64,000 bases of DNA from Massalongia carnosa. Its lineage: Eukaryota. The stretch lies in NCBI GenBank assembly GCA_965645245.1, contig OZ287068.1:2356001-2420000 (forward strand). Reading direction: 5' to 3'. Both the position numbers and the translations under genes were made by a program. Positions 1-64,000 of this stretch are shown piece after piece. The stretch's first letter is position 1, and each line of letters starts with the position of its first letter. The notes beneath the pieces are model-generated. The model ran no database searches. It was not told where the DNA came from and saw only the letters and a list, made by a program, of their open reading frames with translations.

Positions 1-555
1 GCAGTTCAAGTCGCTGCGCGACGCGACATTCAAGAACCTCAGATTCCTGAACCTGTGGCCGAAGCGCCTGCCCCACCACCAGAACCGGCTCCTCTCCAGC
101 CTCGGCTATTGCGCCGCGTCCTACCGTTGATGCAGCCTAATGTTCTACCAGTGCCTGACTATAACCTAGGCGAGCTTCCTTTGGTTGAAGCTCCTCCAGA
201 GCAAGCTCCCCCGCCACCAATACAAGCCCAATTTGCACTACGCCCACTTCGTCAAGTCGTGACTCCACCTCCTGAAGCAGCTCTACTTGTGGAAGAGGTC
301 CCGCTCGTGAATCAATTCCCCTCCAGACCACCCTCTCCAGAGCCAGCATTCGAGATTCCAAACGGCTTAGCATCGAATATCCTCCAAATCATGAACTCGT
401 TACGCGAGAATCACGTCTGCACGCACGAGCGCTGGCAATACATTGCTGGTCCTCATCAATGCGAGGAATGCTTCCATAACCTGCCTCAATATATCTTCGA
501 ATGCCGTCAGTGCAATATCCTGGCTTGTTGGAGGTGTAGACGAAATCGGCTGTAG
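1..555 (+). CDS. 3' end of a probable IBR-domain (RBR-type E3 ubiquitin ligase) protein; 5' part lies outside the window
   Basis: Frame is open from base 1. A Pro-rich linker precedes the Cys-rich tail CTHERW..CEEC..FECRQC..CWRCRRNRL, typical of fungal IBR-finger proteins. Confidence 0.65.
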   Translation, partial: AVQVAARRDIQEPQIPEPVAEAPAPPPEPAPLQPRLLRRVLPLMQPNVLPVPDYNLGELPLVEAPPEQAPPPPIQAQFALRPLRQVVTPPPEAALLVEEVPLVNQFPSRPPSPEPAFEIPNGLASNILQIMNSLRENHVCTHERWQYIAGPHQCEECFHNLPQYIFECRQCNILACWRCRRNRL

Positions 556-1388
556 AAGAAGGGAAGAGGCGGGTTAGGAGGAGAGTATTTCGCATTTACA
601 TTAATGGTTGTGGGGCTGGGGAGAGTGGAAGGTGAGCTCCTGGGTTTCACTGTGGAGGGAGATATGAACGTAAGGGTGAAGACAACGGCTAGTTCTAGTC
701 ATTGGTAAGCATTGCTGGAAGAGGAACCGTAAATACTTGACAAGCCCCGCTGAACCACGCATTACTTGTGCTCTGCGATTCTTTACTCATTCACCAACCT
801 GGAGCGGCCCAACCACCAGTTTGTTTTGCACGGTCTCTCACCCTGGAGCAGCTATGACCATCGTGATATTCTGCACATTTTTGCTTCTCAATGCCTGTCG
901 GGGCAGTGGAAACCTTTCAGCCCGTTGACAGAAATTGTAGGTCTACGTTCATGGGTATGCACGGTAGATGAAGTATTCGGAGAAGATCTAATATACTACA
1001 AAATTGATCGCTGTCATGCTCTGAGATCGACTTTCTATTTTTTACAGTCTGAATTAGAAAAATCTCCGAAGGTGTCACATGACAGGATGATGGTTTCGCG
1101 TTAAGCCAGCTAATCATCATGTGACTTCACGATCCTTGAGCAGACGCGACCAACATCCCGTGCATTGCCACTTTCGGATCCTGGAATAACATTTGCATAA
1201 GTGAAAATCCCATCATGACATCAGACTCATGTCGTCACCGAGTGTTGACGACTTCCTGGAACTTGGACCCCTCTTTTTTCAATCCATCCTCCAACTATCG
1301 GCTGTGCATACCTGTATGAATTGTATCCCACTTCTATGCTAAGTCCTGCTAACTCTACCAGATCAACTTCCTGCCGCAGTACAAAACA

Positions 1389-2743
1389 ATGCCGCATAAT
1401 ATCTGCATCACCGCAGTCGATGGCCATACTGGCAACGCTATCGCGGAGCTTTTGCTCACCAACCGAGATTTCTCCAAAAACGTCAAAAATGTTATTGGCC
1501 TGGCCCTGAAGCCGAATAGCCCAGACTGCAAGGAGATTGCTAAGCTTGGCGCGAAAATTGTTCACCACAAACCAGGGAGAGTTCGCGAGATGGTTGCCAC
1601 GCTAAAGGACATCGAGGCTGATACGATTTGTGTTATCCCTCCTGTCCACAAGGACAAATACGACATTACGGTGGAGCTGGTCGAGGCGGTGGAGAAGGCC
1701 GGAATCCCCAATGTATGCCTTCTGAGCTCAGCTGGATGTGACTTGGCGGATGGAAAGAAGCAGCCTAGGTTGCGCGAGTTCATCAAGATTGAAGAGCTCG
1801 TGATGCGCGCCAAGGGGGATCCTAAGAGCAAGGGGGGGATGTCTCCTGTTATCATTCGGTAATACAATCCACCATAGGGATAATGCACGTCTACGAATAT
1901 AGCTAATTTGTGATCAGAGCAGGATTCTACGCGGAGAACCTTCTCTTGTATGCTCCTCAGGCACAGCATGACAAAATCCTACCGCTTCCTACTGGCATGC
2001 ATAACAAGCTTGCTCCTATCGCCCTTGGAGTGAGTTGAAAGTCCTATATAGTTTCATATCTGCTTACGTCTCTAGGACGTGGCTCAAGTTGCTGCTCATG
2101 TGCTTTCCGGAGAAGGCAAGAATGGGTTTGACGATAAAGTTCGAGGACAGCTCATTGTTCTTACAGGTAAGCCATGTTTTATGTCGTCCAACCCTGACCT
2201 ATATGAATACCATCATCATCAAGTCTAGGAAATGAAGCGTATTATTCAAATCCCCCTCTACAGTTTAACAAATATTTTCGCATATCTTACCCATAATCAA
2301 GTGTGCTCGCTAACACCTGCCACAGGACCAATTCTCGTAACCGGCGAAGAAATCGCCGCAAATGCCAGCTCAGCTTTGGGCATCGACTTGAAATTTGAAG
2401 ATATCTCCGAGTGTGTCCCCTCTCTCTTCTCCTACCCCCCCCCCTCCCCCCCGCTGCTTCCCGCTCACTCTTTCTCTCCTCCAGAGCCGAAGCCAAGCGT
2501 GTCCTCAAGTCCTCTTCCGACCCTGACGACGCCGAAAAGCATTACCTCCTCGAATACTACGCTCTCGTGCGTGCCGGCAAGACCAATTACATCTCCACGC
2601 TCGCCTTCCACGACATCACGGGCTCCCACCCGCAGGGGCTGCCGGAGTTCTTTAAGGCCTACGCCGCCGAGTTCCGCCCCGCGCACCAGCAGCAATCGCA
2701 TGGGAGCAAGAAGCGGAAGCTGGTGGATGGGAAGGCTTCCTGA
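1389..2743 (+). CDS. NAD(P)-binding Rossmann-fold / NmrA-like protein, 5 exons
   Basis: N-terminal ICITAVDGHTG. Exons join via GT..AG introns at about 1859-1917, 2030-2076, 2168-2326 and 2412-2483, giving AGFYAENLLLY, PIALGDVAQVAA, LTGP, FEDISEAEAK and LLEYYALVR. Confidence 0.8.
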
Positions 2744-3527
2744 GTGAGGTCTTGGGTTTTTGTGCAGTTCTTGCCAAAGGGCAGAGGTGGAGTTAGGTTG
2801 GAGCTGATTGGATGGCGAGTTTTGCATCTGCCAGTCAAAAGCCATGTCTGTACTGAACATGTATTACAGAAAAAATGTGTGGATTTGGGATTTCTGAACA
2901 GCTCGCTACGGACGATGTAGGTAGTAGCGTGTCAAAACAAAATAAGATTAAAAAAATATTTCATACCTACAGCTCGAAACGCATTTAATTTCCCCCCCTT
3001 CCTCGCTGTGATAATATTTCGTTCTTTATTTTCCTTTGCTCTAGGATTTTGCCTGGTCTGGTGTTGGACATTTGCTTAGTATGAAATGTCATTAGCGAGT
3101 AAATCCCTAGGTTACTTGAATACTTTATCGTTCCATCGTTTTTTCCCATTCTTCTTTCCGGCCATAATTTCATTTCCTTGTTCTCCGCCATACATCATAT
3201 TGTTAGTATTACTATTATTGTTATTAGGGACCCGCTAACTATCCGTACACCCCCATGTCCCATCGTCCATTCCAGTCACCCACTCCTCCATGATCGGGCT
3301 TTGAGCAAGCAAGGCAGGCAGTCTGATAAAGGGGAGGGAGAGGTTGGAGAAAGGGAGGGTTCATCGCTTACTTTTTCTCTTCATTCGGTTGCTTTTAAGG
3401 GCTGATGCGCGTTGCATGACATCGCGCCGAAAGGCAACCTGCTCCCGGATAAACAGCCAGGTTCACGTCCTTGAAGTATTAATTTAAACCCATTCAATCG
3501 TTCCAATATCCGCTCCAACAGATCCAG

Positions 3528-6500
3528 TCATATCCCTTCCAACCCAACCCTCAATTCCTCTAGCAACTCCTCCATGTACTGCACCCCCCGTAAACTCTCC
3601 GGGAACCAGATCCCGACGTCTAGCGCCCCATCGTGCCGGATTGCAGCTTCGACATCGACACTTTCCTGTGTGGAAGGTTGTGTTAGAAGGGGTCTGTGGC
3701 TTTTTATTTTATTTTAAACTAGGGGCTTGGCTTGGGGGAGGTGGTTGTTGATGGTCGGTATCGTTGGGGGGAACAAGACAGAGAAGAATGCTTACCCTGT
3801 ACACATCCGCTACAGCGTTCCGAGCCCTCTGCTCCGCTAAACCAATTAAATTGCCCCCGCCCACACTCCCAGTCTCAGCGTTCCCCCCAAAATAATCTCC
3901 TTCTATCCCGGTATCCTTTACCTCGACCCATCCATCCTCCCGCACATTAACCCCTTCCCCTTTTCCTGGAAGTGTCAAGAAATTGACAAAACAATCCACC
4001 CTCACGCCCGTCCAATCGTCCACCTCCCAAAGCCCCACCCCGGTTGCCTGCATGCTGGCAACAGCATGAAGATCCCGCTGCACCTGTGTCGCCGAATCTA
4101 TGAGGGATGTGTTAGTGGCTACGAGGATGCGGAGCGGAACAAAGTTTACGGTCGGCGCGGTGAGGGTGGGAAGGCCGTTAAGCGGGAGGGAGCGGTTTGC
4201 GAGGTAGATGCCAAGGATAAGGTCGAAGACCGCGGGAAGACCGAGACGGGGGAGGAGACTTGCGTGAACACGAGCGTAAGCGGCGAAGAAAAGAGCCTGA
4301 ATGCTGATGTTGTGGCGCTTGGATGCCGCGAGGAGTTTTTCAGTCGAAGGGAGGAGGTTAGGTGCGAACTGGGATTTCCTCGCATATTTGGATGGTTTGA
4401 ACGCGGGCGGGAGGAGAGAGTTGTCGGCTTTGTCGAGGTAGGTGGACCAGAACTCTTTTCGCAGCCTTCGATGGGGCTCGGTAAAGGTTTGAGCAAGGAA
4501 GTCTTCAAACTGGAGTTCTGTTGAAAAGGTTGCGCGAGGATCTTGGTAAAGGGCTTGAAGCTGTTGGACAAGAATGTCTAGGCTAACACCATCGTAAAGA
4601 GCGTGGTGAATATTAAGAAAGATATTGGTGTTTTCCCGACCATTGACAGTATCTGCCTTGGTAGGTAAAACAGCCAATGAGACCAGAGGCTTGTCAAGTT
4701 CCAAGCTCGTGTCTAGCTCAAATGGAAATTCTGACAGCCAAATAACAGGGTTTAGATTTTCCTTGAGTATTACTTGGAGGAATGGGACTTTTCGATCTCC
4801 AGTAGGAGCAAACGCAGTCCTCAGTATAGGTGATTTCTCGCATAGAACCTCCCATGCTTTGGTTAGTCGTACCTCGTCCAGACGCCTGGGGGTCTCATAA
4901 TGGAATCTCGAATGGAAAAGGCGTCCTCCACTATTCTGCCAAATAGACAACATATAGACTTGGCCTGGACTGCAGGGTAGAACTTTTTCGATTTTGTCCG
5001 CATTAATTCCCGCATTTTGTGTAAGCTCAACACCCTGAAGATGAGCAAGCTGCTCGAGTAGAATGCCCTTGCTATCCTGCGTTGCTATAATGGACTCTAT
5101 AGCTTTCTCGCCTACTACTAAGGCCATTTCAGTAATCGTTGACGCTTTAAGCATCTCGCTAACACTAAGGTTTACAGAACTCTTTCGCAGAATGGAAGAC
5201 ACCTTAATTGTACTGATAGAATCCAGCCCGAGACTGAACATAGTCTGATCCTTTCTTATCTCCGTTTCCGGAATATGCGATACATCGGAGAGTACCTTTC
5301 TTATTGCAAGCTCAGTCTTGTTCCATTGGACCCAATCCTCAGGGGTACGTGCGGGACTAGGATGATCCAGATGAGTAGTTTCCCGATCAAGATGGAAAGC
5401 TTGCAGTCCACAGATAGCTATACCTTCGCCTGTCATTTCAACTGTTGTGTCTCTCGGTGATTGAATAACATGCCGAAGAATATACTCGAGCCTCTCCAGA
5501 AGATTCTCCGTACCGCATCTATCCAAAACCAAGTCATTGCAGGCGGTTCGCCAAAGAAGGGTATCTTCTCCAAGCTCCAACTCAACGCAAACGGAAAACT
5601 ATTATTACAGTTAGCAGATTATCTACATAAGATGATGCTACTTACTTCTACATTAGAGTCACCACCGATAGATGTGTAAAGGCTCCCGCCTGCGATCGCC
5701 GATAGTGGACGCTTTTGCAAAATGAATAGTGAGTCAAAAAGCTTACTGTCGCTCTTCCTGGCTGCTGCAAGGACTTTCCGCAGTGGGAAATGCTGGAACT
5801 GTGTAGCATTGGCACAGCTATCCTGCATGTCCTGTAGCATCTGTTTGGCAGATCCATGAATCACTGATCGCACCACCACCGTGTTCATCGTTGGAAACAT
5901 AAGTTGACTAGATTCTTCTGTATCTCGTCCGGAAAGAACGACCCCAAAAACGACTTCAAGACTCTTCATATATGAGCCAAGCACTAAAGCCCAACAAGTT
6001 TGCCCAAGAGCTTGAGCTGTAATTCCTTGACGCCTCAAAAAAATTTTCATAGCTGAAGCGGAAATGGACGAGTTTTTCTGTAAACGATGTACCTGCAAAT
6101 AAAATTCAGAGGCACCAGGACGTTGTGGGAACGAACAGCTTCTAGCTCCAGATATGTAGTTTGTCCAATAAGAAGATGCTTCAGAGCCTGACGAGTTTAG
6201 GATATGCTCCAAGGCTTGTCGATATGATGAGCGGGGAGAAAAACTACCATTATAAGCCGCATGAACGTCACTGTGCAGAAGAGTTAAGGACCAGCCATCG
6301 TACAACGCATGAGATAAGGAGAGAACCATGTGAGTCCTGTCTTTGCCACGAACAAAAGTCAGGGCGAATGGAACATCATTGACTGCTTTTGCTTTATCCT
6401 GCTCAATCAGTTCTCGTAAAGTTATGTTAAAATCCTCATTTGGGCCAGCCTCTACGCTACGTAACCATGATGAACCTGGATGATGGACAACTTGGGCATA

Positions 6501-9500
6501 TGACATCGGAAGACTTGGGTCATCGACCTTGAGAAAAGAGGTGCGAAGGATGGGTGAGTGTTCCACAACAGATATCCAGGCCAGCTTCAATTTCTCAGGA
6601 TCCGTATATAGCTCAAGCACCAGCAAATCATGATTGAAATATCGAGAATATTTCGATATCGACATTCCCGCAATCATGGCTTCTTGAAGAGGCGTAGGCG
6701 GGAGAACTGCTTCAATTGTACTGGATGGAAACCCGTTACTTTGAAGATAACCTCGCAACTTTCCTTCATATTCGTCAAGATGGATTTTTGAGCCCTCAAT
6801 GGCATTTTTCGCTACTTTGGAGGCAAGTTGAGTCATCTGTGTCAAGTACGGGTTGCGCATAATCATACTGACAGACAAATTGATACCGCGGCGCTTGAGC
6901 CTGGATGATAACTTGACCGCATCGATGCTATCAAGCCCAAGCGCAAAGATTGATATCTGTGGAGTGAGCACGGAAGGGGCGCACTCTGCCAGCATCACAA
7001 TTTCATCTCTAATAGTACAAGCGTCAATAGTCCACGGGATGTCAGTGTTTTCTCCTAGTACGATAGGGGTATTCCCTTCATCGGGCCGGCCACTAAGCTC
7101 TTGAGGGGCAACATTAGCGTCATGTAATTCTATCTTTATGTTTAGAGGGGGCTTAGAAGCATCTGTTGCAATTTCCGACCACGCGGCTCTGAAATCTTCC
7201 AGCATGTTCAACAAATTTTCCTCATCTGATATACTGTCCTGGGCAACAATTGTAAGACTTAAAGTTTCTTCATTCTCTGAAAGTAGAGCCTCAAATGACA
7301 GAGCATACTAAGCTTATTAGCAACTCCCCGATAGTCTGGATCAGGCTTTGCTTACATCTGCATGAGGCGCTGTCTCAACTTGTCTCCAAAGCTTATCAGA
7401 ATCAATATAGCTTCCAGAAATCTTTTGCTGAAACACAAACAATGTTTCGACTATAGGGTTTTCTGACGATCTTTGGCACCACTTCGTGATTTCTCGCAAC
7501 GAACAATGCTGAAATGGTAGTGCTGTTACATTGAATTCATGACAGCGTTCTATTACATCTGACCATGATTTGCACCCTTCGATTTTAGGACAAAAGGGGA
7601 TAGTGTTAAATAACGGCCCCATCACCAGTTCAATGTCCTCAAAATCAATAGCCCTGCCTGAGACTATCATTCCGAAAGTATTTTGTAAAGGAAAATTTTT
7701 TCGAAGAATCATGATCCACGCTGCCTGAATGAGTGATTGATGTGTGGTATTATGATACCGTCGGATTTCGTTGATTGACAGGAGCGGAATTTCGGAGGTA
7801 GCCGAACTAGTACCTCGAGAATCTGAACCTGTAAGAGCCAGCTTAGGTTGGGAGATAACACTCTTGAGGCTTTGCGCCCAAAATTCCCTGGCTCCCTCTA
7901 CTTCGCAAAGTGGACCAAAAGGTAAAGCCTCCATAAATGGAGGTCCATATTTTACATTTGCTGCACAATGGTAGACAAGAGAAACCTTTTCCAGTATTAG
8001 GGGCAGGCTAAGACCGTCGTAGAGAGCATGGAAGATATGTAAGTACATCGAATTTCTTGTACCACAACGAAGGATAAGAATTTCAAACATTCGTCCATTG
8101 AGTTCCCGGTTTTCATTCCACCAACGGTCGTGCCGATGGGCTTTGAAAGCATCTAGTTTTTCTTCAGCCACAAAATCTTTCTCGTGCCACGAGAGCTCGA
8201 TGTTCTTGCAAACAACCTGGGCGTATCCATCTACAGTGGGGCAAAACCGTGTACGAAGTATTTGCGTTGAGTCTACAACTTTTGTCCAAGCACTCTTAAG
8301 CTGAGCTATGTCGGCCTCTGGCGCTAGCTCAAAGGTAAAGTTTTCAAAATAAAGAGGAGTATTACTGCTAAGAGAGCGAGAGATAATACCTTCTTGAAGT
8401 GGGGTGCAAGGAGCAAAGCCTTCGACGCTATCGATCGATATTTCTAGAACCCGGCACACCGGAGAGAGATGCCGAAGACGAAAAGCCTCAATGTTTTGTC
8501 GCGCCTGCAACCGAGCAGCCGACTGGGAATCACGCTTTAGGGGTGATCCCGCAAGGGCTTTGGCAAGCTGACTGACGACAGGATCTAATTTCATTATGAG
8601 TTGCAACTCCCCATACTTTAGGTATTACATACTTTGCATGATAATTGGGATTTGAGCGTTAGCAAACCCTTCATGTTTTAGAGCGCGTGCAAAATTGATA
8701 ATCGATATTGAATCCAGACCCAACCTAAAAATACTTGAGCTTCGCATAATTAAATCAGCATTTATACCGGTAGCATCGGTCAAAAGCGCAACTATTCGCC
8801 TCTCGGTATCGGACCAAGCACTTTGGGATTCGTATGGCGATATCGTGAGGCTTTGCAACTCCGAAGCTGATATCCTATTATAGAAAGCCTTCAGTTGATT
8901 CGACTCGACTTTGTTATTTGATGATAACGGAATGCGGTTAACAGGTATGAAGTGCGTTGGAATCATGTAGGGTGGAAGTTTTTCTTGACAAGCCTCCTTT
9001 ACGCCTAGTGCTATCTCGCAGGGTTCGTCTCCTTTCAGTAAACATAATGTGCTTCCGCGTTCTTTGGCAGAAGAAGGCTCAAAAAAGGATACTAGCTGCA
9101 TTCTCCCAGATTTGACATGCTTAATCACTAAGGTTGCCACATCTCGGATGCTCTTAACCCCTTTTTTTATGACTTGATTGATCTCCGCTATTTCGAGCCG
9201 CTGCCCTCGGAGCTTCACCTGATCGTCAGCCCTACCAATGAAATCAAATGTGCCATCGTATTGAATGCGGACAAGATCCCCAGTTCGATAGACTCGCTCA
9301 CCATACTCCTCAAGGTATGGGAATTTTTGTTTGTTGAGATCATCTCGATTTAGATAGCCCGGACTGACAAGTTTTCCCGCAATGCACAGCTCACCTACCG
9401 CTCCCCGGAGAACTGGGGAAGTCGTACCATCACGAAAGATGTAGGTGCCTACATTATCAAACTGCCATCCAATGTTGGAAGGCTTACCGTTCTTGGGAAC

Positions 9501-12500
9501 CCGTGGGAACATTGTGTTGCCGATCGTGGTTTCGGTTGGGCCATACCTAAGAAATCAGCTACCAGAACAGTCTTCTTGCGATTTGCCCCAAGCGAAGACT
9601 TACCCATTATAAATACACTCTTTAGGGCCCCATAGATCTATGATTTCTTGCTGCAATTGCTCCCCTCCAGTAATAAAAACGCCCTTCCATAATGAAGGCA
9701 CATCATTTGGATGTAGCGTCCTTGCAAGACTCGGGGTAAGATCAAGATGCGTAATACCCAGGACACGGATGGCGCCAGCAATGTCTTCGAAAATTAAATC
9801 ACGAGGCGCAGACGTGACACAGATTCCGACGCTCCAACTCCAAAACTGCTCCAAAATGCTAACATCAAAGTGAAACGAAGCAAACTGAAGCCATCGCGAA
9901 TCGGCGACCCACCGGTCACGGAAGAGTCGCTGGAAAGCCAGGATAGCCTGGACAGCATTCTCGTGACTAATGAGACATGCTTTAGGTGTACCAGATGTAC
10001 CTGACGTGTAAAGGCAGTAGCAAAGATCACTTCCACTAAGGACTTCCGCTAGGCCCCGTGACTCTTTTGAAAGCGACTGTTTTTTGAATAAGTTTATGTC
10101 ATCTAAAGCTATTACTGGAACCTGGAGCTGCCCTTCTAAAGTTTTTGCTGTATCCTTTGCCGCTAGGACCAGTGAAGACTTTGAGTCATCAACAATAAAC
10201 CGTTGGCGGTCAATTGGCGCATCAGGATCTATCGCAACAAAAGCACAGCCCGCCTTTAAAACACCAAGAGTTGCAAAGGATGCCTCTGGGCATTTCCTGA
10301 AGCAGATTGCAATCATACTACGAGGTTCTATTCTCATCTGATCCAGAAGATGCGCTACCTTGTTTCCCTCGACGTCTAGTTCGTGGTAGGTCCATTGAAG
10401 CCTACTCCTTCTATCGGTCGTAAGGCTAGTTGCGAATTCCAGTGCTACCTTTTGCGGCCGATGTATCGTTTGGCTTTCCACAAACTGATGCAGGAGAATC
10501 GTGCTGGAGGGAATAGAAGTTTGCTTAGCTGGAGTAATAGATAATAGATTCTTCGGGTATGATGTCATATCATAGCTGTTCTGGTCAGGGAAAGTGATGG
10601 TGTCAATTAACATCGATTCAAGTTGCTCGATCAGCATAGACGCCTGTCCTTGAGGAAGTATATCTTCTCTGGCTGCTAGACGCAGCTGAAGAACGCTTGC
10701 TCTAGATTGAACTGGAATGAGTTCAACAGAAATTGAGTACTAGCTTGCATGTCAGTAATGTTTATTCATACATGAACCATGAGCAAAATACTTCTGCGGT
10801 AGCTGTTTCATTTGCTACCAACCACGACCCACTGTCAGTAGTTTCATAACTAGACATATTCTGATAAGCAAATAAAGTATCGAAAAGAGGGCCATCGTTA
10901 TGATCAGTCCACCGCTGAATTTTAGAAACTGGGGTAAACTGATGCTTCAGGAGAGAGGATTGGTTTCTAGTTAAGCCGTCCAAAAGTTCTCGGTTACTAC
11001 CCTGAATATTGACACAAATGGGAAGAGTGACGACTGTGGGGAAAGCCGCAGGTTCCTCAAATTCAAGATTGCTACGGCCAGAGAGTACTATAACTTTCAG
11101 CAGTGTTGCTTCTGAATTAATCAACCATCATACCTGATCCAAATATGACGGTAGCCTCTCCTGTATAAATAGAAAGAATGCGCGCCCAAGAAGCTTGTCC
11201 GGCTGCTTGAACCGTTACATCTAAATCCTTGCATTTTCCCTGAATTTGCTCTAGCGAAAGTCTACAATCTTTCTGTATGGAATACATCTGGGTCGATTCC
11301 ACCCGAAGTGGCGTGGTACTGGGAAATCTTGTGACGGTAGCTCCCATCGTTGCTTGTTGCCAAAAGAGTTTTCTTTCATCCCCATCTGCTGAGCTTTCGA
11401 TCAAAATTGATTCCAGTAGGGGATTTATGGGAGTGCCTGGAGATAGGCTTTGACCTCGATAACTCTTCGCCAGGTCACTCAAAATAACTTTCAGGGAGAT
11501 TGCATCAAAAATTGCATGGAGCATGAAAAGGCGAATGGCCCAAACATTATTGCGTCTTCGGATGGCTATGAGACGCCAGGGTGGAAGATGAAGAGCAAGT
11601 AGAACAGACTTGCTGTTTAGTTGTATCTGGGCCTGTAACGCATTCTTGCCATGAGAGAGTTCCTCTTCTAATATTTCGAAATCAGAATCGAGTGAGTCCT
11701 TGTTATACGTCAACATTGCAAATGGGTGTTTTACATCGCTGATGGTGGAAAAGCCTGTACGAAGCAATTCATGCTTCTCAACTACCCTAACCCAAGATGT
11801 CCGTAATTTATTAAGGCTGTCATCATCTTCAGGCACTTCGAGCTCGATTGAGTTGAAATATCTTGACCCTTCAGAACTTAGAAAGGTGGCAAGCATGCCT
11901 GACTGGACAGGGGTACAAGGTCGCACCATTGCTAAGTCTAGCTTGTTGATACTGTGTCGAAGACATACCTCTCGTTTATACTTTCGATTGTACGAGTCAA
12001 AGTCAAATGAATCACAATCCTCATCTCTGACTCTAGTCTTTGCTTGTAGATGTAACGTTAGTTTTTCGATGGAAGGATGCTGCAAATGGTCAAAACGACG
12101 GAGTCATGAGGAGTTCGCTAAAAACGTACCTCCAGGATTTCGATTGGAGATACATTTCGACCCTTTGCCCTCAAGTTTGCTGCGATCTGAACGGCGCTGA
12201 TGCTATCCAAACCTAGACGGAATATAGTTGTTTGCAAACCAATATTATTTGGATTTTGCTGAGACAGCTTGGCGAGAATATCGAGCATCTCCTTTTGCTC
12301 ATTCGTCCAGTAACTCTTGGATGATTCTACATCGTTTTTCTCCACCGATATAGATAAATTTCTGTCATGAATATCGCTCGCCGCAACTGAAGCCCTTGTT
12401 GCTTTCTGAAGTAGAGATTTGTCCAGAAATCCATAATCTGAGACCAAGGCAGATGGAAATTGAATACATGCTTGCATGATAGCGTCTAGAGTCTCAAGAA

Positions 12501-15500
12501 TGCTTGACGTATATCCAGCTGATTCAAGATTACTTTAATTCTGTGTTAATCGCAGTATCACTTCTCTACTGATCGACTGCTATGCTTACCTTTGAGTGTG
12601 CAAAATAAACTGCAAAACGTTTTTGTCTTTCATAGGGATAATTTCGCACACTAAGGGAAACTGTGTAGAGTTAACAACATACTCTCAACTTGAAACTTAA
12701 AAAACTCACGTCTATAGCGCCAATATCCTTTCTCACAGTCCAAATATGATTTTCTCCGGAGACTTTCGGTTTTTGTAGTATGAAAAGGGTATCAAAAAGC
12801 CGCTCACGCTCAGTATTGTCCGCACCTCGAATACGACGTAAAGGGGTAAACTGAAACGGTGACGTGTCAAAGCTCTGCTGCTGTACATGCTTGATAAATT
12901 TGATGTTCGATATATTGGAGGTCAGCTGCAATCTAACGGGGATCGTGTTGAAGCAAGGAGCTACCAATCGTTCGATGCCATCCATGGGTAGAGAGCGACC
13001 ACTGACTACGTTGCCAAAGCAAACATCCTCAGTATTTAAATACAGTGAGAGTAATCGTGCCCAGCTTGCTTGGAAAAGTCCAAGCTGAGAAAGTGAGTGT
13101 TTCCTGCAGTAAGTTTCGATAAAGTTAAGGCTGGTCGAGGAGGACCGGCTTATCATGAAATTCCCTGGGCCTCTATCTCCAGGATCAACTGGCTTAAGAG
13201 ATAGATAGGGGAATAGCTTTGGTTTGTATGCAGCCAACTGCTTGTTCCAGAACAAATCCGCTTCTTCTAGATTAAGAGATAGTGCCAGCTGAAGAAAACC
13301 TTCAAATAGAATAGCCGATGGTGTGACATGAGAATCATAAGCCTTCTTGACTTCACCAAGCAGTAATTCTATAGCCTCTCCATCATACAGTGCATGATGC
13401 ATTGAAAAGAGAATAAATTTCTTGTTTGTGGACCGAAAAGCTGTGAAAGAGTATGGTGGGTCGAGTTCATCCAGAGTTTTCGTCACTAGATCAATTCGTC
13501 GGTCTAACGCAGAATCGAGATCCTCGTTCCCAACATTGACCGTAGCCCAATTCAGTGGGTGAGCAGAAAGTATTACTTGGGCATAGGAATATCGACCATT
13601 CCTCGTGGTTGTAAATGAGGTTCTCAGTATATCATGCTTAAGTACCATACTCTCCCATGCTTTTTGGAGCCTATCAAGATCACCATGGATTTCGAAAACA
13701 GTATGATTGTAGTAAGAATTGACCGATCTAGAGCCGACGGAGGCCAACATAGCTTCTTGTAGCGGAGTGCAAGGTAAAATCTTGTTGACATGTCTTCCTG
13801 TCTCGTCGAAGCGTTTCCGGATACTTTCCGTCTCCGAATGATCAAAAACGTCTCGAACAGCAATCCTAGACCTCTTGTCAGCAACAGACCTCTCAAATTC
13901 CTCAGTAAGCTTCTTGGCCAGTGTAAGAACTGTTGAGTGCCTCAAGATAATGGAAGCTTCTGCCATCTGGAAACCTTGCTCTCTCAGAGATTTCGCAAAC
14001 GATACCGCGGAGATAGAGTCTAAACCCAGACTGAAGAAAGACGTGCGGCGCCCAACGTCCTCCTGCGCGCATTTTATCGTAACGCAAAGAATGTTTGAAA
14101 TGTTCCGTTCAAGTTGAGACCATTCCTGGTCATTCAAATTATGTTCGAATGGTTGAGAAAATTGTTCAACGGAATCTCGGTCGAGTTTTGACAAAGCCTT
14201 GATAAGGCGACGTCGGTCTATTTTTCCTTGCGCGGTCATGGGAATATATGAAATAGGGACCAACAGGGATGGGATCATGTACGAAGGCAAAGAAGCTTCC
14301 AAATCCGAGAAGAGAGTCATAAATGTGGGGTTTGACACGTCTTGGATATCGAGAATTCGCCAATTCAAAGTTGAGCGACCTTTCGGGACCCAAAATGTCA
14401 AAAGTCTTTGGACAGTCGGTTTGATCTGATCGATAAAGGTGCATACATCAAGCACTCCTGGAGATTTGAGTAAGACGTTGTTAATCTCACCAAGCTCTAC
14501 GCGCTGTCCTCGGATTTTCACTTGGTCATCTTGCCTGCCAAAATATTCCAGAGCCCCATTCCACAGTATTCTGCCAAAGTCACCACTACGGTACAATCGA
14601 CCAAACCGTGGATGCTCGATAATTTTTTGAGCATTTAACACGGGCATGTTGAGGTATCCATGGAAAACTTGATCACCGCCAAAGCAGAACTCGCCGATTG
14701 CACCCCGTGGGGTTAGTGTAAGACTCTTAGCGCCTTGCATTACAAAAGCTGAAGTGTTAGGAAGTGGTGGGCCTATCTTGTTGATGGCATCGGACGAAGT
14801 GACCAGCGGCTGAAGGGTACAAATATTTGTCGTCTCACTTGGACCGTAGCCTGGAAAATTTGTGTTACTTAGTTCAGCTTTAATGTCCATTTGGACTCAC
14901 CTTGATATAAGCCTTTCCCTGACCAGTTATTAAAGACTTTGTCAGTCAAAGCCTCTCCAGCGGTGACTAAAAATTTTACTGCTGGAACGTTCCTCGGTTC
15001 AACAAGAGCAGCCACGGTAGGAGTTAAGCTCAGGTGGGTTATATTCATAGCCCGAATGGCGTTCTCCAAATCTCGAAATAGAACATCTTGAGTGGCCGAA
15101 CATAGGCACATGCCTGTGAACCATGCAAAAAATATCTCAAATACCGAAACTAGAAGTTTTTAGCGCCCTCATTATCGCAAAATCTGGTATGATGCCACTT
15201 ACCATCAAAGGCTTGTGAGCATGATTGCAGCAATCTGGAGCCTTCGGGTACAGGGTAAATATCCGCGAGCACGCGCAGGTTGCTAACTAAATTTCCTTGA
15301 GTAATTAGAACCCCTTTAGCAGCTCCTGTAGTACCAGAGGTAAACACCGCATACGCTGGATCTGAGGGCCGAATTACGCAGGTTGGATTAGAGGCTGGCA
15401 TACAATTCAGGTCAACTCGGTCCATGAATAGCAGCTTCACCGACGGGGGGAATGTAAGAAGAGTTTGCTTTTCCGATCTCGGTTCAGTCAAGCTTAAGCG

Positions 15501-18500
15501 GGTTCTGTAAAACGGTTCATTAATATCCAATTGCAAGTCCTCATTCGACTGCCCAGCTAAACTCGAATGTGTGATGCAAAATTTTACTTTGCTGTCAGTT
15601 AAAATAGCACGAAGCCTATTAACTGGCGTTTCCGGTGTCATTGCCAAATAACCTGCCCCGACTTTCACAACTCCCAAAATACTTATGTACAGATCCACGG
15701 ATTTTCCCAGGCATATACATACTAACTCGTTTGACGATATGTCTCGTTGCAAGAGATAATGCGCAAGCTGATTTGCTCTTACGTTGAGGCTGTGATAGGA
15801 AACTCTCTCTGCTTCAACAACAGGCCCATTTAGTTCTCGCACAAATTCGATTGCAATCCGGGTTGGCTCATTATGAGCGAGAAGCTCAACCGTTTGAGAT
15901 AACCCCGCAGGATTCTGATGGTGTTCTGGGCTGGGATTCTCGAAAGAAAGAAGCTCATCATCAAGATGGTGGCTAAGCTCGGTCAGGAGCGTGAAAGGCT
16001 GAGACGTAAGAGCTATGATTAAATGATCCATTTGGCGCAGGAAAATAGTCATCTGACTCTCGGGGAAAACTGACCGCTGATAATTGGCTTTGATTTGGAA
16101 GGCTCCCTCGTTCGGGTTCACTTCCAAGGTCAGATTACATTCAAGATAGTCTTTGGCATCGACCTGGGTGACAAGCTCAGGACTCCGCTCCTGCAATGTT
16201 TGTTGCCATATCAGCATTGCATCGAAGAGCGGGAGCCCGGGCGCAATCCCGCAAATCTTCTTTATCTCTTGTAATGGAAGCTCGTGGTGCTCTAGCAGTT
16301 CTCTGTTAAGTCGATGAACGGCTTGGATCAGATCTTGAGCAGTCCTAGAGTGAGCTACATCCAGCCTGAGGGGCAAAGTGGCAAAACAAGGACCGATGAT
16401 ATCCTCAATGCCGGGAACTGGAAGGGTCCGGCCTGATGAGACGGTGCCCATGATGACATCAGAGCTGCCAATATACATACCCAGCAGCCAAGCAAAAGCA
16501 GCCTGGAATAGGGCTTGAGGACTGACGCCAAGATTTCTTGAGGTCGATACTAGATCAGCCAGGCACGTGGTCAACGCAAAAGTAGATACACCTAAGCCGG
16601 GCTCTATATCTGTTTTCCCATGCAAGTTTGGTACTCTGCAGCTGGATGCATCTTGGAGATGGGTTTGCCAGTAGTCTTTGGACAGCGCCAACTTTGCCAG
16701 TGTTGAGGGGTGATTATAGAAACTCACGAGTTCTCTAAACTGGCACCGGGGGCGTAAAGGCTGCTTTCGGAGAATTAAGTCCAAGTCGCTGACTACATGC
16801 TCCCACGACCATCCATCGTAAAGAGCGTGATGGAGTTGGACCAAAATTCTGGATATTCCTCCGAAACTCCGTAAATGTACCCGAAGAGGCTTCAAGAACT
16901 CATCGGCTGTCTGGATGCGAAAGCTCCTTTTGGAAGATGACGATTGGCTTATCTGAAATTCAGATAAATTACTCCAAATCACTTGAACGAAGGGATGTAG
17001 CTGGTTCCCTGATTGAGCAAAGCCAGTACGCAATATCTCGTTCCGATCTGCTAAGTGGATAAAGGCTAATTGTACTTGGTCGAGTTTGACACTATCCAGG
17101 CATTCCAGCTCAACCCAATTGCAGTAAGCTTGGTGGTTTGCTTTGGTTTCGGCCAGCATTGCAATCTGTAGCGGCGTGCATGGAATAACATCATTAATGC
17201 TGCTGTATTCCGATTCTGAAAGTCTACTTTGTAATTCGTTGAGAACATCTTCCCGAACATTAACCCAGTCACCCGTTGGTAGCCTCGAATTGCTGGAGCG
17301 AGTTAAGCTTTCCAAAGGACGCGAAGCTTCTACAATTCGTTTGATAGTGTTCGCCTTCAGGATATCAACAACCCCAGTATTAATGTTTACTGACCGTAGT
17401 CTCGAGGCTAAGCGAATCGCAGACAGCGAATCAAGCCCCGCTGCAGCCAAATTCACTGAGAGATCGAGGCTGAGACCCAGAACATCCTGAATGGCTTTAC
17501 CAATCTTCGCTTCCATTTCAGTTTGTTCATTCCGCGGGATCGAGCTTGAAGTTTTTATTTCCTTTTCATATTCTGCCCTGAGCTTTAACGCGTCAACTTT
17601 ACCAGATGGTAATCGTGGCACGTCTTTCAGTAGAACCACATCACCTGGCACCACAAAACCTGGTAGCCAACGGCGACAAGTTTCCCAAACGTCAGCAGAA
17701 GTAACCTTAGGGTTCCCGGCAACGCAAAATAGCACCACAACCGCACCAACAACTACAGCAGTGGCACTCCTTATGCCTTCCATTTGATATGCGACCTGCT
17801 CTATTTCTCCAAGTTCAATTCTCTGTCCTCGCAATTTCACTTGGCCGGAATTCATTCTTCCCAAGCACTCGAAGACCCCGCCCGGAAGAAGTCGTGCCTT
17901 GTCGCCGGTTCTATAGACGCGTCCATATAGGCGAGTCTCCACAAAAGCAGAAGCTGTCTGCTCAGGACGATTGATATATCCGTCTGCTACCTGCAGTCCA
18001 GCAATCGCAAGTTCACCAATGTGTCCCAGTGGAAGTACCTCTATATCTGGAGATACTTCCCCCGAAGCCTGTGAAGCAACAATCAGACAAGAGACAGTAC
18101 CGAGAGGCACACCAATAATTCCGACTTTGAATTGTGACGAAAATGTAGTGGCTAGCGTGCAATGTATAGTCGCTTCCGTGGGGCCATACATGCCATGCAA
18201 GATGCCTTTCTTCGAGGGGGTATCGCCGAATTCATCAAGAACCGGACGAGTGAGCATCTCGCCAATAGTCAAGAGAACCTTCAGCTTCGGTACTCGAGTT
18301 CGGGTTTGAATCAAAGTTCCTACTACTGTTGGTGTTAGCTCCGCCGCATCGACACTGAGTAAAGTAATCATCGCAGGCAAGTCACGTAGGAGCTCCGTTC
18401 GGTCGCAGCCAACAAGTGTTTTACCTCGGTATAGAGGAAAGAACATCTCGAACACAAATACATCGAAAGTTGGAGCTGCGAACTGCAGAAAACGATGAAA

Positions 18501-19677
18501 TGTTGGGATGTGTTCATCATGTGCCAGGAGAGCCTGGGTGGCAGATAGATGGGATATTTCAACTCCTTTTGGTTGTCCTGTGGAGCCCGACGTGTACATA
18601 ACATACGCAAGGTTGGCTGGGCTGGGTATGCCGGACCAGATCTCACGCTCATCATAGTCTTCCGAGAATTGGTCTGCCAGGATGATCCGTGGGCAATTTT
18701 CCCAAAAAAATTTCCCTCTCAGGTCAAGGGTCGTGACAATTAATCTGGCAGCCACGTCACCGGCAATGAATCTGAGGCGCTCCGGTGGTGTATCAAGGTG
18801 TAAGGGACAAAAAGCGGCTCCTGCTTTCAGGATTGCAAGTATAACAATATACAGATCCATACATTGGGGGACCAACAACGGGATAATGCTTTGCTTCTGG
18901 TCGTCGACAGGCTTTGAAGTTTGGAGGATACGCCGAATTCGAGCCGCCACTATACTAGAGCGGTTATGAAGTTCAGTATAAGACACGGTCTGCGATTTTC
19001 CGTCTGGATGGCGAAACTCGATAGCACAAGCATCGCTGTCTTCATGTCTATTTATCAAGTGGTGCAGCAAACCAGGTCCGACTAGTCTGCGCGGGGCTTT
19101 GTTTATAATTGAGAGTTCTAAATCAGGCATGCCTTGCCACGAGAATACATGGCCAGGAGAGCCTGTTCTTTGTTGGACTACATAAACGAGTTGCTCGCTT
19201 ATATGTCGCAGTTGTTTGGTAGTCATGGGCAAGGAGCAAACCAAGGATGATTCTAAACCTTTCTCATCATAGCGTAAAACCACATCAAATCCCTTCAGGA
19301 TTGATTCCTGTGAACGTGAGTGTTGGGGCCACCAAACAAACCAGAAAACTTGCCCCTTCAGTAAAGATACCTGTGTATCTTTCTCCTTCCACTGCCGTCA
19401 TATGAATCACTTCTGGTGAAGCCTCACTCAAAACATCGACTGTAACGCTATCTCCATTGATCCTGAACGTTGGTGTGGCCTCTTCAGTATAACACCGAAG
19501 GACAATTGCCCAAGCTATTACAAGAACATCGAGAGAAGCTTGAACAAGAAAATCAATAGAGTTTGGAGAGACATCATCCGTCGCCACGATTGGCCTCAAG
19601 GGAGACAAATCGGGAAACCGGGTGTATCTTACAGGCTCCATCAGAAAATCTTCACTCGCATGGAGGAGATAAGTCAT
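3528..19677 (-). CDS. sidC: Ferrichrome-family (ferricrocin-type) siderophore NRPS, NPS2/SidC-like, about 13 introns
   Basis: Three A domains (YVMYTSGSTGQPKG, YAVFTSGTTGAAKG, YCLYTSGTSGTPK; YGPTE/YGPSE; YRTGD/YRSGD; QVKLRGQR). Six T domains (GLDS). Six C domains (HHALYDG, HHALYDG, LHAIFDA, FHALYDG, SHALYDG, HHALYDG). Order is A-T-C-A-T-C-T-C-A-T-C-T-C-T-C. The last exon ends ...DVGIWFPESLRGVQYMEELLEELRVGLEGI* at 3528. It lies divergent to sidA. Confidence 0.93.
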
Positions 19678-19891
19678 GGAAGTAAAGCCAAAAGCAAAAG
19701 ATTAGTCCTTGGGGTATGTGATCATTAAGTAGCCATCCCACGACAGCCATGATACACGCTTTAGAGAGAACCCGCATCTTGAACACAATGAAAGTGGCAC
19801 TTGATGAAGATCATAGTTGAGTGACACGCCATGCCACCAATCACGGCACGCGCAATAGAAATCATGCAGAGCAATCAGAATAACACAACCA

Positions 19892-19923
19892 TTGATTAGC
19901 AACTGACTTGATTAGCAACTGAC
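19892..19923. repeat. Perfect 16-bp tandem duplication TTGATTAGCAACTGAC upstream of the NRPS
   Basis: 19892-19907 is identical to 19908-19923. Confidence 0.85.
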
Positions 19924-20219
19924 AGCCTTTGAGGAGGAAGTGGATGGGTAGAAATCGACACTCGAGGGTGTCTCTTCAAGGCCGAACCACAGGAGTAACC
20001 TCATCCTCCGGTCGGGTAGTAGTAGCATTTCAAGCATCCGCCTTTCCAAGTTCCAAGTGAAAATTGACGTAAAGCAAGGACCCTGGCGGTAAGCGCAATG
20101 TGTACTCTGTACAGAGCACACCCACCCCAATCGAAAAGGAACAACTTCATTTACGTCAGCAGATGAATTGATAAAACGAATAATCATTCCACATTCAGTT
20201 ATCTTGCGACGGAAACGTT

Positions 20220-20257
20220 GATACTCTACCGAGTACTCGATACTCTACCGAGTACTC
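20220..20257. repeat. Perfect 19-bp tandem duplication GATACTCTACCGAGTACTC
   Basis: 20220-20238 is identical to 20239-20257. Confidence 0.85.
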
Positions 20258-21214
20258 TCACAAGTTTTCCTTAGCGATTATGTCACGTGCCGTGATCAGT
20301 CTTGATCGCACGTGAATTTGCAAAGTTAGCGTATCCCCGCGTGCTGTTCCCAGTTATCCTCCATCCAGTCACGCCGTAAACTCCTTAAAGCCTTCAAAGA
20401 ATCCTTGTTTGATGTGCAGCTGTCGAACATCACCTAGCTGCAGTCGCTTCATCAAGCTAACAACGCTCCGTCAAAATCCCTCGAGCAGCAGCAGATCCAG
20501 CTTCTTTACAGAGTACTCTGTACTATGAAGCGTTCTTTATGCCAGAATTCCATGAAGCTCTAAAAGATACCTTAGCTTGAATGACAAAACTCCGTCGTTC
20601 GAAGTTGCGTTGGCCCAGATCAGTAGGATACTAGGCATTTATTAACTTTGACGTGAAGGCCAGGCGGTGTGATCGCTGATGCTCTTTGGCTAGCAAAGGA
20701 ATAGCTTTTCTGAAGTTCCGAATGAATTTCTCTTAGTGTTTAGCTGTCGGTACATAGATCATGACGAACTCAGGAAATATGCAGCTCAGGGCGACTTAAT
20801 GAGGGCTCGGCGAGGACCTTATACATGGTGTTGACTTCGGTCCAGACCCACTTCTACTACTCATAGATCATGGGTGTGATTCGAACGGATGCAAGGTACA
20901 GTGCAGGCATATGCGAAAGTTCATGCCGTAGGCACCAATTCGGGTTGAAAAACTTCTCCAGATGACGGCCAGGTGCCATTTGGGCAAAGCTCCTCATCCC
21001 ACCACGCTGTCTCTATCTAGGGTGCACGCCAACATGACAGAAATGGTCTACATTAGTTCCTGCTAGTATGCATGGTTCATGCACGTAAGAGCTTTCAATC
21101 ATGCCTTGAGCGCGGAGTGGAGCATGGTTGCGAAGCATGGATAGTGCAGTTGCAAATATCTTGAACAATGCAGCACCAAATCAGTACATTATGCATAAGC
21201 CTCGATGCTGGAGA

Positions 21215-21266
21215 ATCTGATAACTCGAAATTCTTCTTCAAGTTATCGTATCAGATCATCTGATAA
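21215..21266. promoter_or_regulatory. Cluster of SreA/Urbs1-type iron-repressor GATA sites in the NRPS-sidA divergent promoter
   Basis: ATCTGATAA occurs at 21215-21223 and 21258-21266, with minus-strand ATCTGATAC (21248-21256) and GATAA (21243-21247). These match the ATCWGATAA SreA consensus. Confidence 0.8.
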
Positions 21267-22245
21267 CCTAATTACAAGTTCAGATGAGAAAGGATCCCAC
21301 CGTTAACTCCATCACTTCATCAGCGTTCATGTTATTCCTCTTTATGACAAGGCTCTATCGTCCGGCTAAATACTTACAATATGTTGCTTTTGCTGTATTT
21401 TTATCTTAAGGCTTGAAAGATTAATGTTCGCCTCAAACTGATGGGGTCGCTGAGTCGAGCGGAAGTTCATTTATAAATTAGGAGAGGTTGACAATAAGCA
21501 TGTTGCTCACCCTTCGCCAGCATGACTTGCTTCTTTTCAATGAATACCTATGAAGGATATTTTCGGATAGTAAATGGTCTTCACCCCGTTTTTTTCTCGT
21601 CCAGATTCCATTTCCGGTTCCCCCTATAGTTCTGCAAATGCAAGTACAACTCATGCAGCCCCCACATATGCGATTTCGTCTGACGCGATCCTCCCTAGAT
21701 ATATATCCTTTGAACTGCTTGTTGAATTTTCTATTCTCCTGTTAGTGAGTTTCTTAACGATGAACGGTTTATGACTAGCGGCACGTGCTATTTGCTGCTC
21801 CTTCCCGAATGCTCCTTCAAATACTCTCTTCCATAGAAACCTACTGGAAGTATATCTTGCTCTAAGTGCCACTTCAAGAGAGAAGCTCTTTTATGGGAAG
21901 GCTCTCTTTTATGTTTAGCATTCATTACATTTACTTCCTACGTGCATTTACAAAGCGTGTATACATCAAATGCGGGGTTTAAGCCATAAATACCTCTCGG
22001 GAGAAAGCGCAACAATCAATATGCATTCCGAGGATTAGCAATACACGAGCATTTCCGACAGAGTTGTGGTATTCACTTGTGCATCACACCCAAACCGAGT
22101 CGCTACTGATTAATAACATGATATAAACCAACTCCTTCCTGTTCGATGAGCTGAGGATTGCTTGAAGTCCTACATGAACCACGGGTTGTTAGCGAAAATA
22201 AACCATCCAATTATATAGGAGTCCCGACGCATTATACCAGGCACA

Positions 22246-23898
22246 ATGACTCCCCCAGATCGCTCCGTACTCCGGCATATAGACCCCGGGGAGCTACACG
22301 ATCTCATATGCGTCGGCTTTGGACCCGCGTCTCTGGCTATCGCGGTCGCTCTACATGACGTGTTTTCTACCACATCAGGCGGGACTCCTCCCCCAAGAGT
22401 GGCCTTCTTTGAACGCCAACAACAATTTGCATGGCATGCTGGAATGCTAGTACCTGGAGCAACAATGCAGATTAGCTTCATTAAGGATCTTGCAACATTG
22501 CGCAACCCTAAAAGCGAGTTTACCTTTCTAAACTATCTACATTGCCGTAAGAGGCTTGTACATTTTTCAAACCTCGGAAATTTTTTTCCATTACGGCTAG
22601 AATACGAGGACTATCTACGGTGGTGCGCGGGGTGGTTTGAGGAAGTTGTTGAGTACGACCAAGAAGTCTTGGATGTTACACCTGGACGGCCTGTCACCAT
22701 TGATGGGAAAGTGAACTCATTTGTGGTGAAATCGAAAAATGGCACTACAGGTAAAATAACCACCTGCAGATCAAAGCATGTGGTCATTGCCATCGGTGGG
22801 AAGCCCAGAGTGCCGGAAGCGTTACCAACCCATCCAAGAATCTTCCATTCGTCCCGTTACACGCGAGTCATCCCAGCTCTGTTGAAAGAGCTGGGACATC
22901 CCAGTTCCGATTGCAACGGCAACGGTTTTGTGGCTCAGCTTCCCCCTTTGCATATTGCCGTTATTGGCAATGGTCAAAGCGCCGCTGAGATATTCAACGA
23001 TCTACACTCCAGATGTCCGCAAATCAAATGCTCGATGTTGATCAAAGGGGCTGCTTTAAGGCCTAGCGATGATTCGCCATTGTGGGTACCAAAAAGTTCT
23101 TGAGAAAATCGGCTAACTCTCGTCAGTGTCAATGAAATCTTCAATCCCGAATACACCGATTCTCTCTACGTGCAGCCCCCAGAAGTGCGGAAAGCAGCAA
23201 TAGTCGAAGACAAAGGCACCAACTACGGTGTTGTGCGCTTGGAGCTGCTAGAGCGTATCTACGGCACAATCTACGAGCAGCGAATCAAAAGTCCGGACGA
23301 GGGATCATGGCACCATCGCATCCTACCCTTTCGCCAAGTCACCCGCGTCGTGGACCTTCCAACCACTAAACGTGTCAGTCTCCGCATCAAGAACGTTAGC
23401 CGGGGATTTGGGCAGAGCAACGGATCTACGGAGGAAACCCTAGACGTGGATGTCATCTTCACCGCCACGGGGTACGTGCGCGACGCTCACGAGCAGATGC
23501 TCCGACCGGCCGAGTTTTTGCGGCCCTTTTCGGAAAAGCGCGCGGAATCGCAAGCGTGGCACGTCGAGCGAAACTATCGCGTGCAGTTCCGGCCAGGGTC
23601 CGTCAGCGATGACTCCGGCCTGTGGCTGCAAGGGTGCAACGAAGCCACGCATGGATTGAGCGACGTGCTGCTTTCGGTCCTGGCAACCCGGGCGGGCGAG
23701 GTGGTCGAGTCTATTTTCGGCCACTCCTTGAGGATAGGTGGTGGGGGTCGTGCGAATGGGCTTGAGGAGCACGGCACTGACTCGAGCCTAGGATCTCGGC
23801 CGAAGAAGTCTGGCGCCATCAATGGGAACGGGGTTTGTGGGGGAGGAGGTCGGTTGAGTGCTGCAAGCGAGCTTAGGGCCGAGGCACTGGGGGGATGA
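22246..23898 (+). CDS. sidA: L-ornithine N5-monooxygenase (siderophore biosynthesis)
   Basis: Motifs HDLICVGFGPASLAIA, WHAGML, MQISFIKDLATLRNP, GNGQSAAE, ATGY and WLQGCNEATHGLSD. An intron at 23082-23126 restores DDSPFVNEIFNP. Confidence 0.96.
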
Positions 23899-24476
23899 GA
23901 GCGCTTGAATGAAAAAGAAACTTAGCCAGCGATAGAGTGGAATTTGCTTTGATGAGACGTTCATGCACGAGGAAGATGGCTTCACTTACATTCCTTGCGA
24001 TCTGTCTCTGTAAGGAATCATTCTCTCTGCAATTATATAGCTACGCATAGTATTCATCAGCCTCCTCCACCTGTTTCGAAATAGTTATCCCCTCTCCTCC
24101 TAAAACTTCAAACCCCAAAATAGGATAAATCCGAGAAAACCCCTCATCATTGACCAACTCCCTCGGGGGGGTTGTCGTATCAAAGACGTATTTCCACTCC
24201 TACTTCTACTCCTACATATCCCTATCCCTAATACGATTCAATTTATATACTCAATATATAATATACACACACAGACATCTAATATCCTTGAATATCAAGC
24301 TCTTGAAGACGAAGAGATCTGAAGAGAAGAGAAACCGCGTCGAGGGTTTTTGACGCACGCATACACGTATGCGGGTCTGCGGTGATGATGGTTGAGAGAG
24401 AGGGGGGAAGGGAACGAAGGGATAGAGAAATTAAGAAGTTCAAGATGATATAAATGAGCAAATAAAGTGAACAAAT

Positions 24477-25114
24477 GATGATGATTGATTCTTGTACCGA
24501 TCTGACACCGGCCGAAGGCCGGCCCATGCGGGCTATCTACTTATTCTTACAGGGAAACCCTTTTAAAGGGACAAAAACCATGCAGACTGCGCCATTATCC
24601 CAAACGTGTTCCGTTTCTAGACTGCATTCTTCGCTCGATGTTCTGTGAAATCCTTGACAAAATGAGAGTTATCACTCGTATAACAGTTGCGATGCTAGTG
24701 AAAATTGGGTCAGCAAATTTGCTTTTATTATCCATGTGGTTAGTTTTTTCAACATTTTCGACGAGCTCATGATCGTTCGATAGTCGTTGGTGCCTATTTG
24801 TTTTAGCACTTCGTATCTGCCGTCGATTAGCCTGCAATGTAGAATGATGTGTTTGGCTGTCTGCTTCTGCCATCCGCACGAGCAGGCCGGGGTCATAACG
24901 CCCGGTACCCGACGATTGAACAGGAAGTTTGCCAAGCCTATTTTTTCGGTGCGGATTTGCGTGGTTAGCGCGCTTTCCGCTTTCATCAGGTTATTGTGAA
25001 TCTTCAGTCTCGTCCTACTGAGAGATCCCAACTGTGCCTCTGTCGGGCGGGGAATGCGGTTCTGGTACGTCTTCCATTTGGAGTCCCAGCGTTCCTTGAT
25101 GCGTTCTGTGGTGG
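24477..25114 (-). mobile_element. 5'-truncated Tad-like LINE (3' end of ORF2, 3' UTR, (ATC)n tail)
   Basis: ORF remnant QIRTEKIGLANFL..CSCGWQKQTAKHIILHC is a LINE C-terminal zinc knuckle. A 13-bp TSD AAAGTGAACAAAT lies at 24464-24476 and 25115-25127. The tail reads GATGATGATT on the + strand. Confidence 0.9.
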
Positions 25115-25281
25115 AAAGTGAACAAATAAGCATTACTCTCAAAATCTAACTTTGAATTCCCTCTTCTCCCCCTCAAACAAGGGCGAGCTAACGAGCGAGA
25201 GATATAGTTGTCGCGCGGGATTCAAAAAGGGGGAAAAGGCGGCGAAGGTCCGAGGAAGAGATAGGTGTATGTTTGAAATAA

Positions 25282-25457
25282 TGAGATGGTTCTATGTCAC
25301 GTGAGGCCCCTGAGTCAAAGTAAATTAAGAATCACCCTCTGAAAATTCTTTCCTCATCCACTTCTTCTCACTCGGCCTCATCCATCTCACTGACTCGTCG
25401 TCGACCCCACGTTGTCTCGGTGCCCCTACCTCGCTGTCAGTGCTTGCTGCTTTTCCC
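25282..25457 (+). repeat. Split direct repeat A1 (176 bp), identical to A2 at 29566-29741
   Basis: Both run TGAGATGGTTCTATGTCACGTGAGG...GCTGCTTTTCCC; no mismatches seen by eye. Confidence 0.95.
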
Positions 25458-25526
25458 ATCTCACTGACTCGTCGTCGACCTCACGTTGTCCTCGGTGCCC
25501 CTACCTCGCTGTCGGTGCTTTTTCCC
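25382..25526 (+). repeat. Imperfect ~74-bp tandem duplication in the 5' leader of the YR retrotransposon
   Basis: CCATCTCACTGACTCGTCGTCGACC...CCTACCTCGCTGTC starts at both 25382 and 25456. Confidence 0.85.
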
Positions 25527-25527
25527 A

Positions 25528-26541
25528 ATGACGAACACCCGTTCCCAAAGCACCCCGATGGACGACATAGTCCCCGACTCCTAGGAGATTGTCGGATTGA
25601 CGCAGGCCCAGTCCAATCAAATCTTCGCCCTACAAAAGAAGAAAGCCGAGGCAGAAGCGAAGGCGGCCGAGGCTGAGGCCAGAATTGCCGAGTCCAAGGC
25701 ATTGGTCGCCGAGAAGGAGGTGGAAAAAATGCAGCTAGAAATCGACTGCATGCGCCGAGAATCTGACGCCCGAATAGCGGCCGTCATTCCTGCTGGCAAG
25801 CCGAGTCGTGTCGTCGGCGATGACGACGAGGACCTAGGTGAGATCCCTCTCGAAGTAAGAAGTATAGCACCCCGTTTCGCGGGCCTACCACAGGACGAGA
25901 TCATCAAGATCTTTTCAAATAAATTCAAAGCCATCAACCTCTCCCGCCTCCGACACATGCACGGCATGCAATACGAGTCCTACAAGGATCAGGACCGCAT
26001 CGGCATCGAAGACGGCGCCTTGAGGTTGAGAAAGGCATCCGGGACCTACAAAGATTTCGGAAAGACAGTTCATGACGTCTGGACCGAGAGCTTCATCAAC
26101 TACACCTCGATCATGGTCAGTCTTTTCGGGAAATCGAGTCAACAGCTTCACGCCACCATGTCGGCATTCCACGGAAAAATCCTCACGCTGGCCAAGGTGT
26201 ACGAGTGGCAGGAAGCAGTCCTCCCCCTCGCCATCGAAACCCACACTCACATCATCGCGTCTCAGCCATCCGACGCATCCCAATGGAAAATGCCCGACGA
26301 ATTCCAAGCTCGATTCTGCACCCCCCTCACAGTCCTACGCCGTCGCCGCTCACGATCCCCGCCGTCCCGGCGACCGACCCCGAGAGGAGACAGGGCCGAT
26401 AGGGCCGAGAAGGCAGCGGGGGAAATCTGCGACAAGTACAACAGCGGCACCTGCACCTGGCCGTCGTGCTACCGACAGCACAAATGTAAATCGTGCGGCG
26501 CGGCTGGGCATGGCCAGAAGACATGCCCAACGAAGAAATAG
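25528..26541 (+). pseudogene. gag-like ORF1 of the YR retrotransposon with an early nonsense codon
   Basis: ATG at 25528 reads MTNTRSQSTPMDDIVPDS*EIVGLTQAQ, with TAG at 25582. A coiled coil follows, then a C-terminal CCCH+CCHC finger CDKYNSGTCTWPSCYRQHKCKSCGAAGHGQKTC. Confidence 0.8.
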
Positions 26542-26586
26542 GGGGTTGGTGCAGGAGGCAGTAGAATAGCTTCAATAGCTGAATTC

Positions 26587-28241
26587 ATGACGTCCCATCC
26601 CTGCTTACCTGCACCAATCAGACCAAATACAATCCCTTCGTTTCAACTCGTAGACGCATCTCGTCAGCGTTTGAAAGACAGCCCATCTCCCCTCGTACCG
26701 TCCGCATGGGCAACTCTACTTCAAGAGTATCCGGGCCCCCTCCGAGTCCATCTGCCCATGATCCTTCGTTTCGGAGTACAAATCGGATACGAAGGCCCCA
26801 CAGACATCCTTCGGATCGAAAAAAATCTGACATCAGCGAATGAGGACCCGGAAACGATCGAGAATAAGCTCCAAGAGGACCTCAGGAAGGGCCGAGTCAG
26901 ACGAATAGCCGCCCCGAGTCAGCCATTTGTGGCCTCCCCCCTCGGCTTGGTCCCGAAACATGACGGAGGATGGCGACGCATTCATCATCTGTCTCATCCC
27001 AATCAAACATCAGTCAACGACAACATTCCAGAAGAGGCATCCAAATTACAATACGCCAGACTCGACGACATTATTCAATTGATTCTGTCAGCGGGCAAAG
27101 GTGCTGTCATAGTGAAAAGAGACGTCAAAGACGCCTTTCGAAACGTTCCCGTCGCACCTCATCATCAATGGCTTCTGGGTTTCGGATGGAATGACGAATT
27201 CTACACCGAGACATGCCTTTCCTTCGGACTGTCGACGGCCCCGTTCATCTTCAATCTTTTTGCGGAAGGCTTTCATTGGATTTTGGAATCCTTTCTACAA
27301 TGGAGATTACATCACTATCTAGACGACTTCGTTGCAATTTTCCCATCCGAGACATCGTCAGAACGATTGCACCAAGAAACAAAAGCCTACAACATTCTCA
27401 CCGACATTCTTGGCATCCCGAGAAAGGACTCAAAAGACGCCGAGGGAACGACAGCGACAGTCTTCGGACTCGAGGTCGACACCATCAACAGTCTTATTCG
27501 TCTGCCAGCGGACAAGCTGGAAAAAGCGAGAATCATCACTACAAAGGCACTAAACGAGACGACAATCAGCCTCGGCGACATGCAGTCAATAGCGGGCTTC
27601 CTAAGCTTCTGCGCACAGGCAGTCAAATTGGGCCGAGTCTTCTTACGATTATTCTGGAATTTTATAGCCTCATTTCCCTCGGGCAGTCATCGTCGGGTCA
27701 AAAGAAGAATTCCCACATGGGTCAGACAGGATCTCATCTGGTGGAACAAACTTCTAGTGGACTTCAACGGTATTGTCTTCTTCGAGACGTCAACACGAGA
27801 CACGATCAAGACAACGAGCTCGTGAATCAAAAAAACGCATGTAGGGCCCGAGTCCTAGTCCTCAATCAGGAAGGATCACCGAGCATAAACGTCCGAGAAG
27901 TCGAAGCTATCCTTCTAATCCTTCAGAAATGGGCGCCGACATGGCGACATCGACAGATCCTTGTCTTTACCGACAGCAACACAGCATACACAGGATTCAC
28001 GAATCTAACCCTCAAGGGACCGGCCAACGCGCCTCTACGAGAAATACTGTCCATAGCTGCAAAGTGGGACATCGTACTACGTTGTCAATGGATCAGTGGC
28101 ACTTCCAATGGACTAGCAGATGCCCTGTCACGTTTTGATGATGAAAGATTGGCTAACTTTTGCCCTCATTGGCAGAACCCATACAATTCGATGAACCTCC
28201 CTCCACCTACCTATCCTCCACACCAGGGTCAGCCCTGGTAA
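26587..28241 (+). pseudogene. Reverse transcriptase / RNase H ORF2 of the YR retrotransposon, frameshifted near 27810
   Basis: RT motifs SPLGLVPKHDGGWRRIHHLS, KRDVKDAFR, LSFGLSTAPFIF and YLDDF. RNase H motifs SINVREVEAI, VFTDSNT and NGLADALSRF are in another frame, and the first RNase H Asp motif is missing. Confidence 0.85.
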
Positions 28242-29323
28242 AACGTCTCGTCTGGCACGGACACTCGGCGGACACGAGAAAAGGGTACGGGACGGCGATC
28301 GACTCATACGAGGCATTCTGCGCGACGACGGGACGCACGTCGTGGCCTGCAACAACCGAGTCCCTCGAGGAATGGCTAGCCGGTCGACTATACGGGGGCG
28401 GCACACCCAAGCAGGGAAAGATAAAACCAGAGACGGCAGCGAGCTACCTCGCCGGCCTCAGATCATACCATGTAGACCGAGGATACGGCCTCACCCCATT
28501 CGAGGGGCCGAGACTTCAATTGATGCTGAAAGGGGGAAAAAGGATCTTTTCTCAGACAAAAAGAAGACGCCTACCCATTTCAAAAGAATTACTGACAAAA
28601 ATCACCAGTATTCCCGCTCATTCGGCCGAAGACCTCAACATCGACGCGACATTCAAAGTTGCATGGGCAGGGTTCCTCAGACTCGGGGAAATCACCTACA
28701 CTGTCGCTGATCGTAAGAAGACATCTTTTCAGAGATTGAAACCTACACGAGGTGACATCTCATTCGCCGAGAACGATCAATACGCGACATTACGTCTCAA
28801 AAGAAGCAAAACAGACACAAATCACTCAGGAGTTCAGATAGTGCTGGCAGCGACCAATGAGAGCACTTGCCCCGTGACAGCACTACGGCGTCTTTTCAGA
28901 AATGATCCTCAGCCATCTACATCCCCGCTTTTTCGTCTCGGCACCGCATTCACCAGAGCCTCCGTCATAGCATCCCTGAAAAAGAGACTGATAGCCGTCG
29001 GCATCAACGACTCGGCATACTCGGGACACAGCTTCAGAAAAGGAGCAGCACAACACGCCGCCGACCACGGGATGCTGGATGAGAGTATTCAGAGACTCGG
29101 AAGATGGTCATCAAACGCGTTTCAGCTATACTTTCAGACGTCCCAGGCCTCACTATTCAATTTGAACCTCAGTTTTCAAAAAGGCATCCCTCTAGCAGTC
29201 CCACGTGCTGTCGTCGCCGAGACGAATCCTACAAACTCCTACCCCTACTCAATTGGGCATTCCATTGGGCGTACAGGTCAACCAGGGCATCGATCCGGAG
29301 CGCCGCCGGGCACCTCCATCTAG
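28160..29323 (+). CDS. Tyrosine recombinase (ORF3) of the YR retrotransposon
   Basis: Catalytic motifs AWAGFLRLGE (R), LKRSKTD (K), GHSFRKGAA (HxxR) and LGRWSSNAFQLY (W...Y). It overlaps the end of ORF2 in a different frame, as in DIRS/Ngaro. Start is uncertain. Confidence 0.9.
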   Translation: MPSLAEPIQFDEPPSTYLSSTPGSALVKRLVWHGHSADTRKGYGTAIDSYEAFCATTGRTSWPATTESLEEWLAGRLYGGGTPKQGKIKPETAASYLAGLRSYHVDRGYGLTPFEGPRLQLMLKGGKRIFSQTKRRRLPISKELLTKITSIPAHSAEDLNIDATFKVAWAGFLRLGEITYTVADRKKTSFQRLKPTRGDISFAENDQYATLRLKRSKTDTNHSGVQIVLAATNESTCPVTALRRLFRNDPQPSTSPLFRLGTAFTRASVIASLKKRLIAVGINDSAYSGHSFRKGAAQHAADHGMLDESIQRLGRWSSNAFQLYFQTSQASLFNLNLSFQKGIPLAVPRAVVAETNPTNSYPYSIGHSIGRTGQPGHRSGAPPGTSI

Positions 29324-29565
29324 ATCATCGCCGTCGGGCACTGCCGTCGGGCATCATCTATCGGATCGTTGAGCGTCAGCAGACGCCTCGGGCCTAGAAG
29401 ATGAGGTTCTCACCTCAGCACCGACCCCGAGTCACGTGCCTAGGCCTGCCCGGGCTGACCTGTGTCGTTCCCATGCCCAATCAAATTCAAGCATTCAAAT
29501 CAATTCATCCAATTAAAAGCCCCCCCAGCGCAAGCGAAGGTAACGGCACCGATAAGGGTCATAGA
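29266..29565 (+). repeat. Split direct repeat B1 (300 bp), identical to B2 at 29796-30095
   Basis: Both run TGGGCGTACAGGTCAACC...GATAAGGGTCATAGA; no mismatches seen. Confidence 0.95.
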
Positions 29566-30117
29566 TGAGATGGTTCTATGTCACGTGAGGCCCCTGAGTC
29601 AAAGTAAATTAAGAATCACCCTCTGAAAATTCTTTCCTCATCCACTTCTTCTCACTCGGCCTCATCCATCTCACTGACTCGTCGTCGACCCCACGTTGTC
29701 TCGGTGCCCCTACCTCGCTGTCAGTGCTTGCTGCTTTTCCCCACCCTCGGCCACCCGAGATTCATAGCTAGTTAGAAGCCACCTTAAGTGAGCGATGGGC
29801 GTACAGGTCAACCAGGGCATCGATCCGGAGCGCCGCCGGGCACCTCCATCTAGATCATCGCCGTCGGGCACTGCCGTCGGGCATCATCTATCGGATCGTT
29901 GAGCGTCAGCAGACGCCTCGGGCCTAGAAGATGAGGTTCTCACCTCAGCACCGACCCCGAGTCACGTGCCTAGGCCTGCCCGGGCTGACCTGTGTCGTTC
30001 CCATGCCCAATCAAATTCAAGCATTCAAATCAATTCATCCAATTAAAAGCCCCCCCAGCGCAAGCGAAGGTAACGGCACCGATAAGGGTCATAGAGATAT
30101 CAATATAGGTAGTTAAA

Positions 30118-32766
30118 GAGTACGGATACGTGGACACCCCTTTGGTTACCTGGACACCCCCTGAGGTTACCTGGACACCCCCCAGTGATACAGGGACACC
30201 CCCTTCCTAGAATAGGTAAGAATCAAGGGTTCAGCCCCCTCACTTACCCACTTCGGGGTAAGCTCCCGGGCGCATATCGGGGAAATTTTTTCCTTCACCT
30301 TTTGAAAGTGGTCGGGAATTTCTGAAACGAAGTCGATTGGCACTGGCTTTGCAAATCAGACTCTGATTCTAGAAACTAAGCCTCATTTGGTCTAATTAAT
30401 GATGATAACCTCCTCATCTCCGCTTGCTGTCGCTGTCCCCCCCCCCCTGTCGCCGTCCCCGCCTCCGAGTCATTTGTAGCCAGCCTGCCAATCCCCTTGT
30501 TATAACCCCTCCTCTAGCCCTACCTCCCCGTCCCCGTCCCCATCCCGATCCCCGTCCCCGTCTGCCTCGTCCACGACCAGGTGCCGGGTCCGCTCGATGA
30601 ACGGCTGATTGATCTGCATCCGGGTCCACCCGCTCGAAAAGGGAAGGATCACGATTAGTAGATGCCTCGAATGCTTGCTGTCTTCTATTCAAATTCTCCG
30701 CACCTGCAGGTCTGCCCCTTGGTCTAGCAACTTCGGGTGCCTGAACCCGAAGATAAGGATTATCAATAGCCACACGGGCTGTCCTATCAAACCTCCAATG
30801 AGGATGAATATCTTCCAATAGCAACTTTCCCCCCCCATCCCCATACAATCGTTCCTGAATCTTATGACTGCACGGAAGACCCATGGTTAAACTGAACGTT
30901 CCAGTACAGGCCGGAATAGCTGTTGGTTGACCAACCAAACGTTCGTATTGAGGCATTATCTTTCTCAAAGCATAGGAAGTGACGTATGGACTGATTTCCT
31001 GAAAGATAGGTTTGCGAATATCCATAGGTAGTCGCACCTTCGCTTCATCAAGACGAATCAGATGATTGTGAAGTTCATTGATCAATAGAAGATTGATTCC
31101 GTCCACCACCGTCTTAAGATCTCTAGATGATGACCCTAGCTGTCGCTTAAGTACTGCATGCCCACCTTCACCTCGAGAGGTAGTGGTGGTTTCGAAATGA
31201 GTAATCATACTGGTATAGCACTTGACAAAACGATGTCGGAAGGGTATGTAGATGTCGTTTAGATATTCCACACATTGATCCTGACCCTGATACTGAATCC
31301 TGAATCGCTCCCATGACTCCAAAAACTCTGGTTCTGACGAGGCATAAACGACCGTTTTCCAGTCAGCGAAGAAGGAGTCCCACGCCTCTTTGGTATCGAA
31401 GCTCTTCTTGCAATTGGTCAGGACGTTATTATTGATGTGCCATAAGCAAAGCAGATGATTGGTTGCGGGGAAAACATCCTCAATTCCAGCTATCAGACTC
31501 TTTTCCATGTCCGTGACTATGACGATCGGGTTAGGAAGCATCATCCCATCATACATACCTCGCAATTGCTGCAACATCCAGGTATAATCAGACGTGGCTT
31601 CCTTGGCCATGAAGCAAAATGCCACATAGAAGTTGGTATGTAGGGCGGTTTGACCACTGATGATCAATAAGGGCATCTTATATCTGTTGGTTTTGTAAGT
31701 GGCGTCCATCACCAACACCTCGTAATTCGTCTTCAATAGTCGTTGAGAACAGCCCTTAATAAAGAATAAATGAGTTATTCTATCTAGATCATCCTTTTGC
31801 ATCTGATACGTCCAATCTCCTTGATCCAGCTCTCGGATTAATGCCTGAACCGGAGTCAATGGGCCGAGTGTCTCGCGACGAAGCTGTGCTTTGACGTTGT
31901 AGATATCCCGAGGTTTGAATAAGGGATTGATGATGTAGGGATTTTCTGGATCGTCAAAATTGATTCCCGTCGTCGGATCAGCAACACGAAGACTAGATAA
32001 AATCTTGAAAGGGGCTGTTTGCACGATCAGAGCTCGGGAAATCTCACTTTTAACCTCTTTCGTCATCGCCAATTTCCTCAACGCTGGATGAGCACCAGCG
32101 AGGGTAGAAGCATGATTATGAGTCGATTTGACCACCTCCAAAAACCAGATACCACTGTCGTTTTCTCGTGTGGCCACACAAGAGAAAGGGCATTCAATTC
32201 GTCGGCTACCCGTATGTCGCCGATCCTGACCTCTTGGTCCGTCGGTTTTTCTTCCTCGATCACATATCAGCCATGCCTTTCTTGTTACCTTAAGTTTCGA
32301 CTTCTTGGTTCGACCCAAAACGACTGCGTATCCTTGAAAACTTTGTCCATCCTCGGGGGGTGCAAGTCCGCCAGGGGGTAGAGGGCCAGGTGGTCGGGGT
32401 GGAGTAGCTGGTTCATCTTCGAGGGGTGCAAGTCCGTCAGGAGGTGGGGCAGGAGGTGGGGCAGGAGGTGGGGGGTCAGGAGGTGGGGCAGGAGGTGGGG
32501 GGTCAGGAGGTGGTGCAGACATGATAAAGTGTCAAAATGTTGGTGATGATGCTGTTTACGAAGTGCCAAAATGTTGGTGTTTACGGTTGAAAAAAAAATT
32601 CCCGAGGTGCACCCTCGGGAGCTTACCCCGAAGTGGGTAAGTGAGGGGGCTGAACCCTTGATTCTTACCTATTCTAGGAAGGGGGTGTCCGTGTATCACT
32701 TGGGGGTGTCCAGGTAACCTCAGGGGGTGTCCAGGTAGCCAAAGGGGTGTCCACGTATCCGTACTC
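30118..32766 (-). mobile_element. Mutator-like (MULE) DNA transposon
   Basis: 151-bp TIRs (30118-30268 and 32616-32766, ~3 mismatches) begin GAGTACGGATACGTGGACACCCC and each contains four GGACACCCC subrepeats. An 8-bp TSD TAGTTAAA lies at 30110-30117 and 32767-32774. Confidence 0.93.
30414..32522 (-). CDS. MULE transposase
   Basis: FAR1-like CDRG..CPF..HNH; MULE DDE motifs MDATYKTNRY, VTDMEKSL, CLWHI and RGEGGHAVLK; SWIM finger CTGTFSLTMGLPCSH; AT-hook RPRGRP; Pro-repeat N-terminus. Confidence 0.9.
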   Translation of the reverse strand: MSAPPPDPPPPAPPPDPPPPAPPPAPPPDGLAPLEDEPATPPRPPGPLPPGGLAPPEDGQSFQGYAVVLGRTKKSKLKVTRKAWLICDRGRKTDGPRGQDRRHTGSRRIECPFSCVATRENDSGIWFLEVVKSTHNHASTLAGAHPALRKLAMTKEVKSEISRALIVQTAPFKILSSLRVADPTTGINFDDPENPYIINPLFKPRDIYNVKAQLRRETLGPLTPVQALIRELDQGDWTYQMQKDDLDRITHLFFIKGCSQRLLKTNYEVLVMDATYKTNRYKMPLLIISGQTALHTNFYVAFCFMAKEATSDYTWMLQQLRGMYDGMMLPNPIVIVTDMEKSLIAGIEDVFPATNHLLCLWHINNNVLTNCKKSFDTKEAWDSFFADWKTVVYASSEPEFLESWERFRIQYQGQDQCVEYLNDIYIPFRHRFVKCYTSMITHFETTTTSRGEGGHAVLKRQLGSSSRDLKTVVDGINLLLINELHNHLIRLDEAKVRLPMDIRKPIFQEISPYVTSYALRKIMPQYERLVGQPTAIPACTGTFSLTMGLPCSHKIQERLYGDGGGKLLLEDIHPHWRFDRTARVAIDNPYLRVQAPEVARPRGRPAGAENLNRRQQAFEASTNRDPSLFERVDPDADQSAVHRADPAPGRGRGRRGRGSGWGRGRGGRARGGVITRGLAGWLQMTRRRGRRQGGGDSDSKRR

Positions 32767-33925
32767 TAGTTAAAAAAGGGGGGAGGGGGGAGGAGAGAGA
32801 AAACTGATGAGGAAGGAAGAGAGAGAGGAGAAAAGAGAAAATAGATAGATAGGTATGTATTTAAAGAAAAGAAAATTAAGGTAGAGAGGATCTTTTAAAT
32901 CTTTTAATCTATTGTTCATATTTTTCTGCTTCGCCTCTTTCCCCTAGGTCTCAGCAGTTTTCCGTATTGCTTTGCTTTGCTTAATTGAATCAGTTCCCTA
33001 ATCCCCTTTGGCTCCATCCACAATACCGTTGAAGTTACAGGTGTTGAGATAAATTGAAGAATGAAGAGTAATGACTGACTGGAGACGTTGAAGGAAAGGA
33101 GAGAGAGATGAGACTTAAGCCTGAGACTTGGAACGGAGAGAGGGGGGGGGCTTTGAGGGGATTCCTAACATAAGTGAAAGAAAGGAAAGCGAGGGCGAAG
33201 GAAAGAAAGAAATGGCGTGATGAATGCGAACGCAGGAGAGAGAAAGAAAGAGCGCGAAACAGTCTGATCGAAGTAGATAGTCTGCATGATTGGTGTTAAG
33301 TTTTTTAATGATAGAAGAAATAATTGAGCGATTTGCAAAATACTGGAAATCGCGTCCGCGCCTGCTACTGCTAGGCTGCATTATTTTTTCTTCGGTCAGT
33401 TGCGAGCTGGCTGGCGAAGGCAAGTGAACATGAGTTATTATGGAGAAGAGAAGAGGGAAAGATTTTTGGGGGGGGGGGGGGGGGGTTGAGGAAGGAACTT
33501 TCATTTTAGATATGCCCACTCAAAGTATCAAGATTGGATTTTCTACTCCTGTAGCTGAAATGATAATAGGTATTTAATCATAGAATAGAATCCGAAAGAA
33601 CCGCTTGCCGCGCCGGTAAAACTGGGTAGAATACCAAGTAATTCTTTGTAGAAAGCCGAACCGGCACCTTTTCTTAGCCAAACCGAATTGCTTCTAAGTG
33701 ATTAACACTGGTTAAGATTACATATCGTCGGTTTCATCTTGTGGCTCATTTTTAGTCCTATTCGCTCGCTTTGAACAAGGCGGTTCACAAGAACCGATTT
33801 GTGGTGGCTTTGGCAGCGCGGGTATTGATCACAGTTACTTTCCTGTGACTGTGCAGATGGCCTTATTCTCATCCAACTTATCCCATGCCGAGGGGTCGTG
33901 CGAGCTTGTGCATCTAGGTGTCATC

Positions 33926-34764
33926 TTATAAACCGCGTGGATTATATAGGTTGCCTAATCCCTTTAGTCAGCAGAAGGAGTCGTAACGAGAGCTCTCGGC
34001 CTGGTGTCTTTATAGGTCAAAAGAGGAAACCTACAAAGATGTGCTTAAAGCACCAAACTCGGTCTTTTGGGCAACTTGATTTATCTAAGTCACCGGATTA
34101 GCGGTTTTTCACCGGTAAAAGGTTTGGATGAAGACATACATTGGGTGCATGTCATCCTTTTATAAACTGGTTCCAAGCTTATCACTTCATACTTGTTACA
34201 ACAGGCAAGATGTTCGTCTAGACAGAGGGAGTCCGAATTTTTATCGGGAAAGATAAGCTTTCCATTGGCAAGATCGAACGTCTGATCACCCAAATTATCC
34301 CAGTGCGGAAATTCCGCTGCGTCTGCAATCAGTACGTTTCCGTTCGGTATCCCGGGGGCCACCTTCGGGCTAATATCGTCTACAGAGTTACCTGAACCGG
34401 TGGTATCCGGCGGAGCAGCGTTTAAGGTTAAGTCATCTGCTGGTGGAAAGCTGTTCACGCCGCTAAGTGCTACAGGTTCTCCATCGGAGATTGTGGGTTT
34501 TGCAAAAGGTCCAGCACCATCTATAAGTGAAGGATAATTACCAGTGCCGTCTCCTAAAGGTTGAGAGAAGCCCCCAGTCGATGAAGCGACGGGTTGGCCG
34601 GTCGGATCCCGCACACCACCTGTATAGATGCCGTTCTCATCAGTTGCAAACACGCCTTCATTTGATGCAACTGAAAACGAAGAAACGTCTTCGGTAGGAA
34701 AAAAATCCACAGGCATGGTATATGTTGTGGAGAGGCAGGCGAGCAGAAGAACTAAGGAACGCAT
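33926..34764 (-). CDS. Putative small secreted protein with low-complexity body and Cys-rich C-terminus
   Basis: Signal-like MRSLVLLLACLSTTYTMP, then an acidic G/P/S-rich region and CLDEHLACC..CTQ. A plausible intron at 34139-34086 continues into YKSSCPKDRVWC. The 3' exon structure is inferred. Confidence 0.55.
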
Positions 34765-37469
34765 GATGGAATTAGGGAAGCTTTTAGAGAGAAATGACAT
34801 CGTCGAACTAATCAAATGACTTCTAGGTGATTATTTCAAAAGAAACCGAATTGAAGATCAAAGGCATCCTTTAAAAGGAATCATGGTGCTTTATACTTGT
34901 CGTAAGAGTATGTCTACTATGGCTCCCTAGTTCTTGCTGTCCTAGTAAATATGGGATGTTAAACGAGTGATGATGTTTCGAAAGCTGTGCCCCCCGAGTC
35001 CTACTTCCCGTCCCTTACTTTACGTTTACCACGCCGGTTTCATAACGGTTGAAGTTTTGTCATCACGAACGGGACAAAAGCCAAATTGTGCTCGTTGCTC
35101 GAACTTCACCTCACCTCCTCTCACGGTTAGCCAGCAGAGCGCTGTGTACGGCGTCTGAAGAAAAGATGGAGACTGAAATCGCCATCACCATGAGACTCAT
35201 TTATCAAGTTCATCGACTGAAGCTCCTAAAGTTCGCTTCACCATTGGTCTACGAAACGGCCAACCATCTCCTCGGGACGATCAGATCCACGGGTGAAATC
35301 CGATGAAACGGAACGACGCAAACATTATCCCAAGCCCTTTTCTCGGGAAATCATTAAATCGTGTCAAGAAACTAATCGAAGCGAGTTGCCTGTTACTCGC
35401 TTCGGTTAGCAACGGGTGAGTGTGGCAGTGTAAATCCAAGGCGGAGTATCTGATTGTTTCCTGCTCCGAAGCCCCGTCATTCATATACGAGCGTTGAACA
35501 GATTGAGAGATGCCATTCTCAATAAGAAAGTGGTAAAGCGCAAATCTGCCGTTATTTTGAGGTAAAGAACCCGAATGGCGTTTCTTGCGCTTCATCACTT
35601 TTGCTAGCCTATTTAGAAACGAAATCTCACGCGTCCTACTTAAGACAACATAACGGAGCATCGTAGCGTAACACTCTCTCCGAATTGAAGTTTGCTCGCT
35701 TCTTGTTCGGGTTCCACATTGTTTGGATTCATGAACACATTGAAAAAAGTCTAAATCCTATCAATCCCGGCTGAAGATTTATAGGATGTTATGGAGCAGA
35801 ATCCTTTCTCGTCCAGTGAACTTCAGCATCAACCCCTGAGCAGGACACGCAGCTACAACGATACCTATCGACCTACCTCGTATATCAAGGTGACGAAAAA
35901 CCTCTACTTTAGAGATTAAGGCAGAGCTCAAAACTCCACGAAAGGAAACTCACCCGTCTTTCCGTTTCACAAAAAGCTTTCTAACGCAGAATCCTGTCGA
36001 AGACAAGATTGAGCAGTTTAAATAAGGAAGACGATAGCATGTTTTCCAAGGTGTGTTATCATGTTAACCCAAGGGTTCATCCTCAAATCGACTCTGAATG
36101 AAAATTCGAAATGAAAGGGGTGGATCGTATCAGATTATTTAGCCAAAGACATGTAGCACTGGATCATCACATCGTAAGCCTAAGTACGGGTCCATGTCAA
36201 TTCTTGTAGAGGCCAGTATCCCGACATCGTAGCTATGCATCATGAGATCTTCTGAGAAATATTCTTCACCGTTTGGATTGTGAGTATGCCTATCTAGGAG
36301 ATTTGGGCATCGTTGTAAAAGTATATATTTCTAGGGCATCTTTGGCTTTTAGTGATATACATAGCATAATAGAGCCTTTGATGCGCTCACGCCCAAGGGC
36401 GAGTTCAATTAGTTTCAGCTCTCTTTGAAGAAATAATGTGACACCATCATCGAGCCGGATCGGTGCGTTCATGAATCGTAGGTTTGATATTTGTAAACTT
36501 TATGCATGTTTTTTATCTGAACAGTTCTCCTATTCGAGTCATTTTGTAAAATACACTACCCATTCAGCCAAAGATTCCCTGTTGTGGTTTTTAGCTATTC
36601 TAATGGTGTAATTGGTTGTACGAGAAAGGGTTTCTTGAAGAAGTGTGGGACCTTATTTCTTCTCTAGAAGCTCAATATTTGCCCCTTTTGGTTGGAAATG
36701 CTTGTTCAATCCCCAAATATAGTCTAAGGCAAGATAGCCGGACTGCAGCCTTTAGGTACCCGAACCAGAACGATTTACATATGTTTGGCGATGAAAGCTA
36801 GCGAAGTCTGGGAACCTTCTAAGGCATTTTTCATCTCTAAGTTCTCCGTATCATCTTCCTCAGCAGTATCAAAGAAACCCATGGAACGGTTGTCACTACG
36901 TCTCGAGCCGCAGTAAATCCCTTGGCAGATAGCTATATTCCTTGAGCCATTAACCCGCCGTGATGCCAATAGTTGATAGTCCTTGTAGATGACTCTTGAG
37001 CTGACTTCACCGCCAGCAGCTCTCGAAGAAAGCCTGTGAGACGAGACAACAAAGTGCACAGCCTGATTCTTCCCTTTGTCAATCAGGTACCCAATCAACT
37101 ACGGTCTAGAGGCTGTCGTCCGCTCCGAGGCGGAATTCGTCTCCTAGAAGTCCCCGTTACGGTTAGCGTTACGCAGCGGGTTACGATCCGCTTTTCAAAG
37201 GACCAAGCGTCAGCTCTTACGTGGATGAACAGAGTCATAACGATTTTACTACGTCGCGTTCCCAAAGGCTTACGGGACTCACCCTTCCTCTGATGGCTTC
37301 CTCCAGAGACGTGATGGTTGATCTCCGACTGCCATGGTGTTAAGAGTAGGTCCGATAGTCAAGGTCCCAGGCTTACAGAATATCGCATTAGTTAGTGTAA
37401 GTAATAAGATGGCGTTACAAAACATACGCCTCGGGATGTATCCTACCAGGTCCTTCATCGTATGGACTA

Positions 37470-39371
37470 TTCGTGCCCCACACTTTCGCTCGGTCGACTC
37501 GCTTAGTGCTAGCCAGCCATACAGCCAGGACCAGCCATACAGCCAAAATCTTCAAATTTCTACCCACCACCTTTGAAAAATTCATTATCCACCACCATCA
37601 TGCCTGAATCTTATACTATAATTGAAAATCGTATTGCAAAGGCCATTGACGCCTTAAACTCACGCAAAAACGCCAAACTCAGTGCAATTGCGCGGGAATT
37701 TAATGTACCTAGAGGAAGACTTCGTTCTCGGGTCAAAGGGGTGTCATCTAAAACGAAAGTACGAGGACTGCATAATATACGTCTAAAACCCGATCAGGAG
37801 TTGGCCCTACGTCTATATCTTTTGAAACTGGATTCTTTGGACATTCCGGCTCGTCTGCATATAGTGGAAGTGGCTGCATACTCCATTCTTCGTCAAACGG
37901 CTTCCGATTCGACGCCTCCTCCTCCTCTCGGCTCGCATTGGATCAAAAGATGGCTAAAACGTCAGTCAGATCTTTACAAGGTTAAACGTAAGCCTCTAGC
38001 TGCTGAGCGCAAAAATGCGCATGATTTGGAGTTATTGATGGGGCATTTTGAAAAATATCAAGTAGTGAACAAGTATGGAATAAATCCGAAGGATCAGTGG
38101 AATTTTGATGAAACTGGGTTTCGTATTGGTATGGCACGAAGTGATTGGATAATCACAGCAGATTCTTCTCGACAATCATACAGTTCCGATCCATCAAATC
38201 GAGAATCGCTGACAGCGGTGGAGTGTATCAACGGGGCTGGTCAGGACATTCCCCCTTTTTTAATTGTGTCTGGCATCAACATCCTCGCTCCCTGGGTCAA
38301 AAACGATCTGAGCAATGATGTAGTCATTTCTACAGCTGAATCGGGCTGTACAAATGACTGGTTGAGTTTGCAATGGATCAAGCATTTCGACAAACACACT
38401 GAAAAAATAAGAGAGGGGGCTTGGAGACTTTTGATAATGGACGGTTATGGATCTCATCATACTCGAGAATTTCTAGAATATTGTGAAACGAAAAACATCA
38501 TTCCATTCGGATTACCATCTCATACCACAAATCTCTTACAACCATTGGATGTGTGTGTTTTTCAACCTCTGAAACACTGGCATTCCGAGGCCGTCAATAA
38601 AGCAATTCAGAATGGAGATCAAACCTTTTCCAAAGTCGAATTTCTGAATGCATTTAGCAAGTTTCGATCGCTGGCTTTTAAACCTTCCACCATACAGTCT
38701 GCTTGGAGAAAAACAGGCTTGATTCCGTTCAATCCAGGCATTGTTCTCGACAAAGTTCGAGAACTTCTTCCTCCCCCTCCTCGTGAATCAACTCCGTCTC
38801 ATACAGCCCCCTATCTGTACAAGAAACCCCTCGAACCGTGCGACAGTTGGCCACAGTAGCCACAGAAATCATGACGCATTCAGCTTGCTCGGATGACCTC
38901 GTACAAATTGTTAGCAAATTTGTAAAGGGAGCTGTTGCCGAGGTTCGAAAAGGCGATCTTCTGGAACAACGCTGGGAACAACAAATCAAGGCCCAAACTG
39001 CTCGGAAAGCTCGTAAACGAGAGGCCAATAAGATTCTTCATCACGGAGGCGTACTTACTGTTGGTGAGGCCCGTTCAATGGTTCGTGGTAGGGAGGAGCG
39101 GGAGGAGATAAGGGAGAAAGAGCGAAACGTCGCATGGGAAAAGCGTTATTGTACGGCTCTTACCAAAGTGGTTAGGCAGTCAAAAGCGCATAGAAAGATG
39201 CTTATGACTAGAAGCATTAATAGTCACAAAAGATGGATGATGATCATGAAGGAATTGCTGAAAAAAACCCCGATGTATGTAGAATAGTTGATTTTTGGCT
39301 GTATGGCTGGTCCTGGCTGTATGGCTGGCTAGCACTAAGCGAGTCGACCGAGCGAAAGTGTGGGGCACGAA
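37470..39371 (+). mobile_element. Fot1/pogo-type (Tc1/mariner superfamily) DNA transposon
   Basis: 79-bp perfect TIRs (37470-37548 and 39293-39371) with an internal CAGCCATACAGCCA duplication. TA TSD at 37468-37469 and 39372-39373. Confidence 0.93.
37600..39287 (+). pseudogene. Fot1/pogo transposase with a frameshift near 38805
   Basis: HTH-psq start AIAREFNVPRGRL and DDD motifs NFDETG, MDGYGSH and LQPLD. The C-terminal part (ETPRTVRQL..GGVLTVGEAR) is in another frame. Confidence 0.85.
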
Positions 39372-39758
39372 TACTCTCTGTATTCAGAATACCGTACGGA
39401 GTACTAAATATCTATTACCTCTTAAGTATTACACAAAAGATACATAGATATGCACATAACAGGTATGCGGTTACTCTGTGCAGAGTACAAAGTATTATCC
39501 ACTAAATAATACGGAATAACTACCGTAACGTGACTAGCCAGCGGATTTAAGACGGGGATATATCATCACAGCGTTAATCAATAGGCATTTACAGAGAAGG
39601 TGGTTGGACGCAATCTTGCTAAACAATCCCGATCAGGGCTAACTGTACGTAATGGATGACGATGACCTTCTCCCTCTCACCCCTTATATGCAAGCTCCTA
39701 GAGACTTGCCGGGGAACTTTGAAAGGAAGATAGAAAATAGAAACCCTAAACCCTCGCT

Positions 39759-41006
39759 ATGTCGCCCGCGCCCAAAATCGCCATTGTGGGTGGTGGACCC
39801 GCAGGCTGCACGCTCGCCCGGCTCCTCCTCAATGCGTCGATCCCCGTCACGATCTTCGAAAAGGAAGTGTCCCCCGATGTGCGCTCTCAAGGCGGCACGC
39901 TCGACTTGCACAATGCCACGGGTCTCAAAGCGCTGAGGCAAGCCGGGCTCTACAAGGAGTTCCTGAAATACGCCCGGTTCGACGGGGAAGCCTTCGCGGT
40001 GGCGGACAAGCATCTGAAAAAATACATCAGTATGGGGGGCACGACGAAAGAGACGAGTCGCGGGAGGCCCGAGATCGATCGCGAGCAGCTGCGCCGTGTG
40101 CTACTGGAAGCGCTGCCAGAGGGGGTCATCAAGTGGGGATCCCGGCTGAGCAGGGTAGATGACGACTTGGCCATGCACTTTGACCACGGGGTGGAGAAGG
40201 GCTACGACCTGATCGTCGGCGCCGACGGAGCGTGGAGCAAAGTGCGCCCGCTAGTCTCGTCCGCGCAACCGGTCTATTGCGGCCTCAGCGGGCTCGAGCT
40301 GACAATCGACGAGGTGGAGAAGCACCACCCGGACCTGCACCGGCTCGTGAACCGCGGCTCGCTGTTCGCATACTCGGACGGCAAGTTCATCGGCGCGCAG
40401 CAGAAAGGCGACCGGAGCCTCATTGTGCACGTATGGAGCCTTCGCGATGAGGGCTGGCCCAAGACGCACGGCCCCGCCGCCCGGAGCGCCGCCGACGTGA
40501 AACGGTCCATCCTCGAGGACTACGACGGATGGGCGGCCCCCTTGCTCTATCTTACGCAGGCCGCCAACGAGAAGGACATGGTGGCGCGCGGGCTGTACGA
40601 GTTGCCGGTGGGTCATCGCTGGGAGCACCGGCCCGGCGTCACGCTGATCGGCGACGCGGCCCATCTCGCCACCCCGTTTGCCGGCGAGGGCGTCAATATC
40701 GCCATGGAGGATGCATTGAAGCTTGCGCACGTGATAATCGCCGCCGCCGCCGCTGTTGAGGGTTTTCCTTCGGGCTCGTCGATCGACGCGCGCCTGCGGG
40801 CTTTCGAGGAAGATATGTTTCGCCGCGGGGAGGCGGTGCAAGCGCGTTCCCGGGGGAACATGGTGGACATGTTCTTTACGGCGGGGGCGCCGGCGACGGT
40901 GATCGATCGGTTCGTGAGACGGGCCTTGCCGCCATCGATCGCCTACTGGATGCCGTTGTGGGCGGTCAGGGTGTTGCTGTGGGCTGTGCAGCGGTTTATG
41001 GGCTGA
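39759..41006 (+). CDS. FAD-dependent monooxygenase (TetX / salicylate-hydroxylase-like), intronless
   Basis: Motifs IAIVGGGPAG, QGGTLDLH, RPEIDR, LIVGADGAWSKVR and TLIGDAAHLATPFAGEGVN; intact 415-aa ORF. Confidence 0.9.
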   Translation: MSPAPKIAIVGGGPAGCTLARLLLNASIPVTIFEKEVSPDVRSQGGTLDLHNATGLKALRQAGLYKEFLKYARFDGEAFAVADKHLKKYISMGGTTKETSRGRPEIDREQLRRVLLEALPEGVIKWGSRLSRVDDDLAMHFDHGVEKGYDLIVGADGAWSKVRPLVSSAQPVYCGLSGLELTIDEVEKHHPDLHRLVNRGSLFAYSDGKFIGAQQKGDRSLIVHVWSLRDEGWPKTHGPAARSAADVKRSILEDYDGWAAPLLYLTQAANEKDMVARGLYELPVGHRWEHRPGVTLIGDAAHLATPFAGEGVNIAMEDALKLAHVIIAAAAAVEGFPSGSSIDARLRAFEEDMFRRGEAVQARSRGNMVDMFFTAGAPATVIDRFVRRALPPSIAYWMPLWAVRVLLWAVQRFMG

Positions 41007-41503
41007 GTGGGTGGGGGTTTGAGGTTAAGGGGAATTAAGCGATGGGTATAGCTGGGTGATTGATTAGAGAGATAGGGATTTAAGGGACAGGGAGTTGATT
41101 CCACGGTTGTTGAAGAGGTGGATGCGGATAGGATAGGAGAGGATAGAATACCTCGGTAGGTAAGTATAGTGTAGACCCTGCACTAACCGAATTTTCTTTA
41201 TATTTATTTGATTTACTTAGCTAGATTCTCGAACAGAACCGAACCGAAAACTATTTCTCCCGGGGGGGAACTACATATTTCTTATCACTCATCACTTCCT
41301 CTTTCCTTCTAAACCGTCTACATCATAAAACCGTTAGCTACCTCGCAGTCCTAACCCTCCACCTTGCAGCCCCATCACCACCTCCTCCCCCAAATCTCTC
41401 TTCACCCCAGCGTCTCTAACCATCCCCCTGCCCCCCCCTCCCCTCCCCTCCAAAAAAAATCAACTCCTGAACCAGTCACTCCCCAACCCCCCGCCATCTC
41501 CCC

Positions 41504-42367
41504 CTATGGAAACCCCGTCCGGCTGTACGGACGAGCCGTCCGTGCCCGGAGCGGGAGCGGGAGCGAGACCGGCCCTCCAATCCTGATCATTTGGATGAGG
41601 TGCAGCATTCGGGGGCGCGAGGAGGGAGTAGACGAGGCTCTCTGGCGATTCGGAATCGGGAGCGAGGGGAGTTGCGCTGGCGCTGAAGAAAGAGTTGCAG
41701 CAGCCAATGTTGCCGAGAACCTGGGAGCTGGAATCGCATCTGGAGTGTTTTTAGCTAGAATTAGACCTTTCCCCGAACTGGAAGGAATTTTTGGGGGAGG
41801 GGTGCCGTACGCGGTATGTGGGGCCCACTTGTTGCCAACTTGGCAGTTGTCCAGTGCCCTACAGTAGCCGCCTATGTATAAATCGAGGTCGCGACTCCAG
41901 CTGGGATCACACGTTATGGAGACGCAGCAGCGCAGTTCACTGCTCGGGAACACTTTTTAGGTAGGTTAGGGGGCTTCTCATTAGCATGGTTTTCCGAAAA
42001 GAGTGGAAACGGAAAAACATCCCACGCTCTCTCCTCCTTTCGAAAGAGAGGAAGATCCTCCCAGGATATACTACCAAATCCACAACGTACCGACAGGCGC
42101 GAAATCCAAGATAGGTTCTCCATTCACACATCGACCCGGCGGTTGCCATTGGCCATCGAGATTTAGGCTTCCCGGCTATTTTGCAAGAAGTCAATGGAAG
42201 AGCCGTTGATATATCTTTTCAAGAGATGGGTATGCCGAGAAAGAAGTTACCAGGGAGTAATGGCATATCTCGCCTTCAATCGGCGTCTCTATGATTTTCG
42301 GCAAGGCGACTACGATGGTAAATTGTGCAGCCAAGGCTAAGTCTGTGCCGAGGATGGCAAACTTCAT
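41504..42367 (-). CDS. Possible secreted Cys-containing protein, spliced and possibly degenerate
   Basis: Signal-like MKFAILGTDLALAAQFTIVVALP at 42367. Downstream segments SCKIAG..MCEWRTYLGFRAC and LRCCVSITC..YCRALDNC are linked by a GTACGT..CTAAC..AAG intron. The first splice is unclear. Confidence 0.35.
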
Positions 42368-45300
42368 CCTTCTTCGCTTCTTGCCTTTTTCAACAGGTAA
42401 CCGAAGGATACGATCAAACCTGAGTGGGTAGGGGAAATTGGGCGTCGGATAGGGAGGGAATATATAGGTATCCAGTAGGCCCATTCAAATCTACACCCAA
42501 AAGGCGGCACAAATTAATACCGAGGACGAGGAGACGGAAGCGGACTTGGACTTACCTTAAGAGTTTCCAAAACCAAGCTTCGTGACTGACGAACGAGGGA
42601 AAAATCCGCATACCTGCCTTGCTTCATCTTTAGGGTACGAGCCATATGAAGAGGTTGCGAAGCTTGGCATTGGATTTCATTAGCGCGAGGTACGTTGTGA
42701 TCCTGCCATCTTGCTTCTGGCTTTGTTCCCATATGAGGTTCCTAGGAAAATACGGAAGAAGAAAAGAGCGAAACATGTTTCAAGCCCATGCCGGCCGCTG
42801 CCAAGGCGGATCCTCAGGCGATTTCCCCCAACAGCCAAAATAGGACCAAGGGCGGGATAGCGAACGTCCTCCCGCGTGCAAAACTTGCTAGTAGGATCGC
42901 TTAACGAGGATGAAATGGAGAGAAACACTAGAAGCCAGAGCCTGATGGTAAGAGAAGGACTTCAATTTGAAATCGTCGAAAGATGACCGGGCAAGGATTT
43001 TCACTATTTAAGTCACAGTTTCCGTCAGTATGGCTTATAGCACACTTCACAACAAGGTTTTTTCGAGCGCGACATTTGGAGCTATTGAAAAACAGCATTG
43101 AATAGCTCAAGCAGTTTTCGTCATTTTAGTTTGATTTTCCGAAGTGATTCTGCGCGTCTCAATTATTCTTTCTGGATATTTGGCCCTAGCGTCTTCAACT
43201 TCGAATGACAGACGAGAAGTCGAGTGTCGGTAGTTTCACCAAAGCAGATTTACCAGAGCCAAACCGTTTCCAGCCAGCGTTCCCTCATAGCATTGCTCCT
43301 AAAAGAAACACGCTCGGAATGCAAGTCATGGGAGGCTCCAACTCACGAATTCGGCTACAATTGAAAGTTTTGCAACATGGTAGAGAACTAACAAGCTAAC
43401 ATAAATAGGTATTCAATGAGTCTTGAAAACTGAAGAGGAAGCAAAATTTTCGGATACACCATGGCAATCAGTCCGATGCGGCAAGGCAGCCGTATCTATG
43501 CAGGATCTGACCACGCAGGCAAAGCCACATTGGAGGAGGAGCGCTTGGCCTGGCCAGGGCTAGCAAGACGGTGGCGCGTCTCCCAAGTGTGGAGTTGTAG
43601 TGCTATCGCAAAGGAGAGTCGGGTTACGGCTGAAGGCGCTGGCCGGGTAAATGATAGGATATAATTGATGAAGGCGAGCACGTTGATATCAGCGAGATAT
43701 GCCCCTTGCCAGTCTTGTGCAGGTCCCACGCGTGTAGTTCGAGGATATGCCCCCGCTGCAATATTGAGAAATTCTAACTCGATTATAAGCCACTAACGAC
43801 CTGATTTGGCGCAGGAGTTCAGTATGATGAGCCAGCCGGCGGGGCATTTAGCACGCTTACTTCTTTAAAGCCTCGGAGATAGCTGAAAGCCTTGAGCATA
43901 TCTACGGATGCTACGTCTCGGAAAACGACAGGTAAGAGCTCCAAGCCAAGAATCTCTCTTGCCCTCAATGGACTCAGAACAACACATAGGGCAGATCATG
44001 GCAGCCACACGGGCGATCTGACCTTTGTTGCCATAGCTGGTCCATCTACAACTAGCAGTCATTATGTTTTTCCCGCTTCGTGGCCTACGAGAATACCATC
44101 CGCTTGGGATCCCCAACGCTATCAATCGAGCAGACTATGGCTGTTTGCTATTGATAATAGGTTTTGTTTGCTGACGATCGGCATGATTATTGCGTCCTTC
44201 GTTATTGAGCGCTCGGTGGCCATCAGAATGGTACCGCTCTCGCCGAATTCCGCCAAGCTTGGAAATGCCACAATGGATTTTTTGGGTAAGATTTTGAACG
44301 CAGGCTGGTTCCCGGAGAACTGAACCCTAGGCTACATCTCCCGAAAGCTCATTCCAAAGCCTGCCTTATTTGAAAGAGACTGTTGTCCGGATGTTACCGG
44401 TAACGCTACGTCGTGAATCTGCAGGATGACACGCAGAAGTGACATCTGATAGTATAAAATATGATCGCTACCCATCACGTTAGTACGAACAGTTCTGACC
44501 AGTGACTATTGTAGCTAAGCTCATGGCTATGGACATTGAAGGGGAATTGTATAGGAGTATTTCAAAATGTATTCTTGCTGGAGAACTCGTCAATAAATAT
44601 TATCCCTTAGTTCTACTGGGAATCCCAGGAAGTCGAAAGTTTCCATACCAACCCCAAGCACGCTCTGTAACTTTTCGAGCCATTAATATGATGGTCTGGT
44701 AAGTATGAATAGGGCTGCTGGACTTGATTTCCTTCTACTGATCTCATGGCAGCTACTACTCCTCCGTCTTTAGGAGGTAAGCAGAAACTAAATTTTGGGT
44801 TTTGGGAATGAAGCCAAAGCCCTGTTTCGCTTGTTGGGTGCTAAGCTCATTATCACGATAGGAAATATAGAACCATGTTCTTGAAAGGATAACTACAGAG
44901 TTTAAATCCAATAAAGCCGGTCGAGTTCTCAAGAGAACAAAAGAGCAGCACGCACCCTTTCAACGGATAGCTTAATGGAAAAACAAAACCTAGACAAGTC
45001 TTAATGATTGAGAAGACTCATCGGGAAATACATTCTCCCAAACGAAAATTTTCATCCGGCTGAGGAGATAGCAAGGTGACGGATGTATGTGCTCGCCACG
45101 CATTTGTCTTAGACTTTTCTCTCCGTACAGCCCCTCGCTCCCCGCTTTATATGTAGATTTTTTTCTCCATTCTCAAGTCAAGACTGGTCGCCGATCAAGC
45201 GTGGTCTTGCCACGTCGGAAGCGGTAAAGCATAAGAGTTATATTGCTTGTTTTTATCCGAGCATGAACTCTCTGATGCTGGAGAAAAGATTCTATGTAGA

Positions 45301-45714
45301 CGATAATTAGCGAGCGAGATTGGTCCAGGGGAAAAATAAAATTCATTGCGAGGTACGCCGAACCGGCGGACGGATCGAGATCTACCTAGTCATTTGGTTC
45401 TCCTAACTAAATTCTGGGAAAGCCTGACCGAAACTTGGCCGAGATTTCGGCCTTTTTTTTATGGGGAAAGAAAATCGCAATGGATAAAGACTTTACATAT
45501 ATAAAGTAGCCTGGACGTGAAAATTGAGATCGTGTCTCAAGAAAAATTTTCATTACTTTCTGTTGAAGGTTATTTCTTGTATGTCAGCTGGGTTGTTTCC
45601 AAAAGCTCGTCCACAAATTCTATCTGCTCTACTCCGCTCTGTGCACACGCATCCTCAACGCACTATACACTCTTTCAACAGTCCCCTCCCTCCCCTACCT
45701 CGTGACACCGACAG

Positions 45715-47561
45715 ATGGACAAACCTAGCGAACCCAGTCGGTACTCGCAAAAGCCATCCCTAAATCTGGAGAATATAAATCGAGAAACAAAGCTAGAGCC
45801 AGGGACTCCGACCTCCCATGAGGTGGCTTTGGTGAGAGAAAAGTAGGATGAGTCAGAGATTTCAGATGGCTTGGGTTTATCGCGGATGGTATTCATCGTG
45901 GTTGTGCTGATTCTCAGCATCTTCATGGTGCGTTTGTAACGTCCTCTTCATAGGCTCTCGCTGTACTAACTGTTGACCCAGGTATCTCTCGATATGGTAA
46001 GGCAATGATCATGGTTTCCAAAGACAGCGTAGTGGTCTTAGGATTTAGCTGACAACACGGTGTCAGATCATAGTAGCGACAGCAATACCCAAGATAACAG
46101 ATCAATTCCGTGGGCTAAACATGGTCGGATGGTACGGCTCGGCCTTTTTCCTGACTCTAGCCTCATTTCAATCAACGTGAGGCAAAGCCTTTAATTACTT
46201 TCATTTAAAGCCGACATTCCTGATGTCCATGTTTATTTTCGAGCTTGGAAGTCTTTGCGGTGAGAATTCGTCAGTCTTTTAGTTTGTGCACGCGTGACAA
46301 ATTGGTTCTAAAACAGGAGGTAGGAGTCGCAAGAAACAGCACCGCGCTCGTCGTTGGGAGGGCTGTCGCTGGCGTTGGCGGCGCTGGGATAGCTTCTGGG
46401 GCGTACACCATCATCGCCTTCGCCGCAAAACCAAGCCAAAGACCAGCATTCACTGGGATTCTTCGGGGTTCATACGGTGTGGCCAGCGTCGTGGGACCAA
46501 TACTTGGGGGGGTGTTTACCGACAAACTGAGTTGGCGGTGGTGCTTCTATATAAACCTGCCCATCGGTGCAGCTTCAGCAGCTGTCATACTTCTCTACTT
46601 TAAGACGCCAAGAGCCGCGGCGCCGGTCAAGGCAAGCCTGAAAGAAAAATTCCTGCAGATGGACTTGATTGGGACCTTTGTCATTATGGCTGCAGTTATT
46701 TATTATCTCCTTGCACTTTAATGGGGCGGAGTAGAAAGGAAATGGAGCTCTCAAGGTGTAATTGGTACATTGTTCGCTTTCGGCATTCTCGCAATCATCT
46801 TTATCGTCGTTGTATGGAAGCAAGGCGAACGAGCACTCATAGTTGGACGATTCCTCGGCCAACAGACCATCCTCGTCAGAGCATTTTACGTATTTTTCCT
46901 AGATAGCGCTTTTTCCATTTTGCCCTACTACATTCCTATCTATTTCCAAGCAGTTAGCAGTGTGAGCGCCGCCGCAAGCAGAATCCGAAATCTGGCTCTT
47001 ATCCTCGCAGTCTCATTTTATACGATCGCCTCGGGGGGGCTCATTACGATGTATGGTCATTTCGTGCCGTTGATTATTTGTGAGGCAATTCTAACGACAG
47101 TCGGGACCGGCTTGATCTCCACGCTTGATTTGACATCGCCGTCTTCGATGTGGATCGCTTAGCAGATCTTGGCGGGAATTGGAATTGGGTTATGCGCCCA
47201 AGTGCCCATCATTGCCAGTGAGGCTGTAGTTAAGCCGTCCGACATTTCTTCAGCGACAGCCATGATCTTATTTTTCCAGACCATTGGCGGAGCGTTCTTC
47301 GTCTCAGCCGCTCAGAGTGCCTTCACCAACCGGCTCACCGACACTCTTGCAACTAATACTCTATCCATCAATGCGGCCCAAGTTATTGTCACTGGTGTTG
47401 GAGAACTTCGTTCTGTCTTCCCGAGCGATGTTATCCCCGGTCTCCTTCGTTCGTACCTGAGTGGCATACATGCATCATTTATCATCGCGATTTTAGCAGC
47501 GGCTATAGCAACAGTTGTGAGCTTCTTTAGCGACTGGCGGACTATTAAAGTGGTAATGTAG
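45715..47561 (+). pseudogene. MFS DHA2-type (AflT/GliA-like) efflux transporter pseudogene
   Basis: Motifs [42 protein letters not shown] and FFQTIGGA. In-frame stops at EK*DE, ST*GK, LAL*WGG and WIA*QI, plus a frameshift. Confidence 0.85.
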
Positions 47562-47748
47562 GGTGAAGAACTTATCGCTAAATGAAAAATGGCATCCGGA
47601 TTGTTGTCACGCTGTGATGAGCGGAAGATAGGATTTAATCTGCGTGTCAAAGCCTACCTATTTGCCCAGATACCTAAGTTACACTTGTTTATGTGACCAA
47701 AAATATTCAGGAAATGGTTGGAGCTTAAAAGTAGCAGCTATTATAATG

Positions 47749-49778
47749 ATGATGATGATGATTCTTATTCCGATGTGGTACCGGCCGAAGGCCGGCCCAT
47801 GCGGGCGAGTCTATCTAGTTTTATAGTACATGGAAAACTTTTTGAGGAAGAAAAACCATGCAATCCTGTGTCCGGCCGAGTACCCTACGGGTCCTAGCCG
47901 TGTGCTCCATGAAAAAACCTTTGACCTAAGACAAGTATGAAAAATGAAACAAAGCATGCCTACTGTTAGCAGTATAGATGCTGTGCTGTCAGCGAAAATT
48001 GTGACAACAAACCTGTCTTCATTAGCCACTTTGTGACTAATTTCATTGCTTTAGATGACTCAGTGATTAATCGATAGTTGTTTGTGCCTATCGTATTTAG
48101 CAGAGTTTTTCTGTCGTCGTTGAGCTTGCAAAACATGATCACATGTTTTGCAGTCTGTTTGTGCCAGCCACATGAGCAGTTTGGGGACGAGACGTCTGGG
48201 ACTCGGTGTCTATGTAGGAAGGCGGCTAGGCCTATCTTTTCTGAGCGTATCTGAATGGCTAGCGCGCTCTCCGCTTTGGCTAGAGTTTCGTGCAATTTTA
48301 TGCGTTTTTTGGAGAGTGAACCTGATTGTGCCGGGGTGGGAACGGGTGTGCGTTCCTGATATGATCTCCACGAGGCCTGCCATGCAACTGTGTGTCGTTT
48401 TTTGATTTGAGCAGTTATTTTGTTATGAGCGGCGCGTGCCTCCCCTATTTCTCGGGTGAGATTTGGGGGGGATTCGGCCCATGGTGGATTTGGTGTCGGT
48501 GTTGGAGGGTTATGTGCCTCCGATGTGATTCTCTTGGCCCAGGCGTATTTCAGCGTTCCTGAAGTGATGACTGGGGCCCTCTTGCGTCCTGCCCGACCTC
48601 GAAGTTTATTGGCTATTTTGTTGCATGCATTTGTGATGAAACTCTTTTGACCAGTTCGACACAGGCGTTGTCTAGTCTAGGCCTGTAGTTGATCTAAATG
48701 TATGTCAATTGAGGCTATAAATGTCTCTGCTTCTAGTACAGCTATGGGCGTTGCTTTGAAGGCTCCGGCTATGTTTCTTAAACATTTGTTTTGTATGACA
48801 GCCAGTTTGTTTGAGATGACGTTTGATTTTTGAATTTCTTTTGGCATGTGCCAAATGGTGGAGCCGTACGTCATGGCCGGCCTGACTACGGCGGTGTAAA
48901 CCTGGCGTGCCTTTAGAAGAGTGGCGCCCCATGTGGAGGTGGATATTTTTGTCAATGCCCTGGATTGTTTTGTCATTTTTTCCTGGATTTTCCTTGTGTG
49001 AGCACCCCATTTCATTTTTGAATCGATTTGAAGTCCTAGAATTCTGATGTCTGTCTTTGGTTTTATGATGTTATTTCCTATTTGAATAACAGTGAACATG
49101 TTGAATTTCTTCGGATTTCTTGACAGATGTATCAATTCGTATTTCTTCGGAGCGAAGACTGAACCATGTCGACTTGCCCATTTTTCACATTTTTGTGAAT
49201 TACCTCTAGCGTCTTGCACTTTTCTTCGGTGCTTTTTCCGTATGCTAGCACATTGATGTCATCTACGAAGCCTAGAGCACTCGTGTTGCTGCCTGGTCTT
49301 TCACATATGTCTAGTAGGTCTGCATTGTAGAACAGATAAAGAATAGGAGAAATGGGAGAGCCTTGTGGGATTCCGGTTTTTACATCGAATATGCCCGTGA
49401 CTCGGCTGTGAATCGCCAGGGTAGTGCTTCTTTCATTCAGAAAACTGTTCACCCAGTCAGTGATCCATTTTGGGATTTTCCTTTTGCGAAGATTGTGAAT
49501 CAGTCTTCGATGTGTCACTGTGTCATAGGCTCCTGCTACGTCCATGCTCAATAATGTAGCTACTTTGTCTGTGCCTTGGCCCCACACTGTATAAATTTGT
49601 TCAGTCAACAATTTTAGTGCAGATTCGGTTGATCTTCCTCGTCTGGCGCCCATCTGGGTGTCGGGCAGGAGTCGGTGGGTTTCCGCTAGATGGGTTATTT
49701 TTTGTGATATGATAGATTCCATTACTTTTCCAAGCGTGTTTAGGAGTGCTATGGGTCGATAGGCGTTCGGGGCCGAAT
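47749..49778 (-). mobile_element. 5'-truncated Tad-like LINE (RT plus C-terminal zinc knuckle), disrupted
   Basis: RT motifs PIALLNTLGK, DVAGAYD, GIPQGSPISPILY and GFVDD. Frameshift near 49190 and stop at 48677. Zinc knuckle CSCGWHKQTAKHVIMFC and an (ATC)n tail. TSD GCAGCTATTATAATG at 47734-47748 and 49779-49793. Confidence 0.92.
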
Positions 49779-49947
49779 GCAGCTATTATAATGTTTTGTT
49801 GCAAAGAACGCCTTTTCTAATGAGTTTACGAAAATTCATCCGCTGACGTAGCTCAATCCTTTTTTAAACTCTTCCTCATAATCTCTCTTCAAGCAGGAAA
49901 TTCCAGTTATCCCCAACATTTTGATCAGATTCAAAAAGGTTTGGAAA

Positions 49948-52172
49948 TTAGTCTTGATCATTCTCTAACAAGCAAAGGTTTTCCGAGATTGAAGCCATCT
50001 CTGCAGGTGTTAAGGGTTGAACGACACTGCTCGGAGAGAAATCGATGTGGTAATTATCATCCGGTGTATAATTACGCTTCTGGCACTGCGGTTCCGACTG
50101 CATAGCCATGGTCTCGGCCTGGATCGGCGTGCACTGAATCCGCGTAGCAGAATAAGCAGGCTGTCGTTGGAGGTTCGACCCTAAGTTCTGTGCGGGGGCC
50201 AAATTCTGGAAGTTTGAACCTCTTGCAATGACTATGGTACCGAAGTAAGGTATAACGAGCTTCATACTCCCAGTGGCCTGTCCACCGTTACGGCCCATGG
50301 CAAAGAGCGTTTTGCTGACCTTGAGACCTTGCGTCACCACCGCACTATCCATGGCACCTGTTGGATCGCTAAGCATGTCCGCCACCTTATCAACCAGCTG
50401 CCGATCCTGCATTTCACGCTCTTGTATATCATAATTATCCTTGTCCGAGTGTGGGCCAAGAAGATTAAGCAGCAAGATAACCACGGCCGTGAACGCTTGA
50501 AAATCTGTGACCTTGCAGACAAATGACAAAACAGCCTGCTGGCCTCGCATAAAAATATACCGACTTATCATCTCGCGGGATTCTTTGAGAGAAGCCGACT
50601 TGTTATAAGTGATGCTTGGCTCGGTGGCGGAGCGAAGCATGTAAGGAAGATGTAGCAAAGCTTCAACTTGATAATGCCAAAACTGTGCCATTGCCCGGCT
50701 GATCAGATGTGCTGCATCTTGAGGCTTAGCGGGCCATGGTGAACTCAACACATTCCACGAGTCTTCGGCAATTTCCTTTGCAAGGTTCTCCAGCCTTTCA
50801 TCGATTTCTTGGGTTACTGTGAAGCCAGGAGTCTAAGCGGCTTGGTTTCTGTCAACTATCTCGGCGGTGATGATGGCCAATTTCCTCAAATAAATCCCTT
50901 CAAGGCTAGTGTTTTGACCTCCTAATTCCAAATCACAATGCTTGTTTGAGATGCCGTAGGGTAGACCAAGAATAAGAGCAATATACCGATCAGCCTCAAA
51001 TATAAACCACCAGATTTCTCTCAGCCGTTCACTATGTGCTGTGTTTAGCCCTTTGGTAGAAAATCTAGAAATACGATGCAATCCCATAAGAAGTGCAATA
51101 TCAAGCGCACGACGGAAACAAAGCCACGCTCTGCGAGGTTTCCCAGCATTAGAATGCCATACACCTTGAAGCACAAGACACTCCAATCCCTATAGATTAG
51201 CAACTAGTTCATCATCTGATGTCACTAGGCTAGACGTCTTTGAAATGCACCTTTCCATGAGATCTTGCGGGGGCAAGGGAAGTTTGAGCTGTGCATGATC
51301 GTAATTTTGTGGGAGCTGTTGCAGGCTGGTTGCAATCAAAAGTAGCGCTCGAGAAATAAAGTTAGGATGGCTTGTGGTGAGAGAGGGGAAAAAATAGCTC
51401 ATCCAATGGCTTTTCGGTTTCTCTGGCTCACGTGCGGAGTATTCATTAAACCATACCGTCCACCAGGTTTCGGTTGCTGATAACATCGTTTCGATAGCCT
51501 GTTGCGACGGCATGATAGCTAACAGGGATCTACACAAACCGTCCAGCTTGGCTTCATGCTTTTTAGCAGAGACGTTGAACAAAGAATCTGATTGATGATC
51601 GTAAGCTTTGTCAGGTCTAGATCCATCACCTTCGGTAGCTCCGCGGTCAAACTTTTAAATTCTCAGTCCACTGAAGAAATCCATGATCTAGAGAAACACC
51701 TACAATAGCGTTGTTGAAGAGTGATAGCACAGGCACCGTTTCGTAAGGCTGACATGACGTTTAGGAAGGAGTGATAACATCGATACCTGAGCTCCTCGGA
51801 GGCGCCCCCGAAGCCTGAAAAGCATTATCTAGGCTCCTGCTGACCGAGCCAACTTTTTGAATCAGCGTCTCTAGCATGTGTTCCAGCCGTCCGACTCATT
51901 CGCCGATGGCCCTACCATTGCTGCCGGTAGCATTCAGTGGCTCATCACCCACAACTTCTTGGCTCATACATTTTGCGTCTCGAGCGGCATCCAGCGCACA
52001 CATCATCGCTTTCTGCTTCGTATTGACATCGAATTTTGCGTCGCCTACCTATGAAATATCAGTGATGAACTCGACTACGGTCAAGTATGGGCAGCAATGA
52101 CCTACACTCCCAGCACGAATGGGTTCCTTTGCGTAGCCGCTTTCGCTGAGGCTCGTCCGTTGACTCCGACAT
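49948..52172 (-). pseudogene. Zn(II)2Cys6 fungal transcription factor pseudogene
   Basis: MSESTDEPQRKRLRKGTHSCWEC, an intron, then RRRKIRC..CAGC; the sixth Cys is out of frame. The fungal-TF middle region (GKPRRAWLCFRRA, WWFIFEADRYIALILGLP, QAFTAVVILLL) is broken by stops at ~51190 and ~50833. Confidence 0.85.
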
Positions 52173-52232
52173 GCGTTGCGGCCTGAATTATCGAAAAGGC
52201 TTTATTGTCGCACAGTGTAGATCAAGGTTATA

Positions 52233-53524
52233 CAGTCCCGTGTCAAAACTTTCCGACTCTATCCGCGATTTTCGTGATTTCGCGTTTCAACCCTCCAACC
52301 CATCAACTTTGACCTCATCATTTCACCGTGCCACGCACTCCGTTAGCTTGAATTTCTAGTAATAAGCCTCGTAATACCGAATTGAATCAATGTCAAAGAG
52401 GTATGATTATTGGAGCTCAGGCGTTGGGGCATGCACCGGCCGAAATTGCAAAGACATTAAATGTGCTTCGAACCATCGTGATTTAAACTCTTCAAAAGCA
52501 CTCAGAACGCAACAACGAAAAGTCCAAATCGCGATCGAGTCGGCCTGGAATATTTTCGAATCGCGATAGAAGACGTACCATCAAACTTGCACGAATCAAT
52601 CCACGCATCACTTATGCGCAGCTGCGTATCGAGACCAGGGTGCAATGCAGTCGATCCACTCTCTATCGGACGCTCAAAGACTACGGTCTAACAAACTGAC
52701 TGACTAAAAAGCGGCCTTTATTGACGCTCGAGGTGGCAAAGAAGAGATTGAAATGATGCTTGCTTCGGCGTGAGTGGACTTCTGAGCAACGATCAAAAAT
52801 TATATAATCAGACGAGTGTTCGGTGGAAAAGGGATCAGAAAAACAGCGTCAATGGATGTTCAGATTTTCGGAGGAAAAATGGAAAAAATTTATGATACAA
52901 TCGTACGCCAAAGGCAAGAAGATCAAGATCATGATATGAGAGGTTTTTTTAAGAAGAGAAAGGTCAGATCTTTACAAATTGACCCGCGATTTCGAAGCAA
53001 AGAAGATGAGGTACTCCGCGAATTCATATTTGAAATTATTGAACGATAATCTGCTTGAAATTTGGGAATCGGGCCTCATTTCATGCAGGATAATGCACCG
53101 ATTCATACTGCAAAAAGGTGAAGAAATAGTTCGATGAAAACGATATAACAATAATCGATTAGCCTTCCTGTTCTCCTAATTTGAACCTTATCGAGCACGT
53201 TTGATATATGCTCAAACAGCTCGTTTATCAAGTCAATTCGGACATCGATTCGGTGACTGATAGTGATGATAAGATCCGCGAGATACTTTGAAAAGCGTTG
53301 GAAGAAGCATAAGCCTTAATAGATGAGAAAATGTTGAGAAGTTTAATAGAGAGCATGAAAAGGAGGATTGAAGCTTGCATTCAATCGAAAGAATGGTATA
53401 CGAAATATTAAAAATATATTTCTCAGCCCAAATTCCTTGCTAGAATGTATGTAATCATCGCACGAAGTTTCAAGGCATCAAAATAAAAACTTAGTGGTTG
53501 TCAGAAACTTTTGACCTAGTACTG
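52233..53524 (+). mobile_element. Degenerate Tc1-like DNA transposon
   Basis: Imperfect 25-bp TIRs CAGTCCCGTGTCAAAACTTTCCGAC and (reverse complement) CAGTACTAGGTCAAAAGTTTCTGAC, with TA on both sides. Transposase remnants *SDEC, MQDNAPIH and D*PSCSPNLNLIEHV* carry many stops. Confidence 0.88.
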
Positions 53525-53737
53525 TAGGTACTAATCGATTTTAAACCAAACACGTGATAAGGCGCATATAGAAAACAAGGTTTCTATCTAGTATTTGATC
53601 AAAATGGAGTCCATCTTGTTCTCTATATTTTGCTCACCATTTTGGTCGAAACTCTTTGTGTAAAACATAGAATAAACATCAACTATTAATTTCCCCGAGC
53701 GAGTACCTCAATTTCCTCAGCTGATTCAATACATCCA

Positions 53738-55190
53738 TCACTCCTCCTCCCCCTCCTCAAACTTCCCCGCAAACTTACTCTGTAGCCGAATGCGCTTCCC
53801 ATACCGCCCGAAAACAATCGGGTCAGGCAAAACAAGGTAGCCAGCCCCGCCAGGATAAACGACGCTAACGTTGGCGCCCAAACCTTCAAACATCTGCCGC
53901 GCAAACAGCGGAAACAAAGCTGCTAGCACCCCGCGCAGCACCGACAGGGACGCATTGGCTGAAGCGGCATATATGGTGTAACTGTCCGTCAGGTAGCTAG
54001 CGAGGATGGTATGAAACTCGGCCCCGGCGAATCCCACGAGGGCGAGAGGCAGCATGGAAATGATCCAGGGAGCGTGCACGAGGGCGGAATGGTGGCTCCG
54101 AACCACCAGAGCGCAAGCGCAAGGGTAGGAGCCGCAATATAGAAGCCTGGGAGCTTATCTTCGGGAGTCATAGCGCGATTGGTTTTCTGTCTTGCACCGG
54201 CAATATGGTCGTCGTGGAGACGCACGGAGATGTTGAAGATGAGACCGACGAAGATAGGGACGAAAGCGAGGGAGGGTTGTTGTTTAGTAAAATCGAAAGG
54301 CGCGGGGCACACGACAGTCAAGGACTTGGTGAAAGATAGATCAGGGCTGTAACAAAGGATTCCATGACAGCGACCAGGAAAACGATTGGTTCCGTGAAGA
54401 AGAACCGCACAGGCCGTATGAGTGCTGTGGTGATGAACGCTCGGAGGCCTGGCACGCTGTCGGAATCGGCACTCTTAAGTTAGTAGCCAGTAGCAGCCGA
54501 GATACCGGAAACTTTACTGTTGAGGAGCTGGCTTGGCCGGCTTTCGTGCATAACCAGGCATAGACAGCAATACTGCTCATGACAATTGCCGCAATATAGA
54601 AAATCCATTTCCTAAGCTTAAGTCGACGGGAATTATACAGGATGCTTGAGATTCTGCTGGTGGCCTGTACATGTACCAACCGATTGGAGAGGTGGTAATG
54701 TTACCACGCCTGTCACCGTAGAAGCTTGCCATGCAAAAACCATCCATATCCGCGGTCGGGTATCTCACATCCTCGATACCGCCCGCCACCACGACCGATG
54801 GCACCGCCGATAATACCCCGCTACCAAAACGGCCAATTGCAATAACGGGAAGCCTCGGAATTGCTGTAAGAACGCAGAATATAGCATAGAGGAGTGTGGA
54901 GGTAATATAGAATGTCCGCCGGCCTATTTGCTCTAAAAATGGGGGAAAGAAGAGCGAACCAACTGCCTGGCCGTACATGTACCTAGAAGCGAGATTTTAG
55001 CTGTGCCTGTCCTTGATCCGAGATAAGGCCTATACATACAAGGACGTGAATATAAAAAGGGCATACACGGGCGATATGTGGAAATCTAGATGTGCTTGAA
55101 GGGATGCTGAAGTCTGTCTCGCTATTAGATCTCTCAGCTATGTGTCATTTCTAGGGCTAATACCCCAGCGCTGCTTGGACCAAACCTCAT
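53738..55190 (-). pseudogene. MFS DHA1-type transporter pseudogene
   Basis: Fragments YMYGQAVGSLFFPP, GRFGSGVLSAVP, PEDKLPGF..LWWFGATIPP and YLTDSYTIYAASANA..FPLFARQMF are scattered over several frames. The 5' boundary is approximate. Confidence 0.8.
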
Positions 55191-57609
55191 CGACCCGATA
55201 GTTTCGGGGTGCATTAATGATGTTTTGAACATGCTTTACGGAATCTGGGTAGGATTTTGTTTCTGCTTTCAAACCGCAATACGCAGTGTCTGAAACCACT
55301 CATGATTCTTTTCCAGATCGTTGTTAGTTGGACAAGTCATTGAGGATAGCATGAAAAGCCGCAGACATCATATCTATTGAAGCTAGTCCACGACTCAAAA
55401 TACAGGCCACCACTTAGATAACACAATTGCTCTCCTGCAGGGTCGATCTTAACCCTGTACAGAATGTTTTGGGCCCTTTGCCGCGTTAGCAGATACGTAC
55501 AGCTACTCTGTCGTCAACAACCAATGGCTGCAACCCCGCCAGACTCGCTCGTCATCACCAGCATCCACGCCCACGGTTTTCTCCGGGCAAGGCAGTGGAC
55601 GATAGTGCTCTAAAGGGGAAAATGGATGGTGACTTTCTTCAACCCATACTCTAGGAAGACTACAAGCAATCCTCCTGCGCCCTTATATTCCGCTTAATTC
55701 CCCCTTAGTACCATCGTCATCGTTATGAACACCGCCCTCATCATTGGGTTTTCGTAGTCCTGGAGGTTCCCCATTCTAGTGGTTTCTCATGCATCCGGCA
55801 AATCAAGGGTTAGAAAGCAGCTTTTTTGCTCGTTTGGTTTTTCAGCTGCTTTCGCGGGACGTCCGTCCAGCGTAAAGGTCTGGGATTTGTCGAGCAAGGA
55901 CCTTCAGCATCGACGGTCGCAAGTAAGCGCTTGGGGAGCATCACATCGTCCCACGGTTCTGGTAATTGGCGGTCCAATCCGTCTCTCCCAGCTCCCGCGG
56001 TCAGTTAGGTCAGCGAATATTCGAAGTAGAGGTTAGATTTTGAAAATGAATTATGGTTTCATCGAGGTCCTGCAATAAATTTAAGCTCAAGACGCGATAT
56101 GAAAACATCTGATTTTTCGTAGATTTCCATTGGTTATAAGAAGCTTCTATTTATTTTCCCTTCGAAATCCTGTCCCGAGTGCAATGGTTCTTCGATCAAG
56201 AGTTTTTATCATGAGGTCTATTGTTTAATAGATTTAGCATTTGATCGCGATCGGGTGGAGCAAGAAAGGAGTAATTACATATTTGATTTAGCCAGCACGG
56301 AGAAAAGCACTCGAAGAGGCAATATATTATTTGCGAGATTAGATACTTGTAGCATTTCAATCTTCAATTCGTTCAATTCTTCCCCTCATTACATTCTTCC
56401 AATCATCTTACCTACTCATCACCTATCTCAATCACCTTATCAGGTATTCAGCTCTCTCGCTTTTCTTTCATTCACTTTCACCTCGCTTTCAAGCAAGCAA
56501 AACAAGCAGATAATTCACATCGCAAAGCAGAGCGGGGTTTGTCATTCAGCATGCCTAATTTCTACATTCTGCGTACTGCAGCATAACTAGTCATAGTCGC
56601 CACGAGGTAGAAAGAGCGAGCAAGCGGTCAAGCGAACCTAATCATATGATCAGATAGGAAGATAAATATGTAGGTAGATAAGTAGGCAAGACTTTAGATA
56701 GATAGAGACAAGGATCAGATGTTAAATCTCTTATGATATTAATTGACAATCCATCCCAGCTAAAATACATTCGTGTTAGCAACGAGTTCATAAACCAGCA
56801 AAATAATCTCTTTGCTTACGATTGCCAATTTCCAAGTTCCCCCCTTTCCACAATAAGAAACCGATTTTTCACTTTGCTCCCAACTCCAGCCCTCATCATT
56901 AAAATTTCACACACCCGCCACCCCCTTACATACCAAACCTTCAATTCCCCTCCTCTCCCCCCCCAAAAATCATGTAAAGTAGTAAATCCATACGCTTGCT
57001 TACCTATCTACCTTTTAAGTTGCACTACACCGCACTACACCGCACTAACCGAACCCATTAGCTAACTGACTATCTAATAAGCAAAAGGCAGGAAACAGGT
57101 GCTGGGACTCGAAGATACGGATTAGCTTTCAGTTGCCTGTTTAGGTGATTTTTATGGAAGGAGTGGATTGGAGGAAGAAGGAGAAGATCCAAGAAGGGGA
57201 AGAAAGGACCTTCCATGCTTAGATGCGAACTTTCGTGAGGTTTGTATGTATGTGTGTATTTACATATATAGGGGCTTCTATCAAGGAGGGTTGTCTCGAG
57301 GTAGGAAATAAACCCGGTTTGGACGTATATAGGTAGGAAACCAAGCTTTTTACTCGGGAAACTAGACAGGAAAAGAAACAGTAAACATCACGCACACGCA
57401 CACGCACACGCACATCCAAAACTCCGTCATGGCAGTCATGAGATTAAACTATCCTAGTTGAAAACAGGGCCGTATGATGGTTCGTTAATTGTGCATTCTC
57501 TCGTTACTCGTCTTTTGTTTGCAATTTTCCAACCATCCCTCTCATCATCTCCCACATCCTTGATCTAACATGAAGGACGATTGTATCCACCCTTCCTGAA
57601 ATCGGCCCT

Positions 57610-60048
57610 TCAAAACACATCTTCTGGCCACTCATACTTCTCCTTCTGAATGTCGGGAAGCGGCTTCTCATTGTTACTCTTCAATCCTGGAGCCGGCTTG
57701 CTAAAAACACTCGAGGTAATTTTCTCCGCTGCTGGCTGACTTTTCGCCGTTGTGGAAGCGAGGTTGCTTAGAATCTCATTCGTACGTGTCGCCGGGTCAA
57801 ACTCCACTGGAGGCGGCAGCGTGGGTAACGGTTGGCTATGAGTTTCGGCAATTTTGCTCTTCGGGGACTGCACGGATTTGCCCTTGCCTGAGGAGGCGGT
57901 GCACGGACGGCCAAGGATGGGTGGGACCGGGTGATTTTGGTGAGAGAGCGAGGTGTAATCGGTCATTGCCTTATCTTCCGATGTGAGGCTGCTAAGGTAT
58001 TCGTTCAGCTGAACTTCGGTGATTGTAGGAAACTTTTTGCGTAAGCTGTGAATATCGTCAGAGTGCTTTCCGAAGGAAGTTTTGGTATCTGGCGTGGACC
58101 GCATTGATATGAGTTTTGCTTGATCGACCGTGCTTGGATCAAAGGAACTCAGGACGACAGGAAGTGGGGGGATAGGATCAGCCTTTTTGAGTGGCGAGTT
58201 GTGAGGGGTACGAGGGACGGGTTTCATTTCATTCGTGTCGGGCACCTCGGTATCCTTGAGTCTATGCGATTTTTGCAATGGTCTCATACTTCGTCGGAGT
58301 TTAGGCTTCTTAGCATCATCAAGCTCCACATCCTCCTCAGCAACACTATTTGGCTTTGGAAAGACATCCTCTTTTTCTCGAGCATGACTCTTTCTCTTCT
58401 TCGATCGAGATTGTTTGGATACTGAGTTTTGTAACTCTTGGTTTAGCTGCGCGGCAGCATCAGGTATCACGGCTTCATTTTCCACCCCCGAAGAGGACTT
58501 AGCAGCCTGTCTTTCAGAAAATGTTGTGCAAGGCTGTTTTGTGTCATGTTCGTTCCTCTCTCCACCGTTCTCGCTAGTGGTGTAGGCTTTCAAAACACCC
58601 TCAGAGGGTAACGAGGGAAGTGCACCTGGAACGAAAGGTTTTAGCCCGGTGGGACTGCTGATCTCAGGATCCATTGTGCTGTCTTTAAGCGACAATTTTA
58701 AATTCCGGCGAGCAATTTCTAGCTGACCCTCCAAATCGCTAACTCGCTTGCTAAGTCTTTGCTGCTTGGCAATATCTTTCCTGGACGGTTGCTTGCGCAA
58801 GCTTTGGTCAATAGCGCTGGTGGACTTTAATTTGTCGTAATCGAAAGAAGAATCCACGGAAGGGACGGCGGGTCGTTTCGCGGATGGTAACTGGACATGG
58901 GACTTGACTTTCTTCAAGCTCTGAAAGGATGGTTTTCGGAATTGAATCGATGACTTGCGTGCAGAGCCCGTTTCAGAAAATGGACTTGCAACACGGGCGA
59001 TCTTAGGAGTTAGGGAAGGTGGCATGAACCCTCGATTAACTTTGGACTCCAGGCTAGCGGGTTTGAGTTCAGATGATGAGCGATATCCATCCACGTCGAC
59101 ACCCGAATCTCGATGTGGAGATGCTCGAGATTGTCCACTAGTATCCTCACATCTGATTATTGGAACTTCCATAGCAGGTGGTGAAGGTCCAGAGACCTGA
59201 GTTCCCTTAAACCCAGCTCTCTTCAATTCAGCATATTCTCTCTCCGCCTTGACTTGGCGTGCTTGCATAATCATTTTCTCTGTGGGAGCAGCTTGCTCCT
59301 TCCCATCCCGAGCACCACCAAACCCCCGCCAGACAGAAAGCGGGTTGAAAGCATTAAAAATGGCTCTGCCAAAGCGATACATGCCCGATGGCTTGGATGA
59401 CTCTATTTCAGCATCATGATACGTGTTACTTCTGTTAGATGCTACGTTTTGATCTCGCGGTACGTGAAATGTATACGAGTAGGCAGAATAATGCTCCATT
59501 GCATCATCTTCTCTCAGATATGGACTTGGAGGCCTGTTGCTAACTCGATCGTTCATGCTTCCCTCAAGGAACTTGGAAGGTCTCGTACTGGAAGCATCCC
59601 GCCGCTTTGAACCAGGCGTAGGGGGTTGTTGTGTATGATTTTCCTGCTTCGCCTGTTCATCAGTGTCTTGATTTGTTTTGAATGGCCATTCCGTGCGTCG
59701 GTTTCGTTTATGGTCGAAAATGTGCTGTTCATCATGTACATTTCTGGATATTTTAGAGCCGTCCCGCGGCTCATGCATGAGTGATACATGTTGAGTTCGA
59801 GTTCGTTTCCGGGGGTTCGTCCCTGGATTGATAGAAGATGCGTTATGGTGAATTTGAGAGATTGATGATGCGGAATCCGTAGGTTTGTTGACAAATTGCG
59901 AATCGTCGTATTTCTACACCATAAAAGAGGAATAGTTAGTGAGAGTTGAAGCGTGTGATGACGAAAGGTCTGTTGCTACGGATAAGTGCATAGCCGTCTC
60001 TAGCATTGAACGCACCTGTGTTTGCTTTGACCTCCTGCCAGACGCCAT
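57610..60048 (-). CDS. Conserved fungal low-complexity hypothetical protein
   Basis: Long intact ORF with motif-like blocks RPSKFLEGSMNDRVS, RKQPSRKDIAKQQRLSKRVSDLE and terminal YEWPEDVF. The first exon MASGRRSKQTQ (60048-60016) is joined by a GTGCGT..CTAAC..TAG intron. Confidence 0.75.
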
Positions 60049-60282
60049 TCTTGCCGTACTTCTGTATTTATTTTCTGAGATGATGTGACAATCTACAGGG
60101 CACGGGGATGGAAAAGAATTAAAAAGACCATGTACGAGATATGTTGTCGGTATGAATCAAGGGAAATTTACATCAATAGAAATACGTACACAATAGGAAA
60201 AGAGTGATGATTGACACAAGCAAATGATGATATCCAATTGAAGTCGAGGCGGAAGTAAACACCGAAAACCCCACCCGAGGGC

Positions 60283-60295
60283 TGATGACTCATCA
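60283..60295. promoter_or_regulatory. Extended Gcn4/CpcA (AP-1-like) site TGATGACTCATCA
   Basis: Optimal ATGACTCAT core inside a 13-bp pseudo-palindrome, ~235 bp upstream of the start at 60048. Confidence 0.4.
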
Positions 60296-61339
60296 AAAAT
60301 AGGGGCTACGGATTTCAGCTACCTTAAGTCAGGTGACAGTCCACAATGAATATCGTCCAACTATATTAGGTACTCTCTTCTGGTATCTTTCTCCAACTAA
60401 TGCAAGTGGATACATCAAGTTTATTCATCGCTATTCATCATCAAATCAAGCGTCTTTCATCCACTCTGGAAAAAGCATGCTCTAACCATACAAAAACTCC
60501 TTCTTTGACCCTGAGGATGCATTCAGCCCTCGTGGCTCGCAATGTGTTGAATATTCAACTCCTACCAGTACAGTGAACACCTACCAGTTCAATGAACATA
60601 GCACCCACCTACGACTGCCCAGAGCACCTACAGAAACCGTAGATGCCGTATTAGGCTTAGCCTAGAGATTAGATAAGATCGGCTAGGATAATCTTATCAC
60701 CTCGCTTAGCAGAGGGTGACCAGTTATGGGACAAAGACTGCTGAACAGCATTCTTCATCCTTAACATCACGGTCATACATACCATTTTATCATAGCCATA
60801 TAGCCATAGTCATATACCTATTTCAACACAATGTGAGTAGCCAGCAGATTTCGCAAAAATCTGCTTGTGCTTCTGCTTCTGGCCTTCAGAGAAGATTACA
60901 TGATGGGCTGGGCCTAACAGAAGGTTCTTGTACTCCCGTTGCATAAGAGTCAAGAGAAGCTTGGGAGGAATTTTCATCTATTCAATCTCCTTCTTAGGTG
61001 CGAAAATGAGGGTATCAGCTTGTGTGATAGCTATGGTGTTCTTGGAGTCCCGTCAAGGAGTTATGGCCTAGACGTATTTCTTTACCCTCTATCAAAATAA
61101 TATCCCATTTGGTGATGATTCGTGGCTATTTTTCACTCTCTACTTTAGATCATATACTATCTTTATATGTTTGAAAAATTCCCTTCAAGACTAATGAGGC
61201 TGTCTTCTCAAGTCCCAATTGCGAGATGATATATCCAAAAGCTTGCAATTTCTTCTCGATTCCCGTTTTCCGAGGATCAACTTCATAAACTATATATAAC
61301 TTCTCTACCACTGCTCGAGCCAGCCAGTCTTTCGTATTC

Positions 61340-63350
61340 GCCTCCCGCGATTCATTGAGTTAGCGCTCATCAATGCAAAGAATACAAAAGCTGTCGTTCC
61401 AGCTTCGTTTGTTGGCCTTCTAGAGCAAAAAATCGCGCTTCGAACAGGTATTCTCAGCTCTTCGTGGAGTTAGCAGTCGAAGCCAAAGATGAGCTAGTGG
61501 ACGCTGTGAACTCCCAGCATTCCCTTTTCACGAAGACGCTAGAGGAAGTACGCAAGATCCTTCAGCCCAATTTCTCTTTGGGTAAAACGAGGAACCAAGT
61601 ATCTAAGGGTAACGATGCTACGGAGAAGACAGACAAGGGCTTGGCAAATCGTGTTGACAATCTTACGGTGGAAGAACCTTCTGAGCAAGACACAGTCCCC
61701 TCGGCTCTCCAACTCGTTACCACAAGTCCAAGCCCAGCTTTAGGTAGAGAGGTGGTTTACGACGTTTCAAAAGATGACAGAAACGATGATAATTTCTTTG
61801 CTCCGTACTGTCTGTTTCTGGACTTGCAAGCTCTACGAACATTTGCAAGCAACCTGGACAGCCTATAAGGCAGGCAATACAGATCTCTCGGCAGCCGCTC
61901 TTCTGACGAGTACGGTGATACTTCTTGCCAAGCAAGCAGAAGTGGGATTCTGTAAATCATTCGCAAGCCTTACTTCTGCAGGGACGCTTGGCTACTTGTT
62001 TTACAGCTACGTCGTCACTACTCTCAACACCATACCGAACGAACCTCCTCAGCCAAGAGATTCAACCGACTACAAACTGATAGATGTTGCGTCATGGACC
62101 TTTTGGCCAACCTATACCATGCTCAACCGGTTTTGTACCATTCTCCAGAAGCAGGGTATGTCACAGGCCAGGCGGGTCACAGCTGGGGGATATGATCCAA
62201 AATCCGACCGAGAGGCAATGACCACCCAACAAAAACTTCAAGAGGACCAACTCATTATGATGGGGGTCTTCCCAGATTTCTGTCTTCTTGGCCAGGCGGA
62301 AGTTGATCTCATGGGCGAGGATGCTCTGACCGCTGGCATGAAAGAGTTTTTCAAAACCCGGAAGGTTTCAGTCTGGTTGTGCTTTGGCGCGCAGATCTAC
62401 CTAGACATCCACCATCTCGTTCGGGACCAAGTCGGCGAGGGCCTCAGGGAATTGCAAGTCGCAGGACCGCATGCCAAAACGATTCTGAATATAACCGTGC
62501 AATTCACGAAATCTCCGCATGATTTTAGCTGGCCCAGGTCTAACGATGATGGCGTTCGGCATATCATTCAGTTCGTGGATCTTTTTCAAAAACAAGGACG
62601 CGCTAGACATGGTCAGGCAGCAGGTTTTGGAGACTTGTATAGCGCTGGACAGACAGAACCGTACTGCCTGCTATCTCGCCACCCTCTGCTTCGCGGCCTG
62701 ATGCAATTCACTCTCACCCTGAGGCTGCGTGATACCGGTCTGTCGACCATCCCTTGGCGCTCCATCCTCTATGTTGCACTCCTCTACCACGCGCTCCGAA
62801 TGACGTCCGTGCTAGCCGACCCCTGGCCGGAGATGGACACCTTTATCGCCGTGTGTACACCTGAGAAGCTCTTCATCGGCGGCCTGCCCACCACGCTAGA
62901 AGACTGTTTCAAGCGATTCTGCCTCATGGCCGGCGTTGCACCTGAATCGTTCGCGCGCAATCGCCGGCCGAAGCATGGGCATGCGGCAGAAGTGACTCGG
63001 ACCAAAAACCCGCCGAGGAACTGGTCCTCGATATCGCCTATTATGAAGATCTTCCACAAACAGCTTCTGCTCCAAGAATCAAACGAATCTACACTCTACA
63101 ATGTCAAATCGCTCGTAAACAACGATGATGCCTCGAGCGAGGTTGCAACCCCGTCCTCGTCCAGCAGCGGCTACCACCTTCTTACTTCCCTCAAAACCGC
63201 CCTAGCCGCCGAACAACCTCAGGTAATATACGATTACCTTAGCGTGCACTTCTAGAGCATGCACATTCTCCGCCAGGTGAACGCGGCGCTGCACAACAAA
63301 CTCGCCCCGCTCTTCGGCGCCGAATACGTCCTAGCAGGGCGGCGCTATGA
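61340..63350 (+). pseudogene. DUF6604-like protein, frameshifted and apparently 5'-truncated
   Basis: Segments HSLFTKTLEEVRKILQP, LANRVDNLTVEEPS, YCLFLDLQALR and VWLCFGAQIYLDIHH lie in shifting frames (shifts near 61460 and 61845). There is a stop at 63253 and no clear start. Confidence 0.6.
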
Positions 63351-64000
63351 TTTCCTAAATAGCTTTTCCTTTTTTTGTTTTCTCTTTATATAAGAGTTTG
63401 GATCGGTACTGTGTTAATCAGTTGCAACGAAAGGTTCTACCCAGATTGTAGACTAGAAAACATATTCAGACCTTCTATATCCAAATGCTACTTTATATTC
63501 AAGGTAAATATGTGCTCCGTAATCCGTAGAGAGTGATCAGTCACCCCCTGTGCCCCTTCACTCCTTAAACGGCTCGGGTCAGCCTTACCCGGAGGGTCTT
63601 CACTAAAAATACCTGAGACTTCTGTCTGCTCAAATTCTCAAAAATCTACCATTCTTACATCCTTACACAGCATCATCAATAGCCATTACCTGATACTATA
63701 TTATAAAAACGATCAGCTTTAACCAAAATGTTCGCCTTAATATTATTATGACAGAATCACTAGTTATACGAGCATGTTTCAATAGTTCATCATTCTTGAT
63801 TGTATTCTTATTATGCATCATCATTCAGTCATTACTTATCCACCGCTATTCAAAGAGTCTTCTTCATATGATGAAAGTATATGTTCTACTCCAAGAAAAT
63901 TCGTTTTCGCTCACCTGAGCAGCTTCAGTCAGGTCCTGAACAAGAATTTCCCTCGGTTGAGTTCTTACGGGAGAAGGGCCTGTGAAGAGTTTTTTTCATC

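Follow-up and report, generated by a model that had tools for sequence, protein, structure and literature searches.

The stretch of DNA analyzed (the window, 64,000 nt) was found to carry, at 25281-30095, an element that we identify, with a probability of about 85%, as one copy of a Ngaro-type retrotransposon (DIRS order), belonging to a young family with multiple copies whose host is an ascomycete akin to the lichen-forming Lecanoromycetes. The Ngaro-type assignment was set by architecture and domain content, including reverse transcriptase (RT) and tyrosine recombinase (YR). The copy in the window was defective, with a nonsense codon in gag and a 49-nt deletion in RNase H; its siblings encode intact proteins.

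Repeats and Ends of the Element

The element and its repeats were delimited as follows:

25281..30095, plus strand: whole element, A1-[gag, RT/RNase H, YR]-B1A2-54 nt-B2
25281..25457, plus strand: repeat A1, left terminus, 177 nt, 100% identical to 29565-29741
25382..25520, plus strand: 74-75-nt tandem duplication in the 5' untranslated region, straddling the 3' edge of A1
29266..29565, plus strand: repeat B1, 300 nt, overlapping the YR C-terminus, 100% identical to 29796-30095
29565..29741, plus strand: repeat A2, abutting B1, an internal copy of the joined termini
29742..29795, plus strand: spacer between A2 and B2, 54 nt, unique
29796..30095, plus strand: repeat B2, right terminus, 300 nt, 100% identical to B1

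An earlier note on this DNA had described an A1...B1-A2-spacer-B2 layout with identical repeat copies, an internal junction equal to the right end joined to the left end, and an insertion without target-site duplication, all of which was confirmed. The zero differences observed over the 477 repeated bases of A and B fit a young insertion, but such identity is a loose clock. The A at 29565 (the counterpart of 25281 and 30095) fits repeat A as well as repeat B, so that describing A as 176 nt long and beginning at 25282 is just as correct. At the internal joint B1|A2, which reads ...GGGTCATAGA|TGAGATGG..., the right end runs directly into the left end. To its left the element is flanked by GTTTGAAATA(A) and to its right by GATATCAAT; these flanks share a single ambiguous A only, as read from one complete copy (the insertion in X6 was covered on one side only). 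Since duplication beyond this A was absent, the empty site proposed in the earlier note is correct. Within 24000-31500, no inverted pairs of at least 30 nt and no internal complementary region were found.

The tandem duplication at 25382..25520 (families D3 and D4) was 95-97% identical and its copy number differed between sibling contigs; a 75-nt array was also present in the relative L009. The surroundings of the element formed a transposon nest, with a LINE-like fragment to its left and a MULE to its right.

Sibling Copies and Independent Contigs

Both ends and the internal joint were found again in contigs of other public runs. An independent contig (X6 record 27) crossed the B1|A2 joint and ran on through A2 and the spacer into the beginning of B2, with a single mismatch over 290 positions; X6 record 28 covered B2 and then continued into a different flank behind 30095, where a loose end of X6 was also located. 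The match of X5 record 19 began at 25281. Therefore, the repeats were real and not an assembly artefact, a possibility that the earlier note had named as one that would refute it. The search for sibling copies, proposed there, was successful. The sibling P0001, an intact RT-RNase H of 567 aa with 99% identity, belonged to a cluster of 59 located on Mb-size contigs, the window's own contig among them, and the YR of sibling P0258 (cluster of 54) was 99% identical to that of the window. A relative, L004, was assembled as a 4553-nt cycle with unchanged gene order.

Furthermore, contigs from runs that carry the labels of other organisms matched the element at 99.8-99.9% identity. Recent spread between hosts would be compatible with this identity.

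Coding Regions and Classification

The coding regions were located as follows:

25528..26541, plus strand: gag ORF, coiled-coil-like N-terminus, CCCH and CCHC zinc knuckles at the C-terminus, ending at TAG 26539-26541
26542..27810, plus strand: RT part of pol, RVT_1 E 1.2e-12, 406/409 identical to P0001 up to ...DTIK
27807..27810, plus strand: private loss of 49 nt at a CAAG microhomology; VHTDACLTGLGGYFQQ removed, first RNase H aspartate included, and frame shifted
27811..28241, plus strand: rest of RNase H and C-terminal end of pol, in a different frame from RT, weak RVT_3/RNase_H matches, about residues 425-567 of P0001
28157..29323, plus strand: YR ORF, in the -1 frame relative to pol with an 85-nt overlap, apparently intact

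The stop-to-stop frames in the window extended over 25585-26541 for gag, 26542-27825 for RT and 27195-28241 for RNase H. The gag C-terminus read CX7CX4CX3H and then CX2CX4HX4C, in agreement with the CCCH/CCHC motifs noted before, and 596 gag relatives were found at E<=0.001. In profile searches, P0001 matched RT_RNaseH (4e-4) and RVT_3 (0.03). The structural model of YR (AF2, pLDDT 85) had a predicted Cre-like fold: the top Foldseek matches were all Cre (E 3e-10, TM 0.50-0.63), with Xer, lambda Int and Flp ranking next. The alignment of YR relatives showed conserved columns for the catalytic R, K, HxxR, W and Y; Phage_integrase was detected in 13/34 of these relatives and a SAM-like N-domain in 11/34. 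At E<=1, neither P0001 nor the window frames matched an aspartic protease, a DDE integrase (rve) or a Dam-type methyltransferase. The repeats, the RVT_1 match and the Cre-like YR model supported the claim of the earlier note that RT-RNase H and YR regions of a tyrosine-recombinase retrotransposon of Ngaro layout and domain set were present.

The available sections of PMC8547959 and PMC13465315 define Ngaro elements by the order gag-RT/RH-YR and the arrangement A1-[ORFs]-B1A2B2, and those of PMC3783388 also give these split direct repeats as a Ngaro trait. In the window, B1 abutted A2 with 54 nt between A2 and B2, a YR was present instead of a DDE integrase, RT and RNase H (broken in this copy) came without an aspartic protease, and integration had occurred without target-site duplication (one complete copy). 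The absence of a methyltransferase distinguished the element from DIRS1-like and PAT-like elements. Split direct repeats, the order gag, RT/RNase H, YR, the HxxR and catalytic Tyr of YR, the lack of a methyltransferase, protease or DDE integrase and the absence of a target-site duplication are all shared with known Ngaro retrotransposons, as described for fungi (Muszewska et al., 2013; PMC3783388, in part) and for Cafeteria (Hackl et al., 2021; PMC8547959, in part). Unlike these, the window element has the 85-nt pol/YR overlap and the 54-nt spacer, gag and pol in one frame with a single stop between them, an ATG-less YR frame with splice-like signals, and a Lecanoromycetes-like host in the Pezizomycotina. 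The ORFs of Ngaro elements are usually non-overlapping (PMC3266345, in part), which is a tendency and not strictly defining; pol and YR overlapped by 85 nt in the window and by only 19 nt in L004.

A PAT-like or DIRS1-like member of the same order was considered very unlikely. PAT-like elements (PAT, Toc, Kangaroo) share YR, RT/RNase H and also split direct repeats with the window element, and overlapping pol and YR frames are rather a trait of DIRS1-like elements (both from PMC3266345, in part). However, PAT-like elements carry a methyltransferase domain in pol (PMC7192593, sections available), which was not found here and for which there was no room, RNase H ending at 28241 and the YR frame opening at 28157. 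DIRS1-like elements are described with inverted terminal repeats, an internal complementary region (ICR), a methyltransferase and 3 nt shared between junction and target (PMC3266345, in part), whereas the repeats in the window were direct, with neither inverted terminal repeats nor an ICR, and 1 nt was shared with the target. The gene order and the A1-[ORFs]-B1A2B2 arrangement also fit Ngaro.

An LTR (Gypsy-like) element, a nested-insertion chimera or a mis-assembly mimicking split repeats had a vanishingly small probability. Among solved structures, the RT profile was nearest to Ty3 RT (E 1.7e-9), and the element lies in the transposon nest described above. Nevertheless, the Gypsy relationship of DIRS-order RT/RH is already known (PMC3266345, in part), and the Ty3 likeness was only at the level expected for this order. 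The LTRs, protease, DDE integrase and 4-6-bp target-site duplication of Ty3/Gypsy and Copia elements were not found, the joints and ends recurred in independent assemblies, and the L004 cycle had a matching gene order. This explanation was rejected, being contradicted by the repeat layout, the independent contigs, the Cre-like YR and the domain search. In the Atlas, the neighbours of the element were clusters of Mollusca, Basidiomycota and Cnidaria, which serve as a lead only.

Condition of the Copy in the Window

The element had been called full-length. This is correct in that all three coding regions and four repeats were present, but full length did not mean intact, given the early stop in gag and the broken RT-RNase H frame. 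That the copy is an intact, autonomous element, as the earlier title stated, is highly improbable. The 100% identical repeats and the uninterrupted YR ORF, 99% identical to those of siblings, would agree with it. Nevertheless, the TAG at 25582-25584 was private to this copy: the T at 25582 was a C (CAG) in every covering contig of X1, X4 and X5, and the sibling P0479, with the gag N-terminus MTNTRSQST, has Q at that position. Likewise, P0001 and contigs from three other runs have 49 nt at 27810 that this copy lacks, a loss that removed the TDAC aspartate motif and broke the frame; X5 record 22 and X6 record 24 showed 45 extra letters and 4 overlapped ones at this site, and loose ends of X4 at 27807/27810 agreed with the loss. 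Contradicted by these two private changes, the autonomous reading was discarded. The window copy would be mobile at most with proteins supplied by siblings.

Expression of Gag and Pol

One candidate signal was located at the gag-pol boundary:

26539..26625, plus strand: gag stop and putative hairpin, candidate readthrough signal, an in-frame UAG-G and then a long hairpin

In 5/6 loci (window, L004, L006, L007 and L008), gag and pol were in one frame with a single stop between them, L009, a scaffold with Ns, being without this arrangement. The hairpin 3' of the stop had an MFE of -34.5 kcal/mol and a z of -3.63, with 1/200 shuffles equally good; simple folds of relatives did not yield a comparably strong one. 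The single in-frame stop in these loci and the stable hairpin after that of the window suggest that Gag-Pol is probably made by readthrough of the UAG, aided by the hairpin just downstream. An ATG was present 16-21 codons behind the gag stop in all pol frames checked except that of L008, so separate initiation of pol is possible.

Expression of the Tyrosine Recombinase

The YR frame contained no ATG for 122 codons, the first being at 28523. Two candidate splice signals were located:

25838..25843, plus strand: candidate 5' splice donor G|GTGAGA, phase 1, at a conserved gag Gly-Glu
28152..28175, plus strand: candidate branch point GCTAAC, followed after 15 nt by a CAG acceptor, with 28176 as predicted first exon position

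G|GTGAG was present at the aligned Gly-Glu, always in phase 1, in the window, L004 (694) and L006 (922), three of three when counting the closer relatives that have the gag region, and was not found at this column in the two distant loci L007 and L008. In 4/4 loci (window, L004, L005 and L009), the YR frame opened with GCTAAC-N(10-15)-YAG. Together, the ATG-less frame at a conserved branch point and acceptor and the phase-matched donor in gag suggest a spliced mRNA in which codons 1-103 of gag (donor at 25838) would be joined to the YR frame at 28176, with the removal of 2338 nt, much like retroviral env. We give translation of YR from such a gagN-YR mRNA slightly less than an even chance.

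Expression of YR without splicing is a real possibility that stays short of an even chance: ribosomes could shift frame within the 85 nt shared by pol and YR, initiate at a non-AUG codon (TTG/CTG), or reinitiate on a full-length or internally promoted RNA. In that case, the splice-like motifs would have arisen as side effects of peptide conservation, since the donor and acceptor letters encode GE[IV]P.EV in gag (DE in place of GE in one relative) and CPHWQ in pol, which could account for their conservation. Furthermore, the YR frame overlaps pol in the -1 frame, an arrangement known for YR retroelements (PMC3783388, in part), and 26/34 database YR proteins start at one same column, where gene callers placed a TTG-type start; this shared column counts in favour of splicing as well. 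An RNA junction was not seen: one read joint in X1 ended at 28176 with GT..AG, but its 29-nt side was shorter than the 31-nt rule and it would create a stop. A fused gagN-YR ORF was found only in P0279 (1/120 listed YR relatives), joined at other positions. On the other hand, a slippery heptamer X_XXY_YYZ was not found in the pol/YR overlap of the 4/4 loci examined, and this overlap is just 19 nt in L004. L009 keeps GCTAAC...TAG in another pol phase and without CPHW, and donor and acceptor phases agreed in both loci holding the two signals (window and L004).

Proposed Replication Cycle

Following the published model for the DIRS order, a transcript shorter than the element would be reverse-transcribed, the internal B1|A2 joint would serve as a template restoring the ends and forming a closed junction, and YR would recombine this junction with the target, with one shared base and no duplication. 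The available text of PMC7192593 describes the ICR of DIRS-1 as essential, holding the joined termini internally as needed to restore the ends. The replication logic of the window element is probably the same as that of DIRS-1 of Dictyostelium and DIRS1-like elements, with YR integration without duplication.

Host and Occurrence

The best relatives of a neighbouring SidA, among matches carrying an organism name, were from Pseudocyphellaria (72%) and from Xylona, Pycnora, Sarcosagium and Sarea (57-60%). These Lecanoromycetes and other Pezizomycotina, and the Atlas assignment to Ascomycota, supported the ascomycete host named in the earlier note. Its remark on the scarcity of such elements in this group was also borne out: Ngaro is called nearly absent from Ascomycota in the sections available of PMC3783388 and PMC13465315, and the former reported in 2013 one remnant only in Pezizomycotina. 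The presence of Ngaro in the lichen-fungus group is not entirely new, since an automatically assigned "LTR/Ngaro" class already appears in one preprint's plot for the genome of a lichen fungus. That a Ngaro lineage thrives in lichen-type ascomycetes, with dozens of near-identical copies, and uses a retrovirus-like expression, combining hairpin-assisted readthrough with a spliced gagN-YR mRNA (2.3-kb intron), is proposed tentatively and is, as a whole, rather doubtful. If true, it would be a mode of expression for which the literature searched has no precedent in the DIRS order.

In retroviruses of the gammaretrovirus type, gag-pol is expressed by stop-codon readthrough and env from a spliced subgenomic RNA. 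Likewise, one in-frame UAG-G separates gag from pol in the window element, with predicted structured RNA just after it, and a long intron with its donor early in gag would give access to the downstream gene. In contrast to retroviruses, this downstream gene encodes a recombinase and not an envelope, and the integration machinery is unrelated.

Structure, Termini, and Target Site of the Element

The element, at window positions 25281–30095, was organized as A1-[gag, RT/RNase H, YR]-B1A2-54 nt-B2. A repeat finder applied to 24000–31500 recovered both pairs of split direct repeats claimed in the earlier note, each with 100% identity: A, of 177 nt (25281–25457 = 29565–29741), and B, of 300 nt (29266–29565 = 29796–30095). 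Since a single base, the A at 29565, belongs to both A and B, the repeat length of 176 nt, the start at 25282, and the joint CATAGA|TGAGATGG first given are an equivalent cut. The internal B1|A2 joint could likewise be seen in the sequence to be the right end joined to the left end, as had been described.

Features of the element, in window positions
25382–25520, tandem duplication of 74–75 nt across the 3′ edge of A1
25585–26541, gag stop-to-stop frame
26542–27825, RT stop-to-stop frame
27195–28241, shifted (RNase H) stop-to-stop frame
28157–29323, YR stop-to-stop frame
29742–29795, unique spacer of 54 nt between A2 and B2

At the left edge the flank ended in GTTTGAAATA, followed by the ambiguous A and then by TGAGATGG; at the right edge the element ended in GGGTCATAGA, followed by the flank GATATCAAT. 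The two flanks shared only the single A; therefore, there was no target-site duplication, and the empty site previously proposed was right. No second copy or fragment of the element was found elsewhere in the 64-kb window.

Fourteen public sequencing runs from 12 studies contained part of the stretch, one of them labelled “lichen metagenome”, and the Logan contigs of four (X1, X4, X5, and X6) were aligned to the window. One X6 contig (record 27; 290 nt, one mismatch) started in B1 and ended in B2, with the B1|A2 joint, A2, and the spacer between. Another (record 28) spanned B2, and its loose end immediately past 30095 led into unrelated sequence, which indicated another insertion that had its right terminus in common with the window copy; the match of X5 record 19 started at 25281. 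Contigs of other runs therefore reproduced the internal joint and the two ends of the element independently, which disposed of the assembly artefact named in the earlier note as a possible refutation. The empty-site joint 25280|30096 was not among the 15 joints listed of the 44 in contigs of other runs. A joint 25114→30120 was considered as an empty site and rejected, as it connected the ends of two neighboring transposons with a side of only 27 nt.

The element was 99.8–99.9% identical in runs labelled as other organisms (nine differences over 4313 nt in X5 and four over 3867 nt in X6), which may stem from closely related hosts or from transfer. A 20-letter loose end before 26057 in an X6 contig resembled what we take to be the SMART template-switch cDNA oligo; if so, this hints that X6 is a cDNA library and that the element is transcribed in the X6 organism. 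One X6 contig read beyond 30095 into the flank. A family with many copies in several hosts would be tractable for studies of YR-mediated integration.

Several smaller motifs were observed in the repeats and the leader. The octamer GTCACGTG, which contains an E-box, occurred at 25296, 29431, 29580, and 29961, once per repeat A and once per repeat B. Four of its five window matches fell inside the element (expected in the whole window, 0.93; five reached in 0 of 100 shuffles), and it may be a protein-binding site common to both repeats. An ATTAAA-like signal was present some 50 nt short of the end of B. A 6-nt inverted repeat, CATAGA/TCTATG, with 9 nt between its arms, straddled the B|A joint (29560–29580, and also the virtual end-to-end joint), the element boundary being the inner edge of its left arm; this placement resembles that in the core site of a recombinase, and the repeat is short enough to occur by chance. 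Arrays of 75-nt tandem units were also present in the untranslated leader of the contig locus L009 (885–1288), which is only distantly related to the window element, and the copy number of the leader array differed between sibling contigs.

Coding Content and Classification

The gag (CCCH/CCHC), RT-RNase H, and YR reading frames reported from the sequence were all present by frames, motifs, and domains. The gag C-terminus carried CX7CX4CX3H followed by CX2CX4HX4C; no Pfam family matched gag above threshold, and it had 596 relatives at E ≤ 0.001 in a representative library. Pfam detected RVT_1 (1.2e-12) and, below threshold, Phage_integrase (0.0024). Among solved structures the RT profile was closest to the Ty3 RT (1.7e-9), and a Ty3-like RT is expected for the DIRS order according to the available part of PMC3266345. 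No domain match to a protease, a DDE integrase, or a Dam-type methyltransferase was obtained even at E ≤ 1; with the RNase H ending at 28241 and the YR frame opening at 28157, there was no room for a methyltransferase between them.

The closest relative of YR was P0258 (387 aa, 99% identical), which represents 54 sequences. Alignments with relatives showed a conserved Arg (FLRLGE), Lys (KRSKTD), HSFRxG, GRW, and C-terminal Tyr; at E ≤ 0.01, Phage_integrase was found in 13 of 34 relatives and the SAM-like N-domain in 11 of 34. Against solved structures the single YR sequence gave no relevant match, and 17 of the 18 matches of the YR profile were Cre/Tre chains, but only at E 0.05–0.35. The AlphaFold model (pLDDT 85) matched Cre over both domains (E 3e-10, TM 0.50–0.63), followed by Xer, lambda Int, and Flp, and this fold search with a predicted model settled the identity of YR as a Cre-like recombinase.

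The founding description of Ngaro is reportedly that of Goodwin and Poulter in 2004. In the available text of later sources, Ngaro elements are defined by A1-[ORFs]-B1A2B2 repeats, a YR, and RT/RNase H without a methyltransferase (PMC8547959, PMC13465315, PMC3783388), DIRS1-like elements by inverted terminal repeats, an ICR, and a methyltransferase, and PAT-like elements by split repeats plus a methyltransferase (both PMC7192593, PMC3266345). Every Ngaro feature that could be tested was found in the element, and the DIRS1-like and PAT-like features were absent. Layout and domains thus bore out the Ngaro-type assignment already made, and we place the probability that the element is a Ngaro-type YR retrotransposon at roughly 90%. 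The RT neighbors in the Atlas were Mollusca, Basidiomycota, and Cnidaria clusters, which is a lead only.

In DIRS-1, as far as the accessible portion of PMC7192593 goes, retrotransposition requires an internal sequence that contains the joined termini, and this sequence is considered the template from which the ends are restored. By analogy, B1|A2 would act as the internal joined-termini sequence and template for end restoration, and YR-mediated recombination between the restored junction and the target would follow. The junction CATAG-A-TGAGA and the target AAATA-A-GATAT had exactly one base in common, whereas a junction/target overlap of 3 nt is given for DIRS1-like elements in the part of PMC3266345 that was available.

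Defects of the Window Copy

The best RT relative, P0001 (567 aa, 99% identical), represents 59 sequences on megabase-size contigs. One of these contigs has 3,628,741 bases, which is also the recorded length of the contig that carries the SidA protein of the window. As far as DTIK, 406 of 409 residues were the same in P0001 and the window copy. Thereafter P0001 ran on with VHTDACLTGLGGYFQQDNELV, whereas in the window copy DTIK was followed at once, and in a different frame, by the part with DNELV. Contigs of X5 (record 22) and X6 (record 24) each contained 45 letters lacking in the window, in addition to 4 nt that overlapped at 27807–27810, and loose ends of X4 at 27807 and 27810 encoded the same peptide. 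As the missing piece was present in three other runs, the 49-nt deletion is private to the window copy; it lies between two CAAG, takes out the first RNase H catalytic aspartate motif, and shifts the frame.

Furthermore, with the gag start set at ATG 25528 by the sibling gag P0479, all contigs of X1, X4, and X5 that covered the TAG at 25582–25584 read CAG there, and P0479 had Q. Private substitutions were also present at 27222 and 27426; the YR frame was uninterrupted. From these comparisons the window copy is broken, and the family is not, so that “full-length”, in the sense of intact, had to be given up for this copy. The absence of differences over 477 repeat bases is compatible with a young insertion. 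Had all four private changes followed insertion, the repeats would be expected to carry about one difference, and their identity does not tell whether the defects arose before or after it.

Relatives in Other Contigs

In a metagenome scan with P0001, only two distant loci (L001 and L002, 25–27%) were found among the matches listed; a genome-contig scan with this single protein gave one irrelevant locus (L003), and one with the YR alignment gave only the already known L005. Six contigs with relatives (L004–L009; 36–50% RT identity) were filed in bacterial MAGs, in bins of Solirubrobacteraceae, Kribbellaceae, and Bacteroidetes, most likely through fungal contamination of the bins, a mis-binning worth knowing for metagenome curation. 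L004 assembled into a cycle of 4553 nt whose ends overlapped by 117 nt, the outcome expected when A...B|A closes the assembly graph. L005 and L006, from the same MAG, were considered as two halves of one element and rejected: they were 79% identical over 71 nt and not of the same family.

Expression of Pol and of the Recombinase

In the window, gag and pol lay in one frame with a single TAG between them. The same one-frame, one-stop arrangement was found in L004 (TAG-GGG), L006 (TAG-CAA-TTC), L007 (TGA-ATC), and L008 (TGA-CTA), but not in L009, a scaffold with Ns, giving five of six with the window included. The 87 nt from the gag stop folded into a long hairpin beginning 5 nt past the stop (−34.5 kcal/mol, z −3.63, 1 of 200 shuffles as good). 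Ribosomes would read through the single gag UAG, with the hairpin just downstream, and the arrangement makes it fairly probable that Gag-Pol is produced by stop-codon readthrough. Pol could instead be started separately at an ATG 16–21 codons downstream of the gag stop, which was present in all loci but L008; simple folds of the relatives gave no hairpin of comparable strength.

The YR frame, which is −1 to pol, had its first ATG only at 28523, 122 codons in. A −1 frameshift was rejected, as no canonical slippery heptamer was present in the overlap in four of four loci; the pol/YR overlap in L004 was only 19 nt. In the window, L004, L005, and L009, the frame opened at the TAA within GCTAAC, the fungal branch-point consensus, followed 10–15 nt on by YAG, so placing the predicted YR exon start in the window at 28176. 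A donor-like G|GTGAG occurred at an aligned Gly-Glu of gag (window 25838, L004 694, L006 922), in phase 1 throughout, and the acceptors of the window, L004, and L005 require exactly one base. In the window and L004, where both sites are present, a splice would therefore carry gag into the YR frame. The window intron would span 25838–28175 (2338 nt) and yield 103 Gag residues fused to YR, and we put forward tentatively that YR may come from such a spliced gagN-YR mRNA.

The same letters may have been conserved for the peptides that they encode, GE[IV]P.EV and CPHWQ, rather than for splicing. Also against the splice, one gag relative had DE at the donor Gly-Glu position, L007 and L008 lacked the donor at the aligned gag column, and the only gagN-YR fused ORF in the database, P0279, was joined at other positions. 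On the other side, the GCTAAC-YAG motif of L009 lay in a different pol phase and the CPHW peptide was absent, which argues for a signal at the nucleotide level. A joint in X1, 27840→28176 (GT..AG), used the acceptor predicted for the spliced mRNA; its 29-nt side fell short of the 31 nt required by the alignment tool and it would create a TAA stop, so that it is a hint only.

P0279 (375 aa, on an 11-kb Logan contig) had a gag-like coiled-coil N-terminus and YR from about residue 40. It was rejected as a processed spliced copy, as BLASTP showed that its gag part reaches beyond the predicted donor and that YR begins in it about 40 residues behind the predicted acceptor; P0279 is either a non-autonomous derivative that lost internal sequence or the result of splicing at other sites.

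If real, the readthrough and splice signals would explain the expression of a recombinase frame without an ATG, and a non-LTR-bounded retroelement would have converged on the retroviral solution for protein dosing. Neither the family nor readthrough or splicing in Ngaro elements was found described in the papers that the literature search covered; the expression mode is possibly a new variant for Ngaro.

Host and Genomic Neighborhood

The nearest Atlas clusters of the SidA-like protein encoded in the window were eukaryotic, with Ascomycota the commonest phylum. Its best named matches were Pseudocyphellaria aurata (72%), Xylona heveae (60%), and Pycnora, Sarcosagium, and Sarea (57–59%), followed by many Pezizomycotina. 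The host is thus an ascomycete, as stated in the earlier note, and probably a relative of the Lecanoromycetes, which fits the “lichen metagenome” run label. The statement of the earlier note that DIRS/Ngaro elements are much less described in Pezizomycotina than in basal fungi and basidiomycetes agrees with the available parts of two sources: a 2013 survey placed Ngaro mainly in Basidiomycota and early-diverging fungi, with one ascomycete remnant in Neosartorya fischeri (PMC3783388), and a 2026 paper gave Mucoromycota and Basidiomycota as the groups that hold most DIRS and Ngaro elements (PMC13465315). DIRS1-like elements were found in 0 of 75 ascomycetes in the accessible text of a 2011 survey (PMC3266345), and an automatically annotated “LTR/Ngaro” track is plotted for a lichen-fungus genome in the part seen of a 2023 preprint. 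A young multi-copy family with intact siblings in a Lecanoromycetes-like fungus shows that ascomycetes include at least one lineage in which the order is active.

The SidA-like ornithine monooxygenase (22219–23898, plus strand) had one in-frame stop at 23101–23103. A siderophore-type NRPS with A, T, and C domains (3709–19397, minus strand) was split into eight stop-to-stop frames, some abutting in one frame (7341–8624/8625–9554). These interruptions could be short in-frame introns or pseudogenization beside a transposon nest.

Directly to the right of the element, with its left TIR 21 nt from the Ngaro right end, was an apparently complete MULE DNA transposon (30117–32767). Its TIRs of 175 nt (30117–30291/32593–32767) were 93% complementary, and its MULE/FAR1 transposase ORF of 702 aa (30414–32522, minus strand) was uninterrupted. 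To the left lay another repeat fragment (24493–25133), with an ORF at 24672–25133 on the minus strand that had a Cys/His-rich tail. Similarity to it in X1, X4, and X5 ended at 25114 and gave way to other sequence, and it is therefore multi-copy; its X5 counterpart was approximately 95–96% identical, a much greater divergence than that of the Ngaro element. Additionally, a Tc5/pogo DDE_1 transposase frame and a minus-strand RVT_1 fragment were present among 37513–38859, 49132–49782, and 39750–41006, and the kilobase 40001–41000, with 65% GC, overlapped a FAD-binding monooxygenase frame.

Follow-up and report, generated by a model that had tools for sequence, protein, structure and literature searches.

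A conserved folded domain in repeat B of Ngaro-like retrotransposons and an outer helix that distinguishes the two repeat copies

Tyrosine-recombinase retrotransposons, with their DIRS, PAT and Ngaro elements, are the least understood retrotransposon order. Within the order, Ngaro elements are set apart from DIRS and PAT by having no methyltransferase domain. Described Ngaro-like elements possess gag, reverse transcriptase (RT) and tyrosine-recombinase (YR) ORFs and split repeats in the order A1-B1-A2-B2, the internal ones lying after the recombinase, and in the accessible parts of these reports the repeats are treated merely as boundaries (PMC4157794, PMC3783388, PMC13465315). For DIRS-1, the accessible part of the report gives both the reverse transcription primer and, according to its authors, the mode in which cDNA starts as unknown; for want of a known primer, a hairpin near the 3' end of the RNA was proposed to act as one, and an internal copy of the joined ends restores the termini (PMC7192593). 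The element studied here belongs to the same order, and its repeat B carries an extensive fold. The sequence-only reading had supposed this fold to be undescribed, and within the accessible portions of the open-access Ngaro and DIRS literature this holds, as neither the fold in repeat B, nor a helix reaching outside B1, nor the conserved box reported below is mentioned there.

The window is the whole stretch of 64,000 nucleotides that was analysed, and all positions refer to it. The 4.8 kb element at 25281-30095 is a Ngaro-like tyrosine-recombinase retrotransposon of the DIRS order. It shares with the described Ngaro-like elements the gag, RT and YR ORFs, the lack of a methyltransferase match and the split direct repeats, arranged A1...B1-A2-spacer-B2 with the internal repeats 3' of the recombinase ORF; the layout call rests on the repeats together with the gag-like ORF, RT and YR. 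No methyltransferase family was found by Pfam across the four scanned element ORFs, and 4.8 kb leaves no space for an extra one. The ORF overlapping the end of the RT frame is a candidate RNase H by its position. In the recombinase ORF, Pfam Phage_integrase was absent at E <= 1e-3, and the alignment shows conserved R198, H291-x-x-R294, W317 and Y325 (R..HxxR..W..Y). Some of the 339 recombinase homologues carry the JGI name 'integrase', and the homologues include proteins of 58-91% identity. The element thus codes for a tyrosine recombinase and not for a DDE integrase.

In a contig from another sequencing run, unrelated DNA lies immediately 5' of 29566, and repeat A therefore begins there; likewise, unrelated DNA immediately 3' of 30095 marks the right terminus. 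The inverted repeat spanning the B|A border, where the element termini map, recurs as ATAGA..TCTAT at the border in relatives and is the probable core site of the recombinase. The same repeat layout was found in at least nine metagenome relatives.

Features of the element at 25281-30095 and of the folded domain in its repeat B
Feature	Positions	Strand	Basis and remarks
Repeat A1, element left end	25281..25457	+	100% identity to 29565-29741
gag-like ORF	25585..26541	+	Translation CKSCGAAGHGQKTC; CX2CX4HX4C zinc knuckle; stop UAG at 26539-41; no Pfam match
Reverse transcriptase ORF, frame shared with gag	26542..27825	+	Pfam RVT_1, E 1.3e-12
Overlapping ORF in a different frame, at the position expected for RNase H	27195..28241	+	ORF list; no Pfam match
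Tyrosine recombinase ORF	28157..29323	+	339 homologues; final 58 nt overlap B1
P0 5' strand ATTGGGCAT, 6 nt 5' of the B1 boundary, outside the repeat	29252..29260	+	Pairs with 29473-81
Repeat B1	29266..29565	+	100% identity to 29796-30095
P1 5' strand TGGGCGTACAGGTCA	29266..29280	+	Minimum-energy fold; pairs with 29456-29473
Arm 1, CGATCCG/CGGATCG around TAGAT/ATCTA and tandem GCCGTCGGGCA	29291..29368	+	Fold and sequence check
Arm 2, GCGTC/GACGC hairpin	29371..29389	+	Fold and sequence check
Arm 3, GGCCTAG/CTAGGCC around two small hairpins	29391..29446	+	Fold and sequence check
P1 3' strand TGACCTGTGTCGTTCCCA	29456..29473	+	Minimum-energy fold
P0 3' strand ATGCCCAAT, conserved box ending CCAAT	29473..29481	+	Conserved in relatives; covaries with the upstream strand
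A-rich, weakly structured 3' portion of B	29482..29559	+	Sequence; relatives laid out alike
Inverted repeat CATAGA-N9-TCTATG spanning the B|A border	29560..29580	+	ATAGA..TCTAT at the border in relatives; element termini map here
Repeat A2	29565..29741	+	100% identity to A1
54-nt spacer with a C-rich conserved motif at its start	29742..29795	+	Sequence and relatives
Repeat B2, element right end	29796..30095	+	Identity to B1; domain copy at 29796-30003 with P1 present and P0 partner absent

A folded domain fills the 5' two-thirds of repeat B, directly after the recombinase ORF. It had been described from the letters as a nested multi-branch structure, and all eight helix strands listed for it lie exactly at the coordinates claimed. 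Confirmed were the outer stem ACAGGTCA/TGACCTGT (29273-80 with 29456-63), the inner pair GGGCA/TGCCC (29285-89 with 29447-51), and the closing pairs of arm 1 (29291-97 with 29362-68) and arm 3 (29391-97 with 29440-46). The contents of the arms were also found as described, with the tandem GCCGTCGGGCA of arm 1 at 29330 and 29343, the hairpin of arm 2 inside 29373-86, and TGAGG/CCTCA and GCAC/GTGC inside arm 3. The predicted minimum-energy fold of 29266-29473 recovers the nested three-arm layout. The outer stem, which had been placed within a few bases of the repeat boundary, is indeed near it and is longer than claimed, running from the first base of B; this extended helix is named P1. A GNRA-type hairpin reported near the repeat end (GCGCAAGC, 29528-35) is present, and its 2-bp stem is without support.

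The stability of this domain is exceptional, and shuffled sequences were clearly beaten on both strands. As RNA, the 208 nt of 29266-29473 reach -98.2 kcal/mol on the + strand, against -79.5 +/- 4.3 for shuffles (z -4.36), and -105.7 kcal/mol on the - strand (z -4.72), with 0/200 shuffles as good in either case; the domain copy in B2 (29796-30003) gives z -4.16. A scan of the element in 51 sliding segments of 200 nt fell below z -4 once, at 29266-29465 (-91.8 kcal/mol, z -4.0), which is the strongest 200-nt local structure in the element, and a single further segment, 26466-26665, lies below z -3. Scanning for local folds delimited a somewhat larger region, 29252-29482 (z -5.24, -109.7 kcal/mol). 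For the extended domain 29250-29484, z was -5.21 for the + strand as RNA, and -5.26 and -5.96 for the + and - strands as DNA.

The position of the domain is conserved among related elements. In 14 of 33 related metagenome loci the top local structure lies at this position, between -60 and +450 nt from the end of the YR match, where 3.8 were expected; with about 5 kb scanned per locus, the Poisson-binomial P is 5.9e-6 for loci that represent about ten lineages and are thus not independent. In L046 and L047 the top-scoring local structure is the second B copy. The relatives share an order of parts consisting of the stem, the ..CCACCAAT box, an A-rich stretch and the ATAGA..TCTAT border. The interior enclosed by the stem is about 60 nt in group I of the relatives, about 95 nt in groups II-IV and 190 nt in the window; its sequence is lineage-specific, it can be a lone hairpin or branch into as many as three arms, and it is self-complementary even in lineages without common interior sequence. 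In contig L008, B is joined 33 nt past the box straight to an internal point of A, a junction of the kind expected from RNA ends inside B2 and A1 and a weak hint of such ends.

Compensatory changes, the second kind of support looked for among relatives, were found between lineages and were few within close copies. RNAalifold recorded them at 2/23, 2/41, 0/41 and 0/40 pairs in four close-copy groups, and the broken pairs in close copies are mostly A-C, as neutral transitions in decaying copies would give. The near-identical fragmentary contigs of four sequencing runs over 29100-30150 show no variant of the domain, so that they provide no covariation test. The whole B repeats of several relatives fail to beat shuffles (L026 -0.5, L029 +0.3, L036 +0.6, L051 +0.5, L006 -0.7 and L008 -1.0).

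A multi-branch fold within a retroelement calls to mind a self-cleaving ribozyme that processes the element RNA, since hammerhead or HDV-like ribozymes are found in other classes of retroelement. Self-processing had been among the suggested functions, and it found no support in a permissive Rfam scan of both strands of 24500-30800, in which no Rfam family, including the hammerhead, HDV-like, twister and other ribozymes and the known retroelement RNAs, gave a match at E <= 1. Moreover, the interior, where a catalytic core would be expected, is unconserved between lineages, and we regard a ribozyme as extremely improbable.

Minimum-energy folds revealed an additional helix beyond the coordinates of the sequence-only reading. 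This helix, P0, pairs ATTGGGCAT (29252-60), upstream of the repeat, with ATGCCCAAT (29473-81), the box directly 3' of P1. Across 18 loci the box is conserved as ..CCACCAAT or CCCAAT, and in 17 of them its best partner within 270 nt upstream is a TGG-containing segment at the B1 border. According to duplex folds, from which the P0 pairs were tabulated, P0 forms 9-12 bp with differing sequences in six lineages, for example GGTACGGGC/GCCCGTACC, GGCTGCGG/CCGCAGCC, GGCGCAGG/CCTGCGCC, and ATGGG/CCCAT versus TTGGG/CCCAA; a TGG-containing 5' strand faces a CCA-containing 3' strand in five of the six. When 12 domains from different groups were aligned with MAFFT, the 5' end of group III was misplaced, and this alignment was excluded from the pair counts. 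The duplex energy of P0 beats all control windows in just 12 of the 18 loci, and that of the window element (-22.6) does not beat its best control (-24.5). A strict ungapped TTGG/CCAA closing helix is weakly enriched (18/54, versus 39/317 upstream windows and 173/1080 shuffles) because most P0 helices contain bulges. At the gag-pol hairpin of relatives the TTGG/CCAA motif shows no consistent occurrence.

The two copies of repeat B differ in this helix. In 9/9 elements B1 is preceded by the 5' strand of P0 and B2 is not, and the duplex energies are -16 to -23 kcal/mol at B1 versus -5 to -12.5 at B2. As the partner exists only at B1, one RNA would show the same repeat in a closed form (B1) and an open form (B2). 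Taken together, a stem-enclosed domain kept in place, unrelated interiors and a covarying closing helix support the earlier proposal of a functional cis element, for which RT priming, template switching and packaging had been suggested as candidate roles.

The box might also be read as a CCAAT promoter element working at the DNA level, whose palindromic surroundings are tolerated or incidental (a replication by-product, for instance, or something targeted by host silencing) rather than a selected fold. Its sequence is CCAATCA both in the window and in the relatives of groups III and IV, TATA-like A/T words follow 10-40 nt downstream and the A repeat about 85-95 nt downstream, and both the B repeats that do not beat shuffles and the weak within-group covariation would suit such a reading. 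However, A1 is not preceded by a B repeat, and a promoter located in B could therefore not produce full-length RNA from an integrated copy. The strand pairing with the box covaries with its variable part in six lineages, even interiors that have no sequence in common between lineages are self-complementary, and the positional enrichment given above also stands against incidental palindromes, which makes this reading very unlikely.

Our preferred explanation, held tentatively, is that 29250-29484 forms a conserved folded domain that would act at a single-stranded stage, in genomic RNA or cDNA, as a replication signal in which P0 sets the internal copy of B apart from the terminal one. The domain is probably a signal needed for copying of the element. 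In this model it would consist of P1 from the first base of B, a lineage-specific interior, and the CCAAT-ending box just 3' of P1; the box of B1 would be sequestered by P0, whose 5' strand lies outside the repeat, and that of B2 would be free, its partner being absent. At the open B2 near the RNA 3' end, RT may engage and first-strand cDNA begin, or, alternatively, the 3' end of the RNA may be formed. P0 would lock the internal copy and prevent a premature start 530 nt early, and B1-A2 could serve as template for restoring the element ends. We infer both action in RNA and the replication step served, the candidates for the latter being cDNA initiation, 3'-end choice and second-strand priming. 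Among the 78 related loci there are no poly(A)-tailed contigs.

The same asymmetry could instead belong to gene expression. P0 would then hide the box of B1 together with nearby 3'-end-processing signals and block internal cleavage and polyadenylation, the free B2 would be used, and the domain would have no direct role in reverse transcription. As a rule, a retroelement whose terminal signals are repeated has to keep one copy silent. The confinement of P0 to B1 accords with such masking, as does the A-rich stretch after the box, which contains AATAAA-like words in several relatives. However, this stretch lies outside the helices, and masking would need neither P1 nor the elaborate interior, which both copies possess; we consider this explanation unlikely.

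Neither strand is preferred. Over 18 domains the + strand folds better in 8, the - strand in 8 and the two equally in 2, and the G-U counts are mixed. Because both strands fold equally well, the functional form may be the RNA, the minus-strand cDNA or a cruciform. The same selected structure might work in single-stranded minus-strand cDNA, either as an origin or primer of the second strand or as a folded site that assists the tyrosine recombinase. The - strand of the window domain folds at least as well as the + strand, by the DNA z-scores and RNA energies given above, and DIRS-1, according to the accessible part of its report, is amplified via linear single-stranded cDNA (PMC7192593). The domain also sits precisely on the left edge of repeat B. 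In LTR elements the polypurine tract is found just upstream of U3, a comparable position, and tyrosine recombinases use folded single-strand sites that the domain calls to mind by its conserved ends and variable middle. Against the cDNA reading, the termini, and hence the crossover, lie some 85 nt 3' of the domain, at the B|A border, a minus-strand bias is lacking across the lineages, and the + strand just 5' of B1, in the window as in groups II-IV, is a C/T-rich tract and not a polypurine one. This alternative is possible, though rather unlikely.

A more specific version of our replication model would treat P0 and the domain as a built-in primer:primer-binding-site module, in which the TGG... 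strand joined to the ...CCA strand would permit a tRNA-free start of first-strand cDNA, and closed B1 and open B2 would decide the sites of start and strand transfer. We consider this version doubtful and decidedly speculative; if true, it would be the long-missing priming mechanism of tyrosine-recombinase retrotransposons. A conventional tRNA primer-binding site was rejected for the TGG strand, which varies by lineage, covaries with the box and, by eye, is without tRNA 3'-end features in the window. ARAGORN detected no tRNA gene or tRNA-like structure in 25000-30300.

The domain combines a conserved fold at a fixed site of the repeat with a helix by which B1 and B2 come to differ in structure. 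P0, P1 and the box are concrete targets for mutation in studies of priming, strand transfer and the rebuilding of ends, and the fold is a structural landmark for annotating repeat B in fungal Ngaro-like elements.

Compared with described systems, the closest hairpin is that of DIRS-1, which, in the accessible part of the report, comprises 14 nt (4792-4805) in an element with inverted repeats (PMC7192593). Domains of the type in the window differ from it in size (60-230 nt), in lying in a direct repeat and in having a copy-specific outer helix. Self-priming is known from LTR retrotransposons of the Tf1/Sushi type, in which an RNA duplex of the element's own takes the place of tRNA:PBS pairing; the primer of Tf1 is the RNA's own 5' end, which pairs with a PBS beside U5 and is cleaved by RNase H. 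P0 resembles this in pairing a TGG-containing 5' strand with a CCA-containing 3' strand, whereas it is formed entirely at the B1 border, 4 kb downstream, and its primer role is a prediction. The integron attC and CTX phage attP sites are folded single-strand sites of tyrosine recombinases, attC being typically strand-specific. The domain shares with them an imperfectly palindromic form, ends that are conserved and a middle that varies in both length and sequence, and the element around it codes for a tyrosine recombinase and passes through single-stranded DNA intermediates. Unlike them, it lies apart from the element ends and so from the crossover (29565/29566, at the ATAGA..TCTAT border, and 30095, all outside the fold), and it has neither the core motifs nor the strand specificity of attC. 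Duplicated terminal signals that are used differentially are familiar from retroviruses, as in the poly(A) hairpin of HIV-1. In the element the distinction comes from a partner strand outside the repeat, and a role in processing is putative; as in the retroviral case, an identical repeat occupies two sites in one RNA, and its function is predicted to be split by structural context.

The domain studied here belongs to a retrotransposon with the split-direct-repeat layout, which is the defining trait of Ngaro-like elements in the DIRS order. The two A copies are 100% identical, and so are the two B copies. Since a methyltransferase hit is absent, the element is placed in Ngaro rather than PAT or DIRS, according to the definitions in the accessible text of PMC4157794, PMC3783388 and PMC13465315. 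The family is multi-copy, with 54 member sequences on megabase contigs in a 99%-identical recombinase cluster. In contigs of other sequencing runs, unrelated sequence immediately adjoins 30095 on the right and 29566 on the left; both ends of the element are thereby confirmed, with ...CATAGA on the right and TGAGATGG... on the left.

Features of the Ngaro-like element and of helix P0 (window positions, forward strand)
Feature	Positions	Remarks
Whole element	25281-30095	one retrotransposon
A1	25281-25457	repeat
gag-like ORF		CCHC knuckle
RT ORF	26542-27825	Pfam RVT_1
Middle ORF	27195-28241	overlaps neighbours
Tyrosine-recombinase ORF	28157-29323	339 homologues; R..HxxR..W..Y conserved
P0	29252-60 with 29473-81	9 bp; ATTGGGCAT with ATGCCCAAT; beyond the coordinates of the sequence-only reading
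B1	29266-29565	repeat
A2	29565-29741	repeat
Spacer		54 nt, between A2 and B2
B2	29796-30095	repeat

Three different frames are used by the RT, middle and recombinase ORFs, which overlap over long stretches; this denotes either frameshifting or overlapping-ORF use, or a young-looking copy that is already broken. A tandem duplicate of the final 65 nt of A1 follows A1 directly (25456-25520; 95% identity), and the same arrangement was found in a contig of another sequencing run, X8. The gag ORF stops at a UAG (26539-41), with RT continuing in frame. A candidate signal for reading through this stop codon is a long hairpin starting 5 nt past it (26530-26652; GGTTGGTGCAGG.. with ..CCTGCACCAATC, z -4.2). 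The ends of its stem are similar to the P0 motif; a consistent counterpart was not found in the relatives.

Every helix strand listed by the sequence-only reading is present at its exact position, and the nested three-armed layout it described is the minimum-energy fold of 29266-29473, the 5' two-thirds of repeat B. In the shuffling control proposed there, the plus-strand RNA folds at -98.2 kcal/mol versus -79.5 +/- 4.3 kcal/mol for 200 dinucleotide shuffles of the region, none of which was as good (z -4.36). The reverse complement reaches -105.7 kcal/mol (z -4.72). When the plus strand of the whole element was scanned in 51 windows of 200 nt, 29266-29465 was the sole window with z < -4, and its energy (-91.8 kcal/mol) lay far below all others; one other window, 26466-26665, had z < -3. 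The outer stem extends further than first described and starts at the first repeat base (TGGGCGTACAGGTCA with TGACCTGTGTCGTTCCCA). The supposed GNRA hairpin at 29528-35 has only a 2-bp stem and is unsupported. A second exceptional local fold was found at 29533-29720 (-64.8 kcal/mol, z -5.0, 0/200 shuffles as good), covering the B1 end, the B/A border and most of A2. It is restricted to the B/A junction and impossible at A1, because its 5' part is B sequence.

The relatives were obtained by scanning metagenome contigs with the recombinase alignment, which gave 78 loci with protein identity of at most 54%; the A1..B1-A2..B2 layout is present in at least nine of them. Relatives aligned on the conserved motif to compare repeat B anatomy share one order: a C/T-rich tract, a TGG-containing segment, the B boundary, the stem-enclosed domain, the CCAAT-containing box, an A-rich stretch and, across the B/A border, the inverted repeat ATAGA-N(4-10)-TCTAT. 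The box reads ...GTACCCACCAAT in three groups, CCTCCCAAT in the fourth and CCCATGCCCAAT in the window. The closing pattern also occurs in more distant lineages (L032, L034, L033/L069, L060/L061, L075). The window's domain interior, at 190 nt, is longer than those of group I (about 60 nt) and groups II-IV (about 95 nt); interiors are unalignable between groups, yet self-complementary in each. Self-complementarity of an interior that is otherwise not conserved serves no purpose in double-stranded DNA, and we therefore infer that the structure acts while the replicating element is single-stranded. A DNA-level CCAAT promoter element, with the palindromes incidental, is quite improbable.

An alignment-free analysis with RNALfold and SVM z-scores covered, for each of 33 loci, the 4.2 kb before and the 1.2 kb after the end of the recombinase match. 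The top local structure fell within -60 to +450 nt of that end in 14 of the 33 versus 3.8 expected (Poisson-binomial P = 5.9e-6), where the loci are non-independent, representing about ten lineages, and the 14 include a tandem array (L014). The second B copy was the best structure in two further loci. Counting against conservation, whole B repeats of relatives gave z > -1.1 in 6/14, and near-identical copies from other sequencing runs showed no variants in the domain. The fold is very stable and its position conserved.

P0 has its 5' strand outside repeat B, and this strand pairs with the box. With P0 included, 29250-29484 folds at -109.7 kcal/mol, with z of -5.21 for plus-strand RNA, -5.26 for plus-strand DNA and -5.96 for minus-strand DNA (0/200 shuffles each). 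It is unlikely that the structure works in minus-strand cDNA, whether as the origin of the second strand or as an accessory site for the recombinase; no strand preference was found among 18 domains (8 better on plus, 8 on minus, 2 equal), and G-U counts were mixed. In 17/18 box-carrying loci, no stretch of the upstream 270 nt forms a better duplex with the box than the TGG segment bordering B1. Anchored on CCAAT, P0 occurs in six lineages with 9-12 bp and differing sequences, and at several positions the Watson-Crick pairs differ between lineages. Its duplex energy exceeds all control windows in strength at only 12/18 loci, the window's own P0 not among them, and a strict ungapped TTGG/CCAA test gave weak enrichment only. 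The covariation that had been suggested as a check holds between lineages at P0 but is rare among close relatives, with compensatory changes in 2/23, 2/41, 0/41 and 0/40 pairs; broken pairs are mostly A-C, matching neutral transitions in decaying copies. In all nine elements with both B copies, the box has a partner upstream of B1 (-16 to -23 kcal/mol) and none upstream of B2 (-5 to -12.5 kcal/mol). P0 is a B1-specific helix that covaries between lineages, and an element-spanning RNA or cDNA therefore carries a closed B1 and an open B2 of the same repeat.

A permissive Rfam scan yielded zero matches, which rules out a known ribozyme or retroelement RNA; the self-processing RNA offered earlier as an option found no backing there, and a ribozyme is hardly credible. 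No tRNA-like fold was found by ARAGORN. A recombination crossover site is excluded, with the termini about 85 nt downstream of the domain, as is a polypurine tract, the tract before B1 being pyrimidine-rich on the coding strand.

Across the B/A border lies an inverted repeat (29560-29580; CATAGA-N9-TCTATG), and ATAGA..TCTAT is kept there in L008, L024, L025, L036 and L052. The element's termini lie at the left arm of this repeat, B finishing with ...CATAGA and A starting with TGAGATGG. The insertion flanks are ...GAAATA / element / GATATC..., and the rejoined target would hold ATAGAT. This repeat appears to be the recombinase core site and to share microhomology with the target. A C-rich CCCACCC-like motif lies directly 3' of A2 in 10/10 elements examined (window 29742-29760; L006, L025, L026, L029, L036, L046, L050, L052 and L053); A1 is followed instead by an A/T-rich leader lacking the motif. 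L043 (4044-4522) has a B copy downstream of the recombinase that stops at ...AATAGAT and gives way to unrelated sequence, not A2-spacer-B2, denoting either a one-B element form or a further insertion into the border site. In L008 (2825-3368), the second B copy (110 nt) breaks off 33 nt past its box and runs straight into A at about A's 41st base, skipping 61 nt including the border inverted repeat. This contig has a 1234-nt terminal redundancy and forms a closed unit of 4515 nt, which may be a tandem or circular form, a copy from end-truncated RNA, or an assembly cycle.

The window, which is eukaryotic, also contains a large multi-module NRPS gene with condensation, AMP-binding and PP-binding domains (3709-19397, minus strand), a MULE transposase (30414-32531, minus), a Tc5/pogo-type DDE_1 transposase (37513-38859, plus) and an FAD-dependent monooxygenase (39750-41006, plus), which together look like a transposon-rich secondary-metabolite region. 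This gene content points to a filamentous fungus. A 48-nt repeat with a GGCCGAAGGCC hairpin (24486-24533 and 47759-47806; 90% identity) occurs in direct orientation 23 kb apart, bracketing the retrotransposon and the MULE and Tc5-like transposases.

The functional cis element proposed earlier is borne out in stability, conserved position and covariation of P0 between lineages, but its particular replication step can only be inferred. How elements of this order prime synthesis is not known, and for DIRS-1 a 3' hairpin has been put forward (accessible text of PMC7192593). In our preferred reading, which is tentative, the open B2 near the RNA 3' end would be the set-up site of first-strand synthesis, P0 would lock the internal B1 against that event, and B1-A2 would then rebuild the ends. 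The alternative at B2 is 3'-end formation; masking of 3'-end signals and nothing else is distinctly unlikely. Support is indirect: besides the unexplained priming step and the DIRS-1 hairpin, the L008 join, in one contig, fits RNA ends inside the terminal repeats.

The element is another Ngaro-like member, of a kind already known. A folded B domain with a copy-specific helix has no mention in the literature searched, which covered full-text searches and the accessible text of PMC7192593, PMC4157794, PMC13465315 and PMC3783388; it is provisionally regarded as an undescribed cis-acting retroelement structure. The domain and P0 provide specific, testable handles on the unsolved replication mechanism. 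In DIRS-1 an internal complementary region rebuilds the ends, and B1-A2 is proposed to act likewise here.
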